The notes below the pieces were generated by a model. That model was given only the letters and a program-made list of their open reading frames with translations, searched no databases and had not been told where the DNA came from. From contig JAGSHN010000012.1 of assembly GCA_029855935.1 (NCBI GenBank), forward strand, positions 272,869 to 336,868: a DNA stretch of 64,000 bases, read 5' to 3'. This DNA comes from Candidatus Thorarchaeota archaeon. GTDB taxonomy: Archaea > Asgardarchaeota > Thorarchaeia > Thorarchaeales > Thorarchaeaceae. The translations under genes were made by a program, and so were the position numbers. This document shows positions 1 to 64,000 of the stretch, in pieces; the first letter of the stretch is position 1; every line of letters starts with the position of its first letter.

Positions 1-353
1 GGATCGTCCCTGGCATTCTTCAGGTACCACTCTCGGTACAGAGCATGGAAGGTGGGTCCGCCCCTTCTGACCTCATCGTGGTCAATCAGGTCGTCGTGCA
101 GGAGTGACCCGTTGTGCAGCATCTCCATTGCACACGCAGCCCTGTACAGATGCTTCATGTCCACTCCCTCTCGCACCGCCTTGTAGGCGCTGACAACCAT
201 CACAGGACGGAGTCGCTTTCCGCCGCGCATCAGGTACTCTCGTATGTTTGAGTAGTATAGGGCATGTACCGGACTGAGCCTCTTGGCCTCTTCTATACGC
301 ATCGTGAGGTACTCATCAAGTGCACTGTTCACCCGCTCAATCTCGCTCTTCAT
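1..353 (-). CDS. Polyprenyl (geranylgeranyl) diphosphate synthase, partial (N-terminal part; runs off the window start)
   Basis: Reverse-strand translation from ATG at 353: MKSEIERVNSALDEYL...GGKRLRPVMVV...LLHDDLIDHDEVRRGGPTFH. The KRLRP and first DDxxD (FARM) motifs are those of trans-isoprenyl diphosphate synthases. The reading frame is open to position 1. Confidence 0.7.
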   Translation of the reverse strand, partial: MKSEIERVNSALDEYLTMRIEEAKRLSPVHALYYSNIREYLMRGGKRLRPVMVVSAYKAVREGVDMKHLYRAACAMEMLHNGSLLHDDLIDHDEVRRGGPTFHALYREWYLKNARDD

Positions 354-495
354 CAGGCTGTCGAAATCCGCCAAATCGTAACCTCACTTCTTTCTACAAG
401 CCACCAGCAGCCTTGCCACCTTTTTTAGCCTTTCGAGGAATGTCGAACAATAGTTCACAAAGGAACGATTGGCGGCTACCGGTCCTCAGGGTCAC

Positions 496-1410
496 TCAGA
501 CGTAGAGCGTGCCTCTGAGCATGACTACACCCGTCCCGCTGACCTTCACCTGCTTTATCTCGCTTGAGTCGCCTTGGACCTCCACATAGATCTTGCCCGG
601 CCTCTGGACGAAGTGGCCCTGTTCAACCACTATGCTCGTCACTGGTATAGTGACATCGAAGAGGCCGTACTTGATGAGATAGGCGCCCATGCTCCCCGCC
701 GCAGACCCTGTGACAGGGTCCTCATTGATTCCAAGTGTCGGGGCAAAGTGTCTGACGTGGACATCAGATGTTGGCTCAAGAGTTTCTCTTGTGAAGACCT
801 GTACGGAGACCCAGTCTGCATCCTTTTGCAGCTCAACAAGCCGCGGCCAGTCCGGCCGTACGCGTTCGAGCGCCTTCATAGTGCTGACAGGCACCATGAG
901 CTGTGGTGTTCCTGTGCTCACAGTCTGCACAGGATAGGGCGACATTATGTCCGCTAGGGTGAGACCAAGTGACTCTGCGACGTCCTTGGGGTCATAAGTT
1001 CTCAAGAACTTCGGACTCTCGTGCGTGACCTGAACTTCGTGCAGGCCTGATGTTTCATTCTTGATGACCTCTACCTCGAGAACGCCCGCGAGGGTTTCAA
1101 GGGTGTACAGGTTGACATCCCTGACTACCTCGATGAAGCCCTCGTGTGCCAGTGCGGTGAACCCGGCGACCGTGAGGTGCCCCGAGAACGGGACCTCTCC
1201 GCTGGGTGCCATGAACCTGAACATATAGTCTGCTATCTCGGAGTTGTATACGAACACGCACTCCTCAGCTGGTGTTTCTTGGACAATCTTCTCAATTGCA
1301 GAGCTCCTCAGCCTCTCAGCTCCAAGTACCACGAACCCTGGGTTTCCCCCAAAGGGCCGATCCGTATACGCGTCCACCTGCAGGACAGTTATCTCCTGTC
1401 GATATCTCAT
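496..1410 (-). CDS. PhzF-family isomerase (phenazine biosynthesis-like / DAP epimerase fold)
   Basis: 304 aa; N-terminal VDAYTDRPFGGNPGFVV and C-terminal RHFAPTLGINEDPVTGSAAGSMGAYL are characteristic of PhzF/YddE family proteins. Confidence 0.8.
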   Translation of the reverse strand: MRYRQEITVLQVDAYTDRPFGGNPGFVVLGAERLRSSAIEKIVQETPAEECVFVYNSEIADYMFRFMAPSGEVPFSGHLTVAGFTALAHEGFIEVVRDVNLYTLETLAGVLEVEVIKNETSGLHEVQVTHESPKFLRTYDPKDVAESLGLTLADIMSPYPVQTVSTGTPQLMVPVSTMKALERVRPDWPRLVELQKDADWVSVQVFTRETLEPTSDVHVRHFAPTLGINEDPVTGSAAGSMGAYLIKYGLFDVTIPVTSIVVEQGHFVQRPGKIYVEVQGDSSEIKQVKVSGTGVVMLRGTLYV

Positions 1411-1639
1411 TCCTCTTGTCGCCGAGTCTAGCTGTGGTGCCCCTGGCTAATTAACACTCGCCATGGACCTCAAACCAGCGACCATATGAGCGGACGGAGG
1501 ATTCGGACATCGAATCAAAACGGAGATGAGGGAAAAGGTGGCGGGTCGTGGGTAATCGGTAGGAGGGGGAGTTTCGTAATTGAGGGCATGTAACGAAAAA
1601 CTAGCCCACGCACCCGCCTTTCTTAGGCCGCATTTCTCT

Positions 1640-1729
1640 CTTTTTCACTCACCCTCTCGTTTTCTCTTACCATCATAATGTCTACTTTTTCCTACTTAAG
1701 GCTACCGCACTGCCTTCTTTGTTGCAATA
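1640..1729 (+). promoter_or_regulatory. AT-rich putative promoter region upstream of the PHP surface-protein gene (divergent from PhzF)
   Basis: Locally AT-rich stretch (tctctttttcactcaccc...tctacttttt cctacttaag) in an otherwise GC-rich genome, directly 5' of the 1817 start codon. Confidence 0.3.
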
Positions 1730-1816
1730 ATGGCGACAGTGCAGCCTCGTAGGACCTGTTGTGCATCAACAATCTTTATGTCCTGCCGAGCGGCGAGGGG
1801 GCGTGCTGGTGCACAT

Positions 1817-4240
1817 ATGTCGCGTCGAACTATGCTGGTTCTGTCCTGGATAGTTTCAGGCCTGCTCATTGTCACGATGGTCATGCCGACGCAGCAGGCG
1901 GCACAGGTGGGGCTGCAACCTCCCCTCGCCAACATCATGATGACATCATCCTTCGAACCCGCAAGGATTCTGTTTGATGAGAGTCACACTGCCAATGCCA
2001 GTAGTCTCTGGGCGCCAGGCAACGCCTCGCTATTCAGCTGGATGTTGGGCGTCAACGGTTACAACTCGTCGACTAACTTTGACGAACCTCTGGACTCTGG
2101 CATCTTGGCATCGTACGATGTCCTTGTCATCTTCTTCCCGATGAGGCCACTGTCTTCCAGTGAGATCTCGGCTGTGCACTCGTTTGTCGAGAACGGCGGT
2201 GGTCTTCTTATGGTCGGGGTTGACGGACAGAACTGGTGGGGCTTCTCCTCGACTAATCTCAATCCTCTGGCACAGGACTATGGGATACAGTTCAACATGG
2301 ATCAGATAACGGTTGAGACGACGGACTTCGAGGACCACAACATCACGACTGACGTCTCGACGCTCTCTCTTGACGCCGACCAGCTCTGGGGTTGCTCTCT
2401 CGACGTGTCCTCACCTGCTCAGGTGGTTGTCCGGGCAGACGGGAAGCCCGTGGTTGCGGTCTCTGGGTCAGGACTGGGGCGTGTCGTAGCTGTTGGCTCC
2501 CCCGCACCGTTCCTTATGTACCGAAAGGGGGCGAGCAGCGTTGGCCCCTCACACTTCCAGTTCAGCCTCAACGTGATCGACTGGTTGGCAGGCAATCCAC
2601 AGCGAGAGGCTGAGGTACCAGAGATCGCCACAATAATAGTGGGAGACGGTCCATCACTCACGGCAGAGGAGATTGAGGAGTACCACGCCTTTGTGGGGCT
2701 CTACCACGATCACACAACGCACAGTGATGGCCAGAACACCGTCGAGGAGATGCTTGAGGCTGGTCTGAACAAGGCTCTCGATTTTATGATACTCACCGAC
2801 CACTCCTATGACAAACCTGCTCCGAAGGGTGGAATGACCGGCGGTGCTGCCGCGAGGGCCATTGCAAACCGCTATGGTCTGGACATCGTGGAGATCCCGG
2901 GTGCCGAACTCTCATCTGTCCTTCACACCACGGGATGGCCGCTGCAGCACAACGTCTACACCTCCGACCAGCAAGAGGCTGTCGATGGCATCCATACCCA
3001 AGGCGCTCTGGCCACATTCGCTCATCCTACGATTGATCCTAGATATGCGGCGGGCTATGTGAGATATTACGACTATGGTTTCGATGCAATCGAGGTTGAC
3101 AACTCGGGCTTCTTCTACGGAGATGGTGAGGATGGCTACTCGAAGAACTTCCTAGGTGCAAGTGACGGTCATCGGGCGTCACTTGTTGGCCTCATGATGA
3201 ATGTGGCCTTTGTAAAGAATCCAACAGGTCCTCACGGTACGGTGACGGCCGCAGACCTGATGGACGCAGTCCGGAACAGACGCATTGTCATTCTCGACCG
3301 CTTCAACAACCTCGTCTATGGCCAGCGTGTCTGGGTCGAACGCTATCTCGAGATGACGGATGAGGCGGCCTCAGCAATTGGGTCTACGGAGTCGCTGTTG
3401 ACCTCTCTTGAGGACAACGGAGTCTCGGTGGGGCTGTCAAGGTACTATCTTGAGGCAGCCAGAAATGCCCTCGACTCGTGGAATCCGGCACGTGCGCTGA
3501 GGTACATCGCCAACGCCACATCGGAGATTGCACTCAATCTTGACCTAAGCTTTGCCATTCCCAACTACGTGGAACCGAACAGCAACTTTGAGCTCACAAT
3601 CTCGCTTGAGAACAATCTCACAAGCACAGTGTCCATCAACACGACAGTCTTCGCCATGTCGAGCGTGACCCCTGACCCTGTGAACCAAGTCGCCACAGTC
3701 GAGGCAAAGTCGTCGACCTCCATCGTGCGTCAGTGCATGACCGACTCCTCAGGCATTGCGACATTCTGGCTGAATGTCCCATCAATCGATGCTGGCGCCT
3801 ATCTGATGCCGGTGCTCCTCCGCAAGCGCCTGCCGATAGACAACGTCACGTGGACTCTTCGCAGCGACGACGACGGGTATAGGGTCGAGATTCGATGGTA
3901 TTCGGACTCGGAGGCCAAGACTATGGTCCAGAACGCATACATCCACTACAATGACGGCTCTGGAAACACCAGTCAAAAGATGGAGCGCGACTGGAACTGG
4001 TTCACGGCTGTTCTCGGCCCGTATCCTGTGTCCACAGAGATAGTATTCCACATTGAGATCGTGGACTTCACAGGTCAGTCGACCAATCTACCTGAGTACA
4101 ATATGACAGTTGGCCCCACCACCTCGGGCCCACCATCCGGCCTGCTCGGCACTCTGTCGAATCCTCTGGTCCTCGGGGGAATCGGTGCCGCAGTGGTGGT
4201 GTTAGTCGCAATGGTAGTCATCGTGAAACGGAAGCATTGA
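1817..4240 (+). CDS. Secreted/membrane-anchored PHP-domain phosphoesterase with N-glycosylation-rich ectodomain and C-terminal TM anchor
   Basis: ORF 1730..4240; likely start at 1817 (MSRRTMLVLSWIVSGLLIVTMVMP, signal/TM). PHP-domain His/Asp motifs: HDHTTHSDGQNTVEEM, ILTDH, FAHPT, EVDNSG, SDGH. Many N-x-S/T sequons. C-terminal hydrophobic anchor LVLGGIGAAVVVLVAMVVIVKRKH. Confidence 0.55.
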   Translation: MSRRTMLVLSWIVSGLLIVTMVMPTQQAAQVGLQPPLANIMMTSSFEPARILFDESHTANASSLWAPGNASLFSWMLGVNGYNSSTNFDEPLDSGILASYDVLVIFFPMRPLSSSEISAVHSFVENGGGLLMVGVDGQNWWGFSSTNLNPLAQDYGIQFNMDQITVETTDFEDHNITTDVSTLSLDADQLWGCSLDVSSPAQVVVRADGKPVVAVSGSGLGRVVAVGSPAPFLMYRKGASSVGPSHFQFSLNVIDWLAGNPQREAEVPEIATIIVGDGPSLTAEEIEEYHAFVGLYHDHTTHSDGQNTVEEMLEAGLNKALDFMILTDHSYDKPAPKGGMTGGAAARAIANRYGLDIVEIPGAELSSVLHTTGWPLQHNVYTSDQQEAVDGIHTQGALATFAHPTIDPRYAAGYVRYYDYGFDAIEVDNSGFFYGDGEDGYSKNFLGASDGHRASLVGLMMNVAFVKNPTGPHGTVTAADLMDAVRNRRIVILDRFNNLVYGQRVWVERYLEMTDEAASAIGSTESLLTSLEDNGVSVGLSRYYLEAARNALDSWNPARALRYIANATSEIALNLDLSFAIPNYVEPNSNFELTISLENNLTSTVSINTTVFAMSSVTPDPVNQVATVEAKSSTSIVRQCMTDSSGIATFWLNVPSIDAGAYLMPVLLRKRLPIDNVTWTLRSDDDGYRVEIRWYSDSEAKTMVQNAYIHYNDGSGNTSQKMERDWNWFTAVLGPYPVSTEIVFHIEIVDFTGQSTNLPEYNMTVGPTTSGPPSGLLGTLSNPLVLGGIGAAVVVLVAMVVIVKRKH

Positions 4241-4254
4241 GCAAGCTGTGAGTG

Positions 4255-4280
4255 ACCGGACGCATGGAGATGCGTTCGGT
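4255..4280 (+). terminator. Stem-loop immediately 3' of the PHP-protein gene (possible transcript end/attenuator)
   Basis: Inverted repeat accggacgcat-ggag-atgcgttcggt (11-bp stem, one G.T) starting 15 nt after the TGA at 4238-4240. Confidence 0.3.
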
Positions 4281-4337
4281 CAACACTTAATTTATGCGAG
4301 CGCCATCAATAGGCCATAGACCGCGACCGAGGGATAT

Positions 4338-5015
4338 GTGTTGAGTACTCTGGATGAGAGACCATTGGGCAAGCTCTTTGACCTTGTGCTCCAGGTCCTG
4401 TGGCAGGATCAGCTCCAGGTCTGGCAGGAAATACGCAAGCGGCTCGACTCGGAGGGCACCGACGCTGTGCGCTCAGCCTTCGAGGAGGCCCGAGGCCGGC
4501 TGCTGAACGACGTACTAGAGGATCACATCGAGGTACGGTGGGGGATGAACCTCTGTCCCCTGTGCAATGACAGCAATGTAGAGAAGAACGGTATCGCCTA
4601 TGTTGCGCCCAACGGTGATGGCCTTGAGTTCAATCAATGTCTGAACTGTAGGATTGGCATACTCTATGCGCTCGTTTCTGCAAATGCGACAATGGACACC
4701 TACACAATAGGTCTTGGTGCTCCCGACCAGTTCAATGGCATGAGTTTCTACTGGGACGCTGTTGTCCCCACCGAACTGGGACAGTTTTGGCCGCTCTACG
4801 AGATTATCCAACAGGGCCAATGGCTTGGTACGGTGTCCTTTGACGAGAGCGTGAGTCCGAGATATCTCCCCTTCTCCTCGATGAAGCATGGAGTACCTCG
4901 TGGGTCCGCTGATCCTTGGACCACTGACATCCCGGATGACGTGAGAGCAGCGATTGACGAGTTTCTGGTTGCAGCGCGTCATCAGGTGGAAGTGGCACTG
5001 GCCCTTCGGCCATAG
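4338..5015 (+). CDS. Hypothetical protein with CxxC...CxxC zinc-ribbon-like motif
   Basis: 225-aa ORF with CPLCNDSN...CLNCRIG; no family recognised. Confidence 0.4.
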   Translation: MLSTLDERPLGKLFDLVLQVLWQDQLQVWQEIRKRLDSEGTDAVRSAFEEARGRLLNDVLEDHIEVRWGMNLCPLCNDSNVEKNGIAYVAPNGDGLEFNQCLNCRIGILYALVSANATMDTYTIGLGAPDQFNGMSFYWDAVVPTELGQFWPLYEIIQQGQWLGTVSFDESVSPRYLPFSSMKHGVPRGSADPWTTDIPDDVRAAIDEFLVAARHQVEVALALRP

Positions 5016-5026
5016 TCTGTCTGCTG

Positions 5027-5353
5027 GTGAGGCTGTTGCCATCGGAGAAGCTGGTCAGGGATCGAATACCGGACATCATTAGACGCAATGGTGACCAGCC
5101 TGTCGTACGGAGGGCCCGCCCTGAGGAACTGGACCTTCTGCTGCGAGAGAAGATTGTCGAGGAGGCCCAGGAACTACTCGCATCAGGTGCGAACGAAGAG
5201 ATTGCAGACATCCTAGAGGCCCTCTATGCTCTGCTGGAGCACAGAGGCGTCACGCGGGCGGAGGTCGAGACGCTGCGCCTCAACAAGGAGCGAGCACGTG
5301 GAGGCTTTCGGGAGGGATACGTGCTGGAGATGCCCGACGAGAGTGAGATCTGA
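5027..5353 (+). CDS. MazG-like / phosphoribosyl-ATP pyrophosphohydrolase-like nucleotide pyrophosphohydrolase
   Basis: 108 aa; EKLVRDRIPDII...EE..EL typical of small all-alpha NTP pyrophosphohydrolases (MazG/HisE-like). Confidence 0.5.
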   Translation: MRLLPSEKLVRDRIPDIIRRNGDQPVVRRARPEELDLLLREKIVEEAQELLASGANEEIADILEALYALLEHRGVTRAEVETLRLNKERARGGFREGYVLEMPDESEI

Positions 5354-5398
5354 CTTTCCCCTCACATCACTTATCATACTCTGAATCATCGGACAAAG

Positions 5399-5465
5399 GT
5401 TATATCCTGTCACGGCCCGTGTTGTGACAGTTACCACTCCGTTCAGTGGTGGTATTGTATAACGA
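5399..5465 (+). promoter_or_regulatory. Putative promoter/operator upstream of the radical SAM gene
   Basis: TATA-like ttatat and ttgtataa segments plus two short hairpins (ctgtcac-N10-gtgacag; ccact-N5-cagtgg) in the 112-nt intergenic gap. Confidence 0.25.
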
Positions 5466-7133
5466 TTGTGGAGAGTCACAAGCATGGAGATCAAACTCGA
5501 ACCAATTCCTCCGCAGCCGCTCTCACACACCTATGGCGGCAAACCCATCTCGAGATATAAGATACAGAGGTACGAACCGCATACCCTGCCCTACACCACT
5601 CAGTCGATATGTCCTGAATGTCTCATGACTGAGGACAGTGTCCACGTGATTGACGCTCTCATCTATGAGGAAGACGGCAAGGTGATGATGAAAAAGACCT
5701 GCGAGAAGCATGGGGAGTTCATCGATGTATATTGGGGCGATGTCGAGATGTGGCGGAGGGCCCAGAAGTACTGGTTCAAGTCAGTGGGCCTCGACAACCC
5801 GCGTACGGAGACCGTCAACGGCTGTCCGAATGACTGCGGGCAGTGTCCCGAGCACAAGTCGCACACAGCACTGGCCCTACTAGATGTCACAAATAGGTGT
5901 AACCTGCGTTGCCCAATCTGTTTCGCCCACGCTGCGGAGTCAGGAACCGTCTATGAGCCGACTCCCGAGGAGGTCATAGAGATGTTGAAGAACCTCCGCA
6001 GCAACCTGCCAGTTCCGGCTCCTGCCATCCAGTTCGCGGGCGGTGAGCCGACCGTGAGCAAGTATCTTCCACAATACATTCGCTGGGCCAAGCAGGTTGG
6101 CTTCCGTCACGTGCAGATTGCAAGCAACGCCATCCGACTTGGTCGGAGCCTGGAGTACACAAGAGAGCTCAGGGAGGCAGGACTATCGACCGTCTACATG
6201 CAGTTTGACGGAGTCACCCCTGAGCCGTATCTTGCAGCCAGAGGCACAAACCTGCTGCCAGTCAAGCTTCAGGCCATCGAGAACTGTCGCCAAGTCGGGC
6301 TTGACTCACTTGTCCTCGTACCCACTGTGGTTCGAGGTGTCAACGATGACCAGCTTGGCAGAATCATCGAGTTTGCTGTGGAGAATCACGATGTCATCAG
6401 ATGTGTCAATTTCCAGCCTGTCAGCATTACTGGTCGAATCGACTATTCGCAGCGTCGTGAGATGAGAATCACAATCCCAGACTGCATCCATCTCATTGAG
6501 GAGCAGACTGGTGGCAAGATTCCCGCATCTGCTTGGTACCCCGTTCCCTCAATGATGCCGGTCGGTCGTGCGATTGGCCTGATGAAAGGCTCCCCGCAGC
6601 TTGAGCTCAGCTCGCACTTTGCCTGCGGGATGTCGACCTTCCTCTGGGTCAACGAAGACGGTACGTACGAGCCGATAACGAACCTGATCAACGTTGACAA
6701 GTTCATCGAGATACTGTCCGACATTGCAGATCTCTTCGCCGAGGGCAAGAGGGCTGCCAGTGCGCGAGCGAAGGCCAAACTGGCGGGTAGCGTGCGGCAC
6801 ATCAAGCGTAAGGGTCTCATCAAGGACCTGTTGAACGCGTTCCTCTCACGCGGCGACTATGACTCGTTGTCGAAGTTTATGGAGCGCGTCATTATGATTG
6901 GTATGATGCACTTTATGGATCCATACAACTTCGACCTCGAACGTGTCCAGCATTGCGACATCAACTACTCGGTGCCGGATGGCAGGATAATCCCATTCTG
7001 CACAATGAACACGATTCACCGTTCGAGAATTGAGAAGAAGTTCGCCGTGACCATAGACGAGTGGCGCGCACGGCACAGACCCGACAAAGTTGAGGAGGAC
7101 AGCATCTCCAACCCATTCCAGGGTGTCGAGTGA
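5466..7133 (+). CDS. Radical SAM enzyme with N-terminal rubredoxin-like Cys module; architecture resembles archaeal tetraether lipid synthase (Tes/GDGT-MAS)
   Basis: 555 aa. N-terminal CPEC...CEKH (Cys3His/Cys4 ribbon). Two CX3CX2C motifs: GCPNDCGQC and CNLRCPIC, the latter followed by a GGEP-type SAM-binding segment (FAGGEPTV). Additional C-terminal cysteines for an auxiliary cluster. Confidence 0.7.
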   Translation: MWRVTSMEIKLEPIPPQPLSHTYGGKPISRYKIQRYEPHTLPYTTQSICPECLMTEDSVHVIDALIYEEDGKVMMKKTCEKHGEFIDVYWGDVEMWRRAQKYWFKSVGLDNPRTETVNGCPNDCGQCPEHKSHTALALLDVTNRCNLRCPICFAHAAESGTVYEPTPEEVIEMLKNLRSNLPVPAPAIQFAGGEPTVSKYLPQYIRWAKQVGFRHVQIASNAIRLGRSLEYTRELREAGLSTVYMQFDGVTPEPYLAARGTNLLPVKLQAIENCRQVGLDSLVLVPTVVRGVNDDQLGRIIEFAVENHDVIRCVNFQPVSITGRIDYSQRREMRITIPDCIHLIEEQTGGKIPASAWYPVPSMMPVGRAIGLMKGSPQLELSSHFACGMSTFLWVNEDGTYEPITNLINVDKFIEILSDIADLFAEGKRAASARAKAKLAGSVRHIKRKGLIKDLLNAFLSRGDYDSLSKFMERVIMIGMMHFMDPYNFDLERVQHCDINYSVPDGRIIPFCTMNTIHRSRIEKKFAVTIDEWRARHRPDKVEEDSISNPFQGVE

Positions 7134-7468
7134 TCGTCATTCCTCTCCCTCTTCTTTCTTTGTGTGAGCCAGCTTGAGGGATATGTTACGCCGCATGCCT
7201 CACACGTTCTTGTGCGTGGCTTGTCCCTCTACTACTCCCTTCAGACACTTCACTCTCCGTCTAGCTGGCGGTGAAGATGGTGTACCATATCCAGCGCAGC
7301 AGTGATTCTCAAGCAGCTCCGTGAGAGCGAACGCCGCCCCGCGTGGTAACAAGACTCCTCTTCAGGCCCACGTTGGTCTTGCTCTGTTCTCGCGCAATCC
7401 TTAATTACTGCGGTGAGTCCACACTCCACGTTCACCATCACTGTTGAGTCCGAGCAGGGGCATAAGAA

Positions 7469-8920
7469 ATGAGCGAGTTTGAGCCTGTCAAGAATACCAG
7501 GAACATAATCCTGGCAGTTGTTGTGATTGCCGTCATCGGCGTGGCCGGTGTTGGCTTCATCTTCTTTGGTGGACTTGGTGGCCCGACCACAACCACCAGC
7601 ACCGAAGAGGAAGGGAATGTTCTTACGATTCTGACCAGGCACGAAGTTGCCATCCACAGAATATACGAACGGGCATTCCTAGCCACCGACTATGCCCAGG
7701 AACACGGAATCACTGACATAGTGTGGAAGACACCCTCTCCCGAGTACTGGGATGACCTCATTGATGCGGGTCAGATTGACGTCTGTTGGGGTGGCGGCCC
7801 TACGCTCTTTGACCAGCTAATGCGTGACAATCGTCTTGCTCCTCTGACCAGCGATCTGATGCAGCAGGCTGCAAGTCGTGTCAACGACTCCATAGCAGGC
7901 GCTGACATGAAACGATACGACTCACAGGGGCGCCTTATGTGGATTGCAGCTGCAATCTCATCGTTCGGGTTCACTGTCAACCACAAGTTCCTTGATGATC
8001 ACAGTCTGCCTGTGCCTCACACGTGGACCGACCTTGCGGACCCGGTCTATGGGAGTCTCCTGCCCACTGTACCGACCATAGCTATGGGCAACGCACCCGA
8101 CACCACATCCAACACTCGAATCTACGAGATCATCACTCAGGGACTGGGCTGGGACACCGGATGGGTCACGCTTGCCCGGATGGCGGGGAGCGCACGGATC
8201 TATCTCGGCTCTGTCGAGACGCAGTCGGCTGCAGAGACTGGACAGGTTGGAGTGTCTATGTCCATCGATTTCTACGGTTATACTACGCAGGCAAAGAATC
8301 CCGACTGTGAGTACATCCTTCCTGAGGGCCAGACCATAGTCAACGGTGACCCGGTCGCCATTGCAGCTACCACCTCTCACCAGGACTGGGCAGAAGGCTT
8401 CGTCGACTGGCTGCTCACACCGTACGCTCAGTCGCTGTGGCTGAACGAGGAGATCCTCCGAATGCCCGTTATGCGCGAGGCGTTTGACACACCTCTCGGC
8501 CAGCAGAATCTGCAGATGTATGCGACATTCAACAAGACCGTGAAGAATGTCGGAATCGACTTCAACGACACTCTGTCACTTGAGACCAATGCAGCGTTTG
8601 TGAAGTACTTCGAGTCTGTTTTCACCGATGCTCACACCGAGCTTGTGGACTGCTGGACCACGATAGTCCAGGCCTACTATGACGGCCATCTGAACGAGTC
8701 GGAGCTGGACTACTATGCTGGCCTGATGGGCAATCCCGTGACCGTGCAGGATCCAGACACAGGAGAGTTCCATCAGTTCACAATCGAGTACGCGACATCG
8801 ATAAACAACAAGATGATCTACGACAGCGTCTTCGCGTCGGAGATCCATGCACGGTGGACAGCCGCAGCAAAGGTCCAGTATCAGAATGTGATGCAGCAAG
8901 TTCAGGCATTGATATCATAG
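7469..8920 (+). CDS. ABC transporter substrate-binding protein (N-terminal TM anchor, extracytoplasmic)
   Basis: 483 aa; N-terminal hydrophobic helix NIILAVVVIAVIGVAGVGFIFF then a Thr-rich linker. First gene of a binding-protein/permease/ATPase operon. Confidence 0.6.
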   Translation: MSEFEPVKNTRNIILAVVVIAVIGVAGVGFIFFGGLGGPTTTTSTEEEGNVLTILTRHEVAIHRIYERAFLATDYAQEHGITDIVWKTPSPEYWDDLIDAGQIDVCWGGGPTLFDQLMRDNRLAPLTSDLMQQAASRVNDSIAGADMKRYDSQGRLMWIAAAISSFGFTVNHKFLDDHSLPVPHTWTDLADPVYGSLLPTVPTIAMGNAPDTTSNTRIYEIITQGLGWDTGWVTLARMAGSARIYLGSVETQSAAETGQVGVSMSIDFYGYTTQAKNPDCEYILPEGQTIVNGDPVAIAATTSHQDWAEGFVDWLLTPYAQSLWLNEEILRMPVMREAFDTPLGQQNLQMYATFNKTVKNVGIDFNDTLSLETNAAFVKYFESVFTDAHTELVDCWTTIVQAYYDGHLNESELDYYAGLMGNPVTVQDPDTGEFHQFTIEYATSINNKMIYDSVFASEIHARWTAAAKVQYQNVMQQVQALIS

Positions 8921-8957
8921 GAAGTGCGACCTGTATTGAGCTATTGAGGAACAGCCA

Positions 8958-11027
8958 ATGACAACCGGCGAACAGCTCCAGTCGGAGGAACTCGTGGAGT
9001 CTGAGGACCTCATACCCGACACTCTGAGCACTCGCGTTCGAGAGGCACTTCTAGCCCTGCCCGGTGTCGTGGCCCGCAGGGCGAGAAGCTTCGTGGGGCG
9101 AGTCGGAGCTGCTCTCCTGCGTGGGCTACGTGGCCTTGTCGCAATCCTCAGGGACCCCCGGGCTGCCGTATCACGCGCTAGGGAGCGTCTTCATGCCTCC
9201 GTACGTTCTCTGAGGCAGGAGCTGGACACGATGTCAATTGCCCAGTTGGTGGGTGTCGTCGGAGTCTTTGGCCTGTTCCTCGTGGCCCCTCTTTTGAGCG
9301 TCGTGCACTTCTCATTCACCGACCCTCATACGGGGTCCCCCACCCTCGCGCATTTTGTGCGTCTCTTCAGTGACACCAACATCTGGCCCTGGTACTATGA
9401 TGCCGTCAACCAACGATGGGAGTTCTTCATAGACCTACGGACTGTCCAGTTCGCACACGGTGTTCTCACGATTCAGGGCTGGGACTTTGGAGCCATCATC
9501 AACTCCATCTATGTGGCAATCATTGTGACTATATTCTCTGTCCTGCTCGGCGTATTCTTCGCCTTTGTCATCGCCAGATATGACTTTCCGGGCAAGTCAG
9601 TTGTACGCACCGTTCTCATCTTTCCGATTCTCGCGACACCCTTCGTTGGTGCAATCGGAGTGAGATATTTCCTTGGTCTCAATGGCTTCTTCAACAACCT
9701 GTTCTACACTCATCTCGGATGGTGGCCCTTTGCCATCGAGCTTCGTGGGCTGGCCGCGATCATATTCATTCAGTCCCTCTCTTTCTTCTCTCTCGTATAC
9801 CTTAATGCCTACTCGTCATTCATGAGTATTGATCCTTCACTAGAGGAGCAGGCCGAGAACCTGGGGGCAAGAGGGTTCAAGCTGTTCCGAACTATCACCC
9901 TTCCTCTTGCGATGCCCGGAATCCAGGCTGGCGCAATACTGACGTTCATCCTCAGCATCGAGGACCTAGGAACGCCTCTCGTCTACTACGACGACCCACA
10001 GGCACGGAAGACACTTGCCTTTCAGGTCTTCTCTAGCATCGCAACACAGTCCGGCACAATAGACCCGAAGGGGCCTGCCATAGGGATAATCCTGCTGGTC
10101 TTCGCCCTCATCGGTTTCCTCGTGATTCGCAAGTACGCATCTCTGCGTTCATACGAGGCCGGTACCAAGGGTGGTCAGTGGAATCCACGTACTCGTCCTC
10201 TGAGTATCCCGGCCACGGTCCTGCTCTACGTCCTGCTCATCCCATCACTCTTCCTCGCTCTCATACCACAGATTAGCGTCATAGTCCTGTCTCTTGCGAA
10301 GGAATGGCCCACAACATCGCCACTGCCCTCTGTCTGGACACTAGACAACTATCAAGTATTGTGGGCCTATCAGGATGTCACCCGGTCAATCACACTGACG
10401 CTACTGTACGGTGCCGTGGCCACGGTAATCATCGTGCTACTGGGCACCAGTGCCGCGTATCTCATCGCACGTACGGACATCCCTGGAAAGACCGCGCTTG
10501 ACCTGCTTGTCACATCACCAATCGCCCTTCCAGGTATTGTGATTGCCACCGGGTATTTCACACTCTTCTACAACTCAATCTTCTTCCCACCTGGTGCTCC
10601 CGCATTCCTCATAACGATGTCATATACGGTGCGTAAGTTCCCGTTCACTGTGAGGGCAGCGTACGCAGGGCTTCTGTCGACACCTGTGGTGTTGGAGGAG
10701 GCCTCTATGAACCTTGGCGCCACCAAGAATCAGACGTTCTTCAAGATTACTATGCCCCTGATTGGTGTGAGTGTTCTTGCTGGCTCTCTGCTGTCATTTG
10801 TCTATTCTGTCAGCGAGGTCAGCACTAGCCTGATACTCGGCAGCGTGGGCCGTGAGCAGGCACCTATGACGTTCTGGACATACGAGGTATTGCGTCTTGG
10901 TGGGACAATGGGCGGCTACTTCCACGCAGCCTGTCTGGGCGTCCTGATGATGGCGCTACAGATGGCGGTAATTACAATTACCAACAAGATACTTGGTGCA
11001 AGATCCTCAGCAATCACTGGCATATGA
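8958..11027 (+). CDS. ABC transporter permease, fused double-domain (FbpB/ThiP-like), with roughly 90-aa cytoplasmic N-terminal extension
   Basis: 689 aa with about 12 predicted TM segments in two repeated halves. EAA-like loops (LEEQAENLGARGFKLFRTITLPLAMPG; LEEASMNLGATKNQTFFKITMPL). An alternative start at about 9231 (MSIAQLVGVVGVF) is possible. Confidence 0.75.
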   Translation: MTTGEQLQSEELVESEDLIPDTLSTRVREALLALPGVVARRARSFVGRVGAALLRGLRGLVAILRDPRAAVSRARERLHASVRSLRQELDTMSIAQLVGVVGVFGLFLVAPLLSVVHFSFTDPHTGSPTLAHFVRLFSDTNIWPWYYDAVNQRWEFFIDLRTVQFAHGVLTIQGWDFGAIINSIYVAIIVTIFSVLLGVFFAFVIARYDFPGKSVVRTVLIFPILATPFVGAIGVRYFLGLNGFFNNLFYTHLGWWPFAIELRGLAAIIFIQSLSFFSLVYLNAYSSFMSIDPSLEEQAENLGARGFKLFRTITLPLAMPGIQAGAILTFILSIEDLGTPLVYYDDPQARKTLAFQVFSSIATQSGTIDPKGPAIGIILLVFALIGFLVIRKYASLRSYEAGTKGGQWNPRTRPLSIPATVLLYVLLIPSLFLALIPQISVIVLSLAKEWPTTSPLPSVWTLDNYQVLWAYQDVTRSITLTLLYGAVATVIIVLLGTSAAYLIARTDIPGKTALDLLVTSPIALPGIVIATGYFTLFYNSIFFPPGAPAFLITMSYTVRKFPFTVRAAYAGLLSTPVVLEEASMNLGATKNQTFFKITMPLIGVSVLAGSLLSFVYSVSEVSTSLILGSVGREQAPMTFWTYEVLRLGGTMGGYFHAACLGVLMMALQMAVITITNKILGARSSAITGI

Positions 11028-11028
11028 G

Positions 11029-12198
11029 GTGTTAATCTTGGTTGAGATACGGCTGGAGAACCTTCGAAAGACCTTTGGAGATGTTGTGGCGACGGACCAG
11101 GTCAACATAGTCCTAGCAGAGGGTGAGCTCTCGACGCTCCTTGGTCCCTCGGGCTGTGGGAAGACCACCCTTCTGCGTCTGATTGCAGGTTTCTACAAGC
11201 CAGACTCAGGGCGGATATACTTTGACGACCGCGATGTGACCAATCTCCCCCCATACAGGCGCAACACAGGCATGTGCTTCCAGAACTATGCACTCTGGCC
11301 TCATATGTCAGTGTACGACAACATCGCCTACGGTCTGAGACTAAAACGCATCAACGGTATGAAGTACACAAAGGCTGCGATTGACAGGCGTGTCAAGGAG
11401 GTCGTCGAGCTTGTGCGCCTCAAGGGTCTGGAGGACAGACACATCCATCAGCTCTCGGGTGGCCAGCAGCAGCGTGTCGCTCTAGCCCGGGCGCTTGTTG
11501 TCGAGCCCGACGTGCTACTCCTCGACGAACCACTTTCGAACCTCGATGCAAAGCTGAGGATGGAGATGCGTGAAGAGATCATTCGCATCCAGAAGGAGCT
11601 ACGCATCACGACCGTGTACGTCACCCATGACCAGCACGAGGCATTGAGCATCTCTGACAAGGTGGCCGTGATGGACCACGGCTACATTCAGCAGTTCGGC
11701 CCGCCCCGAGAGATCTACGCTAACCCACAGACGATCTTTGTTGCAGACTTCATCGGCCGGTGCACGTTCATCGACGGAGTCATCAAGTCAATCGGTTCCC
11801 ACATCGAGGTCAGACTTCCGAATGGCCAGACTGCTCACGGCAGGGCCACGATCCAGGGTTATCCGTTTGAGATTGGTGAGAAGGTGAAGTGTGCCATCCG
11901 TCCGGAGTCCCTTCATCTGCAGAGACACACCCCTGAGGACAACGAGATTACGGGCACCGTTGTCCGTACAATCTATGTCGGTACTGCTGTTGAGGTCTAC
12001 TTCCAGATCGGTGAGATTCACGCTGAGGCGCTTCTGGGACCAGACACAGATGTGTCGCCGGGGGAAGAGATCACATTGTATGCACGACCGACTGAGGTCA
12101 TGGTGCTGCCACTGGGCGGTGTGGAGGCACTCAAGAAAGTACCTGGCCATCCGCTCTTCAGATCATCAACCTCTACTGCGACGGCTGTGAGTGCCTGA
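11029..12198 (+). CDS. ABC transporter ATP-binding protein (PotA/FbpC/ModC type with C-terminal TOBE domain)
   Basis: Walker A GPSGCGKTT, signature LSGGQQQRVALARAL, Walker B LLLDEPLSNLD. The ORF finder's ATG at 10993 overlaps the permease; a GTG/TTG start at about 11029-11038 is more likely. Confidence 0.9.
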   Translation: MLILVEIRLENLRKTFGDVVATDQVNIVLAEGELSTLLGPSGCGKTTLLRLIAGFYKPDSGRIYFDDRDVTNLPPYRRNTGMCFQNYALWPHMSVYDNIAYGLRLKRINGMKYTKAAIDRRVKEVVELVRLKGLEDRHIHQLSGGQQQRVALARALVVEPDVLLLDEPLSNLDAKLRMEMREEIIRIQKELRITTVYVTHDQHEALSISDKVAVMDHGYIQQFGPPREIYANPQTIFVADFIGRCTFIDGVIKSIGSHIEVRLPNGQTAHGRATIQGYPFEIGEKVKCAIRPESLHLQRHTPEDNEITGTVVRTIYVGTAVEVYFQIGEIHAEALLGPDTDVSPGEEITLYARPTEVMVLPLGGVEALKKVPGHPLFRSSTSTATAVSA

Positions 12199-14212
12199 TC
12201 GTCACAGCGACTCCCCGGTCGAGCGTCAGCATCTCCTCCCCTGTAAGCAGGGCACGTCCCACAGCAAGTATAGTACCTCCCTCGTCCGTGACGAGGACCT
12301 CCTCCCCTGCCCTTAGTTCTGGGCTCGCGTTCTTCACGAACTTGGCGAGGGCCGACCTGCCCTCTGCGACGAAGGGAGCCGCCTCATCATTCACGGCTAC
12401 ATAGTATCTCTCCGGGAGTCCCATATCCTCCAGCGCCAACCCCCCCTCGTACGTGGGGATCAGCAGTCCTGTCATAGGCATCATTGTGAAGAGGATGTCC
12501 TCCCCCTCCCTGATGTAGCGAATCTTTCCCGTTGCTCGCGACAGTTCAACGTTCCACTGTTCGAGCCTGCCGGTGTCACTGATGCCCCATTGATACGTGA
12601 ATAGCGCACGGAGCTTTCTGAGTGTCCATGCTCTGTGCCGTACTCCGGAGGCGGTCTTGGTCACGTGTTCTGTGACCTCCGCCGCAGTTTCCAGGGGCGT
12701 CATGGTCAGCACCTCCGATACAGCCTCGAAGAGAACCTGGGTCGGAGCGCTTCTTGCGAACCACACTACCTCGTCCGCCTCGATGGTTGTCAGGACCTCA
12801 AGGGCTCTCTCGCGTACCGTGTTCAGCGTGTCCGCGTCAAGGTATCTTGGGAAGACCGACTGCTGGACGGGATGAACATGTTCGAACTCCCACGGTACTG
12901 CGCCAAAGGGTGTCAGGTAGACGACAATGAGGCGCTCTGGGGTGGTACGCTTGACGAGGTCAACAACCGTGGGAGTAGTCTCCGCAAAGGGTGTATCTGC
13001 GAGGTGCGGCACAACTATGACGGTCTCTGTTCTCCTATAGGGGTAGGATGTCATTATCCTGTCGTGTAGCCGATAGTACACTGGAAGATGTGCTGTTTCC
13101 GGGCCAGTATAGAACACTGATGTCGTTGTTCCCACAGGATGAGACCTCTCAATCTGATCAGCACGGTGCAGTAGTGTCTGGAGCGCATCGTATAGGCTTG
13201 GATGCGATCTTGCCCGTGCCGAAGCGAGCTGCAACAACTCCCCCTCAGCGATTGCCTGCCGGATGCGTCGCATCTCGGCACTTGTGACGTAGAGGTTGTG
13301 TCTCATGATTGCTGAGCGTCTCTCGCTCTTGTTCGTTCGTTTCAGCTCTTCTACGGTGGTCGAGCTACAGACTGGACAGTCACACGGAAGCTCCCGCAGG
13401 TCTTTGAGATGAACTGTTCCGCTGGTTAGCATCAATCTATCGTCATCGGCGAACTTGGCATAAGACGCTGAGTCAAACAGATCGCATCCGAGCGCCGTCG
13501 CCAGCGCGAGAAACATCGGATGCCCACACCCGAAGAGATGCACTGGCCGGTCTGGTGGGAGGTGCCTCTTTGCTGCAAGTGTCACCCTGACAACATCGGA
13601 GTATCGATACTGCTCCATCAGAGGCACCACGCCCCCGATTGGATGGACGTCAAAGTCGAGCTGGGCGAGCCGCCTCGCCGACATCTCCCTAAGGTCTGTA
13701 TAGACCCCTCCCTGGACGGTACCTGCAAGAAGCATATCGCCCTTCTCCGGTACGGACATCTCTCCGCGTTTCAGGGATGTGAGCACGTCGTGCTCGACCT
13801 GCTGGCGTCCCACGTCTGGTGCCGAGAACACGTCAAGGATGGTGCCCACATCAGAGCCAATGTCGCGCTGAAAACGCACGATCTCCAGCGGGTCTATCTC
13901 CTCTGACGGGAGGTCGTGAAAGTACATCTGGAAGGTCCCCGAGTCCGTCATGACGGGTCCCTCGAAGTCGAGCAGACCGTGGACACCTCTCTTCAGCGCG
14001 GTCTCGCGCAGCTCCTCTCGCCGACTGATGATGTACGAGTTTGTTATCACCATCTGGAAACCGAACTCGGATACCAGCTCCGCGGGTGCTATCTCTGAGC
14101 GACCGGGGTGAATGACGGGCATTAGTAATGGTGTAGTGACTGTCCCGTGTCGCGTCCTGAACTTCCCTATCCTTGCGAGTCCGTCTTTGGTCTTTATCTC
14201 AAAGTCGCTCAT
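12173..14212 (-). CDS. tgtA: Archaeosine tRNA-guanine transglycosylase (ArcTGT) with C-terminal PUA domain
   Basis: 679 aa; TGT catalytic core (RTRHGTVTTPLLMPV...DSGTFQ), Zn site CDCPVC, long C-terminal extension ending in a PUA-like domain. Converges with and overlaps the ABC ATPase 3' end by 26 nt. Confidence 0.9.
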   Translation of the reverse strand: MSDFEIKTKDGLARIGKFRTRHGTVTTPLLMPVIHPGRSEIAPAELVSEFGFQMVITNSYIISRREELRETALKRGVHGLLDFEGPVMTDSGTFQMYFHDLPSEEIDPLEIVRFQRDIGSDVGTILDVFSAPDVGRQQVEHDVLTSLKRGEMSVPEKGDMLLAGTVQGGVYTDLREMSARRLAQLDFDVHPIGGVVPLMEQYRYSDVVRVTLAAKRHLPPDRPVHLFGCGHPMFLALATALGCDLFDSASYAKFADDDRLMLTSGTVHLKDLRELPCDCPVCSSTTVEELKRTNKSERRSAIMRHNLYVTSAEMRRIRQAIAEGELLQLASARARSHPSLYDALQTLLHRADQIERSHPVGTTTSVFYTGPETAHLPVYYRLHDRIMTSYPYRRTETVIVVPHLADTPFAETTPTVVDLVKRTTPERLIVVYLTPFGAVPWEFEHVHPVQQSVFPRYLDADTLNTVRERALEVLTTIEADEVVWFARSAPTQVLFEAVSEVLTMTPLETAAEVTEHVTKTASGVRHRAWTLRKLRALFTYQWGISDTGRLEQWNVELSRATGKIRYIREGEDILFTMMPMTGLLIPTYEGGLALEDMGLPERYYVAVNDEAAPFVAEGRSALAKFVKNASPELRAGEEVLVTDEGGTILAVGRALLTGEEMLTLDRGVAVTIRHSQPSQ

Positions 14213-14300
14213 TCACGGCACCTCTACGTCGTGGCGGACCGAGCAGGCTGGATAGTTGAGCGTTGTCAGTGTGTTCACTAATCGAACTCCTTAAGACAGT

Positions 14301-15626
14301 ATGCCTCGTCGTGGGTCTTTGATGAACGGAGAGCGAGCACTTCTTGTGCAGAGTCGTGGTCCATCCGATCCGGACCTGATGGACGAGTTTGTGGCTCTCG
14401 CAGAGAGTGCTGGGTACTCCGTTATCGGGACAATCGACGTGGTCGGATCCGGATCCGCCCGTTTCGGTATCAGTCGCGGCAAGGTTGAGGAGATTGGCCT
14501 GTGGATCGAGGTCAACTCCCCGGACGTGGTACTGTTCTCTCCCGTTCTGAAGTCAAGTCAGATGTATCGTCTGATGGAGGCCTGGGACATTGAGGTCCGC
14601 GACCGCACTCAGGTCATTCTTGAGATATTTGACCGACACGCGAGGACGCTGCAGGCAAAGTTGCAGATTGAGGAGGCTCGTCTGCGGTACGAGCTGCCAT
14701 TCATACGCCATCAGCTAAGGATGCGTCTGCAACGTGAGCACACGGGGGCCCGGCCTGTGGGTGAGCAGATTGGCGCGGGAGAGGACCTGCTGAATCTTCG
14801 AGTGATGGAGATTCGCCGTAGGATAGCCAGGATTCGCTCGAAGCTCGACAAGATAGAGAGGGCACAACAGCTGAAGAAGAAGAGTAGGTCGAAGAGCGGG
14901 TTCCTCGAGGTCGCCCTTGCCGGATACACCAATGCGGGGAAGAGCACTCTGCACCGTGCGCTGACAGGCTCATCTGTCGAGGTGGCCGACAAGCTCTTCA
15001 CGACGTTGGGCACAAAGGCGGCACTGCTCAGAGGACTTGACAGACCTGTTGTCCTCAACGACTCTGTTGGATTCATAAGTGACCTGCCGCCGTCGCTGCT
15101 CAAGGCATTCAACACGACCCTGATGGAGATTGCAGATGCCGACGTGGTCGTGCTGGTCATAGATGGCTCTGACCCAGTTGATGAGGTACGGAGAAAGACC
15201 GTGACCTGTCTCGACACCTTCCGAGAGATCGGGGCCAACGGAATTCCGATTGTCGGGGCGCTCAACAAGGTTGACCTCGTGACGCAGGACGAGGCCGATG
15301 CAAAGACTAGGGCTCTTGATGACCTGATCGACACCCTCGTGCCAATCTCCGCCAAGACCCGTCTGGGCCTAGAGCAGCTGCTCAAAGAAGTCGAGGCACA
15401 TCTGCCGCCTGTGACACGCTACCGTGTCCTCCTACCCTACGGTCACGAGGGGATGTCTCTACTATCGTGGGTCCACGACAACGCACGAGTTGTCTCCGAG
15501 CAGTTCAACAGTGGCGGGATTGAGATAGAGGTCGACCTCTCCTACGACCTCGCGCGACGTCTGCTCAAGACATTGCCAGTGGGATCTCTCCAGAGAGTAG
15601 ACAGTGAAATTCAGCCAATTGACTGA
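14301..15626 (+). CDS. hflX: GTPase HflX
   Basis: 441 aa; HflX N-domain followed by a G domain with LAGYTNAGKSTL (G1), DSVGFI (G3), NKVDL (G4). Confidence 0.9.
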   Translation: MPRRGSLMNGERALLVQSRGPSDPDLMDEFVALAESAGYSVIGTIDVVGSGSARFGISRGKVEEIGLWIEVNSPDVVLFSPVLKSSQMYRLMEAWDIEVRDRTQVILEIFDRHARTLQAKLQIEEARLRYELPFIRHQLRMRLQREHTGARPVGEQIGAGEDLLNLRVMEIRRRIARIRSKLDKIERAQQLKKKSRSKSGFLEVALAGYTNAGKSTLHRALTGSSVEVADKLFTTLGTKAALLRGLDRPVVLNDSVGFISDLPPSLLKAFNTTLMEIADADVVVLVIDGSDPVDEVRRKTVTCLDTFREIGANGIPIVGALNKVDLVTQDEADAKTRALDDLIDTLVPISAKTRLGLEQLLKEVEAHLPPVTRYRVLLPYGHEGMSLLSWVHDNARVVSEQFNSGGIEIEVDLSYDLARRLLKTLPVGSLQRVDSEIQPID

Positions 15627-15840
15627 GTGACGCGCTCTCTTCATCCCACCCTATCAGCAATATTCAATCGGAAACACATAAAGCAAGGGCACTCCGACCG
15701 AGGACAGGACTGCAAAGGAGTATGAGACTCTGCCGACCAGCCAACTGGAACAACTGCTAGAGAGTGGACACTTCGTCATCACATGCGAGGTCCCCGCACC
15801 ACGCGGATGCAACGTTGACACGTTTCTCTCTCGAGTCCGG

Positions 15841-16665
15841 TTGGTCCAACCCTACTGTCACGCCATCAACGTCACGGACAATGTCGGTGCCACTCCATCG
15901 ATGGACGCACTCGCTGCAGCCCATCTTGTTCTTGATGCGGGTGTCGAGCCCATCCTTCAGATCTCCGGTCGTGACCGCAACAGAATCGCCCTTCAGAGTC
16001 TGCTCTATGGTGCCGCGGCGCTCGGTGTGCGTAACTTGCTATTCATCACTGGCGACTATCCGGATCTCGCCACGCATCCGCACGCGAAGCCTGTCTTCGA
16101 CTACGACTCCGTGGAGGCTCTGAGGATTGCATCGACGCTGATGGGCGGGGTGGACATCAGCGGTGCTGAGATTGATGGCGCACCACAGTTCTTTCTTGGC
16201 TCCACCTTCAATCCCTGCGGCGAGCCGTACGACCTTCACCTCATGCGGCTCAGGATGAAGTATGAGACTGGAGCGCGATTCTTCCAGACTCAGGCAATCT
16301 TTGACATCAAGAGGTTTGCAGACTTCATGACCCATGTTCGTCCGCTTGATGTCTGGGTAATAGCAGGTGCAATGTTTCTCCGCAGCCTGGAGGTGGCTGA
16401 GGCGCTCGCAGCGTTCCCGGGAGTCCGTATCCCCCGGGAGGTCATCTACCGACTTGGAAGGGCAGGTCGGGGCATTGACGACGAGGAGGAGCGACTGGCG
16501 GCCGAGGCCGAGGAGGGGATGCGGATTGCTGTGGAAACCGTCAGAGCGCTGGCAGAAGTCCCAGGTGTCAGTGGCATTCATATCATGAGTGTTGGCTGGG
16601 TAGATGCAATCCCCGATGTCCTCTCGGAGGCCGGCCTCGTGTCCGCGGTGACAAACAGGAGGTGA
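15841..16665 (+). CDS. metF: Methylenetetrahydrofolate reductase (MetF/MTHFR family); conserved N-terminus appears to lie upstream (open frame from 15682) without a canonical start
   Basis: Matches the MetF core (HAINVTDN...ISGRDRNRIALQSLLYGAAALGVRNLLFITGDYP). The in-frame upstream stretch EQLLESGHFVITCEVPAPRG corresponds to the conserved first beta-strand but contains no ATG/GTG/TTG. The TTG at 15841 is the first start-like codon. Confidence 0.75.
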   Translation: MVQPYCHAINVTDNVGATPSMDALAAAHLVLDAGVEPILQISGRDRNRIALQSLLYGAAALGVRNLLFITGDYPDLATHPHAKPVFDYDSVEALRIASTLMGGVDISGAEIDGAPQFFLGSTFNPCGEPYDLHLMRLRMKYETGARFFQTQAIFDIKRFADFMTHVRPLDVWVIAGAMFLRSLEVAEALAAFPGVRIPREVIYRLGRAGRGIDDEEERLAAEAEEGMRIAVETVRALAEVPGVSGIHIMSVGWVDAIPDVLSEAGLVSAVTNRR

Positions 16666-16669
16666 AACG

Positions 16670-17587
16670 GTGTTCATATTTCGGCAGAAGCAGCAAGTCT
16701 TCGACTTTGGCGGGATCCGGATTGGTGGGCAGCCTGGCGAGAACCCGACGGTGCTGATAGGAGGGCTGTTCTTCAAGGGCCAAGAGGTGGTGGAGAACAC
16801 ACGGGAGGGCCGGTTTGACGCCGCCCTAGCTGCTCAGTGGTTGTCGCAGGCGCAGGAGATGTCCGAGAGAACCGGTCATCCCCTGATGATACAGATCTAT
16901 GGACGCACACCCATAGCGATGGAGCGTCATCTCTCGTGGCTGGCCGACAACTTTGATGGACCATTCCTCTTCGAATCAATCAATGCGCGTGCGAGGATCT
17001 ATGGGATAGAGTATTGTGATGAGAGGGGCCTTGTAGACCGCGCGGTCTACAACAGTGTCAATCTCTCTATGACCTCCGAGGAACGTGAAAGACTGTCCGA
17101 GTCGTCCATCGACAAGGCTGTCGTCTTGGGATGGTCCCCTCGGGCGACCTCTCTTGCAGAGCGGATGGAGACAGTCGAGTCAATGGTGAGTGAGGCACGG
17201 CGACTGGGTATGAAAAAGATTCTTGTTGACCCGGGGACGCTCCCGGTCGGGGCTGGCTACGGTCTCGAATACCGTACCGTGCTTGCCATAAAGTCCGAAC
17301 TCGGACTACCCACTAGCCTTGGACCACACAATGCTCCGGCCTCGTGGAGGTTCATCCGTCAGCAGGCCCTAGACACGGAGGTGATCAGGCTGACGACCAG
17401 TGTTGCAGCCACCGTGGTGGCTCAGGTACTGGCCACCGATGCCCTAATGTACGGTTCTCTCGCGAACAGCAGAGCCGTGTTCGCATCTGTGGCACTGGTG
17501 GGAAACGCCATTGCTGCAGCTGCGGCAGAGGCCCACTATGCAGCTGGACTGGACACATCACTCTTTGAACCACCAACATATGACTAG
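16670..17587 (+). CDS. MtrH-like methyltransferase (methyl-tetrahydromethanopterin/tetrahydrofolate:corrinoid methyltransferase, paralog 1)
   Basis: 305 aa; N-terminal MFIFRQKQQVFDFGGIRIGGQPGENPTVLIGGLFF parallels the MtrH consensus MFKFDKEQ.V.DI.GVK.GGQPGE.PTVL.G.IF. Pterin-binding (DHPS-like) fold. Confidence 0.75.
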   Translation: MFIFRQKQQVFDFGGIRIGGQPGENPTVLIGGLFFKGQEVVENTREGRFDAALAAQWLSQAQEMSERTGHPLMIQIYGRTPIAMERHLSWLADNFDGPFLFESINARARIYGIEYCDERGLVDRAVYNSVNLSMTSEERERLSESSIDKAVVLGWSPRATSLAERMETVESMVSEARRLGMKKILVDPGTLPVGAGYGLEYRTVLAIKSELGLPTSLGPHNAPASWRFIRQQALDTEVIRLTTSVAATVVAQVLATDALMYGSLANSRAVFASVALVGNAIAAAAAEAHYAAGLDTSLFEPPTYD

Positions 17588-17592
17588 GAGGA

Positions 17593-18303
17593 ATGCGAGC
17601 ACTCTTGAGCAGAGAATCAGGACCAGAGCGTCAGTGGCCACCCGCCCCCGGAGACTATGAGGTCGGCGATCCACTGCTCCCCGTGGCGATATGTACACTG
17701 GGCAAGAAGATCTCTGTGCCCTCGAAGTATGCCATCATTGGGACCTGCAAGACAGAGAACATAGGTATCGAGAGAGTGATAGTCAACATAGTCTCCAACC
17801 CGAACATTCGCTATCTGATTCTCGCGGGGCCTGAGGTCCCGGGTCACAGAACTGGCTCAACACTGAGGAGCCTGTATGACCACGGTGTCGACCCCCACAC
17901 ACGGAGAGTTCTGAATGCACCCGGTGCGATACCATATGTAGAGAACGTTCCTCTTGAGGCCGTCGAACGCTTCAGGGAGCAGATTGAGCTGGTTGATATG
18001 ATGAACGTGTCAGACCCAGAACGTATCGCTCGACAGGCGGAGGATCTTCTCTCGAGAGGCGCGGAGCCCTTCCCCAAGCCACCCATCTGGGTCGACTTTG
18101 GCCATGCGAAACGGGAGCGTCGCGGCAAACAGCCGAGCGGAGATGTCTGGGTCATCCCGGAATACGGTGTGTCAATCGATCCCGCGACCTCTGTCATAGG
18201 ACGTGGAGCACCGTCTGCGACCGTCCCTGTCGGCAAGGGTCATGTCGTCGTCGAGGTGATCTCCGAAGACGGGGGAACAGTACTCTTCACGAGGGAGGAA
18301 TGA
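17593..18303 (+). CDS. MtrA-like corrinoid-binding protein, soluble (no C-terminal membrane anchor)
   Basis: 236 aa; GDYEVGDP, GTCKTENIGIERVIVNIVSNPNIRYLILAGPEVPGHRTG, GVDPHTRRVLNAPGAIPYVENVPLEAVERFREQ align closely with methanogen MtrA (KTENLGIEKV...NPNIRFL...GH.TGQ...GAPGAIPF.EN...EAVERF). The C-terminus is hydrophilic. Confidence 0.75.
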   Translation: MRALLSRESGPERQWPPAPGDYEVGDPLLPVAICTLGKKISVPSKYAIIGTCKTENIGIERVIVNIVSNPNIRYLILAGPEVPGHRTGSTLRSLYDHGVDPHTRRVLNAPGAIPYVENVPLEAVERFREQIELVDMMNVSDPERIARQAEDLLSRGAEPFPKPPIWVDFGHAKRERRGKQPSGDVWVIPEYGVSIDPATSVIGRGAPSATVPVGKGHVVVEVISEDGGTVLFTREE

Positions 18304-18306
18304 CGG

Positions 18307-19242
18307 TTGTTTCTCTTTGACAAGGAACAGGCAGTGTTTGACGTCAGAGGTGTACGCTTTGGTGGCTCGCCAGGCGAGTTTCCCACGGTTCTCGCAGGGT
18401 CGATATTCTATGATGGTGACAAGATAGTGGAGGATGCCTCCCGAGGAACGTTCGACAGGGCTGCCGCCGAACGATTGATCAGCCTCCAGGATGAGATGTC
18501 GGACACCACGGGGAATCCCTGTGTGGTGCAGATAGTATCCTCTTCTACAGAGGCGATTGAGAGGTATATCGACTTTGTTGCCGATGTCACCGATGCCCCT
18601 ATCATCATCGACTCGACCTCCCATGAGGTACGCATCCGGGGGCTTCGCCATGCTGAGGAGGTGGGCCTGTTCGATGGCGTGATCTACAACTCGCTAAATG
18701 TGTCCATCACGAGGGAGGAGATTGAGGCGCTCTCTGAGATCCCGCCCGAGGCCGCTATTGTTCTTGCCTTCAATCCTCAAGATTCCTCGATGGCCGGTCG
18801 TCGTGCTGTTCTCGAACAGGGCGTCCATCGACTTGAGAGTGGACTGCTCCAGATGGCCGAGCAACTTGGTGTTCAGAAGCCGCTGATCGACACCGCTATC
18901 ACATCAATCGGAGCAGGTGCTGGCTCCTCTGTCGCCTTCATCTTTGTCGCAAAGGCCGCCTACGGCCTGCCCACGGGCGCTGGGATCCACAACGCGCCCG
19001 CATCGTGGCCGTGGTTGATCAGCTATCGCAAGAAGGACCGCGAGGCATTCAAGACCTGTGACGTTTCCTCAAGTCTGATGGTCCAGATGATGGGTGGAGA
19101 CTTTGTTCTATATGGTCCAATCAAGAACGCGCCGCGCGTCTTTCCCGTGGCCGCAATGGGTGATGTCATTGCAGCTGAGATGGCTCAAACGGAGTTGGGA
19201 ATAGAGCCAGCTGAGGGTCATCCTCTGTTTCGGCTCACATAG
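18307..19242 (+). CDS. mtrH: MtrH-like methyltransferase (paralog 2; closest to canonical MtrH)
   Basis: 311 aa; MFLFDKEQAVFDVRGVRFGGSPGEFPTVLAGSIFYDGDKIVEDASRGTFDRAAAERLISLQDEMSDTTGNP is nearly collinear with methanogen MtrH N-termini. Confidence 0.85.
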   Translation: MFLFDKEQAVFDVRGVRFGGSPGEFPTVLAGSIFYDGDKIVEDASRGTFDRAAAERLISLQDEMSDTTGNPCVVQIVSSSTEAIERYIDFVADVTDAPIIIDSTSHEVRIRGLRHAEEVGLFDGVIYNSLNVSITREEIEALSEIPPEAAIVLAFNPQDSSMAGRRAVLEQGVHRLESGLLQMAEQLGVQKPLIDTAITSIGAGAGSSVAFIFVAKAAYGLPTGAGIHNAPASWPWLISYRKKDREAFKTCDVSSSLMVQMMGGDFVLYGPIKNAPRVFPVAAMGDVIAAEMAQTELGIEPAEGHPLFRLT

Positions 19243-19248
19243 GAGGCG

Positions 19249-20682
19249 ATGATTGGCATGCCCTTTCGTTTCATCCGGCCACGCGGTCTGAGCACCGCGT
19301 CCTTGCGAAGGGGACCCTTCTACGTTGTTGCATCTGTGGAGCTGGGTAACACCACGACCAAGTGCATAATCGTGGCCACGGACCTCCGCAATGGCCGGAT
19401 GTACGAGCTCGCCAAGGTGGTACGTCCAACGCGCGACGTCCGTCCCCCAGCACCAGACGAAGAGGTGTTCGGCCGCACAGTGGTCGGTGTTCCTCTCACG
19501 CGAGAGTCTGTCAGCGAGTTCGTCCGTGACGTACTACTTGCAACTGTCGATCGTGCCCGACTCGACCTGTCACACGACCTACACTTTGTCGTCCGTTCAA
19601 CAGGTGTGACTGCAGGATTTGCGCGTCCCGAGGAGGTCGGAGAGATGGTGAAGGCCCTTGCCGACGGGTGCCTCTCTGCTGGTATCTCACCACGCCTGAT
19701 GACCGCCTCGCTGACCCCTGAGAACCTCCCTCCGGGCATCCGGGACTTCACTTGGCTCAGGAAGGTATACTTCGATGGCGCTATCGCAGGTTGTCTGCCG
19801 CCCGCTGACACGGGCGTAGTGGCCAACGAGATGGAGGGCGAGCTCGTCACTGCCGGAATCAAGGGCGCCGCTCGGTCTGCTGGGGTGGACTTCCGCAGCC
19901 CAGTGATCACATTGGACTTCGGAACGACTCTTGCAGGGCGGGTCACAGATGCCTCCCTTCCTTATGCAAAGACCGTGGGTTCTTTTGCGGGTCTTGCTGG
20001 CGCGATTCCCGATGCTCTGGCACGAGGATCCGACCTGGTCGACCCCGAGACTGGTACGGCGCTCGAGCTACCAAGGCCCTCCGGGACCCTAGACGATGGT
20101 ACCAGTGGTATCGAGGAGGATGTGGAACGGGTGCACGGGTTGATCCGCGTGCAGCGGGTGGCCAAAGGCAGAACTCGATTCGGTACGGTCCCTGTTGATC
20201 CCCGTGCTGCAGAGGAGGCTGGACTCGTTCTCGTGGGTGTCGATGTGGGTGACAACGGTTCTGGCCTCGCTGTCCTCACAGAGATTGGTCGCGAGGTCTA
20301 TGACCGTGGCGGTGTCCGCCTCCTGACCCTTCTTATTGACCTCGTACAGGTAGGACTTGTCGAGCGCATCATGAAAGTGGTGGATGCAAGTGGCCTTCTC
20401 CTGAGAGGGACATCACTTGGCCTGACAGGACGTGCCATCCTCACGGGACAGAAGCCACGCCTCTTGGCGCAACGACTGAGGGCACCTGACGGGTCTCTGT
20501 GGGCTGACACCCGTCTCCTTGTTCTTGTCGAGGACGGTCTTGCTATGGGTGCTGGCGTCGCCGCGAGATGTATGAACTCACTCGGGACGCCTAGGAATCC
20601 GATTGGTGGCCGCAGAGGTGACGGCTGCATCATGGCCCAGCGTATGAGGCTACAGGGCGAGAGGCGTGGGAACGGCGGCTGA
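19249..20682 (+). CDS. ASKHA-fold ATPase (hydantoinase/acetate-kinase-like), possibly H4MPT-linked C1-transfer pathway protein or corrinoid-activation ATPase
   Basis: 477 aa; N-terminal phosphate-1 loop VELGNTTTKCII and later glycine-rich DFGTTLAG motifs typical of the actin/hexokinase/Hsp70 (ASKHA) superfamily. No Fe-S cysteine clusters. Located inside the MtrH/MtrA cassette. Confidence 0.4.
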   Translation: MIGMPFRFIRPRGLSTASLRRGPFYVVASVELGNTTTKCIIVATDLRNGRMYELAKVVRPTRDVRPPAPDEEVFGRTVVGVPLTRESVSEFVRDVLLATVDRARLDLSHDLHFVVRSTGVTAGFARPEEVGEMVKALADGCLSAGISPRLMTASLTPENLPPGIRDFTWLRKVYFDGAIAGCLPPADTGVVANEMEGELVTAGIKGAARSAGVDFRSPVITLDFGTTLAGRVTDASLPYAKTVGSFAGLAGAIPDALARGSDLVDPETGTALELPRPSGTLDDGTSGIEEDVERVHGLIRVQRVAKGRTRFGTVPVDPRAAEEAGLVLVGVDVGDNGSGLAVLTEIGREVYDRGGVRLLTLLIDLVQVGLVERIMKVVDASGLLLRGTSLGLTGRAILTGQKPRLLAQRLRAPDGSLWADTRLLVLVEDGLAMGAGVAARCMNSLGTPRNPIGGRRGDGCIMAQRMRLQGERRGNGG

Positions 20683-20716
20683 TGGTCGTCCCCAGGCTGC
20701 GGCGTTCGCAGGCCTT

Positions 20717-21535
20717 ATGAGAATGGTCGTGGCCCTCTCACGCGAGGTATGTGTTCCCTTGCTTGTCATCCCGATAAAGACCCGTATGATCACTCCCGAG
20801 GACGACCTCCTGACGGTGATTGCCGAGGGGATGGAGCATGCTGGCCAAGTCTTTGAGGACCGCGACATCTTGGGGGTGGCCGAGACGCCCCTGGGAACCA
20901 CCGAGGGAAGAGTCGTCAGGCTTGCGGATGTCGAGGTGTCCCCGGAGGCCAAGCGTCTCGCTGATGAGTACGACCTGCTCCCAGAGGTGGCACAGCTCGT
21001 TATGGATGAGGCAGACGAGATCCTTGGTGGTATTCCTCACGTCCTCCTGACGATAAAGAACAACACGCTGATGGCCAATGCGGGTGTCGACAAGTCGAAT
21101 GTGCCACCAGGGTATGCCTCGCTCCTGCCTAAGGACCCACGGGCGAGCGCAGAGCGCATCCGTCGCGAGGTGAGAAGGCGATTCGGGAAAGACGTAGGGG
21201 TCGTAGTCATTGACAGTCGCACTCAACCTCTGCGACTGGGAAACATCGGGATGGCGTTGGGAGTCGCTGGCTTCAGACCCGTCGTTGATGAGAGGGGAAA
21301 GAAGGATCTCTTCGGCAATGTGTTGAGGGTGACGCGGAGGGCTGTGGCAGATAACCTTGCCTCAGCGTGCACACTCGTGATGGGAGAGTCAAGCGAGTCC
21401 GTGCCCGCTGCTCTGGTCAGAGGAGCGCCAGTGGAGTTCGTCGATTCCTCCTTTGACTCTGCCGAGATGTGGATTCCCCCGGACGAGTGCATGTATATGG
21501 CCATCTTCAACAGGTGGAGAAACGCCGAGAGCTAG
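20717..21535 (+). CDS. cofE: CofE-like F420-0:gamma-glutamyl ligase family protein
   Basis: ORF 20666..21535 (likely start MRMVVAL at about 20717). ANAGVDKSNVPPGYASLLPKDP...VGVVVIDSRTQPLRLGNIGMALGVAGF...DERGKKDLFGN...ADNLASACTLVMGESSESVP matches CofE motifs (ANAGIDESN..., IIADTNGR, DDRG.EDL.G). Confidence 0.75.
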   Translation: MRMVVALSREVCVPLLVIPIKTRMITPEDDLLTVIAEGMEHAGQVFEDRDILGVAETPLGTTEGRVVRLADVEVSPEAKRLADEYDLLPEVAQLVMDEADEILGGIPHVLLTIKNNTLMANAGVDKSNVPPGYASLLPKDPRASAERIRREVRRRFGKDVGVVVIDSRTQPLRLGNIGMALGVAGFRPVVDERGKKDLFGNVLRVTRRAVADNLASACTLVMGESSESVPAALVRGAPVEFVDSSFDSAEMWIPPDECMYMAIFNRWRNAES

Positions 21536-21640
21536 CTATTTAAGATAGGTCATATGCCTGATTCCGCGTAGCGAGAGTGGGCCGCGGTCGGGTGTGACCA
21601 CCGGCCGGGGCACAGCCTCGAGTTGTGAGGACCGAACGAT

Positions 21641-22990
21641 ATGAGTGAGAGAGTAGTGCTACTGGATGTCAGATCAGCAGGTGCCTCAGGGGACATGTTC
21701 CTCTCCGCGCTCCTTGACCTTCTTGGTGATCAAGAGGCCCTTATGAGAGTGGCTGCCAGTCTGTTGATCTACGACCCCTCCATAAGGGTAAAGGTCGAAG
21801 AGGTTTCGGCAGACGGTCTGAGGGGTCTGCGCGTGGATATTCATACCGACAAAGGAATACGCCTGTCCCCAGAGTCGCTGCGAGAGGTGATAAAGGGAGT
21901 TGCCGACGAGATTCAGCTCTCGGACATTGCCACCAAGTTCTCATATCGTGTTCTTGACAGGCTGCTTGAGGCGGAGTCCAAGGCCCATGGCACGCCAATT
22001 GACCAGCTCCATCTCCATGAAACAGGCTCTGTGGATACTGTCCTTGATATCGTAGGAACCGCCTATCTGCTAGAGCGTTTCGGTCTCCTGGGAAAGGTGC
22101 GCTTCCTCTCCACTCCGGTCGCTGTCGGAGACGGGACAATTGAGACAGAGCACGGCGAGATGGAGGTCCCCGTCCCAGCTGTCGCAGAAATACTGGTCAG
22201 TCACGACGTACCCTACGTCACGGGAGAGGCCACCACCGAGGCCTTGACTCCGACTGGCGCTGCGATTCTCGTCACGCTTGTCGACGAGTTCGTGGAGTCG
22301 ACAGTAGACATCGAGATAGTGAAGGAGGGTGTGGGATTTGGCTCACGTGACCTGGGGAGGGTGCCGAATGTGATGAAGATTGGGATTGGCAATCGTCCCG
22401 AGGCTGCCGAGGCTGCTCCTGTTGCCGACCGCGTAACCACCACGACCCGCGCGAGAGCTCCCACGGCCAAGCCAGTCACAACAACGGGCAAGAAATCCTC
22501 GGCGCCCACGGGGGTGGGCGTCTGGGAGACCGACCAGGTCCTTGTCATAGAGACCACGGTCGACGACGTAGATGGTGAGGCTATCGGGTCAATCTTCGAC
22601 ACGCTGCTCTCCAGTGGTGACGCCTATGACGTCATAATGATACCTGCCTTTGGTAAGAAGAACCGTCCGTGTTATGTCATCAAGGTGTTGGCTCCCGAGT
22701 CCAGCCTTATGACCGTGGCTGAGACCCTTGTCCGGCATCTCGGCTCTCTTGGTGTGCGGTATACTACGTGGGATCGGCTCAAGGCTGTCCGTGAGATAAT
22801 CGTGTGCCGCTTGGAGATAGATGGCAAGGAATACATGGTCCGGGTGAAGGTCTCGCGTTCACCGGATGGCAGCATCATCAATATCAAGCCCGAGGCTGAT
22901 GACCTGATGAAGGTGTCTGCTGAGACTGGTATGCCTGTGCGCGAGCTCAAGCCGCGTGTGGCGCTCCAAGCCTATGCAGTCACCGACTGA
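21641..22990 (+). CDS. larC: LarC-family nickel-pincer cofactor biosynthesis protein (DUF111)
   Basis: 449 aa; N-terminal VVLLDVRSAGASGDMFLSALLDLLGD is the hallmark LarC start (LYLDCFSGISGDM). Thr/Ala-rich linker, then the C-terminal DUF111 domain. Confidence 0.8.
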   Translation: MSERVVLLDVRSAGASGDMFLSALLDLLGDQEALMRVAASLLIYDPSIRVKVEEVSADGLRGLRVDIHTDKGIRLSPESLREVIKGVADEIQLSDIATKFSYRVLDRLLEAESKAHGTPIDQLHLHETGSVDTVLDIVGTAYLLERFGLLGKVRFLSTPVAVGDGTIETEHGEMEVPVPAVAEILVSHDVPYVTGEATTEALTPTGAAILVTLVDEFVESTVDIEIVKEGVGFGSRDLGRVPNVMKIGIGNRPEAAEAAPVADRVTTTTRARAPTAKPVTTTGKKSSAPTGVGVWETDQVLVIETTVDDVDGEAIGSIFDTLLSSGDAYDVIMIPAFGKKNRPCYVIKVLAPESSLMTVAETLVRHLGSLGVRYTTWDRLKAVREIIVCRLEIDGKEYMVRVKVSRSPDGSIINIKPEADDLMKVSAETGMPVRELKPRVALQAYAVTD

Positions 22991-25289
22991 CGTCTGCAAG
23001 TTGTGGTTGCATCGGCTCTAGATACTGTGCAGGAATCAGCTCCTCGAAGGCCCGAATGCACAGCTGAGCGTACGCCTCTGCGTCATAGCCTGTATCACGG
23101 TCCATCAGCTCTACCGCACGTACTCTCTGCTCAGGGATACGGGCGTCCGCATCGACTATCACATATCCCACACGCTGTCCAGCGTGAATACTTCTCCCAG
23201 CGCTCTTCAACTGATGGGCAACTATTGAGGTTCGTGTGGGAGCGCGATACTCGTCGGGGCTCCGGCTCAGACGTGAGTGTATGACGAGATCCCGCGCATC
23301 GACGTTCCCGACGAAGAGTTTCCTGACAAAGCGTCTGCACACGGCATGGGCCTCTGGAATGAATCTGACAAACTCCTCGCGATTCCTCGCACGCGCGAGA
23401 GTTCTCATCATCTCCATCTGACAGTCGCGTACATAGAGGCATGAGTCCCTCCTGCGTGTGGCGAGTCCCCGAACCTTTATCGCACCGTTTCGATACACCC
23501 CGTAGTAGCGGTTCAGAGGGGCTATTCTACGATGCATTCTCGATGATGGTATCGTGAGCCAGCGATAGACCCCCTTCAGTGACATCTCTATACCTGTTTC
23601 CTCAGTCACCCGTCTGCAGAACTCCTGTATTGTCTCATAGTCCACGGGCCCTCTCATCCTGAGCCAGACGGAGTCGACAATCCCGTGGATGAGATCCAGT
23701 CCCATCCGTTCACCAATCTCTCTCGTCCGGAGCAGCGTCTTTCGGGCAAAGGCGGTCACTGCGGTATGGGCCTCCACCCTACCAAATCTCGCATTCTTAA
23801 AGCCAAGGTATCCGAAACAGGAGACCAGCACACCCTTGAGCGTGTTCTGCATCAGCTGATATCTGGTTGTGTCCCGCCCCTGCTTGATGAGGCGCTTGAA
23901 CTCTCTTCTCCTCCTTATGACGAGCTCGAGCGCCTCAGCCACAATCCCCTTTCTCCGTTGACAGACGCGGTATGGCAGCTCTGGTACATCACGACAGTAT
24001 CGGCCTCCATACCTACACTGTTCGGGTTTCTGTGTACAGATTGTCTCAGGACTGATATTGTTCCTCACCATCAGTGTCGGATACATTGACGAGAAGTCGC
24101 ATTCGACCACATCCTCATAGACATCGGGTGTGGGCTGAAAGATCAGTCCTCCACGGTCGATGAGTGCGAGGACGTTTAGTGACTTCAGAAACTCGGGGTT
24201 CCTCTTCACTGGTGGAATGAGTAGCCCCCTCTTGAGGGCGTGATAGTACTGTATTGCTGCATTGACGCTTCCTATGGACATCCGTGCCACTCGTTGAGGT
24301 GGCGTCATCGCGATCCTGCATCCCTCAACTATCCCATCTAGCCCACGTGGCGAGTAGTAGAGACTTCGACTGGTATCGATATGTATTCGCCCATTGAACA
24401 TCACCTGATTGCCGGGCCGGAAAACGACATGATTGTATTGCCAGAACGATGATGGTTGTCGTTCTCTGACGTTGAGAGGCGTCCCGTCCCGCGAGAGAGT
24501 CAGGATGATGTTGTTGGCTCGCGCCCTGATGGTGAGATAGTGAAAGAGATACTCGTCTCCGCCATTGGTCACTATGATATCGGGGTCTATCTCGTCAATG
24601 GCATGCTGAAGGCATCTGAGGGTCTCCCGCTCGGTCTGTTCTCCGATGACGAGGACTCGCCCATTATCATGCTCTATTGTCACATGATGTAGAGGATCGC
24701 TGAGATGCGGGAAGAGTCTCTGAGAGTCAGCAAAGACCTCCAGTCGTATGATATTCAGTGGTGGAATCTCGTACTCTACATCGTCACGGTCGTCAATGGA
24801 GCGTACTCTTGAGATGGTCATCTCATCTCCCGACCTGTCGAACTCCACCCGCCCGAAGGGGAAGACATCCTCCTCGATGAAGAACTGCTGTACGGGATCG
24901 AGGTCCGCGTGGTATACGACTGCGTCAGGGATCTGATGAAGGTCACGTGCCACCACATACAGTGCAGCCGGTCCTGTCCTGACCCGGATGACTGGTGACC
25001 TGTCCTCATCGTAGACGCTGAGGAATCTATGTATGATCTCGGTCTGGTCAACAAGTGGATGTTCCTCAATGGCTCTGCTGACCTGCTCCAGTGTCCGCTC
25101 GCTATCTCCCTCGATGTGGACGAAGAGTGACGGTCTGAACCCACGATAGATGTATCCGCTTGTGGTCGTGCCCTGTTTTATCCACAGGCGGAGCGCGTTA
25201 TGCGCGTGGTCCACGGTGGCGTCAAGTATCCACCCCCGTTCAGTCGTCCCCGTCATTTTCCTTCCCACAACGCTCTGTTCTCTTCTCAA
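22980..25289 (-). CDS. Family B DNA polymerase-like protein with degenerate catalytic motifs (putative inactivated PolB paralog)
   Basis: 769 aa. Motif A retained (CDFSSMYPTLM, cf. DxxSLYPSI). Motif B weakened (KGVLVSCFGYLG, cf. KxxxNSxYG). Motif C YGDTDS replaced by HGIVDS. Exonuclease region recognisable (DPDIIVTNGGDEYLFHYL). The start may be the second Met (MTGTTERGW). Confidence 0.8.
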   Translation of the reverse strand: MRREQSVVGRKMTGTTERGWILDATVDHAHNALRLWIKQGTTTSGYIYRGFRPSLFVHIEGDSERTLEQVSRAIEEHPLVDQTEIIHRFLSVYDEDRSPVIRVRTGPAALYVVARDLHQIPDAVVYHADLDPVQQFFIEEDVFPFGRVEFDRSGDEMTISRVRSIDDRDDVEYEIPPLNIIRLEVFADSQRLFPHLSDPLHHVTIEHDNGRVLVIGEQTERETLRCLQHAIDEIDPDIIVTNGGDEYLFHYLTIRARANNIILTLSRDGTPLNVRERQPSSFWQYNHVVFRPGNQVMFNGRIHIDTSRSLYYSPRGLDGIVEGCRIAMTPPQRVARMSIGSVNAAIQYYHALKRGLLIPPVKRNPEFLKSLNVLALIDRGGLIFQPTPDVYEDVVECDFSSMYPTLMVRNNISPETICTQKPEQCRYGGRYCRDVPELPYRVCQRRKGIVAEALELVIRRRREFKRLIKQGRDTTRYQLMQNTLKGVLVSCFGYLGFKNARFGRVEAHTAVTAFARKTLLRTREIGERMGLDLIHGIVDSVWLRMRGPVDYETIQEFCRRVTEETGIEMSLKGVYRWLTIPSSRMHRRIAPLNRYYGVYRNGAIKVRGLATRRRDSCLYVRDCQMEMMRTLARARNREEFVRFIPEAHAVCRRFVRKLFVGNVDARDLVIHSRLSRSPDEYRAPTRTSIVAHQLKSAGRSIHAGQRVGYVIVDADARIPEQRVRAVELMDRDTGYDAEAYAQLCIRAFEELIPAQYLEPMQPQLADVSR

Positions 25290-25542
25290 GCTCCGTCAGT
25301 CGCTCTTCCAGATGTCTGACGGTACCGAGGAGGTCAATCAGCGCACTGATGAGAACCACCTCGATGGGCCGGGGGGTGACAATCATTGTCCCGGCATCCG
25401 CGTGGGCGCGAGCGCTGTCGAATATGGCATCAAGCATCGACCTGTCAAGAGGTCGCAGAGTGCGTCGGAAATTATGCCATCGCTCCTCCTCTCTCTCCAC
25501 CATGTCGCGGAAGGTCTGTACAGTTCGGCCCATCTCAATCAC
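25240..25542 (-). CDS. Small hypothetical protein (100 aa) upstream of/overlapping the PolB-like gene start
   Basis: Balanced composition, coiled-coil-like C-terminus (HLEERLTELEKRTER). Sits in an otherwise ORF-poor 610-nt gap. Weakly supported. Confidence 0.25.
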   Translation of the reverse strand: MIEMGRTVQTFRDMVEREEERWHNFRRTLRPLDRSMLDAIFDSARAHADAGTMIVTPRPIEVVLISALIDLLGTVRHLEERLTELEKRTERCGKENDGDD

Positions 25543-25931
25543 CGAGCCTGCCCGCTGTCTGCTCGTTCGCGTCCAGTCTGTGAACGGCCGTCGGCATCCT
25601 CTACCATCGTGTCAGACGGTATCTGTCTTATTGCCACTGGGTGTCTATTCGATATGACATTGTCCTCCTAGACTGATGGCCGAAAGTAAGCAGGCGTGGT
25701 TCGCCTAGTCCCTCTGGGTATACAGGCTGGCGACAGACCCCCAGTACTCAACGGTCCTCGGCCCAGCAAGAATCGGTCTTCTGATGCATCTGGCCTCAAA
25801 AGTGTGGCCCACCAGAGTGCCATACCGCAGGACAAGTTTCTTATTACCCATTCGCACAACACCACAGGACTAGAACGGATGACTGGTAAGCAGTTCTTCC
25901 CGTGCTCACAAATCCGTCTGGTGGTCACGCA

Positions 25932-26498
25932 ATGGTTACGGCACTATTCAAGGTCGTTCTGATGGGCGATGGCTCAGTCGGCAAGACAAGTCTTCGCAGG
26001 GCCTACATGGGCGAGGGATTCCGTGCCTCCTATATGATCACAATCGGGGCAGACTTTGCTGTCAAGAAGATGGTGCTCGAGGGCGGTCACGAGGTCAGCA
26101 TTCAGATCTGGGACCTCGCCGGTCAGGAACACTTCAAGAACGTCCGTTCTACCTTCTACAAGGGCGCCCAGGGGGCCCTTGCTGTCTATTCAACTGTCGA
26201 GCGCTCCTCATTTGAGAACTTGCCCAACTGGATTCAGGAGTGCTGGCATAATGCCGGAAAGAAGATTCCCATTGTTGTCATCGGCAACAAGATTGACCTG
26301 AGACAACAGTTCGAGGGCAATCCTGCCATGCGGCACAACATCGTGACCACGGAGGAGGGTCGAAGGCTCGCAGAGGAGCTGGCCAAACAGGGAGTCCATA
26401 CGTCATTTCTGGAGACATCGGCCAAGACTGGCGAGAACGTCGAGGCAGCATTCCTTGAGCTTGCAATAAAGATTCTTGAGGCTGGTGGGTTGGGATAG
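25932..26498 (+). CDS. Ras-superfamily small GTPase (Rab/Ras-like)
   Basis: ORF 25902..26498; likely start MVTALFKVVLMGDG. G1 GDGSVGKTS, switch I/RabF-like TIGADF, switch II WDLAGQE, G4 GNKIDL, G5 ETSAK. No C-terminal prenylation Cys. Confidence 0.8.
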   Translation: MVTALFKVVLMGDGSVGKTSLRRAYMGEGFRASYMITIGADFAVKKMVLEGGHEVSIQIWDLAGQEHFKNVRSTFYKGAQGALAVYSTVERSSFENLPNWIQECWHNAGKKIPIVVIGNKIDLRQQFEGNPAMRHNIVTTEEGRRLAEELAKQGVHTSFLETSAKTGENVEAAFLELAIKILEAGGLG

Positions 26499-26598
26499 AG
26501 GTCTGTCGCCAACAGATTTGCTTGTTCATCTTGCGCCTCTTTTTTCACAACACTTTTAGCGGTCCCGCCGCGCTTGACAGCCATCATAGAGTGACCGG

Positions 26599-27738
26599 AT
26601 GCGACATCTGATGAGTACAGAGGACCTGTCACTATTCCTCAGACCAAAGACGTTGAAGGCTCCGGCAGAACACGGCTCAGAGATCACCCGCAGGCTTGCC
26701 ATAAACAGGGTTGGACGGATGTACGCAGCTGCAATGCAAGACCGCACAATCCGTCTCTTTGATGTTCGGAACGGCGAGGAGGTGCAGGTCTTTGAGGATA
26801 ACTTTCTCTGCACGAGTATCGCATTCAGTCCACATGGTGATATCATTGCCTCTGGCGGTGTCGACCGCGTGATCAAGCTGTGGGACATCAGAACAGGAGA
26901 GCATCTTGCCACTCTTGAGGGTCACAGCTATCCGGTCTTGAGCCTCTCGTTCTCTCCCGATGGTGACAGACTCGTCTCAGGCGGTGGCGATGCCACTCTG
27001 ATGATATGGGATATTGGCAATCGCTCTCAGATCCGACAGCTGAAGGGTCACTCACTCTACGTCGTCACCTGTCAATGGGACCCCAACGGCGGGCGCATAG
27101 TGTCGGGCAGCGTGGACTCCTTCATCGGTGTGTGGGATCCCGATTCGGGCAAGCGTCTTGCTTGGCTACAGGAACATCACACTGCAGTGCACGCCGTCCG
27201 CTTCACGAATGACGGTCAGACGCTTGCGTCTGGCTCATCCGATCAGACAATAAAGATCTGGGACGCCTCGGTGCCGACGCTGAGGCTGAAACAGACGCTC
27301 CGGCGGCACTCTGCCGAGGTACGCTGTCTTGCCTTTTCATCCGATGGCCGCTATCTTGCGTCCGGGTCAAGTGACAGGGAGCTCTATGTCTGGCTCACAG
27401 ATGGGTACGTCAAAGCAGGCGAGGGTTCCACGCTCAGCGAGATTGATGGCATTGAGTGGCTTCCTGAGAGGTCGGCATTTCTCACCGCGGATGGCTCAGG
27501 TGCAGTCATCCGCTGGGAGGTAGAGGATCTCGAAACGGTTCTTGCACCCTTCAAGGCGCTGTTGTCTGAAATCGAGGCCGACACAACGCACTCCCGGCGC
27601 GAGGAGCTAATTCAGAAGTTCGAGACCCTGAAGTCCCAGTACGATCCTGAAGTGCTGCGTGACAAGAGGGTGTTCTATGCTGTCTGGCAATGCAAGAGAG
27701 GTCTTGGACTGCTGAAGGGCACTCCGGCGAGACAGTGA
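26599..27738 (+). CDS. WD40-repeat beta-propeller protein
   Basis: 379 aa with about seven repeats ending in ...WD: ASGGVDRVIKLWD, VSGGGDATLMIWD, VSGSVDSFIGVWD, ASGSSDQTIKIWD, ASGSSDRELYVW. Confidence 0.8.
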   Translation: MRHLMSTEDLSLFLRPKTLKAPAEHGSEITRRLAINRVGRMYAAAMQDRTIRLFDVRNGEEVQVFEDNFLCTSIAFSPHGDIIASGGVDRVIKLWDIRTGEHLATLEGHSYPVLSLSFSPDGDRLVSGGGDATLMIWDIGNRSQIRQLKGHSLYVVTCQWDPNGGRIVSGSVDSFIGVWDPDSGKRLAWLQEHHTAVHAVRFTNDGQTLASGSSDQTIKIWDASVPTLRLKQTLRRHSAEVRCLAFSSDGRYLASGSSDRELYVWLTDGYVKAGEGSTLSEIDGIEWLPERSAFLTADGSGAVIRWEVEDLETVLAPFKALLSEIEADTTHSRREELIQKFETLKSQYDPEVLRDKRVFYAVWQCKRGLGLLKGTPARQ

Positions 27739-27757
27739 GTTGTTCATACCCTTCGCA

Positions 27758-28435
27758 CTAGAAACTCCTGCCGGAACGCTTCTTGGTCGCGTTGTCTATC
27801 ATGACCTCACACAGCTCAAGGAAGGCCCGTTCGACGTTCTCGCCTGTTAGCGCACTGGACTCGACGTAGAGTGACCCAATCTTGTCAGCGTAGGCCTTGC
27901 CCTCCTCCGTAGAGACCACTCGAATGTCCTCAAGGTCTATCTTGTTGGCAACGACGATCATTGGAATCACTCGGCCTGTGCTGTTGAATGCCTCCTCTCT
28001 CCAGCGGTCAAGATTGAGAAACGTGCGCCTTCTTGTGACATCATAGACCAGGAGGCCTCCCCGTGCGCCCCTATAGAATGACTGCCTGACGACCTCAAAC
28101 CTCTGCTGGCCTGCGAGATCCCATACCTGCAGTGTGACCTTTGCATCTCGACTGGGCACCTGAACTCTTTTGATTGCAAAGTCACTTCCGATGGTCCGCT
28201 TGTAGTCAGACTCGAAATGGTCTTGGGTGAACCTGACCGTCAGCGCAGTCTTTCCCACGGCGCCATCACCGAGCATGACCACTTTGAACCTGTACTCTGC
28301 AGGCACAGGGCTCACATCCTCGTATCGCCATTGTGCTGGCGCCTTAAAACACTTGCCGACTCGTATACCCTCCAATCCGCCTCTGACGGACGGATTTCGG
28401 CGGTTGTGACGTAAGTGTAGGATCGTCTTCCTCAT
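27758..28435 (-). CDS. Ras-superfamily small GTPase (Rab/Ras-like), second copy
   Basis: G1 GDGAVGKTA, TIGSDF, switch II WDLAGQQ, G4 ANKIDL, G5 ESSAL. The ORF's ATG gives a 55-aa N-terminal extension. An in-frame GTG at about 28315 (VSPVPAEYRFKVVMLGDG) would give a canonical-length GTPase. Confidence 0.75.
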   Translation of the reverse strand: MRKTILHLRHNRRNPSVRGGLEGIRVGKCFKAPAQWRYEDVSPVPAEYRFKVVMLGDGAVGKTALTVRFTQDHFESDYKRTIGSDFAIKRVQVPSRDAKVTLQVWDLAGQQRFEVVRQSFYRGARGGLLVYDVTRRRTFLNLDRWREEAFNSTGRVIPMIVVANKIDLEDIRVVSTEEGKAYADKIGSLYVESSALTGENVERAFLELCEVMIDNATKKRSGRSF

Positions 28436-28522
28436 TATGATTTAGTGATCAGGTCCCCAAAATGCACACATCATTTAATAAGAGAATGCGCAATTCGAGC
28501 TTGATTTCCGCCGAGATGATTC

Positions 28523-28903
28523 GTGATGAAGCGCCCTGACTACGCGGAGCTTGCAAGGATACTTGAAGAGATGAACGAGGAGGGTGGGTACTATGCATCC
28601 ATCCTTGCACGCGACGACGGGCTACTGATAGCCTCTGCTGCTAACGCATCGACAAACCGCGAGATAGTCGCCGCGATGGCAGGCTATGTTGCATCGACTG
28701 TCGAGAGGATGCGCAATGAGCTCCATCTCGGAGAGCTGACCGAGATATCGGTCCGGTGCACCGAGGGAAAGGCTGTATTCCGTAAGATTCTGCGTGGGAA
28801 GGATCAGGCGCTGATACTTGCAGCAGTGATGCCGCGTCACATCCGGTATCACTCCCGTGCTCTCGGAAAGGGAGCAACACGGATACGAAAACTGCTTAAG
28901 TGA
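28523..28903 (+). CDS. Roadblock/LC7 (MglB-like) domain protein
   Basis: 126 aa; size and alternating hydrophobic pattern (GGYYASILARDDGLLIAS...ILAAVM) fit the Roadblock/LC7 alpha-beta fold. Immediately downstream of the small GTPase. Confidence 0.55.
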   Translation: MMKRPDYAELARILEEMNEEGGYYASILARDDGLLIASAANASTNREIVAAMAGYVASTVERMRNELHLGELTEISVRCTEGKAVFRKILRGKDQALILAAVMPRHIRYHSRALGKGATRIRKLLK

Positions 28904-28968
28904 GCCGCACGAATTCACAGGTGTACATCTTCACCGTTCGGCAACTCCAACGCTTGAGGAGACGGAAC

Positions 28969-29294
28969 ACTTGACAGACACGGATGCCGACTCGAACAGT
29001 GATGACGTCGGGGAGGACACCTCGGACAAGATCGAGGTCCTCTTCTTCAAGTCGGACACGTGTGCATTCTGTCCCAGGGCGGAGGAGGTGCTTCGCGAAA
29101 CCCTTGAAGAGTTCGGAGCAGACATGTTCAAAGTGATTGTCTATAACGTATCAGAAGACCCCGAGAAGGCAGAGGAATACGGGATATTCGCCCTGCCTGC
29201 GATAATCATCGGCGGGATGTCGGTAACAGGCATACCTGAGCCGGAGATAATAATGAAGATGATACTAGGGTCCAAACTCGGTACGAGGAGTTGA
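28969..29294 (+). CDS. Thioredoxin/glutaredoxin-like small redox protein (CxxC)
   Basis: ORF 28857..29294 overlaps Roadblock; a TTG at about 28969 is the likely start. Acidic N-terminal tail, then the thioredoxin-fold pattern VLFFKSDTCAFCPRAEEVL...FALPAIIIGG. Confidence 0.55.
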
Positions 29295-29301
29295 GTCGAC
29301 A

Positions 29302-30045
29302 ATGAGTCAGTATCAGATTGATAGGGTCAAGACCGGGATACCCGGCCTCGACGAGCTAATAGAGGGTGGATTTCCCCGAGGGGACACCATTCTGATTGCC
29401 GGAAAGGCGGGCACCGGGAAGAGCATTCTCGCCACCCAGTTTCTCTACAGAGGCGCTGTGGACTACAATGAGCCGGGTGTGCTGGTCACCCTGGAGGAGC
29501 CGCCTCGTCTCATCAAGCGGAACATGATGCGGTTCGGAATGGACCTTGACAAGCTCGAGCGCGAGGGGATGCTCTCAATAGTTGATCTCTCGCCCGCACG
29601 GGACACTCCACTGAACATAAGCGAGTATCCGTCATTCGACCTCTCGGGCCTCGAGGCCATCATAATGCATCACATCAAGAAGGTAAATGCCCAGCGTGTT
29701 GTCATCGACACAATCTCCATCCTCGCGTACAAATTCAAGGCGCGGGACATTCTTCGTGAGGAACTGTTCAAACTGTGTGCCCACATCACCAGCACTGGTT
29801 GTACGCTGTTGCTCACAAGCGAGATTCCGGCTCAGGACACTGGCCTTGGCGTCTTTGACATTGAGGCGTTCCTCGCATCGGGCGTCATAGTGCTCTACAA
29901 CGAGAAGATCAGTGACACCTCCCGCTCAAGGTCCATAGAGGTTCTGAAACTGAGGGGCTCGAAACACAGCTCTCGCATTCACTCGATGCGTATTACTGAC
30001 GAGGGGATACGCGTCTGGCCTGGTGAGATTAGTCCCGGAACGTGA
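29302..30045 (+). CDS. KaiC-like / RecA-superfamily ATPase (single domain)
   Basis: 247 aa; TGIPGLDELIEGGFPRGDTILIAGKAGTGKS (Walker A) and VVIDTIS (Walker B), typical of archaeal KaiC/RadA-like signalling ATPases. Confidence 0.7.
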   Translation: MSQYQIDRVKTGIPGLDELIEGGFPRGDTILIAGKAGTGKSILATQFLYRGAVDYNEPGVLVTLEEPPRLIKRNMMRFGMDLDKLEREGMLSIVDLSPARDTPLNISEYPSFDLSGLEAIIMHHIKKVNAQRVVIDTISILAYKFKARDILREELFKLCAHITSTGCTLLLTSEIPAQDTGLGVFDIEAFLASGVIVLYNEKISDTSRSRSIEVLKLRGSKHSSRIHSMRITDEGIRVWPGEISPGT

Positions 30046-30060
30046 TAGGAGGCGAGAGAC

Positions 30061-30780
30061 GTGAGTAGTAGCGACGATCCCGCCGAGGTACCACCGCCGA
30101 CTCTTGCGCGACCGATGCTGGGCGATCTCGTTCAGTTCGGTCAGCTGACACAGGTCTCAATCATGCTTGTCGGCCCTCTGGGGTCAGGCAAGACGACCTA
30201 TGCTGAAGCATTCCTTGCAGAGGGACTGCGTCTGGGCTTTCCGGCGGTCTTCGTCACGACCGATGTGTCACCTCGCGTCATACGCAACGACATGGCCCGT
30301 CACGGATGGCCAGTGGACGAATACGAGAAGGCAGGGCAGTTCGTCTTCATTGACGGCTATTCGGAGAGAATGGGCGCGCCGAGGAGCAGCACTGCTTACT
30401 CACTCTCGAAGGTGGACGACATAACGGAGCTTGGCATAGTCCTGTCGGAGGTGCTCGACGACCTTGTAGTGGCACGGATAGTTGTGGACAGTCTCTCAAC
30501 ACTCATTCTCCACTCCAATCCGGCGACGATGCCGCGGGCCGTGCAGCGTCTGAGTGGACGACTCACTCAGAGCTCCCACAGCATTATGTACATACTTGAA
30601 GAAGGGGTCCACGATGAGAAGACCTACGCCACCTTCTCCTACTTGGCTGACGCTGTCCTGCGCTTCAAGGTGGACGAGTCTGGGCCCGAGCCGAGGCACT
30701 ACGTCCGGATGGAACGGATGCGTGGCACAGAGACCACCCGGGCGTGGATGGAGTTCGTCCTCGAGCGACCAGAAACCTAA
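30061..30780 (+). CDS. KaiC-like / RecA-superfamily ATPase, second paralog
   Basis: 239 aa; Walker A GPLGSGKTT, Walker B IVVDSLS, same fold pattern as the preceding gene. Confidence 0.6.
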   Translation: MSSSDDPAEVPPPTLARPMLGDLVQFGQLTQVSIMLVGPLGSGKTTYAEAFLAEGLRLGFPAVFVTTDVSPRVIRNDMARHGWPVDEYEKAGQFVFIDGYSERMGAPRSSTAYSLSKVDDITELGIVLSEVLDDLVVARIVVDSLSTLILHSNPATMPRAVQRLSGRLTQSSHSIMYILEEGVHDEKTYATFSYLADAVLRFKVDESGPEPRHYVRMERMRGTETTRAWMEFVLERPET

Positions 30781-30809
30781 TAGAGCCAGTCTCCAGTTCC
30801 GGAGTCGAG

Positions 30810-33131
30810 ATGCCCCTCCTGGAATCACCAATCCTCTCCGTCATGCGGGATGTGCTCTGTGGTTCTATGTCCCTTGAGGACGGTCTGTCCGCTCTTCAGA
30901 CTCTTGGCAGGACCCATCCCAGTGAGGTCGATCTGGCCTTTGAGATCGCAAGGGCCATTGAGGAGGTGATTCTGAGGAGGCCGGTCCTTGCGAGCGCGAA
31001 GCTCACGGAGCTGATGGTCCGTCACTCCTTCTCGGAGAACAGGTCACTACCTCTGCTACTCATGCTGATGGAGACACGGTATACGAACTCTTTCAGGAGA
31101 AACGAGGCAGAGCTGCTTCCTGACAAGGAGGCACTCCCTCGTCTGCTGGACATCCTTGGTGAACTTGCACAGTCGGTTGGCGTTGCACTGGAGCTCAATC
31201 TACGACCTCTTCTGCCATTTCTCGCCGATGAGACACTGCTCACCCTTGACGCGATCTATGCACGAGGTCATAGGCCCTCGATTCGTCTGTCCCTCCGCGA
31301 GGCGCACTACCTCGCAAGTCTTCTCATCGATCAGGGGCTGTCTGAGTGCGCAGAGGCCCTTCTCCACCGCGTGCTGCATCTCTCTCGTGATGTGGAGATG
31401 TACGACCTTGCCTACGAGGTCTTGCTTGATGAGGCCTATGTCCTCACTGAACTGGGTCTCTATGACGATTGCCGTGCACTCCTTGCCCCAGCAATCGAGG
31501 AGGCGGAGAGGACAAAAAATCTTGAACGACTGGCCTCGCTGACACTCTGTCTCGTCGTCAATGAGACACGTGACGACGCTGTCGACCATGTCAGAGCAAG
31601 GACGATGGGTGATCGTGCTGTGTCCCTGTTTGCAGAGGCGGTATCTCAGTCGCTACTCCCGCGGACAGAGCTTGCCATGGCCTACCTCGTGATTGGGTCG
31701 AGCATTCTCGGCACGGGCTGGCGAGAGGGCGTCCGAGAGGCCATCGAGAGGTTTGAGTCGGCTCTGCATGTTCTTGACGACATTCAGGATGGAGAAATCA
31801 CGGTCTCTATGATGCTGTTCAAATGTTTCGCCGGGCTGGGCTTTGCACACGCTCTGAGCGGAGGTTATGAGAATACAGAACTGGCGATTGACCATCTGAA
31901 TCGGGCCCTGGCAATCCTCCGCCAGCTGGAACGCAACGGCGAGGACTTGCGTGCTGAGCGTGCCCGTTGCCATCACGCAATCGGGTGGGCGGCACTGCTC
32001 TCCGAGTCCGACGAGTTCTGGGAGAGGGGTATCAGTGCATTCAGAGAGGCCACCAGACTCAGGAAGGTGCTACAGGAGGAGAGGCGCATTCCTCCAATTG
32101 AGACTCTTGGTAGCCAACTTGGTCTGACTCTGTCGGAGCTGAGGACTGTCGAGTCTATTGACGACTCGATGTACACGTCACTTCGCGATGTCCTACTGCA
32201 GTACGTCCCCCTCTTTCCAACGGACTCGAGGTCATATGTAGAGGTTGCCATTGCAGTGTATGATGTGGCGTGGACAATCCATCGTCACGGCCTTGAGATA
32301 TCGCCACGCATACTTCGACTCTTCGACGACATTGTCAGAATGCTCGACGAGAGCAAGGTTGTTGAGGGACGGTCCTTCGTGGCCGGGGCCCAGCTCGTTG
32401 TACCCTGCCTCGCCCGGGAGTGGAACCAGCTGGAGCGCTTGGCGTCTGTTGTGGCCGCCGAGGAAGAGTCCCTCGACGTCGGGCTCCGAAGTGTCGCTCG
32501 TCTAATGGGAGCCCTGGCTGTGGCAAAGATGAATATTGAGGGACTCGACTCGCTTGGCCCTGAGGAGGTGCGTGATCCGGTCTCTCCTGAGGTGCAGGAG
32601 GCAGACCCGCTCCTGGCTGGCTATTGGGCGGCCCAAGCGGCAATCATCCGCTGTGTATCCACATTTCGAGCGGACGGAAGCCTTGAGAACTTCGCCTCTG
32701 GACTTGAGCAGGCCGCACAGCTCTGCGATAGGATTCCCTCTGACCCAGCTGGCTATGAGCTCTCGGAATTTGTCCGGGCGACATCCGCTTCACTTGGCTC
32801 GGTTCTGTATCAGTTTGCCAGCGTACTGAAGTCCAGGCTGTCCGATCAGGACGTGAGGATCACAGACCACACTCGGACGGAGTCGCTCGGGACGAGCGAG
32901 CCCGTCTCTATGATTCTCTCGGAGGACTGGCTTGGGCTCATAAAGATCACAAGTGCCTACCTACAGATGATTGAGCGGGATCCTGACCTAGATCTTGAGC
33001 CGTATCTGCGTGCAATCCAGTCTAACCTCTTGCGGGCTGTGAGGGTGATGGACCGTACGGCCATGATTGAGAGACGCCTTCTCTCCAGACTCGGTCTTGA
33101 GATGAATCGCCGTTACTATATGCGGCGCTGA
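30810..33131 (+). CDS. Large all-alpha (TPR/helical-repeat-like) hypothetical protein
   Basis: ORF 30744..33131; likely start MPLLESPIL at about 30810, right after the KaiC-2 stop. About 770 aa, Leu/Ala/Glu/Arg-rich with helical periodicity and no catalytic motifs. Confidence 0.45.
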   Translation: MPLLESPILSVMRDVLCGSMSLEDGLSALQTLGRTHPSEVDLAFEIARAIEEVILRRPVLASAKLTELMVRHSFSENRSLPLLLMLMETRYTNSFRRNEAELLPDKEALPRLLDILGELAQSVGVALELNLRPLLPFLADETLLTLDAIYARGHRPSIRLSLREAHYLASLLIDQGLSECAEALLHRVLHLSRDVEMYDLAYEVLLDEAYVLTELGLYDDCRALLAPAIEEAERTKNLERLASLTLCLVVNETRDDAVDHVRARTMGDRAVSLFAEAVSQSLLPRTELAMAYLVIGSSILGTGWREGVREAIERFESALHVLDDIQDGEITVSMMLFKCFAGLGFAHALSGGYENTELAIDHLNRALAILRQLERNGEDLRAERARCHHAIGWAALLSESDEFWERGISAFREATRLRKVLQEERRIPPIETLGSQLGLTLSELRTVESIDDSMYTSLRDVLLQYVPLFPTDSRSYVEVAIAVYDVAWTIHRHGLEISPRILRLFDDIVRMLDESKVVEGRSFVAGAQLVVPCLAREWNQLERLASVVAAEEESLDVGLRSVARLMGALAVAKMNIEGLDSLGPEEVRDPVSPEVQEADPLLAGYWAAQAAIIRCVSTFRADGSLENFASGLEQAAQLCDRIPSDPAGYELSEFVRATSASLGSVLYQFASVLKSRLSDQDVRITDHTRTESLGTSEPVSMILSEDWLGLIKITSAYLQMIERDPDLDLEPYLRAIQSNLLRAVRVMDRTAMIERRLLSRLGLEMNRRYYMRR

Positions 33132-35215
33132 CTCTCCGAGTGTGTCACTGGTCTGTACTCACCGGGCCGCGCACCCCACGTTGCCCATCCTGACGTGGCT
33201 GTTCTGAGCTCATTTGCAAGGCCGAACGACTCTCTGACAGGAATCTCTGCCTCGACCTTGTACAATCCGCGCTCCGTCTCAATGCTCAGGACACGCCCCT
33301 TTCTGCGGGCGAGGACGGAGGTGACCTCTCCGACATACTCCTCTGGCATGGTTATCTCCAGATGCATCCACGGCTCCAACAGGACGGGCTCGCCGGTGAT
33401 CACACTCTCACGGGCTGCGTCCAGCAGCGGCTGTGTGACATCTCTCCAAGACGTCTCGGGGCCGGCGGCCCTGATGTCTGCCCTCAGTATCTCAATGGTG
33501 ACCCTTCGCATGCGTTCTCCAGCTACCGGACCATTCCGGATGAGCGCAGAGAAAGCCTCTCTGATCCATTGTGCCTCCTCGGAGTGAGGATTGACTGTTC
33601 TAGTCCTATCAATCAGGTAGTTGAGAGAGTGTCTCTGTGCTGCAAGCACGACATCCTCAGCATCTGGGAGGTAGTCCTCAGGTGTTAGTATGGCACGAGC
33701 AGTAAACTCGCTGGCTGGCGGCCCACCACGTGTGACCGCCTCCCCGTCGTGTGTCATCTGTTCCTTCAACAACACCATAGGCCTTCCCAGAACGACGTCG
33801 ACCCCCTGATGGGAGAGCTTCTCCACTGCTATCTCGACATGCAACTCGCCAGCACCAGAGAGGAGCATCTCTCCAGTCTCGGGGTTGACGCTGAACTCAA
33901 GAGCAGGGTCACAGGCCGCAAACTCTGCAATTGGCTGCTGAATCTTGCTGAGGTCCTTGAGCACCCTCGGCTCGACGGTATACGTCACAACAGGTTCGGT
34001 GGGATACTGCAGCCCCATCATCGGAGCCGCTCTCTCGACCGACGCATCCACGAGTGTGTCCCCGATGGCGATGTCTTTGAGGCCGGTGAGGAATGCAAGA
34101 CTACCGCAGGGGACTGTGTCGAGGGCGACACGAATCTTCGACATCGTGATGCCCACCTGCAGTGTCTTCGACACTCGTCCTGTGCGCAGGTTTCTCAATG
34201 GCGCTGCTCTGTTCAACGTTCCACTGAACACCCGGCCAGTGCTGACGGTACCAGCGTGACGGTCAGGTCGGACATCCGCCACAACAACGACGCATGGTCC
34301 TGCGGGATTGCAAGTCCTGAGCGCTGCATACACACTCTCGTCACACTCGGGGCTCCAGAACCGAGGAACTCTATAGGACTGTGCCTCTACTGGGCTTGGC
34401 GTTGTCCTGACAAGAGAGTTGAGCACAACGGGCGCGATAGGAAACCTGTCCTGCAGTCGCCGCTCGTCCCCAGCATAGTATGCGGAGAGGATATCGTCTA
34501 GAACTGAGAGGAACGCCTCCGCGAGATCTCTCGGACTGTCTCTGCCATCAGTCCTCTGGAGGAGAGTCTCGATGCCTATCCCCCACTTATCGAGAGCGGA
34601 ACCAATGGTCAGCGACCCCCTCCTGAAGGAGATCTCCCATCTGTCAAGGAGGTCGGCCTCAAGGTACTTTCCGAGCATTGCGTTGAACTCGCGCACGACT
34701 CTCTGCACCTCTGAGGCCACCTTGTCCCGACGCAGACGCCTCTCTGTGATCAGCCGGTCTACCTTGTTGACGAACAGACATGGTCGGACGAGTTCGTAAG
34801 CTGCCTGCCTCGTCACCGTTTCGGTCTGGACCATTATGCCCTCTATTGCATCCACCACGACCAGTGCGCCATCGGTGAGTCTCAGCCCTCTCGTCACATG
34901 GCTTGAGAAGTCGATATGTCCTGGAGTATCGATGAGGTGCACAAGATATTCCTCTTCATTCATCGAGTGGATGAGGGATATGCTCGACGCCTTGATGGTG
35001 ATGCCTCTCTCCTGCTCTATGAGGTCATAGTCCATTAGACGCGCTCTTGCTGCGACGTCTTTGGACAGCAGGCCGGATGCAGCTATCAGCGAGTCTGTGA
35101 GTGTGGTCTTCCCGTGGTCTATGTGGGCAATCACGGTGCAGAGCCTGATTCGCTCTGGCGAGTCGACTAGTTTGCTCACCCGTTCGGTGACGAACTTCTT
35201 GTAGAGCCTCGACAC
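33116..35215 (-). CDS. Elongation factor 2-like GTPase paralog lacking the diphthamide His motif
   Basis: 699 aa; G domain AHIDHGKTTL, DTPGHIDF, NKVDR and collinear EF-2 domains II-V. The domain IV loop reads ILRADIRAAGPETSW where aEF-2 has LHEDAIHRGPAQV, so the modified His and flanking residues are substituted. Confidence 0.8.
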   Translation of the reverse strand: MSRLYKKFVTERVSKLVDSPERIRLCTVIAHIDHGKTTLTDSLIAASGLLSKDVAARARLMDYDLIEQERGITIKASSISLIHSMNEEEYLVHLIDTPGHIDFSSHVTRGLRLTDGALVVVDAIEGIMVQTETVTRQAAYELVRPCLFVNKVDRLITERRLRRDKVASEVQRVVREFNAMLGKYLEADLLDRWEISFRRGSLTIGSALDKWGIGIETLLQRTDGRDSPRDLAEAFLSVLDDILSAYYAGDERRLQDRFPIAPVVLNSLVRTTPSPVEAQSYRVPRFWSPECDESVYAALRTCNPAGPCVVVVADVRPDRHAGTVSTGRVFSGTLNRAAPLRNLRTGRVSKTLQVGITMSKIRVALDTVPCGSLAFLTGLKDIAIGDTLVDASVERAAPMMGLQYPTEPVVTYTVEPRVLKDLSKIQQPIAEFAACDPALEFSVNPETGEMLLSGAGELHVEIAVEKLSHQGVDVVLGRPMVLLKEQMTHDGEAVTRGGPPASEFTARAILTPEDYLPDAEDVVLAAQRHSLNYLIDRTRTVNPHSEEAQWIREAFSALIRNGPVAGERMRRVTIEILRADIRAAGPETSWRDVTQPLLDAARESVITGEPVLLEPWMHLEITMPEEYVGEVTSVLARRKGRVLSIETERGLYKVEAEIPVRESFGLANELRTATSGWATWGARPGEYRPVTHSESQRRI

Positions 35216-35225
35216 TCGCCCTACC

Positions 35226-35816
35226 CTACCCTATCATCTCGTAGTCCGACTTGGGGATGACGACTGCTGCTCCACAACTGGAGCATCTGAAGTGGACGTT
35301 CTGGCCACTCGCCTCAGGAGTTCCGCGTAGGGGTCTGCCACACTTACAGACGAACCCTATGAGCCGCGCGGGATTGCCAACGACAAGGCCGTGAGCGGGA
35401 ACGTCTCTCGTGACCACTGCACCACTGCCCACCATACAGTACTCGCCCAAGACGGTGTCGCACACTATCGTGGCGTGTGCGCCTATAGAGGCCCCCCTCT
35501 TCACAAGAGTCTTTGATACCTTCCAGTCCTGCGAGAATGCCCTGGGATACAGATCATTGGTGAACGTCATATGGGGCCCGCAGAACACGTCATCCTCGAT
35601 TGTCACACCGTGGTAGACGGAGACACCATTCTGAATCTTGACCCTGTTGCCAATCACGACATCGGCGTCGATATACACATCCTTACCTATGATGCAGTCC
35701 TCGCCAATCGTCGCTGTTCCTCTGACGTGCGCAAAGTGCCAGATCTTTGTTCCACGGCCAATCTTTGCGCCCTCGTCGACAACGGCCAGTGGGTGAATGA
35801 ACACATCATTGTTCAT
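35226..35816 (-). CDS. Left-handed beta-helix (hexapeptide-repeat) acyl/acetyltransferase with C-terminal zinc ribbon
   Basis: 196 aa; repeated [LIV]G-x-x-x-x-I hexapeptides (IGRGTKI, IGEDCIIG, IGNRVKI) and C-terminal CKCG...CSSCG. Confidence 0.75.
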   Translation of the reverse strand: MNNDVFIHPLAVVDEGAKIGRGTKIWHFAHVRGTATIGEDCIIGKDVYIDADVVIGNRVKIQNGVSVYHGVTIEDDVFCGPHMTFTNDLYPRAFSQDWKVSKTLVKRGASIGAHATIVCDTVLGEYCMVGSGAVVTRDVPAHGLVVGNPARLIGFVCKCGRPLRGTPEASGQNVHFRCSSCGAAVVIPKSDYEMIG

Positions 35817-35850
35817 CTTACATCACGGACAGCTGCACATACCGTGTCTG

Positions 35851-36486
35851 TTAACTCTTTTTCCCGACTCTCCTTCTCGGTCGGGTCTTGGGCGATGCCC
35901 ACAGCGTGCCCTTGTAGAATGACGTGGGAGGACAGCCAACACACTTCTCCGCGACATAGCGTTTGCACTCCCCGCAGTTTCTTCCACAAGGTGCCGTGGT
36001 CTTGTCCTCGCAGGTCGGCGATAGATCCAGTGGGAGGTGTGTCGGCACCAGTGGGGCATTTCCAAACCAGGTCTCCGATCTGCGGACTCCCGGTTCCGTG
36101 CGAAGACTGCATGTCCCCATAGTTGACTCAAGGCTCCACGTGTCCTCGGCGACCATCACTGCAAAGAGATTGTATCTGCCCGTCACGGGTGCTAGCATGA
36201 TGAGGCGGGGGCAATCATGATACTTCTCAAGAATCTGTTCTGCGACCTCCGTGTTCTCGGTCTCGATGGCCATAAACAGCATCTTGATGTCCAGTTTCTC
36301 AGCATTGACCGCTGCTGTCACGCGCAGTATCCCGTCCCTGACCATCTTGTCCATTCTCTTTCCCACTGCAACGTGTGACATCCCAAGCTCTCGACCAATC
36401 TCTGACAGGCTCTTTCTTCCGTCCCGCAACAAAGTTGAGATGAGCTTCTTGTCAATATTGTCGAGTCCCATCGTCAGACCCACCAC
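35851..36486 (-). CDS. Lrp/AsnC-family transcriptional regulator with C-terminal cysteine-rich extension
   Basis: N-terminal HTH LDNIDKKLISTLLRDGRKSLSEIGRELGMSHVAVGKRMDKM then a RAM-like domain. Then a 60-aa tail with C-x7-C-x3-C-x2-C-x7-C-x2-C (CEDKTTAPCGRNCGECKRYVAEKCVGCP). Confidence 0.7.
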   Translation of the reverse strand: MVGLTMGLDNIDKKLISTLLRDGRKSLSEIGRELGMSHVAVGKRMDKMVRDGILRVTAAVNAEKLDIKMLFMAIETENTEVAEQILEKYHDCPRLIMLAPVTGRYNLFAVMVAEDTWSLESTMGTCSLRTEPGVRRSETWFGNAPLVPTHLPLDLSPTCEDKTTAPCGRNCGECKRYVAEKCVGCPPTSFYKGTLWASPKTRPRRRVGKKS

Positions 36487-36571
36487 GGTGTGACCCTCAC
36501 TCCTTCTAAAGTTTCCTCCTGAAACCCCTCGGGTCGAAGATCACGGATCGCGCAGGTGCCAGCGACCTGTT

Positions 36572-37195
36572 TCATACCATTGATGCGCGTTCCCAGTCAT
36601 GCTCGTAGATGTGCGCATTGACAGACAGAGTGGTCACTGTTCCCCTGTCGAGACCCGTTTCTGTTGCAACGCGGCTGAGGAGTTCTCCGAGAGCAAAGAC
36701 GTTTGCTGGCCAGGCCCCGTACATGTCGTTTGACCTAATCATCACACTGAGGTCCACGGCACCATCCCGGACCATGAAGACGAAGTGGTTCAGGCAAGGC
36801 ACCTCGTCGTTTACAGTGTCCCGCCTTGGATCCCAAGTTGTCGCTACCGCCCTCCTGCTATTGGGACTCTGGCTCAACTTCCGAATGACATAGTCAATCT
36901 GGTCTATTGCCTCTTGCCCCCATGACATAAGTCGTTCCCCGTACGTATAATCGAATCCCATCGGGTTGGGGTCCAGTATCTGTGTTGCATACCGCTCGCG
37001 GAGGACACGCTCGCTAAAGGGGTACCCCTCCGGCACTCGTTCGGTGAAGGGGTCTCTGACACAGACCATCAGGTTGTCGAGCCATCGTGTGAGGAGCCCA
37101 CGTTCGTCAACGCGCTCTCTCCCGTGGCCCATGATGTATCTAACAACTCTTTTCCACCCGTCTGCTGGTGTCGCTGCCCTGATAAAGAACGCCAA
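36572..37195 (-). CDS. thyA: Thymidylate synthase (archaeal short ThyA type)
   Basis: 207 aa; NSRRAVATTWDPRRD, catalytic VPCLNHFVF, SVMIRSNDMYGAWPANVFALGELL, VNAHIYEHD align with ThyA motifs ([56 protein letters not shown]). Confidence 0.75.
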   Translation of the reverse strand: MAFFIRAATPADGWKRVVRYIMGHGRERVDERGLLTRWLDNLMVCVRDPFTERVPEGYPFSERVLRERYATQILDPNPMGFDYTYGERLMSWGQEAIDQIDYVIRKLSQSPNSRRAVATTWDPRRDTVNDEVPCLNHFVFMVRDGAVDLSVMIRSNDMYGAWPANVFALGELLSRVATETGLDRGTVTTLSVNAHIYEHDWERASMV

Positions 37196-37429
37196 GACAT
37201 CATCCCTTCTGTCAGCTGCTCTGTTGGAGTCCAGCCCGGTGGCGCCGCTTGGGGGTTAAATAGTTTGGTCAGACAGTCTAGTGCGGCGGTGCCATTGTCC
37301 TGCGGGTACGAGATGTCTTGCGGTAGGTCGATTGTGCATACTCCTTTGGGACAAGATTTTAATGTCGCGGCTACAAAGTGCATCAGGCCCCTCATTGGGG
37401 CAGGGAAGCGTCCGCCGGGAGAGAGAGCG

Positions 37430-37708
37430 ATGACTACCGTAGTATATGTCTTCACTCAAGAGAATTGCCCAAACTGCCCCGCGGCCAAGCGGGTCGTAAG
37501 GGAGGCACTCGACGGCTCTGGAATCGACGTCGAGTTTGTTGACATTCACAGTATGGATTCCGATCTTGAGTTCCGTCTTCTTGAGGAGCAGGTCTTCATT
37601 GCATCAACGCCGAGCATAGTCCTTGAGAATGACGGCTCTCTCCGCCTCCTGTACAGTGGCGAGGTCCCCACTGTAGAAGACATTCGTTCAATAGTAGTAG
37701 GGGAATGA
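37430..37708 (+). CDS. Glutaredoxin-like protein (NrdH-like), upstream of nrdD
   Basis: About 93 aa from ATG at about 37430: MTTVVYVFTQENCPNCPAAKRV... has a CPxC active site with a thioredoxin-fold pattern. Embedded in the longer ORF 37124..37708. Confidence 0.6.
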   Translation: MTTVVYVFTQENCPNCPAAKRVVREALDGSGIDVEFVDIHSMDSDLEFRLLEEQVFIASTPSIVLENDGSLRLLYSGEVPTVEDIRSIVVGE

Positions 37709-37712
37709 TTCT

Positions 37713-39857
37713 ATGACAGACATTAGAGAGTCTCTGATTAGTGACGCAGACATCTGCGCGAGGGAGAAGAAGCTACCGCACGTTCGAACGACCAAGGGGA
37801 CCCTTGAACCATTCAAGGGCCAACGTATCGTCGACAGCCTTGTTCGGGAGGCTGGACTGAGTGTGGGCGACGCACAGTTCGTTGCGGCAAAGGTAATGGA
37901 CAGGATTGCAGCCTCAGGAATCCGGTTTCTGTCAGGGCCGCTCATTCGTGAGATGTGCAACAGCGTATTGGCCGAGATGGGCTTTGAGAGAGAGCGCATC
38001 CGGTATACCCGCGTTGGTGTGCCGATGTATGATCTTGACCAGCTTATCATGCATCCCAACAGGCATACCTCTAACGCGAACCTGATGAGGAATCCTGAAA
38101 CAATCGCCAAGCTCGTCCATGACCAAGTTATGGAACAGCACACATTCCTGACAATCCCTCCGCATCTTGCCGATGCTCATCTCCGTGGAGACATCTACAT
38201 CAAGGACCGCGAGTACTTCTCCACACGAGACTACTGCGCCACCTGGGACCTCCGCCAAGTCTTTCTGCTCGGAATTGCTCCAGATGGTCTTGGAGGTGTT
38301 CACTCTTCTGCTGCGGGGCCTGCCAAACATCTCCCTGTGGCAATCAATCATGCGGCAATCTGGCTTGCGGCTGCTCAGAGCTCTTTCGCTGGGGGTCAGG
38401 GCTTTTTCTACTTCAACACGTTCATCGCTCCATTCCTTCAGGACAAAAGCTACGACGAGGTCAAGCAATCGGCCCAGCAACTGATATTCACGCTCACCCA
38501 GCAGTACGTTGCCCGTGGTGGTCAGGTAATATTCTCAAGTGTCGACCTGACTCCCGGGATACCCAAGATCATGCGCGATGTCCCGGCGGTTCTCCCGGGC
38601 GGTAGAACGACCTCTCTGACATATGCCGACTTTGAGGAAGAGGCCAACCGCTTCTTCAACGCCTTCATGGAGGTTATGATTGAGGGCGACGCCAAGGGGA
38701 AGGCATTCAACTTTCCGAAGCCAAATGTTGTTCTCAGGAAAGAGTTCATGCGCCCAGAGTACGACGACTCCTGGCACTTGGTCGCCGAGCTCACTGCCAA
38801 GTTCGGCACACCGTACTTCGAGAACTATCTGAACTGGCGCTCGTCCATTGAGGCGGGCTGCAGCAGCTGCTGTTCTCATCTGTGGACAGCAAGCAGCGAG
38901 GAGGAGTTGGAGGAGTTCCTCAGCGGCAACATGGTCTTTGGCGCCTCACAGATGGTGACTCCCAACTTTGGCCGTGCGGCGTGGTTGGGCCGATCAGACG
39001 AGGACCGCTTCTTCGAGAAGCTCGACCACTATCTAGAACTGTCCAAAGAGGTGATTCTGGAGAAGAAGCGTCTGATGGACAAGTTGATTGCGAGTGGTAG
39101 TGTTCCCTTCTACACACAGCCCAAGCCAAATGGTGAACCTCTGATAGATATGAGTCGAAGGGAGTTCTTGATCGGAACAGTCGGCTTTGAGGAGATGGCC
39201 ACAATCCAGACGGGCCACCACCTCCACGAGCGCGAGGGTGCAAGGTTCGGGATCAAGGTACTCAAGTACGTAAGGCAGCGAGCCGACGAGTTCCAAGAGG
39301 AAACGGGCCTCCACTTTGGAGTCACGCGTACGCCCGCAGAGAGTGCTGCGGGGCGTCTGGCTCGAAAGGACTGGAGGGCCTACCCCGGGATTCGAAAATA
39401 CCTCAAGGGAACCGGACCGACTGAGGTCTACTACACCAACAGCACAACGCTTGATGTCGCTGCACCCATCCCGCTCAGCGAACGGATCAAGAAGGAGGGA
39501 ATGTTCCATCCGTACATGGATGGTGGTGCGTTGACCCACATCTACCTTGGCGAGGCAAACCCAGACCCGGATGCCATATGGGAGCTCACCAAGCAGATTG
39601 CAACGAGGACGCTCAATTCATACTGGAGTTTTACGAAGGACATACTCTCGTGCCCGCAGTGCTACTATCAGGCCGGCATTGACTGGAGGACAACCCGCTT
39701 CTCCTCAATTGACCAGCTGGAGCATATCCAGTGTCCACGGTGCGGCTATGTGGGCTGCGAAGTATTCAGCCGAATAACCGGGTATCAACAGGCACTGTCC
39801 CAATGGAATGCTTCAAAGAGGCAGGAGTTCATCGACCGCCACAGGTACGCTCTGTGA
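37713..39857 (+). CDS. nrdD: Anaerobic ribonucleoside-triphosphate reductase (class III RNR)
   Basis: 714 aa; N-terminal ATP-cone, C-terminal Zn ribbon CPQC...CPRCGYVGC and glycyl-radical motif SRITGY. Confidence 0.9.
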   Translation: MTDIRESLISDADICAREKKLPHVRTTKGTLEPFKGQRIVDSLVREAGLSVGDAQFVAAKVMDRIAASGIRFLSGPLIREMCNSVLAEMGFERERIRYTRVGVPMYDLDQLIMHPNRHTSNANLMRNPETIAKLVHDQVMEQHTFLTIPPHLADAHLRGDIYIKDREYFSTRDYCATWDLRQVFLLGIAPDGLGGVHSSAAGPAKHLPVAINHAAIWLAAAQSSFAGGQGFFYFNTFIAPFLQDKSYDEVKQSAQQLIFTLTQQYVARGGQVIFSSVDLTPGIPKIMRDVPAVLPGGRTTSLTYADFEEEANRFFNAFMEVMIEGDAKGKAFNFPKPNVVLRKEFMRPEYDDSWHLVAELTAKFGTPYFENYLNWRSSIEAGCSSCCSHLWTASSEEELEEFLSGNMVFGASQMVTPNFGRAAWLGRSDEDRFFEKLDHYLELSKEVILEKKRLMDKLIASGSVPFYTQPKPNGEPLIDMSRREFLIGTVGFEEMATIQTGHHLHEREGARFGIKVLKYVRQRADEFQEETGLHFGVTRTPAESAAGRLARKDWRAYPGIRKYLKGTGPTEVYYTNSTTLDVAAPIPLSERIKKEGMFHPYMDGGALTHIYLGEANPDPDAIWELTKQIATRTLNSYWSFTKDILSCPQCYYQAGIDWRTTRFSSIDQLEHIQCPRCGYVGCEVFSRITGYQQALSQWNASKRQEFIDRHRYAL

Positions 39858-39948
39858 CCGACTATCAAAAGGGCTGGCGCTGACTGTGCAGGGTCGGCCC
39901 ACGCCTCATCCTGTTCTCCAAAGACAGACGACGTGGCTCTCTACACGC

Positions 39949-40233
39949 TCACGTGGCCCTCTGACATAGTCCAGCCCGTGCCCTCAGGATCTCAATGTTC
40001 TGATGCAGCTCACGAAGTCGGTCCTCGATGAGATAGTATAGTGGTTGTCGCATGTCCTTCAGGTTCGGTGCCTTTGAACAGAGCCGCTGGCGCATCAACT
40101 TCTTGAGAGCAAATGAAACAGTTCGTGGTGGAAGTGAAGACTGAGCAGCTATCTGTTTCGGGCTCAGAGGTCCCCTCTTCAGAGCATCGAGGACCAATAG
40201 TGCGCTTCGTGGGAGGTCGTTCATAGTCAGCAT
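39949..40233 (-). CDS. Small winged-helix transcriptional regulator
   Basis: 94 aa; LLVLDALKRGPLSPKQIAAQSSLPPRTVSFALKKLMRQRL is a wHTH signature. Confidence 0.5.
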   Translation of the reverse strand: MLTMNDLPRSALLVLDALKRGPLSPKQIAAQSSLPPRTVSFALKKLMRQRLCSKAPNLKDMRQPLYYLIEDRLRELHQNIEILRARAGLCQRAT

Positions 40234-40299
40234 ATCGAGCCCACATCCAATCTGAGGTGGCGCATTCCTCCTTGTAAATGACCTTTACTATCTATTTCT

Positions 40300-40320
40300 G
40301 GCAAACTATATATAGACTTT
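40300..40320 (+). promoter_or_regulatory. TATA-box-like element in divergent intergenic region
   Basis: actatatatag within the 177-nt gap between divergently transcribed regulator genes (40233/40411). Confidence 0.3.
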
Positions 40321-40410
40321 GTGCCAGATATTCGGTCGAGTATCCAGTTGCTGAAATGCGCAAGTAATAATGGCCGCGTCAGCGAGCAGCAGAGCAATGT
40401 GTGAGGAACA

Positions 40411-41511
40411 ATGAGAGGATCGCCACCAAGACTCGACGAGCTCGACATAGACATCCTTGCGGCTCTTCACCGTCTTGGTGGCAAGGTATCGACTGAGGTG
40501 CTTGGCGATGTCCTACAGCGTCCATCGCGGACGGTGCGATACCGACTGAATCGTCTCAAGAGGTCCGGCTATCTCAAGTACGTCTACGCTATGACGCATG
40601 ACAGAAAGGTCGGGCTTGGCGACAGCATTGTACTACTCAATCTCGCAGAGGGAGTATCCTCCTTGGGCGACATCTTCGGCCAGATTCCTATGTTCTACAT
40701 CTTCGGTTCCACATACGGTCGATACAACGGCTATGTCGTCCACATGTCGTATCCCCTCTCGCGTCCGAACACTCCTCAAACATTCGTGAAGTCCCTCAGA
40801 GAGGCAGGCGTCGTCGATGATGCCTTCCTATTTGGCATCAACGACTTCCACTCGATTGCTGGTGATCCAGTCATACTGGACTCGTCAGGGAGATGGCACT
40901 GGGACTGGAAATCGTGGGCCACTGAGTGTCACAAGAGGGTAGAGCAGGGCTTGCGGGAGTCCATTGGCCTTGAGCTCGATGTCCCGATTGCCAAGTTCGA
41001 CGGTCGTGACATCGACATCCTCCAGCACCTCAAACGTGATGCAAGCGTGACCCTGCGCGAGTTGGGGAGGGTGACTGGCCTCTCTCCTAGTCAGGTCAAT
41101 GCACGTATCAAACGGATGGAGCGAGAGGGGATAATCAAGGGCTATCGTTGGATTCTGGAGGATTTTCAGTCGCCCATCCATCTCTACATCTTCTTCCAGA
41201 CGGACGGTCTTGACAGTCCACTGTTGGGCTGTCTGATGAAGATACCATTTCCAAAGGAGATTGGGGCAGAGACCTCCGACAAGTTCGCGGTCCACGTCAA
41301 GCTATACCCCTCAGACCTGCCAGATTTTCTCAACGCCCTCGACTTGGTCCGCCGCAATCTTCGTTCTCTCAGGATACAGGTGACGCACCATCGACACAGA
41401 GGTCAGCCCGGGGAGTTGTACACGCATTTTGACAGATCTGCTAACGAGTGGGCAATACCTGTGGACCAGTACATACAGGAAATCAGGCATTCGGCGGAGC
41501 AGCAGTCCTGA
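40411..41511 (+). CDS. Transcriptional regulator with two Lrp/AsnC-type HTH domains
   Basis: 366 aa; HTH 1 LDELDIDILAALHRLGGKVSTEVLGDVLQRPSRTVRYRLNRLKRSGYL; HTH 2 DIDILQHLKRDASVTLRELGRVTGLSPSQVNARIKRMEREGII. Confidence 0.55.
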   Translation: MRGSPPRLDELDIDILAALHRLGGKVSTEVLGDVLQRPSRTVRYRLNRLKRSGYLKYVYAMTHDRKVGLGDSIVLLNLAEGVSSLGDIFGQIPMFYIFGSTYGRYNGYVVHMSYPLSRPNTPQTFVKSLREAGVVDDAFLFGINDFHSIAGDPVILDSSGRWHWDWKSWATECHKRVEQGLRESIGLELDVPIAKFDGRDIDILQHLKRDASVTLRELGRVTGLSPSQVNARIKRMEREGIIKGYRWILEDFQSPIHLYIFFQTDGLDSPLLGCLMKIPFPKEIGAETSDKFAVHVKLYPSDLPDFLNALDLVRRNLRSLRIQVTHHRHRGQPGELYTHFDRSANEWAIPVDQYIQEIRHSAEQQS

Positions 41512-41615
41512 TCACGACCAGCCACGTCTATGGTGTGGCCTCGCTCATAGCCCATAGGGCCGAATCGGGCCAGGTCGGCCGTGGGCCACCCGCGCGTGGG
41601 TTAGACTGATGGGGA

Positions 41616-42410
41616 CTACTCTGTCAGCAGGACCACGGCATCGGTGTAGAGGTCATATTCGTCGTCCTCATCTAGGTTGCGGACACACACCTTCTCGACC
41701 TCCCCCTCGCCGCTGACCGACAGGACACGACCCTGAGTTATCACCTTGACGCCGGCCTCTGCCAGTCGTGCTGCCATCTCCTCGTCGACATCAAGCTGCT
41801 CGGCGGGCGTGATTAACACCACTCTGTTGGTCACCGTTGCTAGATCGATTGCGGCCTCGACTGACCGGTCGCCCGTGTAGACCACGAGAGCCCGAAGGTC
41901 CTCGAAGTCCTTCGGACTGCCCAGACTGCGGAAGACGCCCTTGCCAATGTAGTCTTCCAGATTCTCTATCTCGGGAATCTCTATCGCCTCGGTGGCCTCT
42001 GTTGAGCCGGCCTCCTCTGTGTGCTTTCGTTTCTGCATCTCTCGATACTGCTTGATGGCTTCGTGCAGCGCGTCGGCAGCAAGATTGGAACAGTGCATCT
42101 TGATTGGCGGCAGACCATCAAGCTCGCTGGCGACATCTGCTCTCGTCACCTTCATTGCCTCGTCCAGGGTCATTCCCTTGACCAGCTCGGTGGTCATGCT
42201 GCTTGTTGCAATAGCCGAGCCGCAACCGAACGTCCTGAACTTCGCATCGACAATCCGCCCGTCCTCGACCTTGATGTAGACCTCCATCAGGTCACCGCAG
42301 ACAGGGTTCCCGACGCGGCCAACAGCCACGTTCTCGCCCTCCAGTGTGCCTACGTTGCGGGGATTCCTAAAATGGTCCAATACCTTTTCCGAATACTGTG
42401 TTGATTTCAT
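41616..42410 (-). CDS. iscU: IscU/NifU-like Fe-S scaffold fused to about 130-aa C-terminal domain of unknown function
   Basis: N-terminal 125 aa carry the three scaffold Cys motifs (GNPVCGDLM, FGCGSAIATSS, HCSNLAADAL). The C-terminal half (GKGVFRSL...VVLLTE) has no recognised motif. Confidence 0.75.
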   Translation of the reverse strand: MKSTQYSEKVLDHFRNPRNVGTLEGENVAVGRVGNPVCGDLMEVYIKVEDGRIVDAKFRTFGCGSAIATSSMTTELVKGMTLDEAMKVTRADVASELDGLPPIKMHCSNLAADALHEAIKQYREMQKRKHTEEAGSTEATEAIEIPEIENLEDYIGKGVFRSLGSPKDFEDLRALVVYTGDRSVEAAIDLATVTNRVVLITPAEQLDVDEEMAARLAEAGVKVITQGRVLSVSGEGEVEKVCVRNLDEDDEYDLYTDAVVLLTE

Positions 42411-42416
42411 GATCCT

Positions 42417-43589
42417 TCACCTCGTCCTCACCTGATAGAGCGGTGACAGTTCTCTCAGCCTAGCGACGATACCGGGGAGCACCTCGAGGACTCTATCGAT
42501 ATCCTCGTCCTCTGTGAAGCGTCCCGTTGTAAGCTGTAGCGACCCGTGTGCCTCCTCGTGGATCAGCCCTGTCGCTATCAGCGTGTGTGATGGTTCGAGC
42601 GTCTTCGATGTGCAGGCCGACCCTGTGGAGACCGCAATCCCTGCATCCTTGAACGAGAGCAATAGTGACTCTCCCTCGATGCCATCAAATCTGAAGTGAG
42701 CATTGCTTGCCAATCTCTCTGTCGGGTGTCCGTTCAGGTGGCTGTCGGGGACCGTTTCCAGCACCTCCCGTATCAGTCTGTCCCTGTAGCTTCTCAGGCG
42801 CTGCACCTCTGACGGCATCTCTTCTTGCATTATCTCCACCGCTGCACGCATCCCGACAATCGCGGCCACGTTCTCCGACCCCGAGCGCAGGCCTCTCTCC
42901 TGTCCTCCTCCGATGATTATCGGATTGACCCTGTACCTCTTCTGCATATAGAGGACTCCGAGGCCCTTGGGGCCATACACGTCGTTGGAGCTGAGCGACA
43001 TCAGGTTTATTCCATCCCTTCTCACATCGATGTCCACAAGTCCCTCAGCTGCGACGGCATCAGTGTGGAAAGCAATACCGTGCTCGGCCGCCAGCTTGCC
43101 AATCTCCTCGACGGGCTGTATCGTGCCAATCTCGTTGTTTGCATATCCTATCGAGATCAGTATCGTATCGTCCCTGATACGCCTCTCCAGCTTGGATATC
43201 CGGACACGCCCGTACTGGTCCACAGGCACTCTTGAAACCTCGAAACCCTGCGCCATCAGGTACTTGGCGATGTTGATTATTGATATATGCTCGACCTCTG
43301 AGATGATTATGTGGTTTCCCTTTCTCTTGTTCCTCATTGCGTAGCCTATGAGAGCCATGTTGTTCGACTCGGTGGCTCCAGATGTGAAGACTATCTCGTC
43401 GGGGTCGGCGTTGATGAACCTCGCTATGGCACGTCTACTCTCCTCAAGTGCCTCTGTGGCCACATCGCCGACGTGATGCAGTGATGAGGGGTTTCCAAAG
43501 TGCTCTGTGAAATAGGGCAACATAGCCTCTACGACTCTTGGGTCGGTCGGCTTTGCCGAGTGATAGTCGAGATATACCGTCTTCAACCA
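42417..43589 (-). CDS. iscS: IscS/NifS-like class V aminotransferase with PLP-Lys replaced by Asp (likely non-desulfurase scaffold partner)
   Basis: ORF 42417..43694; likely start LKTVYLDYHSAKP at about 43589. FHTDAVAA...NLMSLSSNDVYGPKG aligns with E. coli IscS FHVDATQS...DLMSFSGHKIYGPKG, so HK becomes ND. Active-site loop STGSACTS retained. Confidence 0.85.
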   Translation of the reverse strand, partial: WLKTVYLDYHSAKPTDPRVVEAMLPYFTEHFGNPSSLHHVGDVATEALEESRRAIARFINADPDEIVFTSGATESNNMALIGYAMRNKRKGNHIIISEVEHISIINIAKYLMAQGFEVSRVPVDQYGRVRISKLERRIRDDTILISIGYANNEIGTIQPVEEIGKLAAEHGIAFHTDAVAAEGLVDIDVRRDGINLMSLSSNDVYGPKGLGVLYMQKRYRVNPIIIGGGQERGLRSGSENVAAIVGMRAAVEIMQEEMPSEVQRLRSYRDRLIREVLETVPDSHLNGHPTERLASNAHFRFDGIEGESLLLSFKDAGIAVSTGSACTSKTLEPSHTLIATGLIHEEAHGSLQLTTGRFTEDEDIDRVLEVLPGIVARLRELSPLYQVRTR

Positions 43590-43597
43590 TCTCCCTC

Positions 43598-43954
43598 CTA
43601 GAACCACATTGTAGCGTTCGCATCCAGTACGAGGTCGTTCAGAGTGGCTGCCCCAACAATCTTCAGACCGTCTATCAGCTCCACATCCTTCCACCCGAGC
43701 ATCTGTTTCGACGCCTCACAGACAAATATCTCAATGCCCATGTCCATGCTCTCTGTGATCATATCGTACAGGCTCGGAAAGGAGCCCATCTTTATGGTCC
43801 TTGCTGTCTCAGGCTTCAGGACTCGGAGCGCCTGTCCGAGATAGTATACCTTTGCCTCAATGTTCATGCTCTTCGCGGCCTGTGCCAGGACTAGGGGCGA
43901 GTATTGCCTCTCTGGGTTGTCGCTCGTCTGCACATACAGTATCATATCGCTCAT
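43598..43954 (-). CDS. DsrE/DsrF-like (YchN fold) sulfur-relay family protein
   Basis: 118 aa; size and pattern (ILYVQTSD...VYYLGQA...IFVCEASKQMLG...KIVGAATL) match DsrE/DsrF/DsrH-like proteins. Confidence 0.55.
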   Translation of the reverse strand: MSDMILYVQTSDNPERQYSPLVLAQAAKSMNIEAKVYYLGQALRVLKPETARTIKMGSFPSLYDMITESMDMGIEIFVCEASKQMLGWKDVELIDGLKIVGAATLNDLVLDANATMWF

Positions 43955-43971
43955 ATCTCTCCGTCACTCCC

Positions 43972-44220
43972 TCAACTTGTGCGTCTTATCAGGAACCTGT
44001 GGACCCCGTCCTCAAGCCGCTCGTACTTGACCAGCTCGTGGCCTGTACGTTTGACAAACCGTTTCAGGTCCTCTTCGGCGGCGGGGTCGTCGGCAAGCAC
44101 CTCCAGTATCTGTCCGACCTCAATCTCATCAATGGCCTCTCGGGTCAGGAACAGAGGCTGTGGACAGTACAATCCTATGCAGTCGATGGTTTCTACAGGC
44201 TCCTCACTCATGACCATCAC
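43972..44220 (-). CDS. tusA: TusA-like sulfurtransferase
   Basis: 82 aa; IDCIGLYCPQPLFLTREAIDEIEVGQILEVLADDP contains the conserved CPxP motif and fold pattern of TusA/SirA. Confidence 0.7.
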   Translation of the reverse strand: MMVMSEEPVETIDCIGLYCPQPLFLTREAIDEIEVGQILEVLADDPAAEEDLKRFVKRTGHELVKYERLEDGVHRFLIRRTS

Positions 44221-44262
44221 CTAACTATGGTTAAGTATACTTTCAATTAGAAACTTATAACC

Positions 44263-46050
44263 CTATCTCTGCCAGCCCTCCTCTTCAAAGTGTTCATCTC
44301 GGCCACCACTCCAATCGCACACTATGTTGCCTTCCTGTGTGATCCTCACAATGATCTCCGGCAGCGGCGGGATGAGGTTCTGACCCACTACCGTACTTTC
44401 TTGGTAGGCCCCTGTCAACAGCACCGCAAGGTGGCCGCCCACGAGGGTCTGTCTATCTGGTATTGGAATCCCCTCGACGACGAGGGGATTGTCATGCGTG
44501 AGCGGTCGCCCATCACCCGTGTAGAGCCTCTCTGAGTGTCGCTTCAGGCTGAAGGCTGAGATCTCGCCATCGGAGTCGCAGGTCAAATCCACAAGTCGGA
44601 TGCTGGTCTGCGGGCGCCTGTCAAGATCTGCCAGCGGGACAATCGGGAAATACTGTCCCACCAACAGATGATCCACAAGGTCACTGAATACGCTGAACTC
44701 GCCGATTGCTATGTAGTCAGGCCGGAGAGGGTCGCTGGTGCAGATGGCACTGAAGAACTCGGGATTGGCGAAAGTCCTCCTGCGTACCTCTCTTGTGGCA
44801 ACCTCGGAGATGTACGCCCAGTCCGCAGAGTCGTCGATGTCGTCTGACTGATTCCACCAGTCCTCGTGAACCGCGCTCTCCCACAGACGAAGGAGCCCGA
44901 CAGGATCTCCCACACTCCTTATTGCGCGAATCAGCTCCCCCGCCCTCTCGCGGGCCGCCTCTGATGGGCTGGTGCCGTCTGTCTTGGGGTAGACGCTCCT
45001 GACCTCGCGAACGGCAACGAGCGTGATACGTGACGGAGCGACAACATAGCGGCCGGCTTCGATGGCAATATCTGGCAGGGAGGTGCTCATACTCTCGCTG
45101 GCCGCCGCATCCAATATTCCTGCTATCACCTCTTGGGCATACCGGGAGGCGGTGTCCTCCTCGCCTGTCGGGTGACGACCCTCATAGTCAATCGGAATGC
45201 CGCCGCCTAGGTCGAGCGTCTCCAGTCCTGGAAGACCCTCCCGCCTGAGCAGTGAGAACATCCTCATTCCGTAGCGGGCGAATTCCCTCATGTCGCCCAC
45301 GTCTGAGATCTGGGAGCCGGGGTGGACGAGAACTCCCGTGACGAGCGCACCCATCCCGTTCTCATCCAGCTTCAGGATTGCATCGCGAACCTCGGACGGT
45401 CCCAGGCCGAACTTGGAGCCAATGCCGGTTGATCTGACCCAGTGACCTCTAATCCTGACCAGAGGTCTGAGCCTAAGCATCAGTCGCAGGCTATCAGGCC
45501 AGTTGCGATGTGCCAGCACGACGTTGACATCGCCGGGTGAGCCTAGTGTGATGACTATCCTGTGTCCGGTTTCTATTAGACGTGCCGTCTCTTGGATGTA
45601 CTCCTCCGTCTTCACCCCGTCGCAGATGATGCTTCTCTCGGCGGCCCCCGGGATGGCGACGGTGCGGACGAGTTCGTTCAGTGATGCGACCTCAAGGCCA
45701 TAGTCTGCATCGGCCTGAAGGACTGCTCCAATGGTCGTCCCGCTCGTGCTGGCCTTGATCGGGTAGAATAGTCGCAGATGGCCAGGATATCTGACCTCCC
45801 TCATCGTCTTGAGGAAGACATTCTTGAGATGGCGGGCGCGCTCCATCACGAGTTGTGGAAGACGAAGAGAGACTGATCCACGGACTTCCGCCGTGTCGAG
45901 AATGTCTTTCAACGCTACTCTCTGCTCACCCACTGTGACGCACAGTCGTCCTCTCTCGTCGATGTCGAAGAACCGAAGGTCTCCTCTTCCTAGTCCGTAT
46001 ACTACCCGTGAGTCCTCGATTGACCACGTGTCTTCAGCCATAGTCCACAC
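44263..46050 (-). CDS. speA: Biosynthetic arginine decarboxylase (SpeA-like, PLP fold type III)
   Basis: 595 aa; N-terminal W-x-x-x-DS-x-x-Y-G segment, PLP-Lys region LFYPIKAS, Gly-rich LDLGGGIPIDY. Confidence 0.75.
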   Translation of the reverse strand: MWTMAEDTWSIEDSRVVYGLGRGDLRFFDIDERGRLCVTVGEQRVALKDILDTAEVRGSVSLRLPQLVMERARHLKNVFLKTMREVRYPGHLRLFYPIKASTSGTTIGAVLQADADYGLEVASLNELVRTVAIPGAAERSIICDGVKTEEYIQETARLIETGHRIVITLGSPGDVNVVLAHRNWPDSLRLMLRLRPLVRIRGHWVRSTGIGSKFGLGPSEVRDAILKLDENGMGALVTGVLVHPGSQISDVGDMREFARYGMRMFSLLRREGLPGLETLDLGGGIPIDYEGRHPTGEEDTASRYAQEVIAGILDAAASESMSTSLPDIAIEAGRYVVAPSRITLVAVREVRSVYPKTDGTSPSEAARERAGELIRAIRSVGDPVGLLRLWESAVHEDWWNQSDDIDDSADWAYISEVATREVRRRTFANPEFFSAICTSDPLRPDYIAIGEFSVFSDLVDHLLVGQYFPIVPLADLDRRPQTSIRLVDLTCDSDGEISAFSLKRHSERLYTGDGRPLTHDNPLVVEGIPIPDRQTLVGGHLAVLLTGAYQESTVVGQNLIPPLPEIIVRITQEGNIVCDWSGGRDEHFEEEGWQR

Positions 46051-46123
46051 TTCGGTGTCCGGCCTCTGCGCCGCAATTCCTCATCAGCAAAGCCATTTAA
46101 GGGTGCGGCCTCGATAGTCCCTG

Positions 46124-47200
46124 ATGACGAGAGGCTCTCTCTGCAAGGTTGCCTTTGTCTGGAGCGACCACTTTGAAGAGTTCGACAACGGCCGCAATCA
46201 TCCAGTGAGACAGGGACGTTTCCGTGCAGTCCGCGACTACATAGTATCACAGGGTTTCTACGAGCACGACAATGTCTCGGAGATGAGTCCTGAGCCTCTG
46301 CCAGAGAGCCTTCTTGAGAGAGTTCACACACAGGAGTACATCACACGAATTCGACGGATCTCGGCGACGGGCGAGGGTGATGTCGACATCGACACACCGG
46401 GCTACCGCGGCATCTACGAGACTGCCCTGTGGACCTGCGGAGGAACCATCTCGGGTGTCAAGGCCATTCTCCGCGGAGAGATAGACCACTTCATCTCTCC
46501 TACGGGCGGCTTCCATCATGCCTTTCCCGACAGAGGAGGCGGCTTCTGCGTCTTCAATGACATTGCGGCTGCAGTGCGTCTGCTTCAGGACCGCGGGATC
46601 AAGAGAGTTGCCATAGTGGATCTTGATGTCCATCATGGGAACGGTACGCAGAGCTACTTCCTAGAGTCACCCGATGTGTTGCACATCTCTCTGCACGAGG
46701 ACCCTGAATGGACGTATCCCCATTCCGGCCGTGTGGAGGAGTCCGGGACCGGGAAGGGGTCTGGACTCAGTGTCAATGTCCCCTTGCCGATGGACTCTGG
46801 TGACGACGTGTTTCTGTACTCCTTTCGCGAGATTGTGCCCCCGATTCTCGACTTCTTCAGACCGCAGTTTCTGATTCTTGTACCGGGATTCGACACGCAC
46901 TACCTTGACCCGCTCGCTCATCTAGTCACCACAACACGGACGACCCGAGAGACCACCCTGATGCTGCACGACCAGGCACACAAGCATTGTGACGGTCGTC
47001 TGGGTGTTGTGTCTGGCGGCGGCTACGACCGACAAGCGCTGAGTTGGGGTGTGGCCACTGTGCTCTCGGTTCTGTCCGGCATCCCCTATTCTGCGCCGCC
47101 GGAGAGTCCTCCAATCCAAGACGATTCCGAGACGTGGGAATTGGCCCGTAGGACTGTTCGTGCCGTCCGTGCAAGAGTATTCTCGCAGCTTGGTCTATAG
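46124..47200 (+). CDS. Histone deacetylase-family amidohydrolase (AcuC/acetylpolyamine amidohydrolase-like)
   Basis: 358 aa; GGFHHAFPDRGGGFCVFNDIAAA, DLDVHHGNGTQ, and later GFDTH are the HDAC/arginase-fold metal and active-site motifs. Confidence 0.75.
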   Translation: MTRGSLCKVAFVWSDHFEEFDNGRNHPVRQGRFRAVRDYIVSQGFYEHDNVSEMSPEPLPESLLERVHTQEYITRIRRISATGEGDVDIDTPGYRGIYETALWTCGGTISGVKAILRGEIDHFISPTGGFHHAFPDRGGGFCVFNDIAAAVRLLQDRGIKRVAIVDLDVHHGNGTQSYFLESPDVLHISLHEDPEWTYPHSGRVEESGTGKGSGLSVNVPLPMDSGDDVFLYSFREIVPPILDFFRPQFLILVPGFDTHYLDPLAHLVTTTRTTRETTLMLHDQAHKHCDGRLGVVSGGGYDRQALSWGVATVLSVLSGIPYSAPPESPPIQDDSETWELARRTVRAVRARVFSQLGL

Positions 47201-47330
47201 GCTATTCTTGTGCAGGTATGTCTTGATATGCGCTATTCGGAAATACAAACTATTTATTGTGAGCTATCACTCAATTCCATCAGCAAAAACATACAATTTG
47301 AGCACATTTCACGCAGAAGGCTGATGACAC

Positions 47331-48689
47331 TTGGAAGAGGTACTAGGACCACTCTTCGACGGTTCCCACGAGGCAATCCTAGTGGTGGGAAGGGGGAGAA
47401 GAGTCGTCTATGTGAACCCTGTGATGTGCTCCTTTCTAGACACAGAGGCGGACAAGGTGATAGGCCTCCCAGTGAGTGAGGTCGAGGGCCTTGAGTTCGT
47501 GCTACCGCATGTAGAGGAGATGGCTCGTTCCCGCAAGCGTACGCCCCGAAAGACTCTGCACTTTCCTCGTTCTGAGATTGGTCGTGATGCGGACATCTTG
47601 GTGATTCTCGACCCCGTCAGACTCGCAAGGAGGAAGTACACGCTTCTGCGTCTCCTCGAAAACATGCCAGCCGGGGTTCCAACTGTTTCCGGCTTGGTCC
47701 CCTACGACTGGGTGATGGACTCGCTCATTGATGGTGTAATCATAGATGATCCAAGAGGAAGAATAGTGTATGCCAATAGGGCTTTTGCCAACATGCTGGG
47801 CGTCCCCCGCAGCGAGCTGATCGGTCAACGCTGGGTCCAGTACATGGAGAATCCTGATGAGGATCTCGTGTTTGAGAAGGTCGCTCTTCGGAGGCTGGGC
47901 GAGAGCGAAAGATACGAGATCAACTGGCGTCGAGCTGATGGCACACTGCTTCAGACCCTCGTCTCGGCCGCACCTTTCCGAGATAAGTCTGGCGCGTTCT
48001 CTGGCTCCGTTGCTGTGGTAACGGACATCACCGAGCTGAAGGAGGCTGAGAAGACCGTCAAGTTCTTTGTGGATCTGCTGACGCATGACCTGTCGAACCA
48101 GCTCCAGGTGATAATGACCGCCACTGGCCTTCTTGATGAGGAACTCCCTGCGTCATACATCGACGACGCACGTGCCAGCATAGTCGAGGCCGTCGAGAGA
48201 TGCAACCGCCTCATCGCGAAAGTGAAGCGTGCAGCAAAGGTGCGTGAGCTACCCATCACTGACGTCAATCTGGCTGAGGTACTTGCCGAAAAGGTCAGAG
48301 CCGTCGAACGTGTCTACGAGGCACAGGTCGAGGTCGAGGATCTCAGTGAGCCGATATACGTACGGGCCAACTCTCTTCTCGGAGAGATGATATGGAACCT
48401 ACTTGAGAATGCTGCCAGGCACAACCCCCGTAGTGACCGGCGGATATGGGTTTCCGGGAAACGCGCTGGCGAGTATTTTGCTCTTGTCATAGCAGACAAT
48501 GGTCCGGGCATCAGTGATACTCGGAAGGCCACACTCTTTCAGAAGACCCGCGACTACGGAGGTGTTGGTCTCACACTTGTGGCCCACATAGTGCGTGAAT
48601 CAGGCGGCCGAATAGAAGTCGCCGATAGGGTAGAGGGATCTCCCGACAAAGGGGCAAAGTTCACACTATACTTGCCGCTCGCTGAGTAG
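47331..48689 (+). CDS. PAS-domain sensor histidine kinase
   Basis: 452 aa; two PAS-like segments, H-box LLTHDLSNQLQVI, HATPase_c motifs (NLLENAARHN, VIADNGPGIS, GGVGLTLVAHIV). Confidence 0.8.
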   Translation: MEEVLGPLFDGSHEAILVVGRGRRVVYVNPVMCSFLDTEADKVIGLPVSEVEGLEFVLPHVEEMARSRKRTPRKTLHFPRSEIGRDADILVILDPVRLARRKYTLLRLLENMPAGVPTVSGLVPYDWVMDSLIDGVIIDDPRGRIVYANRAFANMLGVPRSELIGQRWVQYMENPDEDLVFEKVALRRLGESERYEINWRRADGTLLQTLVSAAPFRDKSGAFSGSVAVVTDITELKEAEKTVKFFVDLLTHDLSNQLQVIMTATGLLDEELPASYIDDARASIVEAVERCNRLIAKVKRAAKVRELPITDVNLAEVLAEKVRAVERVYEAQVEVEDLSEPIYVRANSLLGEMIWNLLENAARHNPRSDRRIWVSGKRAGEYFALVIADNGPGISDTRKATLFQKTRDYGGVGLTLVAHIVRESGGRIEVADRVEGSPDKGAKFTLYLPLAE

Positions 48690-48721
48690 AAAAGGACCTA
48701 TGAATGTGTCCCGCCTCTACT

Positions 48722-48997
48722 CTAGCTTTGTCGTTGCAGCAGGTTCTTGATGCGCCGGAACAGCCCCTCGTAGAACGTCCTCTTCGCCACTCCGTTTATC
48801 CGGAAGAAGCTAGTGTCAATTCTATAGAATTGGCGCTTGATCTTCTCGTAGTCGCGAATCCCCCTCTCTACGACATAGCGCTGAATCACATCGGCGACCT
48901 TCTCCGGGAAGTTATCGATGTACTGGAATCGGTTGAGTTGAATGTGAAACAGAGTCATCCGGAGTATGTCCTCTCTGCTGACTGTTGCTACAGCCAT
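48722..48997 (-). CDS. Small hypothetical protein (91 aa)
   Basis: Basic, helical-looking ORF; no motif recognised. Confidence 0.3.
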   Translation of the reverse strand: MAVATVSREDILRMTLFHIQLNRFQYIDNFPEKVADVIQRYVVERGIRDYEKIKRQFYRIDTSFFRINGVAKRTFYEGLFRRIKNLLQRQS

Positions 48998-49130
48998 GAC
49001 ATTGGCCCCGTCATAGTATTATGACGTCATTGATTTAAAGAATTGTGAGAAATCCTCCCGCAAAAGACGTTCTCCTAAGAGACTTCATTAGTGCCTGTGT
49101 CCGGCACTACCGCCACGGACCTGATGGCAA

Positions 49131-49826
49131 ATGAGAATCAGCTCAATCATTGACATAAGCCTCGTTGATGTGCCCGGTGTGCCCGTCACCGTAATCTTCA
49201 CCGGAGGTTGCAACTTCGACTGTCCGTATTGTCAGAACTCTGCATTGATTCCTCTGGACTCTGGTGAAACGATGAGTCCCTCAGAGGTAGCGCGTCGGGT
49301 CTCGGGGTTTCTCTCCGAGGGGTTTTGTATCACAGGAGGTGAGCCGACAATTCATCGGGACCTCCCTGACCTTCTCAGGGCGCTCAGAGAACTCTCTCCG
49401 AAACACGTTAATCTGAACACGCAGGGGTCGGTGCCGGGTGTGCTCAGAGCCTCCTTGCCCTATCTTGACTCCGTGTGGTTTGACCTGAAGGCACCACCTG
49501 CCCGCTATCGGGAGATCTCACGCACGAAGTCCGACCCATGGCCCCGCGTTCTGAGGAGCTTCAGGATGCTCCGCGACTCGGATGTCCAGCTGTGGCCCAG
49601 AACTACATACGTGGGAGGTCTGATGACCCGCGAGGATCTGCTCGGTATTCTCGATGTTCTCGTAAGCGAGGGCTATGAAGGCCCCTATCACATTCAGAAT
49701 TATGTTCATTCGGACGGTGTCCGGGAGGATGAGGCGCGACGCCTGACGCGACCTGCACGCGAGGACGTTGAGTACGTGGCCAGGACGGCTCCTCCCGAGA
49801 TTAGAGTCCACATTGATTGGCGTTAG
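49131..49826 (+). CDS. nrdG: Anaerobic ribonucleotide reductase activating protein-like radical SAM enzyme (NrdG family)
   Basis: 231 aa; PVTVIFTGGCNFDCPYCQN (CX3CX2C) near the N-terminus, GGEPT, short length typical of glycyl-radical activases. Confidence 0.7.
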   Translation: MRISSIIDISLVDVPGVPVTVIFTGGCNFDCPYCQNSALIPLDSGETMSPSEVARRVSGFLSEGFCITGGEPTIHRDLPDLLRALRELSPKHVNLNTQGSVPGVLRASLPYLDSVWFDLKAPPARYREISRTKSDPWPRVLRSFRMLRDSDVQLWPRTTYVGGLMTREDLLGILDVLVSEGYEGPYHIQNYVHSDGVREDEARRLTRPAREDVEYVARTAPPEIRVHIDWR

Positions 49827-49966
49827 GACATATAGTCTGTGAGGATGGCATCCGGCCCATCCAAAGGGCGACGTTCTTCTCCCCGAGGCCTGTCGATTCC
49901 CACAGACAAGCTTTTAAAAGCGGTGAACAAGACCCCCTTTTGACCACTCAGCTCCTAGTTGAGTGA

Positions 49967-50728
49967 ATGGAGCGTCTGAGCATGTTTCGCACGCAGAGCA
50001 TGGAATACGACAGAGCAATAACTGTCTTCTCTCCTGAGGGTCGTCTCTACCAAGTTGAGTATGCCACAGAGGCTGTGCGTCACGGTCCGCTGGCCGTTGG
50101 TGTCAAGGCCGTTGATGGCGTCGTGCTCGTGGGTGAGAAACGAGCGCCGCATCCCCTCGTCGACGTTGACACGCTCAAGAAGATACTTCTCATCGACGAC
50201 CACATTGGAACCGCGATTGCAGGTCTGCATGCTGACGCTCGCAAGCTAATCGACCAGGCTCGCATTCAGGCACAGATCAACAGGCTCCGGTATGATGAAC
50301 CAATCTCTATTCGCTCTCTTGTCGTGGATATCTGTGATACAAAGCAGGTCTACACGCAGTTTGGCGGAGTCCGACCCTTCGGGGTATCGCTCTTAGTCGG
50401 AGGTATTGATGATGCTGGCCCGCAGCTCTTCACGACCGATCCCTCAGGTTCGTTCTGGGGCTGGAAGGCCACCGCGATAGGAAAGGAGTCCGACACGGTC
50501 CGTGACTTCCTAAAGGAGAACTATCGCCCAGACCTCGACATGGATGGTGCAGTCAGTCTTGCACTAAGTGGGCTCCTGAAGCCAGCTGGCGAGCAGGCTG
50601 ACATCGACCCGGCCGAGCGGGCACGACTGATTGAGGTCGGCAGAATCGATACGACCGACAAGGTGTTCAGAATTCTCCCCCACAGCGAGGTACAGGCACT
50701 CCTTGAGAGCGTCCTGACCAAGTCATAG
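49967..50728 (+). CDS. psmA: 20S proteasome alpha subunit
   Basis: MEYDRAITVFSPEGRLYQVEYA N-terminal signature and conserved alpha-subunit core. Confidence 0.9.
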   Translation: MERLSMFRTQSMEYDRAITVFSPEGRLYQVEYATEAVRHGPLAVGVKAVDGVVLVGEKRAPHPLVDVDTLKKILLIDDHIGTAIAGLHADARKLIDQARIQAQINRLRYDEPISIRSLVVDICDTKQVYTQFGGVRPFGVSLLVGGIDDAGPQLFTTDPSGSFWGWKATAIGKESDTVRDFLKENYRPDLDMDGAVSLALSGLLKPAGEQADIDPAERARLIEVGRIDTTDKVFRILPHSEVQALLESVLTKS

Positions 50729-50773
50729 GCCCTGGCGGTCATTGGCATCTCTGTCCTCCCCTGAGATGCCTGT

Positions 50774-51661
50774 CTATCTCTTGCATCTCTCCACAAGATA
50801 GTCCACTATCATCCCTGCGATGTCCAGTCCAGTGACTCGTGAGAGGGCACTCCACGACGGTGATGCATTTGCTTCAATCACACACGGTCCGTCACCCGAC
50901 TCGATTATGTCCACGCCAGTATAGTCCAGTTTCAGCGTCCGCGCAACCTCTATGGCGCATTCTTCGTACTCCCCGTCGATGTGGGCCAGCTCGGCCCGGC
51001 CCCCACCATGCACATTCGTTCTCCACTCACCGGCCACGTTAGGAGGTAGATACCTGTACATAGCGCCCACAACACGATCTCCGATGACAAATACTCTGAT
51101 GTCCCGATCTGGCTTCTTCACAACCTCCTGCACGTACAGGACCTGACCGAGCTGATGGAGGAATTTCATTGCACGATAGGCCAGCTCCGGGTGTTCGGGC
51201 CGCATGGCGCCCATTCCACGAGCGCCTATCATAGGCTTGATGATCACGTCTCCTACCTCCTGAACAAAGGCCACCGCAGCCTCAAGATTCTCGCCAATGA
51301 AGGTACGTGGCACTCTGATGCCGGCCTTGTGAAGTGCAGTCAGTGTAGCATACTTGTCCTTCGCCCGTCGAAAGGAATAGGCGGGATTCATCACGTAGAT
51401 GCCAGCGTCCTCGAAATGCTCAAGCAGGCTGATGCGGAAGGTTATCTGATCCCCCGTTCCGTAGCCAATAGTCCTGACAATGACACCGTCCATATCAGAA
51501 ACGTCCTCATTGTCGAGATGGATGAACCTGTTCGGTATCTGTGCCGCCACGTCAGGAAGGCGAAACGGAATGACCTTGTGTCCTCTCGCCCTCATCGCCT
51601 CGATGAGAGTCCGCGTCGCCCAGTTGTTGACATTCTCGTGATAGCTTATCCCGAAGAACAT
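50774..51661 (-). CDS. RimK-family ATP-grasp alpha-L-glutamate ligase (MptN/CofF/RimK-like)
   Basis: 295 aa; ATP-grasp motifs (VIKPMIGARGMG, RVFVIGDRVVGAMYR, EANASPS). Confidence 0.75.
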   Translation of the reverse strand: MFFGISYHENVNNWATRTLIEAMRARGHKVIPFRLPDVAAQIPNRFIHLDNEDVSDMDGVIVRTIGYGTGDQITFRISLLEHFEDAGIYVMNPAYSFRRAKDKYATLTALHKAGIRVPRTFIGENLEAAVAFVQEVGDVIIKPMIGARGMGAMRPEHPELAYRAMKFLHQLGQVLYVQEVVKKPDRDIRVFVIGDRVVGAMYRYLPPNVAGEWRTNVHGGGRAELAHIDGEYEECAIEVARTLKLDYTGVDIIESGDGPCVIEANASPSWSALSRVTGLDIAGMIVDYLVERCKR

Positions 51662-51751
51662 ACGACTCTTCTCCGGATGCTCACTGCGACGGCTCTCCGC
51701 CGACGCTTAAAAGATGAGCGAAATCGCTCTGGATGGTTCATCAGGCCCCGC

Positions 51752-52432
51752 CTAGTCAAGTCGGCCCTGCACGAAGTGCAGCAGATCCTCATACATCGGG
51801 ATGTTCAACAGAAACGAATTCAGTTTGAACACTGGCACAATCGGGACTCCCTCGTGGATCACAACATCCTCCACGAGCCAGGTCACAAGTACTGGAAGCA
51901 CGCGATACTGTCCCGGCTTCAGACTCCTCAGACGTCTCCTCAACGAACTGAGTTCTGAGGCCAGACGGACTGATCGTTGCAGCTGCCGCTCTGCGGCCTC
52001 TCTGAGGGCCGATCTCTTCCCCGAGCGAATCCCCCACATCTTGGCGTCGACTGTGACTATGGTCCAATCCCTCACGCCAATCACGTCTATCTCCATTCCA
52101 CGACGGAGTTCGTTACCCCTCTGTCTGAAACTCTCCACACAGTCGAACTCGTTCATCTCAAGGATTGCCGCCACTAGCCCCTCAAAGTCTTTCCAGTCCA
52201 TCGCCTTGACGACACGCTCGATGTCGACTCCCGCCGCTGCAGCCCGCATTGCAATCTGTATTCTTGTTTCTCTGGTCAGCACCCAGCCTCCCTCGATATT
52301 GCGGACCGCACCGAGCTGCGAAAGCAGAGTGGCGGTTTCGTCATCGCACTCTTGGATTGCCTGCCCGTCCCTTGACCGTTCGAGGAGCGATATCAGAATC
52401 TCGGACTCTGTCCTCATCACGGTTACCAACAC
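51752..52432 (-). CDS. Hypothetical protein, possible PD-(D/E)xK nuclease-fold domain
   Basis: 226 aa; EIDVIGV...VTVDAKMW resembles a D...(D/E)xK nuclease motif. Weak. Confidence 0.3.
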   Translation of the reverse strand: MLVTVMRTESEILISLLERSRDGQAIQECDDETATLLSQLGAVRNIEGGWVLTRETRIQIAMRAAAAGVDIERVVKAMDWKDFEGLVAAILEMNEFDCVESFRQRGNELRRGMEIDVIGVRDWTIVTVDAKMWGIRSGKRSALREAAERQLQRSVRLASELSSLRRRLRSLKPGQYRVLPVLVTWLVEDVVIHEGVPIVPVFKLNSFLLNIPMYEDLLHFVQGRLD

Positions 52433-52480
52433 AGTGCTTTAGTTTATAACATCGATGTCCTGACAGAGTAGGGGATTGAG

Positions 52481-52975
52481 ATGTCGGAAGCGGAGGAAGG
52501 ATGGAGGCGTGTCATTCACGCCTTTGAGGACTGGATTGACTATGAGGCCACAGAGTTCGGTCCGTGGACTGCATACTTCTCAATCGAGCATCTTCAGGCC
52601 CTGACGTCTGCTGAGCGCTTGGGCTGGATGCAGAAGATGTGCGATGAGATAATCCCGGGGAGGATCGACAGATGTCGCGAGGCTGGAGTCGCCCTTGAGG
52701 ACTTCCTTCCCTTTATGCCGGACTCTGACTCCATCGACACGGTGCGCTCGATGATTGACCTGTGCTCGGTACTTCAGGACAGCATGATGCGAATGAGCGA
52801 TCTGATTGTCGAGATGAGCGAGAAGTACTCCGAGGGCGGCCTCGAGGAGATAGTGCAACTTCTCTCTGCCGTGGCAGAGGTGGAGGAGGACATCCGCCAC
52901 CATATGAGCCTCTTCAGCAAGGGTTTTGCGAAGTTGAGGTCACTCGGGCTGGAGCTGCCCACCGACTTTGGGTGA
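52481..52975 (+). CDS. Hypothetical acidic protein
   Basis: 164-aa ORF in a clean intergenic context; no motif recognised. Confidence 0.35.
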   Translation: MSEAEEGWRRVIHAFEDWIDYEATEFGPWTAYFSIEHLQALTSAERLGWMQKMCDEIIPGRIDRCREAGVALEDFLPFMPDSDSIDTVRSMIDLCSVLQDSMMRMSDLIVEMSEKYSEGGLEEIVQLLSAVAEVEEDIRHHMSLFSKGFAKLRSLGLELPTDFG

Positions 52976-53136
52976 ATCGTCCTACCGACTGTGTCAAGCC
53001 CGGCGGAAGAGTTAAGTGCCAATGAACCGAACGTGTGTCCGACCCATCTGTGATTGGGACAGCTATAACGAGGTGAAAAGCGAAGTGGGTAGTGACATAG
53101 CCCCTGCCCACCAGTGTCGGGTCAGACACCAAGAGG

Positions 53137-53523
53137 GTGACTACCAAATTCAGCCTCGAGGTGTCCGAGTTCTTCTGCAGTGAGAGTAAGGACTGTCTCT
53201 CATCTGGCTGTCCGGTCGTCGAATCTCTCGCGGGCTCTCTCTTCAGGATGGCTAGGTACCGTCTCTCCGATCGTCTGAAGACGGTGCTGCTGGCCGCCGC
53301 TGAGGTACTGCGCTTTCACGAGATGACCGTGACGGCTCTTGCTGATGAGGTGTCACGACGGACCGGAATACCATATTCGACTGTAAAGTGGAACCTGAGG
53401 TCATTGGTACAGCTGGGACTCGTGGCCGGTGGCGACAACAGTCGGAGAGGTCTGAAGGCAAGTCTCACTGCAGCAGGAAGGATGCTGGCGGACTATCTAC
53501 TCAGCCAAGAGTCCGAACCGTGA
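53137..53523 (+). CDS. Winged-helix transcriptional regulator (putative)
   Basis: 128 aa; EMTVTALADEVSRRTGIPYSTVKWNLRSLVQLGLV is wHTH-like. Confidence 0.45.
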   Translation: MTTKFSLEVSEFFCSESKDCLSSGCPVVESLAGSLFRMARYRLSDRLKTVLLAAAEVLRFHEMTVTALADEVSRRTGIPYSTVKWNLRSLVQLGLVAGGDNSRRGLKASLTAAGRMLADYLLSQESEP

Positions 53524-53579
53524 CGCCTTGCCGAGAGGAACGGGGGTGCTGCCCCCTCCTCCACTGGCGCTGCACAGCT

Positions 53580-54257
53580 TTACGTGCCAGTATCACGGGA
53601 TCTCTCGGCAGGGCGTTCCCACGTCTGATTGAGCGCTGTCAGGGTCTCGTCGGGCGACAGACCAGCGGCAATGACGATCTCGACCAGTCGACGTCCGTCG
53701 GGCTCGATCTGCCCGAGGTTCCATTGTAGCCCGATGGCCACATCGCCCGGTCCGGCCGCACTAGACCTCCTGAGGTCGCGTCGGACTCTGCCAATTCTCA
53801 GCCTATTGGGGGAGGTCACATCCCAAGCGTCCGCCTTGGGTCTGGCCGAAACGCCAACATGGACTGGTGTCGGGTCCGACATTGTGGCAACGCCGAGTTG
53901 TTGGTCATATCTCCCACTGTCGTCGTTGTGACTCCCAGGCCCCCCTAGGTCGAAGTCCATAAACAAGTAGATTCTGGCATCCTCAAGTTGCTGGTCGGTT
54001 ATGTTCTGCACCGTGGGACGCACCCACAGAGCCGGAGTGTTCTCGCTCCAGAGATCAATGGTCACACCCAGTACAGATGTGTCGCGTTCCTGTGGAGTGT
54101 GTTCGTAGGTCACCGAGGCGCCGTATCTACGCCTGTGAATCTTGGGCTCGCTGTACGATGAGGTCTCGGTCGCCTTTGCTCTGTATGTCCTCCCATCGAT
54201 TCCATAGGAGAACCAGAACCCTGCGAGATCATGTGCGGGGTTTCGAAGTAGTGTCAT
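53580..54257 (-). CDS. Hypothetical protein
   Basis: 225-aa ORF, beta-rich composition; no motif recognised. Confidence 0.35.
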   Translation of the reverse strand: MTLLRNPAHDLAGFWFSYGIDGRTYRAKATETSSYSEPKIHRRRYGASVTYEHTPQERDTSVLGVTIDLWSENTPALWVRPTVQNITDQQLEDARIYLFMDFDLGGPGSHNDDSGRYDQQLGVATMSDPTPVHVGVSARPKADAWDVTSPNRLRIGRVRRDLRRSSAAGPGDVAIGLQWNLGQIEPDGRRLVEIVIAAGLSPDETLTALNQTWERPAERSRDTGT

Positions 54258-54610
54258 CTCCTCACCATCCGGGCTGATCAGGCTGAGCCGTCTGATGTAG
54301 AAGCCCGAGCGACCTACGCCTCAACTGAGTATCTCAACGGCGTACGTCACGTCCAGACGTGGTCTCTTGTCTCCAGTCTCAAGAACTTCTGCTATGCGAC
54401 TCATCGTACATCTCCCGGACGTTTGGTCTGATAAACATCACCCATCCAAGGGAGGCCCTCCTCGTGCGAAGATATGGATGACACGACCTAGGAGTGTGAG
54501 CATGGCCGTTCGAAGTGCCGGTGCGGGTCCAAGTGTGTCCTCTCTGCTCTTGCTTCGCAAAGTTGATATGGCTGTCAAAGAGCGACTGTTCAGACTGGTG
54601 GCCCACAGCC

Positions 54611-55849
54611 ATGACAACCCTGACCATCCCCCAGCTTCAGAAGTGGTATCGAAAGAAACTGCGTGCCAAGTCAAAGGACTTCATCAAGAAGGCCCAGAAG
54701 AGCTACAAGGCCGTTGACAGGGCCCTGAAAGAGGTTCAGGCCGTAGCACGCGAACTGCGTGAGGCGAGTTCATCCGAGGATGACAGTGAGACCGAGGGCA
54801 TAGCAGCGAGGTTTGCAATGAAGATAGATGAGATTGTGGCGGCCTTCGATCTGCAGAAGGAGATCACATATGAGGGAACCGAGGCGATGCAGGCTGAGAT
54901 ACAGCGTTTCATCCAGGAGCTGTGGGGCGCTGGCGCACGTTGGATCAGGCGCATGGACAAGCGTCACAAAGGCACAATAAAGCATCTGGATGCCTACATG
55001 AAAGACCTGATCAACGAGATGAAGACAATCGGGAAACTGTTATACGAGTACAGCTGGATCAAAGACCTTGAACGGATTGCCTCGCGCATCGATACTCTTC
55101 ACGACCTCACACACGGAAGAGAGCTCTACGAGGAGTCTATCCGGCAGGTCACTCAGAAGATTGAGCAGGCGCAGCGTGAGTTTGACGAGGCAAAGAGAGA
55201 ACTGGAGGAGTTCCGGGCGACATCGAATGTCAGCGAGATACTCAGCCTTGACCAAGAGGCTGAGCGGATAGCGGGACTACTCCGTATGCGCCTGAACACA
55301 TTGAAGAAGCCCGTGAAGAAGTTTCTACAACACGACACAGGTGTCAGGGTGTCTCCCGCCGGCTCTAGAGCACTCAACGACTACTTTGATGATCCATATC
55401 GTGCAATCACGGAGGAGCCCGACGGCTATCCCGGGCTGATAGAGGGTCTTGAGGCTCTTGAGGAGGCGATCGGAAAGGGTGCACTGCCTCTCAAGGACCG
55501 GCTTGCTCGACGGGCTGTTGAGGAGATCGAGCTGATAAAGAAGGGCGCGCTGCGTGAACTGCAGGAGAAGGCAAAGTCCGTGGAGGAGCGTAAGAGGCAG
55601 TTTGCTGGTTCTGAGATCTACGCCCGTGCCGCGGAGCTGGAGGCCCGGTTCGAAGAGGCACGAAAGAACTTGGAGTATCATAAGAATGACTTGCGACGGA
55701 TTGCTGATGAGATTCGGCGCCAGCTTGAGAAGATGGAAGAGTTCCGCAAGCGAATCGAGCAGGAGATCAAGGAGGCATTTGGCGAGACGGTCCATATCAA
55801 GATAGAAGAGACCCTTGAGCCCCTGTTGGCCAAGTGCAACGTCGACTGA
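54611..55849 (+). CDS. Coiled-coil protein (K/E/R-rich)
   Basis: ORF 54515..55849; likely start MTTLTIPQLQKW. Continuous heptad-like charged sequence (AKSKDFIKKAQKSYKAVDRALKEVQAVARELREA...). Confidence 0.5.
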   Translation: MTTLTIPQLQKWYRKKLRAKSKDFIKKAQKSYKAVDRALKEVQAVARELREASSSEDDSETEGIAARFAMKIDEIVAAFDLQKEITYEGTEAMQAEIQRFIQELWGAGARWIRRMDKRHKGTIKHLDAYMKDLINEMKTIGKLLYEYSWIKDLERIASRIDTLHDLTHGRELYEESIRQVTQKIEQAQREFDEAKRELEEFRATSNVSEILSLDQEAERIAGLLRMRLNTLKKPVKKFLQHDTGVRVSPAGSRALNDYFDDPYRAITEEPDGYPGLIEGLEALEEAIGKGALPLKDRLARRAVEEIELIKKGALRELQEKAKSVEERKRQFAGSEIYARAAELEARFEEARKNLEYHKNDLRRIADEIRRQLEKMEEFRKRIEQEIKEAFGETVHIKIEETLEPLLAKCNVD

Positions 55850-55888
55850 CTCTTCGTCTGACGTGACAGTCCCACTGGAGGAAGATGA

Positions 55889-56710
55889 ATGCGAGTACTG
55901 GTCACATCTGAACAGGACTCGGCTAGCAAGACTATTGCCTCGGTCCTGCTTGACGAGTACGACTTTGAGGAAACCGGCTCTATGTTTGAAGGTCATCCTG
56001 TGTACAGGCTGGACAGTGAGGATGCCCTTCTGATAATGAGCGAGAGGGACCTGATCAACTGCGGTCACCTCGACGCCCACTTTGATGCTGAGGCGTTCAT
56101 CTTCTGTTCCCGACACAAGGCCAAGTCGGGTCGTCCTGCGTTGCTCGTCCACAGCACAGGCAACTTTGGGGACGAGGCTCTGTTCGGTGGCCAGCCTCGA
56201 AGCCTGTCGGTATCCACCGCCAGTCTTGTTTCAAGGGCACTGAGGTCTCTTGTTCGTGAGCGCGAACGACTTGGTCTTGATGAGTTTGACGTATCGCTTG
56301 AGGTGACGCATCACGGCCCAACAGAGTTGAACACGCCAATGCTCTTCGTCGAACTTGGTAGCGATGAGAGCCATTGGAATCACGTCGAGGGTGCGAGGGC
56401 TGTTGCCTCTGCTGTGATGGACTCTCTTCGTGAGCCCTTCGCGGAGGAGTGCGCCATTGGTTTCGGGGGAAACCACTATGCGAGCAAGTTCAGCAAGGCT
56501 GTTCTCAGTGGAGGGCTGCTGATAGGTCACATCGCGCCCAAGTATGCTCTGGATGGTCTGTCCCCCCAGATGGTCCGGGAGATGGTGCGCCGCTGTCGGG
56601 AGCGAGTGACGGCCGCAGTCATTGACTGGAAAGGCACGAATGCAGGGCAGCGTAGTCAAGTACTGCCTGTTCTTGATGAGATCGGTATAGAAACGGTGCG
56701 CTTGGGTTGA
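55889..56710 (+). CDS. dtdA: D-aminoacyl-tRNA deacylase, archaeal DTD2 type
   Basis: 273 aa; FIFCSRHKAKSGRPALLVHSTGNFG and VSLEVTHHGPTELNTPMLFVELGSDESHW match DTD2 motifs (SRH.S, TVH.TGN, ATHHGPT, VEIGS). Confidence 0.7.
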   Translation: MRVLVTSEQDSASKTIASVLLDEYDFEETGSMFEGHPVYRLDSEDALLIMSERDLINCGHLDAHFDAEAFIFCSRHKAKSGRPALLVHSTGNFGDEALFGGQPRSLSVSTASLVSRALRSLVRERERLGLDEFDVSLEVTHHGPTELNTPMLFVELGSDESHWNHVEGARAVASAVMDSLREPFAEECAIGFGGNHYASKFSKAVLSGGLLIGHIAPKYALDGLSPQMVREMVRRCRERVTAAVIDWKGTNAGQRSQVLPVLDEIGIETVRLG

Positions 56711-56824
56711 ACTGGTGTAGTCTATTCTCTCACGCCAGTGACACGAATGCCACGACGTCTGCGAAAGGCTAAATACGCTGTACGTGGCAGTCCCAATATT
56801 GCACCTGCTTGAAGAGGGGAAACG

Positions 56825-57895
56825 ATGCCGGCTGAAGAAAAGACCGAGAGTAGTGATTTGGAGAAGGCAATCGACAAGGTCAAGTCCGAGATAGCGTTGC
56901 TCAGGGATGACATTGACCCACTATCGACGCTTCCGGACATCGCAAAGAGTGTCGAGACTCTTGGCGAGTCCGTCGCCGCGCTTGACAAGAAGTTGGAGCC
57001 AGTCGCGAGAACGGATGACATCCTGAAGGCCCTGACCGACCTTGCAGGGATTGTGAGAGAGGTCCGAGAGCGGGTCGATTGGACGCCCATCGAGGAACGA
57101 ATCGCGGCCCTAGAGAAGCAGGTCCAACAGGTAGCTGAGCGTGTTGACACGTCCTCGGTGATGGAGAAGATCGATTCGGTCGAGAGGCAGGTCCAACAGG
57201 TAGCTGAGCGTGTTGACACGTCCTCGGTGATGGAGAAGATCGATTCGGTCGAGAAGCAGGTCCAACAGGTGGCTGAGCGTGTTGACACGTCCTCGGTGAT
57301 GGAGAAGATCGATTCGGTCGAGAAGCAGGTCCAACAGGTGGTTGGTCTTGAGGAGCGGCTCGATCGTCTGTCAGACATCTTCAATGAAACACGCGAGATT
57401 GTCAGTATCATCGTACAGCAGCTTGACGACATTGAGCGAAAGTACAACAAGGCCCTTGAGGAGGTCAAGAAGGCTCTTGCATTGACTGCTAAAGTGGCTC
57501 AGCAGGCGGCTCCCGCGGAGGTAGAAACGGCGCCAGCCGCGGCTGTAGCCCCCAAGAGGAAGCCAACGGCTGAGAAGGCCAAGACTGCTCGGAAAGGTGA
57601 GCCAGTACCTGAGAAGGAGATTCCTGCGACCATTGATACTATGATGGAGCATCTGCTGTCAAAGGTCACCCCTCATACTGAGGCAGCTGAGATGGCTCGC
57701 CTGCTGGAGGAAACGCGTGACCGGCTAACGGACCTGATAAAGGAACATACGCCCGTCATCTTTCAGTTTGGCAAGATGGCCCGTGAGTTGAAGTCGTATC
57801 CTCCCACAGCCACTCTCAATGAGAATGACATTGCCCGGCTCAACAAGGAGATAAGAGCGTGGGCTGCAAAGCTCAAGGAGATCGCCGAAGGATAG
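56825..57895 (+). CDS. Coiled-coil protein containing 69-nt (23-aa) near-identical tandem repeats
   Basis: 356 aa; repeated unit KQVQQVAERVDTSSVMEKIDSVE about 3.3 times, flanked by further coiled-coil sequence and an Ala/Pro/Lys-rich linker. Confidence 0.55.
   Translation: MPAEEKTESSDLEKAIDKVKSEIALLRDDIDPLSTLPDIAKSVETLGESVAALDKKLEPVARTDDILKALTDLAGIVREVRERVDWTPIEERIAALEKQVQQVAERVDTSSVMEKIDSVERQVQQVAERVDTSSVMEKIDSVEKQVQQVAERVDTSSVMEKIDSVEKQVQQVVGLEERLDRLSDIFNETREIVSIIVQQLDDIERKYNKALEEVKKALALTAKVAQQAAPAEVETAPAAAVAPKRKPTAEKAKTARKGEPVPEKEIPATIDTMMEHLLSKVTPHTEAAEMARLLEETRDRLTDLIKEHTPVIFQFGKMARELKSYPPTATLNENDIARLNKEIRAWAAKLKEIAEG
57113..57345 (+). repeat. Tandem direct repeat, 69-nt unit, about 3.3 copies, near-perfect
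   Basis: gagaagcaggtccaacaggtagctgagcgtgttgacacgtcctcggtgatggagaagatcgattcggtc recurs with only 1-3 substitutions per copy. Confidence 0.8.
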
Positions 57896-58079
57896 GATGA
57901 ATCTCGACTGCTATCTGTTGCTGGCAACAAATCAGATGGTCAGTCTATTTCCCCGATATGCACATAGATTTATCTCCACGCGTGCGGACTCAGCTCACGG
58001 CTCCGGCTTGGAGGCGTTTCGGCCGATAAGGTCCTGTCCCCAACCAAACTAGACCAGTTGAACGTGAGTTGAGTGACGT

Positions 58080-58880
58080 ATGCATCTACACGATAGCGCT
58101 GAAAAACTTGCGAAGCGGGTTCACCTGCTTGATCCAGCAGCCGACCTGCAGCTTGTGCGGGAGATTGTTGAGCTCCACGAGGCCAAGTGCACACGCTGTC
58201 AGGAGGATCGCCTGAGTTGCACGGTCCGGCCCTCGTGCAAGGATCGCAACTTCTTGAACGCGTTGATAGAGGTCGGTATCAATCCGTCCGTTGACCTCGA
58301 CTTCTGCTACTCTCAGCATCTGAATCAGCTCCGCCGGTTCGTGCTTGAGGGCAAGGGTCGTCAGATGTTTGACCGACGTGTGCCCATCAGGGACCTGCTG
58401 TCCAGTTTCAAGTTCAGCTCAATCCGTCAGTTCACGACACAGATGACAAAGCGTTGGCGTCGTCATGCCAGAATCCGTCATGGCGACCTACTGCTCATTG
58501 GCGGGGACGACATCCTCTTCCACTTTGACTTCTCACGTGGAATCGTTGAGGTCAATCCTTGGGATGTCGAGGTTCGAGACTATGTCCTGTTTGACCAGTA
58601 CGTGCGCCTGCTTAGCAGTCTGTACGGAATTGAGGCAGAGAGCTTTGATGCGACGCTGAACTGGTGGATACTGTCTATCAATCTTGGCCCCACGGGTGGA
58701 CCTATCGCTGACGAAGTGCTTGCCCATGAGGTGGTGTCAGAATTCGAGGCTGTTCACAAGACAGCGGACGAGGACTCGGTCGTTCTTCAGGCCGAAGTGG
58801 TGCTCAGAGAGGAATCCCGGTCAATCCGGGTTGGGGCCATTCGTACCCTGTTCGCTCTGCTGGCAAACAGTGGGGGCTGA
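58080..58880 (+). CDS. Hypothetical protein
   Basis: 266-aa ORF; N-terminal CTRCQ...C...C cluster; no family recognised. Confidence 0.4.
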   Translation: MHLHDSAEKLAKRVHLLDPAADLQLVREIVELHEAKCTRCQEDRLSCTVRPSCKDRNFLNALIEVGINPSVDLDFCYSQHLNQLRRFVLEGKGRQMFDRRVPIRDLLSSFKFSSIRQFTTQMTKRWRRHARIRHGDLLLIGGDDILFHFDFSRGIVEVNPWDVEVRDYVLFDQYVRLLSSLYGIEAESFDATLNWWILSINLGPTGGPIADEVLAHEVVSEFEAVHKTADEDSVVLQAEVVLREESRSIRVGAIRTLFALLANSGG

Positions 58881-58936
58881 GGGGGGACTGCTCTCAACGT
58901 GATACATACTGGAGTACGGCGGCGAGGTGGAACTGA

Positions 58937-61900
58937 ATGAGTGAGGCGAAGTCGGTACGTGCTGTCATTCCTGTCATAATGGAGAACCTGCATCTCACAG
59001 AGACCGATGCCCACGTCATACTCCCAATCATCATCGGAGGGAACATGACTGTCGGTGCAATCACGCTGGTCTCTGGTCTGTCCAAGACTAAAGTGGAGAG
59101 GTCATTGAAACGCCTGATCGAACGCGGGCTAGTGGCCGAGGTGAAGGGAGTAGTGCCCGTGTATCGGGCCCTCCCCCTGAGTCTCGCCCTGTCGGACCTG
59201 TTCACAGGGACCATCACACAGCTTGATGAACTCGTGGACAAGATTGCAGGGACCATCGATGAGGGCCTTGCAGCGATGGACTCGGCCAATACCGAGATGC
59301 GGGACGCACGGCGGGAACGGATGTCACTGTTACACAGTGCGTTCGAGTCTTACGAGCGCAATGTACTCGAGCATATCCGTCTCCAGCTGCAGAACATGTT
59401 TGACTCCTCCCAGCAGGTCCTCTCCTCGTTCTTCGTCTCGTTGGAGTCGACTGTGAAGGGGCTGGAGTCCCAGCTCGATATTGACTTGGGCGAGGAGCTG
59501 CAGTCTCTTCAGCACGAGTTGGATGCGGTCTACTCCGAGATCTCCTCGCTCTTGGCACGGTTCAGTGAGGAGTTTGACATCGAACTCGACGAGGCGATGG
59601 GGGCCTCAACAGAATATATGCAGCGCCTCACTATCAGGGCCGGCACTCTGGTCGAGCAGGTACGGGAGTCCCTGCAGTCAGTACTGAGTCTCTTGGAGGA
59701 ACGCCTTCAGTCCTTGCTCTCTGAAACACTGAAGAGCGTGTCTACCCGCTCCACCGCGTCGGCCAATAGGGCCGTTGAAACTCTCCAGTCCGCGTCAAGC
59801 GAGCTGAAGAGTGCAGTCGATGACATGATTTCCTCTCTCAGTGATCTCTACGTCCGTACGCGTGAGATCTTGGCCCAGAGCATCCAAGACGCCCGGAGTC
59901 AGAACGAGGAGCACGCGGCACTGATTTCCTCTCGGATTCGGGAGGCCGCAGAAACAGCCGGGCTGCTACGCAGGGATGTCGACGCGTGGAAGGCAGAGGT
60001 GTCTGCTCTTATCGAGAGCGCTGCCAACACAATCAACACTCATCTCCAGCAGCTCTCTGCCAACGATGCGTCTTACCTGAACACCGTTGAGAACGTGATA
60101 ACATCTCATCTTGAGAAGGTCTCCGCGGCCGTTTCCGAGGAATACAAGGGGGTTCGCAACGTACTCTCTACGATCCGCGATGAGGTCACGGGTCACTTGG
60201 CGCGTTCACGTAGTGAGGTGGTCCAGCTTCTTCAGAAACAGAACGAGGCAGATCTGGCCCGTGTAGAGCAGGCCCGTCAGAAACTTCTGTCGGAATTGGA
60301 GCAAGGGGTAGACAAGACTCGAAATACGCTGCGGAAACAGATACAGGCCGCGGCAAGAGATGTAGAGTCTGTCCTGCATACTGAGACGGGCGAGCTGCGG
60401 TCGCTACTTGAGAATATGGACAGTCGTGTCCAGTCTGCATTCACGTCTGTCATATCCGCGGCGAAGACCAAGAGCAAGAGCATTCTCTCCGAGGCAGAGG
60501 AGCTGGCCCAGGCATTCGAGGGATCGCTTCAGGTGCAGCTTGCGGAGATTCTCAACGAGTTCTCCTCCAAGTTCGAGCAGCAGGTGCAGGAGACCAAGGC
60601 TCTATTCGAAACCATCAATTCCAAGCTCGATGAGCGCTTCGCCGAGGGAGTATCGACGGTCAAGTCACACGTCGAGCGTGTCGAAACAGAGATCGAGGAG
60701 GCACTGGCCGATCAGATATCTCGGATCGACCGACAGACTCAGGACATCCGTCAGGAGTTTCACGCCCAAGTCGAGGAGATCACGCAGCAGTTCATCTCCC
60801 TCGTTCAGGGGCTTGAGGCGTCATTCAACGGATTCCTGACGAACCAGACGATGGAGGCCCGTGATATGATCCAGTCGACACACACGTCGTTCAGAGCGGC
60901 CGTCCGACGGGAGATGAGCTCCCTACGCGAGGACTCGTTGAAGCTGCAGCAGGAGTACGCTTCCACAATGGCGCAGAGGCTGGAGGAGCTGATCGCCTCG
61001 GTGGCAGCGGCTAAGCGTGCAATGGAGGAGCTCGCTGCATCGAGGCAGGAGCAGGTGTCGAACGGCCTCCGGCACACACTTGGTCTAATCGGTCAGACAC
61101 TTGACGGAATCGAACAGGGTCTCGAGGAGATAAGGGGCGGCACCTTCAAGCAGATCAGCGATAGCCTCCTCCAGATGGCTCGCGAGTTTGACGCCTCTGT
61201 CGAGAGCGCGACCGCAATTGTCACAGAACGTCTTACTGGTGCTCAGAAGACAGTCCTGACGACACTGAGACGGGGTGTGACTTCGGCCAAGAATACCACA
61301 GAGGCCTTCTTCTCGGAGGAAACCGGGGCGCGTCAGAAGATGCTGGCTGAGGCGAGTAAGAAGCTGGACGCTCTCTCCGCAGTCCTTTCCTCAGAGCTCT
61401 CGGAGAAGCTGGACGCCCACGCGGTTGCTCTTGGCGACCGAGAGTCCGAGCTGGTCCGCCTGCGGAATGCTCTGCGCGAGGAGAGTCTGTCTGCAATCCG
61501 GGAGCGTCGCTCCGAGGCTGCAGAGTCAATCGAGGGGGCAATTGCTTGGGTCGACTCAACAATGAACAACATCGCGTCCTCCCTTGAGGCAACGGGCGAC
61601 AGTCTCGACAATGGTATCTCTGTCGTTGAGCATCAGCTGGTCAAGGCATCGTCGAGTATATCCAAAGAGGTCCTCGACAAGAGCAGTGAGCAGATCAATC
61701 GCATTGAGAGTGTGTTTCTCGATCTGCTCAAACAGATACAGACATCCTATGGTGAGCGCGTCACAGAGTTCTCCGAGGAGGGTCTTGAGCAGGTTGCACG
61801 TTCTCTCGAGGGCATCGAGGCCTTCCGTTCCGAGTGTGCAACCCTCCTCAAGGAGGTCGAGGAGAGCACCCCGTTGAGTGTTGATGAGGTCAACTCTGAG

Positions 61901-62839
61901 ATTGCCGGACGCCTCGATGCAATCGCATCCGAGATGAGTAGTGCTGTTGACGGCCTTCTGTCGGAGCACAAGACGGCAACAGTCCAGCTAAAGAGTACCC
62001 TCCAGGAGTCTCGTGACCGAATGATTGAGACCATCAAGGGATCTGTTTCGACGGCCAATGTTGGAGTTTCCACACACTTCGAGTCTGCTGGTCTTGCTCT
62101 CAAGACCCGCCTCAGTAGCGACATCTACTCGGTCCTTGAGGAGCTGCGTAACGAGCTGGCCACGCAGGGTGAGATTCTCGCCGCAGCCGTTTCTGAGTCC
62201 ACAAAGATGGTGGGTGATGCAATGACGGAACTGAGGGACAAGAGGGCCGAGATTCTCAGCGAGCTCGAATCTGAGTTTGACCGATCGCTGAAGAACTGGC
62301 TGTCCTCCGCGCGCGACGAGCTTGGGACGCTCAAGACATCAATGGACGGGACCGTTGAGCGTCTGAGGGCCGTCACCAAGAACACTCTCGATGTGGTCAG
62401 AGCGGTCGCCACAGCCAGCCACCTCATTGCTGAGTCGTCGCGTGTTTCGACTTGGTATCTCACAGGGGCCAGTGAGACGTGTGCGCACATTATGGATATG
62501 GCGGCCCGTGCCACGTCATCCATCGTGATCTCTGTCCCAGACCCATCATGCCTGAAGGTGCGCCGGCTGTCGAAGGCAAAGAAGGCGACACGGCGCGTGC
62601 TGATTCTCCCGCCGCCCGAGGATCCCGAGGCCAAGTTCAAGCCTCCCGCAGGCTGGAGAGTCTGGTATGTAGAATCTCCCCCCTATCTCGCCGTGAGGGA
62701 CGATGAGGAGATAGTTGTCGGAGGGATTGGTGATGCAGACACACCCTTCGCTGTCGTTTCTGTGGACAGAGCGTTCTTGAAGATGTATCACGACATCTTG
62801 GGTCCACAACTCGTCAGCCTTGGGAAGAGGGAAGGGTGA
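58937..62839 (+). CDS. Giant (1300 aa) coiled-coil protein with N-terminal winged-helix (TrmB-like) domain and small globular C-terminal domain
   Basis: N-terminal ILPIIIGGNMTVGAITLVSGLSKTKVERSLKRLIERGLVAEVKG (wHTH). About 1000 aa of uninterrupted E/Q/L/S/A-rich heptad-like sequence. C-terminal roughly 150 aa non-coiled. No Walker motifs. Confidence 0.6.
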   Translation: MSEAKSVRAVIPVIMENLHLTETDAHVILPIIIGGNMTVGAITLVSGLSKTKVERSLKRLIERGLVAEVKGVVPVYRALPLSLALSDLFTGTITQLDELVDKIAGTIDEGLAAMDSANTEMRDARRERMSLLHSAFESYERNVLEHIRLQLQNMFDSSQQVLSSFFVSLESTVKGLESQLDIDLGEELQSLQHELDAVYSEISSLLARFSEEFDIELDEAMGASTEYMQRLTIRAGTLVEQVRESLQSVLSLLEERLQSLLSETLKSVSTRSTASANRAVETLQSASSELKSAVDDMISSLSDLYVRTREILAQSIQDARSQNEEHAALISSRIREAAETAGLLRRDVDAWKAEVSALIESAANTINTHLQQLSANDASYLNTVENVITSHLEKVSAAVSEEYKGVRNVLSTIRDEVTGHLARSRSEVVQLLQKQNEADLARVEQARQKLLSELEQGVDKTRNTLRKQIQAAARDVESVLHTETGELRSLLENMDSRVQSAFTSVISAAKTKSKSILSEAEELAQAFEGSLQVQLAEILNEFSSKFEQQVQETKALFETINSKLDERFAEGVSTVKSHVERVETEIEEALADQISRIDRQTQDIRQEFHAQVEEITQQFISLVQGLEASFNGFLTNQTMEARDMIQSTHTSFRAAVRREMSSLREDSLKLQQEYASTMAQRLEELIASVAAAKRAMEELAASRQEQVSNGLRHTLGLIGQTLDGIEQGLEEIRGGTFKQISDSLLQMAREFDASVESATAIVTERLTGAQKTVLTTLRRGVTSAKNTTEAFFSEETGARQKMLAEASKKLDALSAVLSSELSEKLDAHAVALGDRESELVRLRNALREESLSAIRERRSEAAESIEGAIAWVDSTMNNIASSLEATGDSLDNGISVVEHQLVKASSSISKEVLDKSSEQINRIESVFLDLLKQIQTSYGERVTEFSEEGLEQVARSLEGIEAFRSECATLLKEVEESTPLSVDEVNSEIAGRLDAIASEMSSAVDGLLSEHKTATVQLKSTLQESRDRMIETIKGSVSTANVGVSTHFESAGLALKTRLSSDIYSVLEELRNELATQGEILAAAVSESTKMVGDAMTELRDKRAEILSELESEFDRSLKNWLSSARDELGTLKTSMDGTVERLRAVTKNTLDVVRAVATASHLIAESSRVSTWYLTGASETCAHIMDMAARATSSIVISVPDPSCLKVRRLSKAKKATRRVLILPPPEDPEAKFKPPAGWRVWYVESPPYLAVRDDEEIVVGGIGDADTPFAVVSVDRAFLKMYHDILGPQLVSLGKREG

Positions 62840-63296
62840 TCCTGTATCGAATTGCGTCTTCATCGCCGTAGTACAGGGGAATCCGGTCGCAGGGCACCAT
62901 CCCCATCTTGGCGTAGAGCAGTCTCGCCGCACTGTTACTCTCGCGAACCTCCAGTTCGCAGGTGACAACACCGATTGCTCTCATATCTTCCAGTGCGTGT
63001 CTCATCAGGCGCTCCCCGATTCCCCTTCGCCTGAAACTCTTGTCCACCGCAATATTGAGTATCCGACCGCGGTGCTGTGAAGGGCTGTCCTCCCATATGA
63101 TGAATCCGACGACTTGCCTATCGACCTGCGCCACAAGGGCCACCAGGCGCTCAGACGACCTCAGCAGGGTGTAGCCTCTCATCCTGCCAAGCTCCTCAAA
63201 GATGTCGCGGGTCCAGGGCCTGGGAAACGAGCTCCTCTCTATTGTGTAGACCGCCGCCACGTCCTCTGAGGTGAGTGGCCGAATCGTGAGCTTCAA
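62814..63296 (-). CDS. rimI: GNAT N-acetyltransferase (RimI-like)
   Basis: 160 aa; GNAT motif A QHRGRILNIAVDKSFRRRGIGERLM and the overall RimI pattern. Confidence 0.8.
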   Translation of the reverse strand: MKLTIRPLTSEDVAAVYTIERSSFPRPWTRDIFEELGRMRGYTLLRSSERLVALVAQVDRQVVGFIIWEDSPSQHRGRILNIAVDKSFRRRGIGERLMRHALEDMRAIGVVTCELEVRESNSAARLLYAKMGMVPCDRIPLYYGDEDAIRYRITLPSSQG

Positions 63297-63306
63297 TGCA
63301 GACGCC

Positions 63307-63651
63307 TCACGTGAGACTGTGACCGCAATATGGACAGAACAGAGCGTCCTCAGGCAGAGCTCTGCCGCAGACGGGGCAGACTCTCTCGGTAGACGGAATC
63401 GGCGGGTTGAACATACTCACGGTCTCGAACGAACGCCAGGCCAGCCAGACCGACAGAATGACCATAAGGAGCATAATGCCAGCCAACGCCACGACCATAG
63501 CGACCGGGACGTTCTCTCCTACTATTCCAAACGGGAAGACTATGATGACCCCGCTTCCGGAGTTCACAGTGAGAATCACAAGTCCGGTGGCGATAAGGAC
63601 TAGGCCGAGCCCGCAGAGAAGATCCGCCCTGTGGCTCGTCCCGACACTCAA
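63307..63651 (-). CDS. Small membrane protein with N-terminal double zinc ribbon
   Basis: 114 aa; one predicted TM helix (GLVLIATGLVILTV) and N-terminal CPVCGRALPEDALFCPYCGHS. Confidence 0.45.
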   Translation of the reverse strand: MSVGTSHRADLLCGLGLVLIATGLVILTVNSGSGVIIVFPFGIVGENVPVAMVVALAGIMLLMVILSVWLAWRSFETVSMFNPPIPSTERVCPVCGRALPEDALFCPYCGHSLT

Positions 63652-63653
63652 GT

Positions 63654-63980
63654 CTATATCATCCCTCGCTCCTTCAGTTGTGCGACGATACTGGCGTATC
63701 TCTCGTCGTTGCTAATCATCTCGTTGACTGCCTGTTCTTGCATATGGGTACCAGGCAAGACCTTTACGCGAATAGTGTGGTCCGGAAATTTCTCCTCGAG
63801 CTTATGTCTGATGAGAACCCCGATGAGACCGCCCATCGGGCAGTAAGCGGCAGTAGGCTTGAATACAACGCTGATGATTCCATCGTCAACACGCACATAC
63901 TCGGGTCGTACTATGCCTACTCGGGGGTCGGTCACCGGGATCGGTATCTCCGGATCTGTGACCTCCTGCAACACTTCCAT
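63654..63980 (-). CDS. DUF59/MIP18-family Fe-S assembly-associated protein
   Basis: 108 aa; LQEVTDPEIPIPVTDPRVGIV...KPTAAYCPMGGLIG fits the DUF59 pattern (V.DPE....LGLV...T.T.P.CP). The frame stays open to the window edge, so the true start could lie beyond 64000. Confidence 0.6.
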   Translation of the reverse strand: MEVLQEVTDPEIPIPVTDPRVGIVRPEYVRVDDGIISVVFKPTAAYCPMGGLIGVLIRHKLEEKFPDHTIRVKVLPGTHMQEQAVNEMISNDERYASIVAQLKERGMI

Positions 63981-64000
63981 GACCTGCTCGACAGTTGTCA

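Follow-up and report, generated by a model that had tools for sequence, protein, structure and literature searches.

What do MtrA and MtrH do in an archaeon in which the remainder of the Mtr complex has been reported missing? This question is raised by a 64-kb stretch of DNA (the window) from a Thorarchaeia metagenome-assembled genome (MAG), in which six tightly packed genes on the + strand encode an MTHFR (MetF)-like protein, MtrH1, MtrA, MtrH2, DUF2114 and CofE. From the MTHFR-like gene to DUF2114 the spacers are, in gene order, 4, 5, 3 and 6 nt, and DUF2114 then overlaps CofE by 17 nt. An earlier note on this DNA had given the six gene positions, their common strand, their tight spacing and their identities, and our study found all of these to be correct, with each identity borne out by profile searches (Pfam and TIGRFAM scores). 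The note did not draw on earlier descriptions of the cassette; the gene set is already in the literature for Thorarchaeia. Adam et al. 2022 (PMC9635834) reported that Thorarchaeia possess 'canonical MtrAH' and DUF2114 but none of the remaining Mtr subunits, and the core gene set is therefore known. Locus comparison revealed that the cassette is kept in ~70 Thorarchaeia species, with an invariant core of MtrH1-MtrA-MtrH2-DUF2114 that is unbroken in each locus of sufficient length. In one locus (L012) this four-gene core relocates as one block. All four core proteins show 50–70 % identity across the class and their active-site and motif residues are kept. As synteny in Thorarchaeota is genome-wide (PMC6737245), neighbour conservation beyond the four-gene core carries less weight as evidence.

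The corrinoid protein MtrA (17593–18303, +) has 236 aa and matches PF04208 with 174 bits. Residues 1 to ~165 form the cobamide-binding domain, which is followed by a linker and a Thorarchaeia-specific C-terminal beta module, and residues ~4–180 share 42–50 % identity with canonical MtrA. The sequence matches solved MtrA structures at E 8e-45 and its AlphaFold model overlays 5laa, 5l8x and 9qtr with target TM-scores of 0.86–0.91, in agreement with the original assignment of this ORF as MtrA-related. The GH motif, correctly noted as conserved, contains His85 (codon 17845–17847, +, translation PGHR), the predicted lower axial cobalt ligand, which pairs in the alignment with the His of M. marburgensis MtrA (8q3v_A), where the ligand is named His84 (PMC10998594), and is invariant among 52 aligned relatives. 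The claim that the protein has no C-terminal membrane anchor was examined by hydropathy: the Kyte–Doolittle 19-residue maximum over its last 60 aa was 0.88, against 1.85–2.76, at residues 219–235, in 11 canonical MtrA, and in the Thorarchaeia relatives it ranged from 0.5 to 1.9, with two at 1.78 and 1.88. Thorarchaeia MtrA is orthologous to the canonical corrinoid protein, retaining the His ligand but not the membrane helix. Because the anchor is missing, neither Na+ pumping nor an MtrCDE site for the methylation of coenzyme M is expected in Thorarchaeia.

In place of the membrane helix, the C-terminus carries a module that begins with a segment similar to the MtrB N-terminus. This motif, PSGDVWVIPEYGVSIDPATSVIGRGAP (18133–18213, +), was recognized by tblastn and HMM comparisons and is a predicted docking strand for an MtrH dimer. 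A tblastn search with canonical mtr-operon ORFs detected it at E 0.005, and hhalign aligned MtrA residues 176–202 with MtrB residues 4–30 (E 6.3e-4, probability 28 %). An HMM of the Thorarchaeia C-terminus placed MtrB at ranks 1 and 2 among 902 ORFs; against 8195 sequences, 97 of its 101 matches were added MtrB proteins, the 120 MtrB test sequences being kin to one another. MtrB was also the sole family matched in Pfam and NCBIfam, by a likeness that is short (~20–27 residues) and under family thresholds (Pfam 17.8 bits versus a gathering score of 27). Residues P189 and E190 are invariant. In the solved M. mazei Mtr complex, MtrB residues 1–23 sit at the MtrH dimer interface and dock it, with salt bridges between Glu9 of MtrB and Arg211 of MtrH and between Arg5 and Asp5 (PMC12774963); the invariant Glu190 of Thorarchaeia MtrA would be the partner for the Arg at MtrH position 210. 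We infer from these comparisons that the C-terminal region of MtrA includes a copy of the strand found at the N-terminus of MtrB.

No mtrB–G, mcr, mer or mtd gene was found in the 64-kb window by Pfam scans or by tblastn with canonical mtr-operon ORFs. The earlier statement that no mtrB–G genes lie nearby therefore stands for the genes themselves, but is to be qualified by the short MtrB-like motif fused to MtrA. Its reading of the locus as a soluble corrinoid methyl-transfer system, rather than the Na+-pumping Mtr, holds at the sequence level, given an MtrA without a transmembrane helix in ~70 species and other subunits missing both from the window and, as reported, from Thorarchaeia (PMC9635834). 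The data support the view of the cassette as a soluble derivative of the Mtr methyltransferase that dispenses with the membrane.

The two MtrH paralogs share 39 % identity. MtrH2 (18307–19242, +; PF02007 385 bits; TIGR01114 394, above the cutoff of 271) is the orthologue of canonical MtrH, the CH3-H4MPT:cob(I)amide methyltransferase, with which it shares 46–52 % identity; in the MtrH tree it is nested inside canonical MtrH, beside Bathyarchaeia and Methanomethylicia, and it holds all four pterin-contact residues (D102, N128, D195 and N229, numbered as in M. marburgensis). MtrH1 (16670–17587, +; PF02007 237 bits; TIGR01114 233, below the cutoff of 271) is a divergent pterin-binding TIM-barrel methyltransferase specific to Thorarchaeia, which forms its own clade outside all canonical MtrH. 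Within-clade identity is equal at 66.6 % for each, and MtrH1 is an old second paralog of MtrH that has remained under constraint. Twelve differences are fixed in MtrH1; fixed differences are found at D102E and in the loop that contacts MtrA (154–156, A154G/F155W/N156S) as well as at K5 and R210. Three of the four residues that contact the pterin (N128, D195 and N229) are invariant in it, together with H228, over ~66 species. Position 210, equivalent to M. mazei Arg211, is Arg in 66/66 MtrH1, Ala, Ser or Gly in 67/67 MtrH2 and Lys or Arg in 8/11 canonical MtrH. Comparison of the two Thorarchaeia paralogs at position 5 found Lys or Arg in 66/66 MtrH1 and Glu, Asp or Gln in 67/67 MtrH2. The salt-bridge residues that contact MtrB thus appear to be split between the paralogs, with Arg at 210 confined to MtrH1 and an acidic residue at 5 confined to MtrH2. 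The earlier suggestion that the two paralogs serve different partners is strengthened, short of proof, by the separate and equally conserved clades and by substitutions that are fixed in MtrH1, one at a residue that contacts the pterin and others in the loop that contacts MtrA.

Desulfitobacterium MtgABC (methylcorrinoid:tetrahydrofolate) likewise uses an MtrH-family dimeric TIM barrel to move methyl groups between a corrinoid protein and a pterin, and MtrH1 shares with its H4F enzyme, MtgA, the D195-P196 motif after the pterin Asp and S156. However, MtrH1 is less similar to MtgA (147 bits) than is MtrH2 (184 bits), and MtgA has Asp at position 102, not Glu, and an H4F assignment for MtrH1 is therefore weak. 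Both paralogs score far below the cutoff of 550 for the MtgA model (169 and 217). The Thorarchaeia corrinoid protein is also of the MtrA type, not of the MtgC/B12-binding-domain type, and the substrate-specific MT1 (MtgB) is not in the cassette.

DUF2114 (19249–20682, +; PF09887 600 bits; TIGR03285 584, above the cutoff of 274) is methanogenesis marker 14, also known as m26 or arCOG04866, a predicted ATPase of the ASKHA fold. Its AlphaFold model (pLDDT 93.7) has ASKHA proteins as Foldseek neighbours, bearing out the actin fold originally proposed. The label of an 'H4MPT-linked C1 protein' is unsupported; the protein also labelled a candidate reductive activator belongs to a family that published distribution and synteny already tie to Mtr in methanogens. 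Glycine-rich loops of the ASKHA type, which we take as nucleotide-binding motifs, are conserved, as are four cysteines (C39, C141, C441 and C460). The gene follows MtrH2 in all Thorarchaeia loci and is next to or near mtrH in canonical loci. DUF2114 is an ASKHA-fold protein and a constant companion of MtrA and MtrH. Because it persists where only those two Mtr subunits remain, its client must be MtrA or MtrH. With the RACE proteins (RACo and RamA, ATP-dependent reductive activators of corrinoid enzymes) it shares the ASKHA ATPase fold and a genetic link to a corrinoid methyltransferase; RACo, a known corrinoid activator, is among the fold matches, which supports a putative comparable role, at a TM of ~0.3 that is no better than the match to kinases. 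DUF2114 has no detectable sequence homology to these proteins and no ferredoxin-type Fe-S domain, only the four conserved cysteines. A search of the PDB found no sequence relative of DUF2114.

The frame of the MTHFR-like gene (PF02219, 88 bits) is open over 15682–16665 (+) and contains no ATG, GTG or TTG between 15682 and 15841, where TTG is the first canonical start. The conserved N-terminus FVITCEVPAPRG lies upstream of 15841 and the Met starts of orthologs map to CTG 15754 or further upstream; the true start is probably CTG 15730, with AAGGAG 9 nt upstream, or CTG 15754. The gene adjoins MtrH1 in nearly all Thorarchaeia loci whose contig spans that site and is missing from two loci (L012 and L064) whose contig covers its position. 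At the other end, the CofE-family gamma-glutamyl ligase (20666–21535, +; TIGR01916 205, above the cutoff of 180.65) has orthologs that align only from residue ~30. It was inverted and away from the core in L012 and 2.5 kb from it in locus L061, so that the identity assigned in the earlier note stands but membership of the system is doubtful. The same doubt applies to a LarC-like nickel-insertion protein (21641–22990, +; PF01969, 326 bits), 105 nt after CofE, which in L012 stays with CofE and PolB and apart from the core; it is a conserved neighbour that probably reflects flank synteny.

The reading that we favour, with a probability of roughly 45 %, is that MtrA, tethered by its own C-terminus, carries methyl groups back and forth between two different MtrH active sites, one for CH3-H4MPT and one for a second pterin, with DUF2114 as an ATP-dependent maintenance factor. 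Since the MtrA C-terminus resembles the MtrB strand that docks the MtrH dimer in methanogens, it would tether MtrA through a linker of ~18 residues to a dimer of MtrH, most probably one that pairs MtrH1 with MtrH2, allowing the cobamide domain to swing between the two TIM barrels. MtrH2 would load Co(I) from CH3-H4MPT, and MtrH1 would take the half-reaction of MtrCDE, but toward a second pterin, probably H4F, in a reaction that may also go in reverse. The adjacent MetF-like enzyme would interconvert methyl-H4F and methylene-H4F, and, with MtrH2 using CH3-H4MPT and MtrH1 the second pterin, the module would connect, at the methyl level, the one-carbon pools carried by H4MPT and H4F. DUF2114 would spend ATP to keep MtrA active, either by reactivating oxidized Co(II) or by loading or repairing the cobamide. 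Thorarchaeota have been reported with both H4MPT- and H4F-type Wood–Ljungdahl genes (PMC6737245). The translational adjacency of MetF to MtrH1 supports a second pterin, whereas the loss of MetF from two loci and its lack of a canonical start codon in this MAG speak against the mechanism.

An unlikely alternative is that the cassette supplies methyl groups for biosynthesis, with MtrH2 methylating MtrA from CH3-H4MPT, methyl-MtrA donating to a non-pterin acceptor encoded elsewhere (e.g. a MesA-type core methionine synthase) and MtrH1 acting as a structural, non-catalytic holder of MtrA. MtrA is predicted to be the methyl donor of MesA in methanogens, but MesA is found only in methanogens (Price et al., PMC7857596), and no Meth_synt_2 gene was present in the window or in any of ~70 loci. 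Only MtrH1 of the two paralogs has retained the Arg partner of the Glu in the dock, which fits a scaffold, and D102E could impair pterin binding; however, a pure scaffold would not need the invariant N128, D195, N229 and H228. It is about equally improbable that both paralogs act on H4MPT as an asymmetric dimer, with MetF substituting for Mer in making or consuming CH3-H4MPT, the ancestral homodimer subfunctionalized into docking and catalytic subunits, and the acceptor of methyl-MtrA left unspecified. In the canonical MtrH homodimer, MtrA is believed to be served only by the monomer closer to the membrane (PMC12774963), the docking contacts are divided in a complementary manner between MtrH1 and MtrH2, and MetF of the ANME-1/Asgard type has been proposed to use H4MPT (PMC9012536). 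Yet this provides no second half-reaction for four genes inherited as a self-contained unit, and the active site of MtrH1 is still conserved while its corrinoid-contact loop is altered in a fixed manner rather than degraded.

Methylotrophic entry, a general proposal for MtrAH and MtrH genes that stand alone, would have substrate-specific methyltransferases encoded elsewhere load MtrA, and MtrH pass the methyl group to H4MPT and into the Wood–Ljungdahl pathway; we give this no better a chance than the two preceding alternatives. The MtrH reaction, like that of corrinoid methyltransferases, is reversible in principle, which is in its favour. MtrAH outside methanogens has been hypothesized to funnel methyl groups into the Wood–Ljungdahl pathway (PMC9635834), and MtrH lies beside MttB-like genes in other Asgard lineages (PMC11291895). 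However, no MttB-, MtaB-, MtgB- or MtoB-type gene was found next to the cassette, either in this window or at any Thorarchaeia locus examined; the cassette instead holds two pterin-type methyltransferases, and the need for MtrH1 is left unexplained. That the cassette is part of a complete Mtr pump with its remaining subunits elsewhere in the genome, or a functionless decaying relic, is far less probable again. Our view of this genome spans only 64 kb and the MetF-like start is non-canonical, but the recurrence of the helix-less MtrA in ~70 species, the reported lack of other subunits (PMC9635834) and the class-wide retention of active-site and motif residues in core proteins that are 50–70 % identical all argue against it.

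Among known systems, the methanogen/ANME Mtr complex (MtrABCDEFGH) has subunits orthologous to Thorarchaeia MtrA and MtrH2, with the same His ligand and four pterin-contact residues; DUF2114 is a neighbour here as it is in canonical operons, and the MtrB-derived docking motif appears to persist. However, the cassette lacks MtrC, D, E, F and G and the transmembrane part of MtrB, has an extra MtrH paralog and carries its predicted docking strand on MtrA, not on MtrB. MtxXAH of Methanosarcinales, which contains a group II MtrA (Harms and Thauer 1997, summarized in PMC4632066), also has adjacent genes for an MtrH homologue and for an MtrA homologue that lacks a transmembrane helix, and has been suggested to transfer methyl groups to H4MPT (PMC4632066). 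In contrast, the Thorarchaeia cassette has no mtxX but two MtrH genes and a DUF2114 gene, and its MtrA falls with canonical group I MtrA (PMC9635834), scoring 151 with the MtxA-type model NF010654 (cutoff 279). Atabeyarchaeia and Freyarchaeia, likewise Asgard archaea, lack Mcr and have retained soluble homologues of MtrA and MtrH, but theirs are divergent 'MtrA-like' proteins and covalent MtrA–MtrH fusions beside MttB-like genes (PMC11291895), whereas Thorarchaeia use separate canonical-type proteins, a predicted docking peptide, two MtrH paralogs and DUF2114.

In summary, the contribution of the current study is not the gene set but its anatomy, in which the membrane anchor of MtrA appears to have been swapped for a docking peptide and MtrA is provided with two different MtrH partners. 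This anatomy turns two questions into testable ones, namely the job of the cassette in Thorarchaeia and the job of DUF2114, a predicted ATPase common to all methanogens.

Profile scoring bore out the gene identities, and the gene coordinates the tight, one-strand packing, that the earlier note had read from the cassette. The six genes, all on the + strand, are a MetF-like (MTHFR-like) gene (15682-16665; PF02219, 88 bits), MtrH1 (16670-17587; PF02007, 237 bits; TIGR01114, 233 against a cutoff of 271), MtrA (17593-18303; PF04208, 174 bits), MtrH2 (18307-19242; PF02007, 385 bits; TIGR01114, 394 against the same cutoff of 271), methanogenesis marker 14, or DUF2114 (19249-20682; PF09887, 600 bits; TIGR03285, 584 against 274), and CofE (20666-21535; TIGR01916, 205 against 180.65). 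They are separated by 4, 5, 3 and 6 nt, with a final overlap of 17 nt, and a LarC-like gene lies 105 nt downstream of CofE. The earlier note had staked its reading on the 236-aa ORF being related to MtrA, and its PF04208 match places it in that family; the public gene call is 232 aa long and starts four codons further downstream. The best homologues of MtrA and DUF2114 were all annotated as Thorarchaeota. Antisense ORFs overlapping the cassette (e.g. 16039-16800 and 19320-19946) face profile-supported genes and were for this reason taken to be GC-rich shadow frames. No Rfam family was found in or around the cassette, or in the rest of the 64-kb window, and the same regions held no meaningful or notable repeats or inverted repeats.

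The core observation of the earlier note is therefore correct, but it is not new, as this real and conserved gene set has already been published for Thorarchaeia. Adam et al. (PMC9635834) associated marker 14 (m26, DUF2114, arCOG04866, MMP1223) with Mtr on the grounds of its distribution, phylogeny and synteny, with the Thorarchaeia clade included; Borrel et al. 2014 had already linked arCOG04866 to Mtr in methanogens. Stand-alone MtrA and MtrH homologues have been described from other Asgard lineages (PMC11291895), and MtrA groups II-IV, including MtxA, are known to lack a transmembrane (TM) helix (PMC4632066). What our study adds is the internal anatomy of the module, namely a putative MtrB-like tether on MtrA, a specialized MtrH pair and a four-gene core as the functional unit. 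These points turn an 'MtrAH remnant' with no assigned role into a concrete and testable mechanism.

The Mtr complex consists of eight subunits encoded by the mtrEDCBAFGH operon and carries out the energy-conserving step of methanogenesis, in which methylation of CoM is coupled to Na+ translocation by MtrCDE. The Thor cassette, in contrast, holds mtr genes of the A and H types only, as do approximately 70 Thor loci, and the window has no MtrCDE genes. Profile scans and tblastn with canonical operon ORFs found no mtrB-G, mcr, mer or mtd in the 64-kb window. The statement that no mtrB-G lie nearby thus stands for whole genes, but not for a 17-aa MtrB-like stretch located inside mtrA itself. The cassette also differs from MtxXAH, as no mtxX (methanogenesis marker 4) is present in the cassette or the window, and Thor MtrA scores 151 against the MtxA-type model NF010654, whose cutoff is 279. 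The alignment to this model reached MtrA residue 202, but a shared C-terminal motif was dropped as a lead because isolated MtrA C-terminal fragments did not match NF010654.

A scan in which each species was represented by one genome yielded 80 loci. Approximately 74 Thor-type loci matched MtrA over its full length, C-terminal extension included, whereas 11 canonical Mtr loci (Archaeoglobales, Bathyarchaeia, Methanobacteriota and Methanomethylicia) matched only residues ~4-180. By tblastn mapping, the order MetF-MtrH1-MtrA-MtrH2-DUF2114-CofE-LarC was found in nearly all sufficiently long Thor loci, and the flanking TGT, HflX and PolB genes were conserved as much as the cassette. Thor genomes are syntenic genome-wide (PMC6737245), so conservation of neighbours proves little by itself, and it is the exceptional loci that define the unit. 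In L012, which lacks MetF, MtrH1-MtrA-MtrH2-DUF2114 is inverted as one block with respect to TGT/HflX and CofE/LarC/PolB; MetF is also absent from L064, a complete chromosome (CP070761); and L061 carries a 2.5 kb insertion between DUF2114 and CofE. On this basis the functional unit is the four-gene core MtrH1-MtrA-MtrH2-DUF2114, with MetF as a frequent partner. Membership of CofE and LarC is doubtful, in the case of CofE because of the arrangements in L012 and L061. DUF2114 adjoins MtrH2 in all Thor loci; it directly follows mtrH in three canonical loci (L077, L081 and L082) and lies within a few kb of it in the others. No equivalent of MtrH1 was present in the canonical Mtr loci examined. The possibility that the cassette is a decaying relic was rejected because it is conserved class-wide.

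Thor MtrA shares with the Mtr complex a cobamide domain and a His lower ligand. The alignment with M. marburgensis MtrA spans residues 9-179, GH motif included, and His85, which does not vary among 52 relatives, aligns with the lower-ligand His of the solved MtrA; this upholds the claim that the cobamide-ligating motif is kept. For residues 1-165, the AlphaFold model fits the cobalamin-bound crystal structure (5laa, 5l8x) at a target TM-score of 0.86-0.91. Unlike canonical MtrA, the Thor protein lacks the C-terminal TM helix: the hydropathy (KD19) maximum of its last 60 aa is 0.88, compared to 1.85-2.76 in 11 canonical MtrA, and the absence of a membrane anchor was rightly noted. Its C-terminus is a conserved, beta-rich extension of ~55 residues (v.lLPEygv.ldp.sSlv...hPs...iEv....GTiL.gkE), which AlphaFold predicts as five short strands with a pLDDT of 56-77. 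Shuffling of the MtrA C-terminal domain has been seen before, in mtrA-2.

The relationship of this extension to MtrB emerged in a control tblastn, in which a stretch of a Methanobacteriaceae MtrB (residues 10-26) hit the window at 18151-18201, inside mtrA. When an HMM built from 68 Thor MtrA C-termini was used to rank 902 ORFs, MtrB proteins took the top two places. When the same HMM was run against 8195 sequences, comprising 8075 six-frame decoy ORFs and a mutually dependent set of 120 added MtrB proteins, 97 of the 101 non-self matches (E ≤ 1) were among those MtrB proteins, and at least one other was the MtrB ORF of a further locus, L083. Conversely, MtrB was the sole family to match Thor MtrA C-termini in Pfam (E 0.005 and 0.011) and NCBIfam, always at profile positions 2-40, and hhalign paired Thor MtrA 176-202 with MtrB 4-30 (E 6.3e-4). 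The similarity is specific but short: the MtrB dock-strand motif sought in MtrA was ..PE.NL.LDP.tG.., and the consensus lLPEygv.ldp.sS of Thor MtrA stands against ivPE.NLtLDPstG of MtrB. The best Thor MtrA fragment scored 17.8 against MtrB PF05440, below the gathering score of 27, and the MtrB-type TM helix is absent. Judged from these alignments, the stretch is probably homologous to, or a functional mimic of, the MtrB N-terminus. In the M. mazei Mtr complex, MtrB residues 1-23 form the sheet that docks the MtrH homodimer at its dimer interface, with salt bridges Glu9(MtrB)-Arg211(MtrH) and Arg5(MtrB)-Asp5(MtrH) (PMC12774963). In the alignment, the counterpart of MtrB Glu9 is the Glu in the PE motif, which is the invariant Glu190 of Thor MtrA.

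The two MtrH paralogs share 39 % identity and differ in their relationship to canonical MtrH. In a rough neighbour-joining tree, MtrH2 fell inside canonical MtrH, beside Bathyarchaeia and Methanomethylicia, whereas MtrH1 formed a long-branched clade outside all canonical MtrH. MtrH1 is not decaying, as mean within-clade identity is 66.6 % for both paralogs. The pterin contacts of MtrH are D102, N128, D195 and N229 (Aziz et al., PMC10998594). MtrH2 carries the full set under the same numbers and scores as a TIGR01114 equivalog; MtrH1 retains N128, D195 and N229, carries Glu102 in 66/66 sequences and is, by its profile scores, a member of the Pfam family but not an equivalog. The MtrA-contact loop LAFNP is changed to LGWSP in MtrH1. 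The paralogs show 12 fixed differences in total. Alignment position 210 (Arg211 in M. mazei, R202 in MtrH1) is Arg in all 66 MtrH1 sequences, is Ala, Ser or Gly and never basic in all 67 MtrH2 sequences, and is Lys or Arg in 8 of 11 canonical MtrH; position 5 is Lys or Arg in MtrH1 (66/66) and Glu, Asp or Gln in MtrH2 (67/67). Such a division of the MtrB-contact residues between paralogs would be expected had a symmetric homodimer turned into an asymmetric heterodimer that binds one docking strand. A solved 344-aa protein labelled MtrH (PDB 8z9u chain B) was nearer to both Thor paralogs than was MtgA, the tetrahydrofolate (H4F)-linked MtrH-family methyltransferase of Desulfitobacterium.

DUF2114 was modelled with an ASKHA fold (pLDDT 93.7), and its glycine-rich ASKHA-type loops, SVE(L/V)GNTTTKC, DFGTTLAGR and GxTGRA, are conserved and would represent nucleotide-binding (phosphate and adenosine) motifs. 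Its Foldseek neighbours were Kae1/Qri7, sugar and acetate kinases, Hsp70 and, at ranks 6-12, the corrinoid activator RACo (3zyy, 4c1n); since all TM-scores were just 0.3-0.4, no specific affinity to any of these is indicated. The model suggests that DUF2114 shares an ASKHA ATPase domain with the RACE activators (RACo/RamA), but it differs from them in having no ferredoxin-type Fe-S domain and no detectable sequence homology. No second Pfam domain was found, only four cysteines (C39, C141, C441 and C460) are conserved, and PDB sequence and profile searches returned no match or solved relative. DUF2114 is a very small family: 1.84 billion representatives include 130 clusters of it. A set of proteins of ~390-410 aa (P0287, P0291, P0297, P0303, P0313 and similar) match the C-terminal two thirds of DUF2114 only, at 25-32 % identity; these could be the divergent 'twilight' homologues to which a mention for Persephonarchaea refers.

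DUF2114 is conserved in nearly all methanogens with Mtr. A 'methanogens only' distribution of the marker is contradicted here, as published before. Because it is kept in Thorarchaeia, where just MtrA and MtrH remain, its client should be MtrA or MtrH rather than a membrane part. The searchable literature contains no paper that gives DUF2114 a function or names an Mtr activase. The most economical guess from sequence comparison is ATP-dependent reactivation or cofactor handling, which we hold tentatively, at a little short of even odds.

Taken together, the cassette could be a natural minimal Mtr built around an obligate MtrH1/MtrH2 heterodimer, on which MtrA, fused to the strand by which MtrB docks MtrH, would serve as a swinging arm and pass the methyl group directly between two different pterin carriers, tetrahydromethanopterin (H4MPT) and H4F, with DUF2114 as an ATP-dependent activase or chaperone for the MtrA cobamide. 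We give this reading as a whole a probability of roughly 0.2. No pterin-to-pterin corrinoid methyltransferase was found in the literature searched and, to our knowledge, none is known. The site of the second half-reaction in the pump (MtrCDE) is missing, and within the unit MtrH1 is the sole candidate for this step. That its substrate might be H4F is suggested by the MetF-like gene 4 nt upstream, by the D195-P196 and Ser156 that MtrH1 has in common with MtgA, and by the report of both H4MPT- and H4F-type Wood-Ljungdahl genes in Thorarchaeota (PMC6737245). The outcome of the H4F signature comparison with MtgA was nevertheless mixed, as MtrH1 is overall less MtgA-like than MtrH2 and position 102 of MtgA is Asp, and H4MPT has been put forward as the substrate for MetF of this type (PMC9012536). 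Alternatively, the methyl acceptor may be something other than a pterin, such as core methionine synthase, which has been predicted to accept the methyl group of MtrA in methanogens (Price et al., PMC7857596).

The MetF-like gene, on which the proposed H4MPT-H4F transfer partly leans, fell below the cutoff of every NCBIfam equivalog. In 15682-15841 there is no ATG, GTG or TTG upstream of the conserved N-terminal strand (FVITCEVPAPRG). CTG at 15754 occupies the position where many MetF orthologs have their start Met, and AAGGAG lies 9 nt upstream of a second candidate CTG, at 15730; this points to a non-canonical start codon, a point mutation or a sequencing error. HflX is directly followed by the MetF-like gene in the window, and no MetV was found anywhere in the 64 kb, whereas 21 other Thor loci (including L002 and L005) have a Cys-rich, 220-aa MetV-like gene (PF12225/DUF5981) between HflX and MetF, several with one or two SBP_bac_5 genes lying between.

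Elsewhere in the window, the gene at 5466-7133 (+), ~10 kb upstream of the cassette, encodes Tes, the synthase of tetraether (GDGT) lipids (NF045702, 647 bits; cutoff 450), a match that ruled out the methanopterin methylase suggested by the misleading Pfam zinc-ribbon name HMPTM. Arf/Ras-family small GTPases at 25902-26498 (+) and 27758-28435 (-) flank a WD40 beta-propeller gene (26599-27738), a trio typical of the 'eukaryotic signature' set that fits an Asgard genome; it is seen on the scaffold from which the window comes (L001), and in four further Thor loci (L002-L005) PolB is likewise followed by the first GTPase. Two tandem KaiC-like ATPase genes followed by an overlapping 795-aa ORF with no Pfam match occupy 29302-33131 (+). 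At 36572-39857, a short thymidylate synthase of the methanogen type (TIGR03283, 219 bits; cutoff 174.6) is transcribed divergently from the anaerobic ribonucleotide reductase NrdD; an NrdG-like activase gene lies 9 kb away at 49131-49826 (TIGR02495, 126.4 bits, just below the cutoff of 131.15). A RimK-family ATP-grasp ligase at 50774-51661 (-) had as its best specific model MptN, the tetrahydromethanopterin:alpha-L-glutamate ligase (238 bits, below the cutoff of 350), and might modify a pterin or F420 tail. The 1300-aa protein at 58937-62839 (+) has an unusual architecture, in which long helical repeats resembling apolipoprotein come after a TrmB/MarR-type HTH at the N-terminus.

In summary, a soluble four-gene Mtr that has kept marker 14 and lost every membrane subunit narrows the client of this marker to MtrA or MtrH, and bears both on the upkeep or recovery of active Co(I) in the Mtr cobamide and on the job of the marker itself. 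This version could be expressed and reconstituted without membranes. The module may also explain the link between the H4MPT and H4F one-carbon branches in Thorarchaeia. The putative MtrB-derived motif, alongside the split docking residues, would give direct evidence at the molecular level of a full Mtr complex in Thor ancestors, and of how a membrane machine can be reduced to a soluble enzyme.

Follow-up and report, generated by a model that had tools for sequence, protein, structure and literature searches.

Background

Three crystal structures (PDB 7EZB, 7EZD and 7EZE) and a GTPase assay are available for Thor-Rab, a small GTPase of Ca. Thorarchaeota SMTZ1-45 (KXH73347.1; Tran et al. 2024, PMC10933270). 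Intrinsic GTP hydrolysis by Thor-Rab is slow, the protein is reported to lack a C-terminal prenylation cysteine, and a structure-based tree places it with Rab/Ras (PMC10933270). Arg37 of Thor-Rab corresponds in alignment to MglA's intrinsic arginine, which the other Thor Rab paralogues do not have, and the same study summarizes the established role of Roadblock dimers as GTPase platforms in MglB/MglA and Ragulator/Rag (PMC10933270). In an Asgard operon described by Liu et al. 2021 (bioRxiv 10.1101/2020.10.19.343400), a DENN-domain protein is encoded together with a LAMTOR1-like Roadblock protein and a Rab-like GTPase. Archaeal KaiC-like ATPases are associated with a KaiB-like thioredoxin-family gene (Makarova et al. 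2016, PMC4858521).

Here we describe a locus from Candidatus Thorarchaeota archaeon (GCA_029855935.1, JAGSHN010000012.1:272869-336868), in a window that comprises the whole 64,000-nucleotide stretch of DNA analyzed. A first-pass annotation had placed four ORFs at 25902-28903, encoding two Ras-superfamily GTPases on either side of a WD40 protein and then a Roadblock protein, and had regarded the arrangement as typical of Asgard-type archaea. All four ORFs exist at the coordinates given, the quoted motifs are present in their translations, and the host, a member of the Thorarchaeota, is an Asgard archaeon. The locus is made up of two adjoining units that are conserved across the sampled Thorarchaeota. 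The first consists of GTPase 1 and a seven-repeat WD40 protein on the plus strand, with the Thor-Rab orthologue GTPase 2 convergent to them. The second looks like a five-gene operon, divergent from GTPase 2, for the Roadblock protein, a CxxC thioredoxin, a KaiC-like ATPase (KaiC1), a KaiC-like variant (KaiC') and a TPR solenoid.

Gene organization

Orthologues and an alignment to PDB 7EZB were used to set the gene limits (Table 1). GTPase 2 is encoded on the minus strand, so that it converges on the WD40 gene across a 19-bp gap and diverges from the Roadblock gene, and a single transcription unit for the four genes is ruled out. The GTPase 2 product is shorter than the 225 residues first given, and the limits of the thioredoxin-like gene replace a 145-aa ORF overlapping the Roadblock gene.

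Table 1. Features of the locus, in window coordinates
Feature	Position	Strand	Description
GTPase 1, Rab-like small GTPase	25932..26498	+	188 aa; Pfam Ras 1.9e-47
WD40 beta-propeller protein	26611..27738	+	375 aa; Pfam WD40 (PF00400) 1.1e-55
GTPase 2, Thor-Rab orthologue	27758..28306	-	182 aa; GTG start; N-terminus MPAEYR...; Pfam Ras 7.5e-53
Divergent intergenic spacer, GTPase 2 / Roadblock	28307..28525	.	219 bp; two conserved promoter-like blocks
Roadblock/LC7-family protein	28526..28903	+	125 aa; PF03259 25.9 bits; first gene of plus-strand operon
Small thioredoxin-fold protein, MJ0307 / Thioredoxin_3 type	28971..29294	+	107 aa; Thioredoxin_3 1.9e-9; CAFC
KaiC1, single-domain KaiC-like ATPase (RecA superfamily)	29302..30045	+	247 aa; PF06745 1.2e-72
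KaiC', second, divergent KaiC-like protein	30061..30780	+	239 aa; Pfam KaiC 5.8e-30
TPR-type solenoid	30810..33131	+	773 aa, all-alpha; last gene of operon

The GTPases and the WD40 protein

In translation, GTPase 1 carries GDGSVGKT, TIGADF, WDLAGQE, NKIDL and ETSAK, and GTPase 2 carries GDGAVGKT, TIGSDF, WDLAGQQ, NKIDL and ESSAL, which amounts to the complete Ras-superfamily G1-G5 set (GxxxxGKT, the Switch I T, DxxGQ, NKxD and SAK/SAL) in both. As the annotation had proposed, the Pfam Ras model (PF00071) matches both far beyond chance, at 161 and 179 bits against a gathering cut-off of 21.6; the Arf model reaches 1e-9 to 1e-10, and Gtr1_RagA 6e-6 or no match. When each GTPase was searched against the PDB, Thor-Rab ranked first and the 59 others among the matches listed were all Rab, Ypt or Sec4 (for GTPase 1, Thor-Rab at 2.2e-37 and then Rab1). 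The view that the GTPases are of Rab/Ras type rather than of MglA, Era or translation-factor type is thus upheld, both proteins having WDLAGQ and, after Thor-Rab, only eukaryotic Rabs as their best solved relatives. Of Rab, Ras, Rho, Ran, Arf, Rag and MglA, the one nearest to both GTPases appears to be Rab. A C-terminal prenylation cysteine is absent from the last ~12 residues of either protein and of every orthologue examined, and because there is no C-terminal cysteine motif for geranylgeranylation the proper term is Rab-like rather than Rab.

Membership in the MglA family was rejected, as Switch II of MglA is TxxGQ, without the aspartate, and in a tblastn search (E <= 10) a Chloroflexota MglA-like GTPase (TVPGQ) matched neither of the two GTPase genes of the window. 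The one MglA-like feature of GTPase 2 is its Switch-I arginine (DYKRTIG), kept in 53/54 orthologues; GTPase 1 has isoleucine there. GTPase 1 is a paralogue of GTPase 2 (44% identity) with insertions of 9 and 5 residues between G4 and G5. It is 72-93% identical across Thorarchaeota loci and ends in a nearly invariant C-terminus (...LELAIKILEAGGL).

GTPase 2 aligns with PDB 7EZB over residues 1-173 (phmmer 2.8e-80; 119/173 identical, 69%) and on this alignment is the orthologue of Thor-Rab, with the same length, MPAEYR N-terminus, Switch-I arginine and lack of a prenylation cysteine. Since that orthologue has structures and an assay (PMC10933270), the description of the module as functionally uncharacterized is only partly true. 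On contig LRSL01000056.1 the GTPase 2 orthologue has exactly the 7EZB sequence, and its context matches that of the window, with WD40 convergent and an orthologue of this Roadblock protein divergent at a distance of 136 bp. Thor-Rab comes from a different Thorarchaeota lineage, however, and its gene neighborhood was not part of the published study, and the Roadblock proteins crystallized in that study (PMC10933270) are only distantly related to that of the window (E ~1e-3 to 1e-6).

The WD40 protein had been annotated as seven-bladed, and seven WD-like repeats can be counted by eye in the translation, five of which pass Pfam individually. These tandem repeats appear sufficient for a closed propeller, and are followed by a C-terminal tail of ~70 aa read by eye as helical.

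The Roadblock protein and the divergent spacer

The Roadblock/LC7 assignment, first made for a 126-aa ORF, is well founded. PF03259 (Robl_LC7) matches at 8.1e-6, above its gathering cut-off of 23 bits, and a profile of 23 orthologues finds the Roadblock/LC7 structures 7YH1 (3.5e-6), 7F8M (6.5e-6) and LAMTOR2 (~7e-4) in the PDB. The AF2 monomer is of low confidence (pLDDT 48, pTM 0.34), with an order of secondary structure compatible with alpha-beta-beta-alpha-beta-beta-beta-alpha. A basic C-terminal segment (MPR..RYHSR..GK..TRIR) is conserved and, together with an N-terminal ILEEMNxEGG, is shared with the nearest relatives found outside Thorarchaeota. Those in Chloroflexota lie immediately downstream of an MglA-like GTPase in 6/6 loci, with a second Roadblock gene upstream in 5/6; one relative in Freyarchaeia had no GTPase among the flanking ORFs scanned.

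Among eukaryotic proteins the window Roadblock matches LAMTOR2 best, and WD40 and alpha-solenoid proteins near it loosely recall GATOR/SEA components. The likeness to Ragulator is at the level of fold and family only, and the locus has Rab-like GTPases but no Rag-type GTPase bearing a C-terminal roadblock domain. The operon of Liu et al. 2021 likewise has a Roadblock-superfamily gene beside a Rab-like one within an Asgard neighborhood that is conserved, although there the partner differs from the WD40, thioredoxin, KaiC and TPR genes of the window. No Pfam match to DENN, uDENN, dDENN or folliculin (E <= 0.01-0.1) was obtained in any of the cluster proteins or of the proteins scanned from related loci, among them a HEAT protein; a DENN domain so remote that HHpred alone would find it may still be present.

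Among 46 orthologous spacers aligned with MAFFT, only two blocks are well conserved: CTTAAAA at 28343-28349, which precedes the start of GTPase 2 by ~40 bp, and TTTAATAAGAGAATGCGCAA at 28474-28493, which precedes the Roadblock ATG by ~40-50 bp. Both blocks are putative promoters.

The thioredoxin, KaiC-like and TPR genes

Thioredoxin_3 is the best match of the small thioredoxin, and the NCBIfam model for the MJ0307 family scores 1.1e-15, below that model's cut-off. The CxxC motif (CAFC) is present in 58/58 orthologues. Modules of an archaeal KaiC-like ATPase and a KaiB-like thioredoxin-family protein were reportedly treated by Makarova, Galperin and Koonin in 2017. Membership in KaiB (PF07689) was rejected (2.2e-4; 21.3 bits against a cut-off of 27), Thioredoxin_3 being the better match and the CxxC invariant; while not a demonstrable member, the protein may work like KaiB.

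In KaiC1 the Walker A motif, the TLEE catalytic pair and Walker B are all intact, NCBIfam KaiC-domain models match, and identity across Thorarchaeota loci is 76-92%. KaiC' keeps Walker A, Walker B and RMRG, has an invariant TTD in place of the KaiC catalytic Glu-Glu (52 orthologues), and also matches DUF7504 (Pfam, 4.2e-11). A circadian double-domain KaiC was rejected, as these are two separate single-domain proteins and NCBIfam KaiC equivalog scores fall far below the cut-offs; both are KaiC-like ATPases of archaeal type. As in the archaeal modules described previously (Makarova et al. 2016, PMC4858521), a thioredoxin-fold gene lies directly upstream of a single-domain KaiC-like ATPase, and a second, divergent KaiC-like gene then follows. 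The window differs from those modules in that its thioredoxin has an invariant CxxC and falls below the Pfam KaiB threshold, and in having Roadblock before and the TPR gene after, of which we found no description.

The TPR solenoid has no match in Pfam or NCBIfam. Its homologues among the matches listed are all ~765 aa, and all those with a taxon name are from Thorarchaeota or Promethearchaeota; among these matches the protein is apparently found only in Thorarchaeota. The AF2 model is all helices (pLDDT 87.5), and Foldseek retrieved only generic TPR scaffolds for it (Ctr9, Ski3, IFT-A and LGN).

Conservation of the locus

Synteny was surveyed in loci of 55 Thorarchaeota species, with the informative loci at each junction as denominators. 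Roadblock and thioredoxin are adjacent in 54/54, thioredoxin and KaiC1 in 51/51, KaiC1 and KaiC' in 49/49, and KaiC' and TPR in 42/43. These five genes, which share one strand in the window with gaps of 7-67 bp, are never interrupted and look like one operon, in keeping with the earlier suggestion that the thioredoxin and KaiC genes belong with Roadblock. GTPase 2 and Roadblock are divergent within 300 bp in 44/50, an arrangement that persists in loci with loss or displacement of WD40 or GTPase 1, and WD40 and GTPase 2 converge, 5-84 bp apart, in 39/44. In the remaining loci at the GTPase 2 / Roadblock junction there are unrelated insertions (4/50, falling into three different contexts that involve pyruvate kinase, a TnpB-like gene or a 322-aa ORF) or GTPase 2 is lost (2/50). 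The gene organization ties Roadblock more closely to the KaiC operon than to either GTPase.

The neighborhood is conserved within Thorarchaeota as the annotation had anticipated, but no more strongly than unrelated flanking genes: junctions such as LarC-PolB (25/25) and TPR-EF-2 paralogue (37/38) are equally or better conserved, and synteny within Thorarchaeota is therefore not discriminating. In a mirror-tree analysis, GTPase 2 and Roadblock gave r = 0.43, the second of 55 pairs, while unrelated pairs reach 0.40-0.49.

Relationships among the encoded proteins

Gene content, protein families, organization, conservation and Thor-Rab orthology are established for this locus; every protein-protein relationship is one that we infer. 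A partnership of MglB/MglA type between Roadblock and GTPase 2 is plausible, and we favor it tentatively because of the MglA-like neighbors of the Chloroflexota relatives, the retention of the Switch-I arginine and the slow hydrolysis of Thor-Rab. A Roadblock dimer would act as an MglB-like regulator (GAP and/or GEF) of a slow GTPase 2, positioning the GTPase's own Switch-I arginine and Switch-II glutamine and supplying no arginine finger, and the WD40 propeller would serve GTPase 2 as effector or scaffold. Apparent co-transcription of the Roadblock gene with the thioredoxin, KaiC and TPR genes might link the regulator, in its level or its state, to an archaeal signaling module of KaiB/KaiC type that senses ATP or redox. 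The likeness to MglA/MglB lies in a small GTPase gene adjoining a Roadblock gene, in the intrinsic arginine and glutamine, in the conserved Roadblock C-terminal segment and in the MglA-like operons of the Chloroflexota relatives. GTPase 2 is nevertheless Rab-type, with Rabs as its best matches, and the Chloroflexota relatives pair with MglA-type GTPases. The two window genes have separate promoter-like elements and are not co-transcribed, Roadblock being embedded in the KaiC/TPR operon, and their junction is among the less stable ones. The GAP/GEF role is putative, drawn from adjacency and from the relatives in MglA-like operons.

It is possible, though doubtful, that Roadblock instead acts inside its own operon as an adaptor or regulator of the KaiC-like ATPases and TPR scaffold, an archaeal signaling hub of KaiB/KaiC type, with the GTPases and WD40 as a distinct unit next to it. 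The uninterrupted operon, its own conserved promoter-like block and the tolerance of insertions and losses at the GTPase 2 / Roadblock junction all fit such a role, as does the general implication of the Roadblock superfamily in NTPase regulation (Koonin & Aravind 2000, cited in PMC13408092). Against it, the Chloroflexota Roadblock relatives sit in GTPase operons without KaiC, and residual distances of Roadblock do not track those of thioredoxin, KaiC or TPR (r -0.13 to 0.00, a weak test). We found no precedent for a Roadblock protein that regulates a RecA/KaiC-type ATPase, and to our knowledge every characterized Roadblock partner is either dynein or a GTPase.

That the gene order is inherited without functional coupling between the GTPase/WD40 and Roadblock/KaiC genes, the true GTPase partner of this Roadblock, if any, lying elsewhere (for example, an MglA-like one), seems unlikely. 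Thorarchaeota are collinear over the whole 20 kb that runs from MtrH to the EF-2 paralogue, with unrelated junctions equally conserved, co-evolution is not above background, bacterial Roadblock relatives pair with MglA-type GTPases, and Asgard GTPase genes are generally outside Roadblock operons (Tran et al., PMC10933270). Yet GTPase 2 stays beside Roadblock in lineages in which rearrangement has removed WD40, GTPase 1, DUF8156 and PolB from the neighborhood (loci L011, L013-L017 and L043), it alone among Thor Rab paralogues has the MglA-like arginine, and no MglA-like GTPase was found within the 64-kb window. A mobile or anti-phage defense island, or eukaryotic contamination, is hardly credible and can be regarded as already refuted: some defense systems do include WD40, TPR, P-loop ATPase and GTPase proteins and one related locus has a TnpB-like insertion, but no PADLOC model matched beyond a generic WD40 repeat and a weak partial match of KaiC1 to mad8 (8.6e-5, 20 bits), GC content is uniform with the flanks, the neighbors are housekeeping genes, and each cluster gene is present in the 55 species as a single, syntenic copy with 55-93% identity.

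An extension of the Roadblock-GTPase 2 partnership to the whole locus, as one integrated Asgard signaling and scaffolding machine, is improbable. In such a machine, a KaiB/KaiC-type ATPase and redox sensor would set the GAP/GEF activity of the Roadblock dimer, which would switch the Rab-like Thor-Rab, which in turn would recruit the beta-propeller (WD40) and alpha-solenoid (TPR) scaffold and, in sister lineages, a HEAT, beta-sandwich and platform protein resembling an adaptin or COPI appendage. If true, GTPase-controlled coats or Ragulator/GATOR-like assemblies would have a prokaryotic forerunner in such a machine. With one GTPase that matches the crystallized Thor-Rab and a Roadblock gene that heads a KaiC-type ATPase operon, the locus is a modest addition to the known biology of Asgard archaea.

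Gene content of the cluster

The first-pass annotation had grouped four genes, encoding two Rab-like small GTPases, a WD40 protein and a Roadblock protein, into one module, and translations and Pfam matches recovered all four ORFs together with every G-box motif quoted for them. Their content was described correctly but their arrangement was not, as GTPase 2 lies on the minus strand, where 19 bp separate it from the convergent WD40 gene and 219 bp from the divergent Roadblock gene. GTPase 2 starts at a GTG codon, giving a protein of 182 aa with the N-terminus MPAEYR, as in its orthologs and PDB entry 7EZB; the corrected starts of GTPase 1, WD40, Roadblock and the thioredoxin gene (Trx) were adopted from the genes annotated on a public scaffold of identical sequence. 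Five repeats of the WD40 protein individually exceed the Pfam threshold, and seven WD-like repeats can be discerned by eye.

Features of the cluster, its flanks and related loci (L numbers denote loci fetched from other genomes)
Feature	Position	Strand	Corrected start	Pfam match
GTPase 1	25902-26498	+	25932	Ras, 1.9e-47
GTPase 1 C-terminus	26460-26498	+		
WD40	26599-27738	+	26611	WD40, 1.1e-55
GTPase 2	27758-28435	-	28306 (GTG)	Ras, 7.5e-53
Block upstream of GTPase 2	28343-28349			
Block upstream of Roadblock	28474-28493			
Roadblock	28523-28903	+	28526	Robl_LC7, 25.9 bits (cut-off 23)
Trx	28971-29294	+	28971	Thioredoxin_3 type
KaiC1	29302-30045	+		KaiC-like, 1.2e-72
KaiC2	30061-30780	+		
TPR	30810-33131	+		
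Family-B DNA polymerase, 758 aa	22980-25542	-		exonuclease domain, 2.4e-6 (weak)
EF-G/EF-2-like GTPase paralog, 699 aa	33116-35215	-		GTP_EFTU, 8.6e-47; EFG_III; EFG_C
HEAT-repeat protein	L054:6820-8010	-		
HEAT-repeat protein	L014:7945-9288	-		
HEAT-repeat protein	L005:9829-11058	+		
Spacer insertion, TnpB/Cas12f-like	L018:8637-9857	-		Cas12f1-like_TNB, 1.1e-15
Spacer insertion, pyruvate kinase	L001:6396-7823	-		
Spacer insertion, 322-aa ORF	L029:8817-9785	+		none significant
Chloroflexota Roadblock operon	L065:8864-10369			

A 473-kb metagenomic scaffold (ENA ERZ23491057) encodes proteins with 100% identity to Roadblock and TPR. The homologs listed for these two proteins come, where they carry a taxon name, nearly all from Thorarchaeota or from Promethearchaeota (a newer name for the phylum), with two exceptions labeled Hodarchaeota and Lokiarchaeota; named homologs listed for GTPase 2 follow the same pattern. 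No tRNA genes or Rfam families were found anywhere in the window. The DNA polymerase gene is preceded by an overlapping 100-aa ORF whose orthologs carry DUF8156, and in related loci the DUF8156-type ORF and the family-B polymerase gene always occur together.

The two GTPases and Thor-Rab

On sequence grounds GTPase 2 is the ortholog of Thor-Rab, the crystallized Thorarchaeota Rab-like GTPase (7EZB; phmmer 2.8e-80, 119 of 173 residues identical). Thor-Rab is known from three crystal structures, is structurally nearest to Rab1B, and has Rab-family motifs without prenylation cysteines; its Switch-I Arg37, absent from other Thor Rab paralogs, corresponds to MglA's intrinsic arginine (Tran et al. 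2024, PMC10933270). The Switch-I arginine of GTPase 2 (DYKRTIG) is kept in 53/54 orthologs. GTPase 1 is a paralog with 44% identity, an isoleucine at this position and, relative to GTPase 2, two insertions between G4 and G5. Its C-terminus, ...LELAIKILEAGG(L/M) or ...ILEAGGL, is nearly invariant in 35 orthologs, which is unusual as small-GTPase tails are normally variable; a role as a docking peptide, with the WD40 propeller as one conceivable partner, is pure speculation.

Next to Thor-Rab, the top-scoring solved structures for either GTPase all belong to eukaryotic Rab, Ypt or Sec4 proteins, and both are therefore of the Rab/Ras type initially proposed rather than members of the MglA, Era or translation-factor families. 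The module had also been called functionally uncharacterized. For the GTPase 2 family this is superseded by the published structures. Within the papers searchable we found no description either of Thor-Rab with a convergent WD40 and a divergent Roadblock gene or of a Roadblock gene embedded in a Trx/KaiC/KaiC/TPR operon. One related locus (L054) is contig LRSL01000056.1, the source of the crystallized Thor-Rab, so the published protein has a Roadblock ortholog encoded 136 bp away.

The Roadblock protein and its operon

The assignment of the 126-aa ORF to the Roadblock/LC7 family was borne out by its Pfam score and by a profile of 23 orthologs, which matched the Roadblock/LC7 structures 7YH1 (3.5e-6) and 7F8M (6.5e-6), and LAMTOR2 (~7e-4). 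Since the AF2 model built from these 23 orthologs was too poor for a fold search (pLDDT 48), family membership rests solely on profile evidence. The crystallized Thor Roadblock protein is a distant paralog of the one in the window. In a more recent paper that cites Tran et al., AF3 models are reported to place a Thorarchaeota Roadblock dimer on its GTPase as MglB sits on MglA (PMC13408092, 2026); the Roadblock modeled there may differ from that of the window.

Roadblock, Trx, KaiC1, KaiC2 and TPR lie on the same strand with gaps of 67, 7, 15 and 29 bp, a predicted single operon. The suggestion that the Trx and KaiC genes share a unit with Roadblock was upheld by this layout and by junctions that are uninterrupted across Thorarchaeota loci. 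Trx is of the MJ0307 type, with a CAFC motif invariant in 58/58 orthologs and a sub-threshold KaiB score; a published study describes archaeal KaiC-like ATPases in association with a KaiB-like thioredoxin-family gene (PMC4858521). KaiC1, a KaiC-like ATPase of a single domain, has its Walker A, TLEE and Walker B intact by eye. In KaiC2, Walker A, Walker B and RMRG are retained, and an invariant TTD takes the place of the catalytic Glu-Glu. The 773-aa TPR protein has no Pfam or NCBIfam match, and every taxon-named homolog listed for it is from Thorarchaeota or Promethearchaeota. Its AF2 model is an all-helical solenoid (pLDDT 87.5), for which Foldseek returned only generic TPR scaffolds (Ctr9, Ski3, IFT-A, LGN) and no specific homolog. 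The EF-2 paralog gene is convergent with the TPR gene and overlaps its 3' end by 16 bp.

In the GTPase 2/Roadblock spacer, the only well-conserved elements among 46 aligned spacers are two promoter-like blocks, one per gene, so GTPase 2 and Roadblock do not share a transcript. The Roadblock-side block reads TTTAATAAG(A/G)GAATGCGCAA, and its ATGCGCAA part, downstream of a TATA-like box, may act as an operator or initiator. On the other side, CTTAAAA precedes the start of GTPase 2 by ~40 bp.

Conservation across Thorarchaeota

A Roadblock-profile scan of one genome per GTDB species returned 57 Thorarchaeota-lineage loci and, outside Thorarchaeota, only 1 from Freyarchaeia and 6 from Chloroflexota. 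Twelve window proteins were placed on all loci by tblastn, and 55 of the 57 entered the junction counts.

Gene junctions in Thorarchaeota-lineage loci
Junction	State
Roadblock-Trx	adjacent 54/54
Trx-KaiC1	adjacent 51/51
KaiC1-KaiC2	adjacent 49/49
KaiC2-TPR	adjacent 42/43
TPR-EF-2 paralog (control)	adjacent 37/38
LarC-PolB (control)	adjacent 25/25
GTPase 2/Roadblock	<=300 bp 44/50; 1.2-1.8 kb insertion 4/50; GTPase 2 absent 2/50
WD40/GTPase 2	adjacent 39/44; WD40 absent 5/44
GTPase 1/WD40	direct 16/32; extra gene between 13/32; GTPase 1 absent 3/32

The Roadblock gene is tied most tightly to the Trx, KaiC and TPR genes. GTPase 2 still adjoins it in lineages where rearrangement has removed WD40, GTPase 1, DUF8156 and PolB from the neighborhood. 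Insertions into the spacer occur in three separate contexts (table of features). The neighborhood is conserved, but the control junctions are equally conserved, and synteny within Thorarchaeota therefore cannot prove a GTPase-Roadblock link.

The extra gene between GTPase 1 and WD40 encodes a HEAT-repeat protein of ~400-447 aa and is found in 32 fetched Thorarchaeota loci (a few being duplicates of one contig), including SMTZ1-45. It is absent from the window, whose lineage has lost it, and some loci, such as L044, seem to retain remnants; in loci without WD40 it immediately follows GTPase 2. N-terminal HEAT repeats are recognized (Pfam HEAT_2 down to 2.6e-9), and from the sequence and weak Pfam hints we read the middle as beta-sandwich-like and the C-terminus as alpha/beta. 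Sub-threshold matches are to the coatomer beta appendage platform (3/12 members, best 0.006) and the PTHB1 GAE domain.

Relatives outside Thorarchaeota and a co-evolution test

The Roadblock relatives found outside Thorarchaeota are 29-35% identical and share with the window's protein an N-terminal ILEEMNxEGG motif and a basic C-terminal segment. Each of the six Chloroflexota relatives is encoded directly after an MglA-like GTPase (TVPGQ); in five of these loci a second Roadblock gene lies upstream. The conserved Anaerolineales operon (L065 and L067-L071) encodes a Roadblock of 162 aa, an MglA-like GTPase of 199 aa and a Roadblock of 129 aa, the last being the closest non-Asgard relative among the scan results. 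This hints at an old transfer between Chloroflexota and Thorarchaeota. No GTPase was found among the scanned ORFs flanking the Freyarchaeia relative.

Mirror-tree correlations of Roadblock with GTPase 2 were 0.24-0.44 in the first designs (Mantel p ~0.001), where GTPase 2 came out as the top co-evolving partner of Roadblock. A leave-two-out control over all 55 gene pairs gave 0.40-0.49 for unrelated pairs, and the test was discarded for this reason.

Interpretation

Rab-like GTPases and Roadblock proteins of Asgard archaea, and their presumed GAP/GEF relationship, are established. As Tran et al. (2024, PMC10933270) stress, the layout of Asgard genomes gives little help in matching GTPases to their regulators. 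With somewhat less than even confidence, we propose that Roadblock would be a dimeric, MglB-like regulator of the slow, Arg-bearing GTPase 2, that the WD40 propeller would be a partner or effector of GTPase 2, and that Roadblock would be co-expressed with a KaiB/KaiC-type sensing module and TPR scaffold. It is somewhat less likely that Roadblock acts inside the KaiC operon only; its tightest junctions are there, but its Chloroflexota relatives adjoin a GTPase. A little less likely again is that the gene order is merely inherited and the partner GTPase of Roadblock encoded elsewhere; the conserved control junctions suit this view, whereas GTPase 2 stays beside Roadblock where other neighbors have moved. 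A defence island or contamination is excluded, with uniform GC content (54-59%) and no PADLOC matches beyond generic WD40-repeat and weak partial KaiC1 ones. The Asgard operon of Liu et al., which combines Roadblock, Rab-like and DENN proteins, is a different one; no DENN domain was detectable by Pfam in any protein scanned from the cluster or related loci.

Which regulator acts on which Asgard GTPase is a gap in the field. For the one Rab of Thorarchaeota already purified and crystallized, the locus puts forward a specific candidate regulator that can be tested, the divergent Roadblock neighbor, together with WD40 as a candidate effector and a connection, not expected beforehand, to a KaiB/KaiC-like operon. 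Were the pairing false, the locus would be conserved gene order only; were it true, archaeal relatives of eukaryotes would use an MglB-style GAP/GEF mechanism on a GTPase of the Rab type.

Follow-up and report, generated by a model that had tools for sequence, protein, structure and literature searches.

In EF-2 and EF-G, domains G, III and V contact the GTPase-associated centre of the ribosome and link hydrolysis to the movement of domains, and domain IV is the part of EF-2 that reaches the decoding centre. A paralogous class of archaeal EF-2 (aEF-2), termed aEF-2p, has been known since 2018, when it was described in Thor-, Loki-, Odin- and Heimdallarchaeota, Korarchaeota and Bathyarchaeota (Narrowe et al. 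2018, Genome Biol Evol 10:2380, PMC6143161). Its members have five domains and conserved G1-G5 motifs, do not conserve the HxDxxHRG and SPHKHN loops, and form a long branch, Thorarchaeota included, apart from the canonical Asgard aEF-2; they were read as likely GTPases and unlikely translocases (PMC6143161). Our literature search found no functional study of aEF-2p after 2018.

The gene considered here lies in a 64-kb stretch of Thorarchaeota DNA (the window, i.e., the whole stretch that was analysed, to which all coordinates refer):

33116 to 35215, minus strand: aEF-2p coding sequence, 699 aa, with a GTG start (ORF list)

Its product is 100% identical to the database protein P0001, and the alignment with its orthologs starts at residue 1. 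Pfam searches with the 699-aa protein recovered GTP_EFTU, domain 2, EFG_III and EFG_C, and EFG_IV (PF03764) matched neither this protein nor any of the 120 relatives listed. The NCBIfam aEF-2 model TIGR00490 scores 485.9 bits (E 1.8e-145), which falls short of its equivalog cut-off of 738.45 bits; the best family and PDB matches are all aEF-2, with archaeal EF-2 as the top solved-structure relatives (5h7j, E 5e-135). The AF2 model (pLDDT 82.5, pTM 0.75) aligns to M. nitroreducens aEF-2 with GMPPCP (6u43) with a TM of 0.87 and an rmsd of 3.2 A, and the five-domain EF-2 fold is fully kept. Two other identities were rejected, namely a bacterial-type EF-G (TIGR00484, 248.8 bits vs a cut-off of 659.4) and an EFL1 ortholog (699 aa, no EFL1-type insertions, and 213 bits to EFL1, 5anb, vs 455 to aEF-2). 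The protein shows every sequence-level feature of aEF-2p set out by Narrowe et al. 2018, including the domains, motifs, loops and tree position listed above, and no difference that excludes it from the class. It is almost certainly an aEF-2p, i.e., the Thorarchaeota-type paralog of archaeal elongation factor 2, its status as a paralog within this particular genome being based on lineage-level evidence and the literature. A preliminary description of this DNA had already called it collinear with archaeal EF-2 and an EF-2 paralog, which is borne out by the Pfam domains, the uniformly aEF-2 best matches and the NJ tree (see below); its figure of about 30 aa less than typical aEF-2 is right as a net value (699 vs 729-737 aa): G' has gained 14 aa, while domain IV is about 27 aa and the C-terminal tail about 25 aa shorter.

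The features of domains G, II, III and V, all on the minus strand, are as follows:

34316 to 35155, minus strand: G domain including G' (residues ~21-300; Pfam GTP_EFTU at 21-220, E 8.6e-47)
35102 to 35128, minus strand: G1/P-loop AHIDHGKTT (residues 30-38), at least 97% conserved in 120 relatives
34994 to 35008, minus strand: G2/switch I RGITI (residues 70-74), with R70, G71, I72, T73 and I74 invariant in the paralog and canonical Asgard aEF-2
34916 to 34930, minus strand: G3/switch II DTPGH (residues 96-100) with the catalytic His100, at least 99% conserved
34757 to 34768, minus strand: G4 NKVD (residues 150-153), with N150, K151 and D153 invariant in the paralog and canonical Asgard aEF-2
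34595 to 34603, minus strand: G5 GSA (residues 205-207), at least 99% conserved
34499 to 34546, minus strand: G' insertion of ~14 aa relative to canonical aEF-2 (residues ~224-239; MAFFT alignment)
34031 to 34303, minus strand: domain II (residues ~305-395; Pfam GTP_EFTU_D2/EF-G_D2, beta strands in the model)
33776 to 34003, minus strand: domain III (residues ~405-480; Pfam EFG_III, E 8.6e-18)
33140 to 33391, minus strand: domain V (residues ~609-692; Pfam EFG_C, E 4.6e-23)

The GTPase centre is intact, comprising the P-loop, switch I, switch II with the catalytic His100, NKxD and GSA. As the preliminary description held, all G-domain motifs are present: G1 to G5 are conserved at 88% or above among the 120 relatives, some switch-I positions excepted, and G1 and G3, too, are invariant when the canonical Asgard aEF-2 are included. 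The G' segment has 37 residues vs 23 in canonical aEF-2, with a helix at 228-247 in the model. Just 7-8 residues follow domain V, as against a 29-35-residue tail in canonical aEF-2, which leaves the protein without the canonical C-terminal tail (…IRxRKGL…). Mean conservation within the paralog family is 0.82 in domain III, 0.79 in G, 0.77 in V, 0.74 in II and 0.62 in IV; the corresponding identities to canonical aEF-2 are 0.39, 0.39, 0.35, 0.31 and 0.17. We predict that aEF-2p is quite likely a ribosome-dependent GTPase.

Domain IV departs most from the canonical form, with the following features:

33392 to 33766, minus strand: reduced domain IV (residues ~484-608), 125 aa, delimited by alignment and segment lengths, without Pfam EFG_IV
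33428 to 33475, minus strand: domain IV tip (residues 581-596), PETSWR[DE][IV]TQP, in the HMMER and MAFFT register
33455 to 33457, minus strand: Glu587, aligned with the diphthamide-His position

At 125 aa vs 151-154 (~152) in canonical aEF-2, the domain lacks in the alignment both the helical insert of a/eEF-2 and the SPxKHN loop; structural modelling, which had been put forward as a check, renders it as a folded beta/alpha domain (AF2, pLDDT mostly 79-93). The segment ILRADIRAAGPETSW (residues 576-590) stands opposite LHEDxxHRGP of P. horikoshii EF-2 in the HMMER alignment, and also in that of MAFFT, in place of HxDxxHRG. It contains no His; the tip loop reads IRAAGPETSW, and Glu587 occupies the His position in the two independent alignments, which confirms the earlier claim that the diphthamide-acceptor His and its context are gone, the agreement of HMMER and MAFFT on the register speaking against the mis-registration of the loop that had been named as a possible source of error. 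The second loop has TRGGPPASE where SPHKHN is expected and varies across the paralog family. The tip motif PETSWR[DE][IV]TQPL is almost invariant among the 120 relatives (E587 in 118/120; W590, T594 and P596 in 120/120), and at the level of sequence the tip is replaced, not decayed, and the new tip is strongly constrained.

The protein is predicted to be probably not a translocase. Since the tip, being strictly conserved, could make an altered contact with the decoding centre, it is possible that the protein has some residual or specialised activity in translocation or back-translocation. Along these lines, Narrowe et al. raised the hypothesis that aEF-2p offsets the loss of diphthamide, which would make it a back-translocase or a fidelity/frame-maintenance factor working on elongating ribosomes beside a diphthamide-less canonical aEF-2 (PMC6143161). 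Such a role would agree with the full EF-2 fold and with the strong conservation of the tip, as expected if a defined ribosomal or tRNA site is still contacted, and also with the correlation of paralog presence with dph-gene absence and the cited sensitivity of eEF2 back-translocation to the diphthamide state (PMC6143161). However, K. cryptophilum and Geoarchaea are without dph genes and yet without the paralog (PMC6143161), every known element that contacts the codon-anticodon helix has been either replaced or lost, and the domain IV of the Thor-type family is 18% identical to that of its sister lineage (44% identical overall), which would be odd for a universal decoding-centre contact; we therefore regard compensation as unlikely.

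In a distance (NJ) tree without an outgroup, the window protein belongs to a Thor-type clade, which comprises >100 clusters at 90% identity (bootstrap 100/100), with the His-retaining canonical Asgard aEF-2 as a separate clade (bootstrap 100/100) and an Odin-labelled paralog joining the Thor-type clade (bootstrap 100). It groups there with Thorarchaeota-labelled loop-less proteins, apart from canonical Asgard aEF-2; deep nodes in the EF-2 family are known to be unstable (PMC6143161). A grouping with EFL1 was rejected, the protein clustering away from the long eukaryote-type sequences. The orthologs are intact, with >100 clusters at 60-70% identity, and the nearest relatives are just 69-70% identical. 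The statement that diphthamide-less paralogs occur in a few archaeal lineages, notably Asgard and Korarchaeota, holds for the lineages named (PMC6143161) but not for 'few', as they span most Asgard groups and >100 Thorarchaeota clusters at 90% identity.

Thor-labelled MAGs also encode a separate 737-aa, His-retaining aEF-2 with the loops HNDPAHTG and SPNGHN, which is 30% identical to the window protein. This bears on the idea that aEF-2p is the organism's working translocase, be it a fast-evolving or a sole EF-2, in a lineage translocating without the diphthamide loop. The 64-kb window, a stretch too short to speak for the genome, has a single EF-2 gene and neither a canonical EF-2 nor dph-type domains. 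Searches for a second copy returned Loki-type ones only, and the other Asgard copy is equally far from standard aEF-2 (34-35% identity each), both of which would be compatible with that idea. Nevertheless, the separate aEF-2 of the Thor-labelled MAGs, the two EF-2 copies of most Asgard genomes (PMC6143161), the loss of tip loops, helical insert and C-terminal tail that are conserved from archaea to eukaryotes, and the faster evolution of the paralog (60-70% identity within Thor vs 72-93% for the canonical form across MAGs with several Asgard phylum labels) make it highly improbable.

The gene is flanked by two conserved elements:

28526 to 33131, plus strand: convergent conserved cluster coding for Roadblock/LC7, Trx_3/KaiB-like, KaiC and KaiC-like (DUF7504) proteins and a 773-795-aa protein without a Pfam match
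35226 to 35816, minus strand: WlbB/QdtC-like hexapeptide N-acetyltransferase with a C-terminal Cys4 ribbon (3mqg, E 1.9e-52)

The acetyltransferase gene lies upstream of aEF-2p in the same orientation, 10 nt from its start, so the two are probably co-transcribed; its position is conserved in six Thor-type loci from other contigs and in the 44% identical sister lineage. The 3' end of the convergent cluster overlaps that of aEF-2p by 16 nt, and the KaiC-like cluster is also convergent with aEF-2p in the sister lineage. The KaiC-like genes, helical protein and small GTPases are all found near the gene, where the preliminary description had placed them; we treat the KaiC-like cluster as genomic context and not as evidence of a functional link. 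One HflX gene occurs near aEF-2p among the loci examined; HflX aside, these loci showed no linkage of aEF-2p to translation genes, those for aIF6, SBDS and ribosomal proteins included. The aEF-2p gene is inherited vertically, keeps its synteny and occurs throughout the phylum, not in a patchy or mobile fashion, and resistance or mobile-element genes were not found nearby. This organization argues against a Tet(M)/Tet(O)-like ribosome-protection GTPase dislodging a small-molecule inhibitor from the A site, as does the score of 155.1 bits to NCBIfam tet_protect (cut-off 775); although the Tet proteins, which are EF-G paralogs, have non-canonical loops at the tip of domain IV, and the analogy was drawn by Narrowe et al. 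(PMC6143161), there is very little chance of such a function.

The best explanation as a whole, to which we assign a probability of roughly 0.8, is a Thorarchaeota-type aEF-2p with its GTPase engine kept and its domain IV remodelled, and which would not be a translocase. We propose that it would still bind the factor site of the ribosome and hydrolyse GTP there, with tRNA-mRNA translocation being performed by a separate His-retaining aEF-2 (HxDxxHTG type) that would be encoded elsewhere in the genome. As its most likely job, the paralog might act outside elongation and drive a GTP-dependent step on large subunits or idle ribosomes, e.g., by evicting or blocking a bound factor, for which EFL1, Tet(M)-type paralogs and aIF6 release by aEF-2 would be analogues. 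In Sulfolobus, aEF-2 releases aIF6 from 50S subunits, an activity outside elongation (PMC8024482), and EF-2 on 50S dimers and hibernating ribosomes is among the structure matches (9ou7, 9rvu). A role specifically on the large subunit or idle ribosome is put forward only tentatively. A rival reading casts aEF-2p as a convergent functional analogue of EFL1, a dedicated GTPase releasing aIF6 from, or licensing, the 50S subunit, a task of aEF-2 in paralog-free archaea. EFL1, too, is an EF-2 paralog that lacks the diphthamide loop, aIF6 release in Sulfolobus is an activity of aEF-2 itself (PMC8024482), and the 50S-facing domains are more conserved than domain IV, but a genomic link to aIF6 or SBDS was not seen in the loci examined, and we consider this role doubtful.

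More speculatively, and with low probability, the Thor-type aEF-2p could be neofunctionalised rather than degenerate, its minimal domain IV and PETSWR[DE][IV]TQPL tip, with Glu at the diphthamide position, recognising something besides the codon-anticodon helix. It might act on free 50S subunits or idle ribosomes, e.g., as a convergent EFL1-like aIF6-release/licensing factor or an A-site-occupying idling factor, and may be co-regulated with the convergent KaiC-like, Roadblock and Ras-like GTPase cluster. If true, the close archaeal relatives of eukaryotes would have independently invented a division of labour of the eukaryotic kind, with a translocase on one side and a specialised EF-2 paralog on the other. 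Beyond the main text of PMC6143161, the present analysis adds the tip motif, the ~27-aa shortening of domain IV, the tail loss, the 14-aa G' insertion and the conserved gene neighbours.

Among known systems, canonical archaeal EF-2 (P. horikoshii 5h7j, M. nitroreducens 6u43) has the fold, domain order and GTPase motifs in common with the window protein, with 31-39% identity in G, II, III and V; unlike it, the window protein is without the diphthamide His, SPxKHN loop, Pfam EFG_IV and C-terminal tail. The canonical Asgard aEF-2 of dph-lacking lineages (HxDxxHT[G/S/Q], 737-750 aa) comes from the same lineages and shows the same G-domain invariants, but is 29-30% identical and keeps the His, EFG_IV, helical insert and C-terminal tail. 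EFL1/Ria1, placed with eEF2 as sister to the Heimdall LC3 aEF-2 (PMC6143161), is similar in being an EF-2 paralog that lacks the diphthamide loop and spends GTP on a large-subunit step outside elongation (eIF6 release), and is a plausible functional analogy; it differs in its ~1100 aa, large insertions and eukaryotic origin next to eEF2. Tet(M)/Tet(O), EF-G2, LepA and BipA offer a precedent for translational GTPase paralogs in which the ribosome-binding domains G, II, III and V are retained, domain IV is altered or exchanged, and the role is one other than translocation. However, Tet(M)/Tet(O) and the other EF-G paralogs are bacterial, with scores of 155-250 bits vs cut-offs of 530-775, and LepA and BipA are without any domain IV, whereas the window protein retains a compact one.

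The gene lies exactly where the preliminary description placed it (window 33116..35215, minus strand, GTG start, 699 aa), and its product returns Pfam matches to GTP_EFTU (E 8.6e-47), domain 2, EFG_III, and EFG_C, with no match to EFG_IV. The top NCBIfam model is archaeal EF-2 (TIGR00490, E 1.8e-145), at 485.9 bits far under the equivalog cut-off of 738.45 bits, and the EF-G, TypA, LepA, and Tet models score far below this. Among solved structures, archaeal EF-2 gives the best matches (P. horikoshii 5h7j, E 5e-135), in alignments that each split into two stretches and skip the first half of domain IV. Membership of the EFL1, Tet(M), EF-G, LepA, or BipA families was rejected, as each fails either the cut-off or the tree placement; likewise, an intact ORF, more than 100 conserved ortholog clusters, and near-invariant motifs dismiss a decaying gene or pseudogene. 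At sequence level the nucleotide-binding and catalytic apparatus is intact, including the switch II His100, and the earlier reading of undamaged G-domain motifs is upheld by conservation in the family and by comparison with canonical Asgard aEF-2.

Such proteins constitute a published class. Narrowe et al., 2018 (PMC6143161) found dph genes to be absent from most Asgard archaea, some Korarchaeota, and a few Bathyarchaeota, and these lineages to encode a second EF-2, termed aEF-2p, with conserved G1-G5 motifs and missing HxDxxHRG and SPHKHN loops, next to a canonical copy that retains the His, has Thr in place of Arg, and has lost the loop Lys (PMC6143161). Thorarchaeota bins were assembled for that study (PMC6143161), and Eme et al., 2023 restate the aEF-2p point; a literature text search recovered no functional study of aEF-2p after 2018. 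Every sequence-level hallmark of aEF-2p set out in 2018 is displayed by the window protein, so that its interpretation as an EF-2 paralog holds. This is a genuine feature maintained by selection, and the gene is another ortholog of an already known class in the same phylum rather than a new phenomenon.

At the tip of domain IV, residues 576-590 (ILRADIRAAGPETSW) sit opposite LHEDxxHRGP in a HMMER alignment and two MAFFT alignments. They contain no histidine, and Glu587 aligns with the diphthamide His, which bears out the proposed loss of that residue. A mis-registered loop was rejected, since the HMMER and both MAFFT runs concur and no register supplies a His. Few stretches of the protein are as well conserved as the motif P586-E-T-S-W-R-[D/E]-[I/V]-T-Q-P-L597: across 120 family members W590, T594, and P596 are invariant (120/120), E587 is retained in 118/120, and S589 in 115/120; in the same set the equivalent of loop 1 varies. 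These alignments indicate that the tip has been replaced, not decayed, and that the replacement is under strong constraint. A tip motif of the PETSWR[DE][IV]TQPL type is specific to the Thorarchaeota-type (Thor-type) family; identity in domain IV between this family and its 44%-identical sister lineage is only 18%.

The divergence from canonical aEF-2 is concentrated in domain IV as a whole. Mean column conservation across the 120 family members is 0.79 in domain G, 0.74 in II, 0.82 in III, 0.62 in IV, and 0.77 in V, and the corresponding identities of the window protein to canonical aEF-2 are 0.39, 0.31, 0.39, 0.17, and 0.35; the domain IV value of 0.17 compares with 0.29 for the canonical Asgard copy. 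Owing to the deletion of a helical insert, domain IV has 125 residues versus 151-154 in canonical forms, and just 8 residues follow domain V, versus a canonical tail of 29-35 residues (…IRxRKGL…); in the G' region the window protein exceeds canonical aEF-2 by 14 residues. In structures of EF-G and eEF2 the C-terminal tail packs back onto domain IV, so by analogy the loss of the tail and the shrinkage of domain IV may be linked. An AlphaFold2 model computed from 128 aligned sequences is confident (pLDDT 82.5, pTM 0.75), and its best superposition is with the M. nitroreducens aEF-2 bound to GMPPCP (TM 0.87, rmsd 3.2 A). The structural modelling of domain IV suggested in the preliminary description thus predicts a compact beta/alpha fold, with lower confidence only at the tip.

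An identical protein is already present in public databases, from metagenome contigs roughly 470-490 kb long. Clustered at 90% identity, the Thor-type relatives fall into more than 100 groups, with 59-70% identity to the window protein in each case. The labelled ones are mostly from Candidatus Thorarchaeota and carry the annotation 'GTP-binding protein' or 'elongation factor 2'; a Pfam match to EFG_IV is absent from all 120 listed relatives. When 50%-identity representatives were searched exhaustively, the nearest proteins beyond this family, 44% identical, were P0121, which is unlabelled, and P0122, whose cluster has an Odinarchaeota-labelled member. Several further His-less clades of 613-763 aa were found among these representatives, with labels from Odinarchaeota (including the closed LCB_4 genome), Lokiarchaeota/Promethearchaeota, Helarchaeota, Heimdallarchaeota, Korarchaeota, and Bathyarchaeota. 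A neighbor-joining tree of 127 sequences and 688 columns, with bootstrap values from a 72-sequence subset, places the window protein inside the Thor-type clade (100/100), to which P0121 (97/100) and P0122 (100/100) attach in that order; a clade of its own (100/100) holds the His-retaining Asgard aEF-2 (750 aa, HEDPxHT[G/S/Q], with EFG_IV).

The window protein is 29% identical to the canonical Asgard type and 34% to the standard archaeal aEF-2; the His-retaining Asgard P0170 is itself merely 35% identical to the latter, about the same as the paralog. Both Asgard copies are fast-evolving, with domain IV alone telling the canonical one apart. Among the representatives P0121-P0270, the His-less proteins split deeply into at least four or five clades (613-763 aa), one of which consists of proteins of about 650 aa whose sole labelled member is from Heimdallarchaeota, and Odin-labelled MAGs occur in two separate clades (the P0122 type, and P0127 from LCB_4). 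By these sequence comparisons, the diversity of His-less EF-2 looks greater than in the 2018 tree, which has two aEF-2p clades. Many canonical representatives are 916-1233 aa long (P0129, P0130, P0137, P0145, P0148, P0149, P0151, P0156, and P0161); in these the query match begins at residue 36 and the P-loop regex H-x-DHGK[ST] finds nothing, a pattern that looks like intein insertions in the P-loop.

The 64-kb window contains one EF-2 gene and no dph domains. A scan of species-representative genome contigs, a set that does not include the source genome, with the window protein returned only 4 Thor-type loci, and searches with the His-retaining P0170 and P0386 returned only Loki-type canonical copies among the matches listed. 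The metagenome scan yielded 737-aa proteins, 30% identical to the window protein and from genomes other than its own, with HNDPAHTG and SPNGHN loops, the published signature of the canonical copy; the 90% cluster of one of these (from locus L015) holds three Thorarchaeota-labelled NCBI proteins. At the level of the lineage, the sequences thus indicate that Thorarchaeota possess both EF-2 genes. The GC content of the window is 54-59% (mean 56%) and that of L014 and L015, the 3-5 kb loci with the Thor-type canonical aEF-2, is 42-46%; the nearest relatives within aEF-2p share just 69-70% identity with the window protein. The source seems to be a separate Thor-related lineage that has been sampled poorly.

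The neighbors named in the preliminary description, a KaiC-like/helical-protein group and a small-GTPase module, are indeed present, together with a transferase gene upstream of aEF-2p:

Genes around the aEF-2p gene, in window coordinates
25902-26498, plus strand, Ras-family GTPase
26599-27738, plus strand, WD40 propeller
27758-28435, minus strand, Ras-family GTPase
28526-28903, plus strand, Roadblock/LC7
28971-29294, plus strand, Trx_3/KaiB-like
29302-30045, plus strand, KaiC
30061-30780, plus strand, KaiC-like DUF7504
30744/30810-33131, plus strand, 773-795-aa protein without a Pfam or NCBIfam match
35226-35816, minus strand, WlbB/QdtC-like hexapeptide N-acetyltransferase (WlbB 3mqg, E 1.9e-52; also WxcM, QdtC)

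The co-oriented hexapeptide transferase gene (195-196 aa) precedes aEF-2p at 3-22 nt, an order seen in the window, in six Thor-type loci on other contigs, and in the 44% sister lineage; two more Thor-type loci end before the transferase side. This arrangement hints at co-transcription. The transferase bears an additional C-terminal Cys4 zinc-ribbon-like tail (CKCG…CSSCG) and is the better conserved of the two across lineages (61-78% identity versus 44-68% for the adjoining EF-2 paralog). That it modifies the Ser/Thr tip of aEF-2p in place of diphthamide is unlikely because it is a close homolog of nucleotide-sugar N-acetyltransferases. Farther upstream are genes for an AsnC-type regulator, an archaeal-type thymidylate synthase (TIGR03283, 219 bits), and NrdD.

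On the other side, the KaiC-like pair converges head-on on aEF-2p, with the Trx_3/KaiB-like gene, a Roadblock-sized gene, and Ras-family GTPases beyond, in the window, the Thor-type loci, and the sister. The genes for aEF-2p and the 795-aa helical protein (765-795 aa across Thor-type loci) are convergent, with 3' ends overlapping by 16 nt (33116-33131) and no terminator-like element between them. Scanning for sigma-70 promoters and intrinsic terminators is uninformative for an archaeon. The order of the block 25902-33131 is kept across Thor-type genomes (also in L003, L004, L006, L008, L009, and the sister locus L010), with the sister lineage retaining the KaiC pair, the Trx/KaiB-like gene, a 130-aa Roadblock-sized gene without a Pfam match, and one GTPase. 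The block resembles a KaiC/KaiB-type module coupled to a signaling unit of Roadblock and small GTPases. The Odin, Hel, and Heimdall paralogs have neighbors unrelated to this context, and in the loci examined no translation genes are linked to aEF-2p except one HflX in the sister lineage. HflX-type GTPases, a family that includes ribosome-splitting factors, are encoded in the window at 14301-15626 (plus strand, 19 kb from aEF-2p) and in L010 at 6599-7897 (about 4 kb away), a proximity that may be coincidence. Gene context thus marks orthology and reveals no function.

Elsewhere in the window, the co-oriented genes at 15841-22990 (MTHFR-like, MtrH, MtrA, a second MtrH, DUF2114, F420-0:gamma-glutamyl ligase-like, and LarC-like nickel-insertion) constitute a module of the methyltransferase/C1 type in the genome of an Asgard archaeon that is not a methanogen, and 58937-62839 (plus strand) encodes a 1300-aa protein in which a TrmB-type HTH at the N-terminus precedes very long apolipoprotein-like helical repeats.

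EF-2 and its diphthamide were long regarded as universal, single-copy features of archaea and eukaryotes. Asgard archaea are the closest known archaeal relatives of eukaryotes, which also evolved specialized EF-2 paralogs (EFL1, Snu114), and aEF-2p is one unexplained peculiarity of the Asgard translation apparatus. What the locus offers functional work is a constrained replaced tip, mapped domain IV deletions, and a stable gene order, the last also a usable marker for the Thor-type ortholog; beyond these it does not make the function more tractable. Since aEF-2p is annotated as 'elongation factor 2' or 'GTP-binding protein', it can corrupt marker-gene phylogenies and genome-completeness estimates, a published caution that is still valid (PMC6143161).

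Domains G, III, and V of aEF-2p are strongly conserved, and domain IV is remodeled yet constrained. The protein would bind the ribosomal factor site and hydrolyze GTP there; it would be unable to act on the codon-anticodon helix in the manner of EF-2, and hence would not be a translocase. Narrowe et al. proposed instead a role in back-translocation or fidelity that compensates for absent diphthamide, with which the conserved tip is also compatible; we regard this as the main rival, though an unlikely one. We propose, with a probability of roughly one in three, that aEF-2p works outside elongation, using GTP on large subunits or on idle ribosomes, for instance to evict a bound factor or to keep one off, because the parts that reach the small-subunit decoding center are lost or rewritten. 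Analogies with known systems point the same way: in Sulfolobus aEF-2 itself releases aIF6 from 50S subunits (PMC8024482), and in solved structures EF-2 sits on 50S dimers and hibernating ribosomes (9ou7, 9rvu). By the same kind of analogy, EFL1, itself an EF-2 paralog, and the Tet-type paralogs offer precedents for such a role outside elongation.
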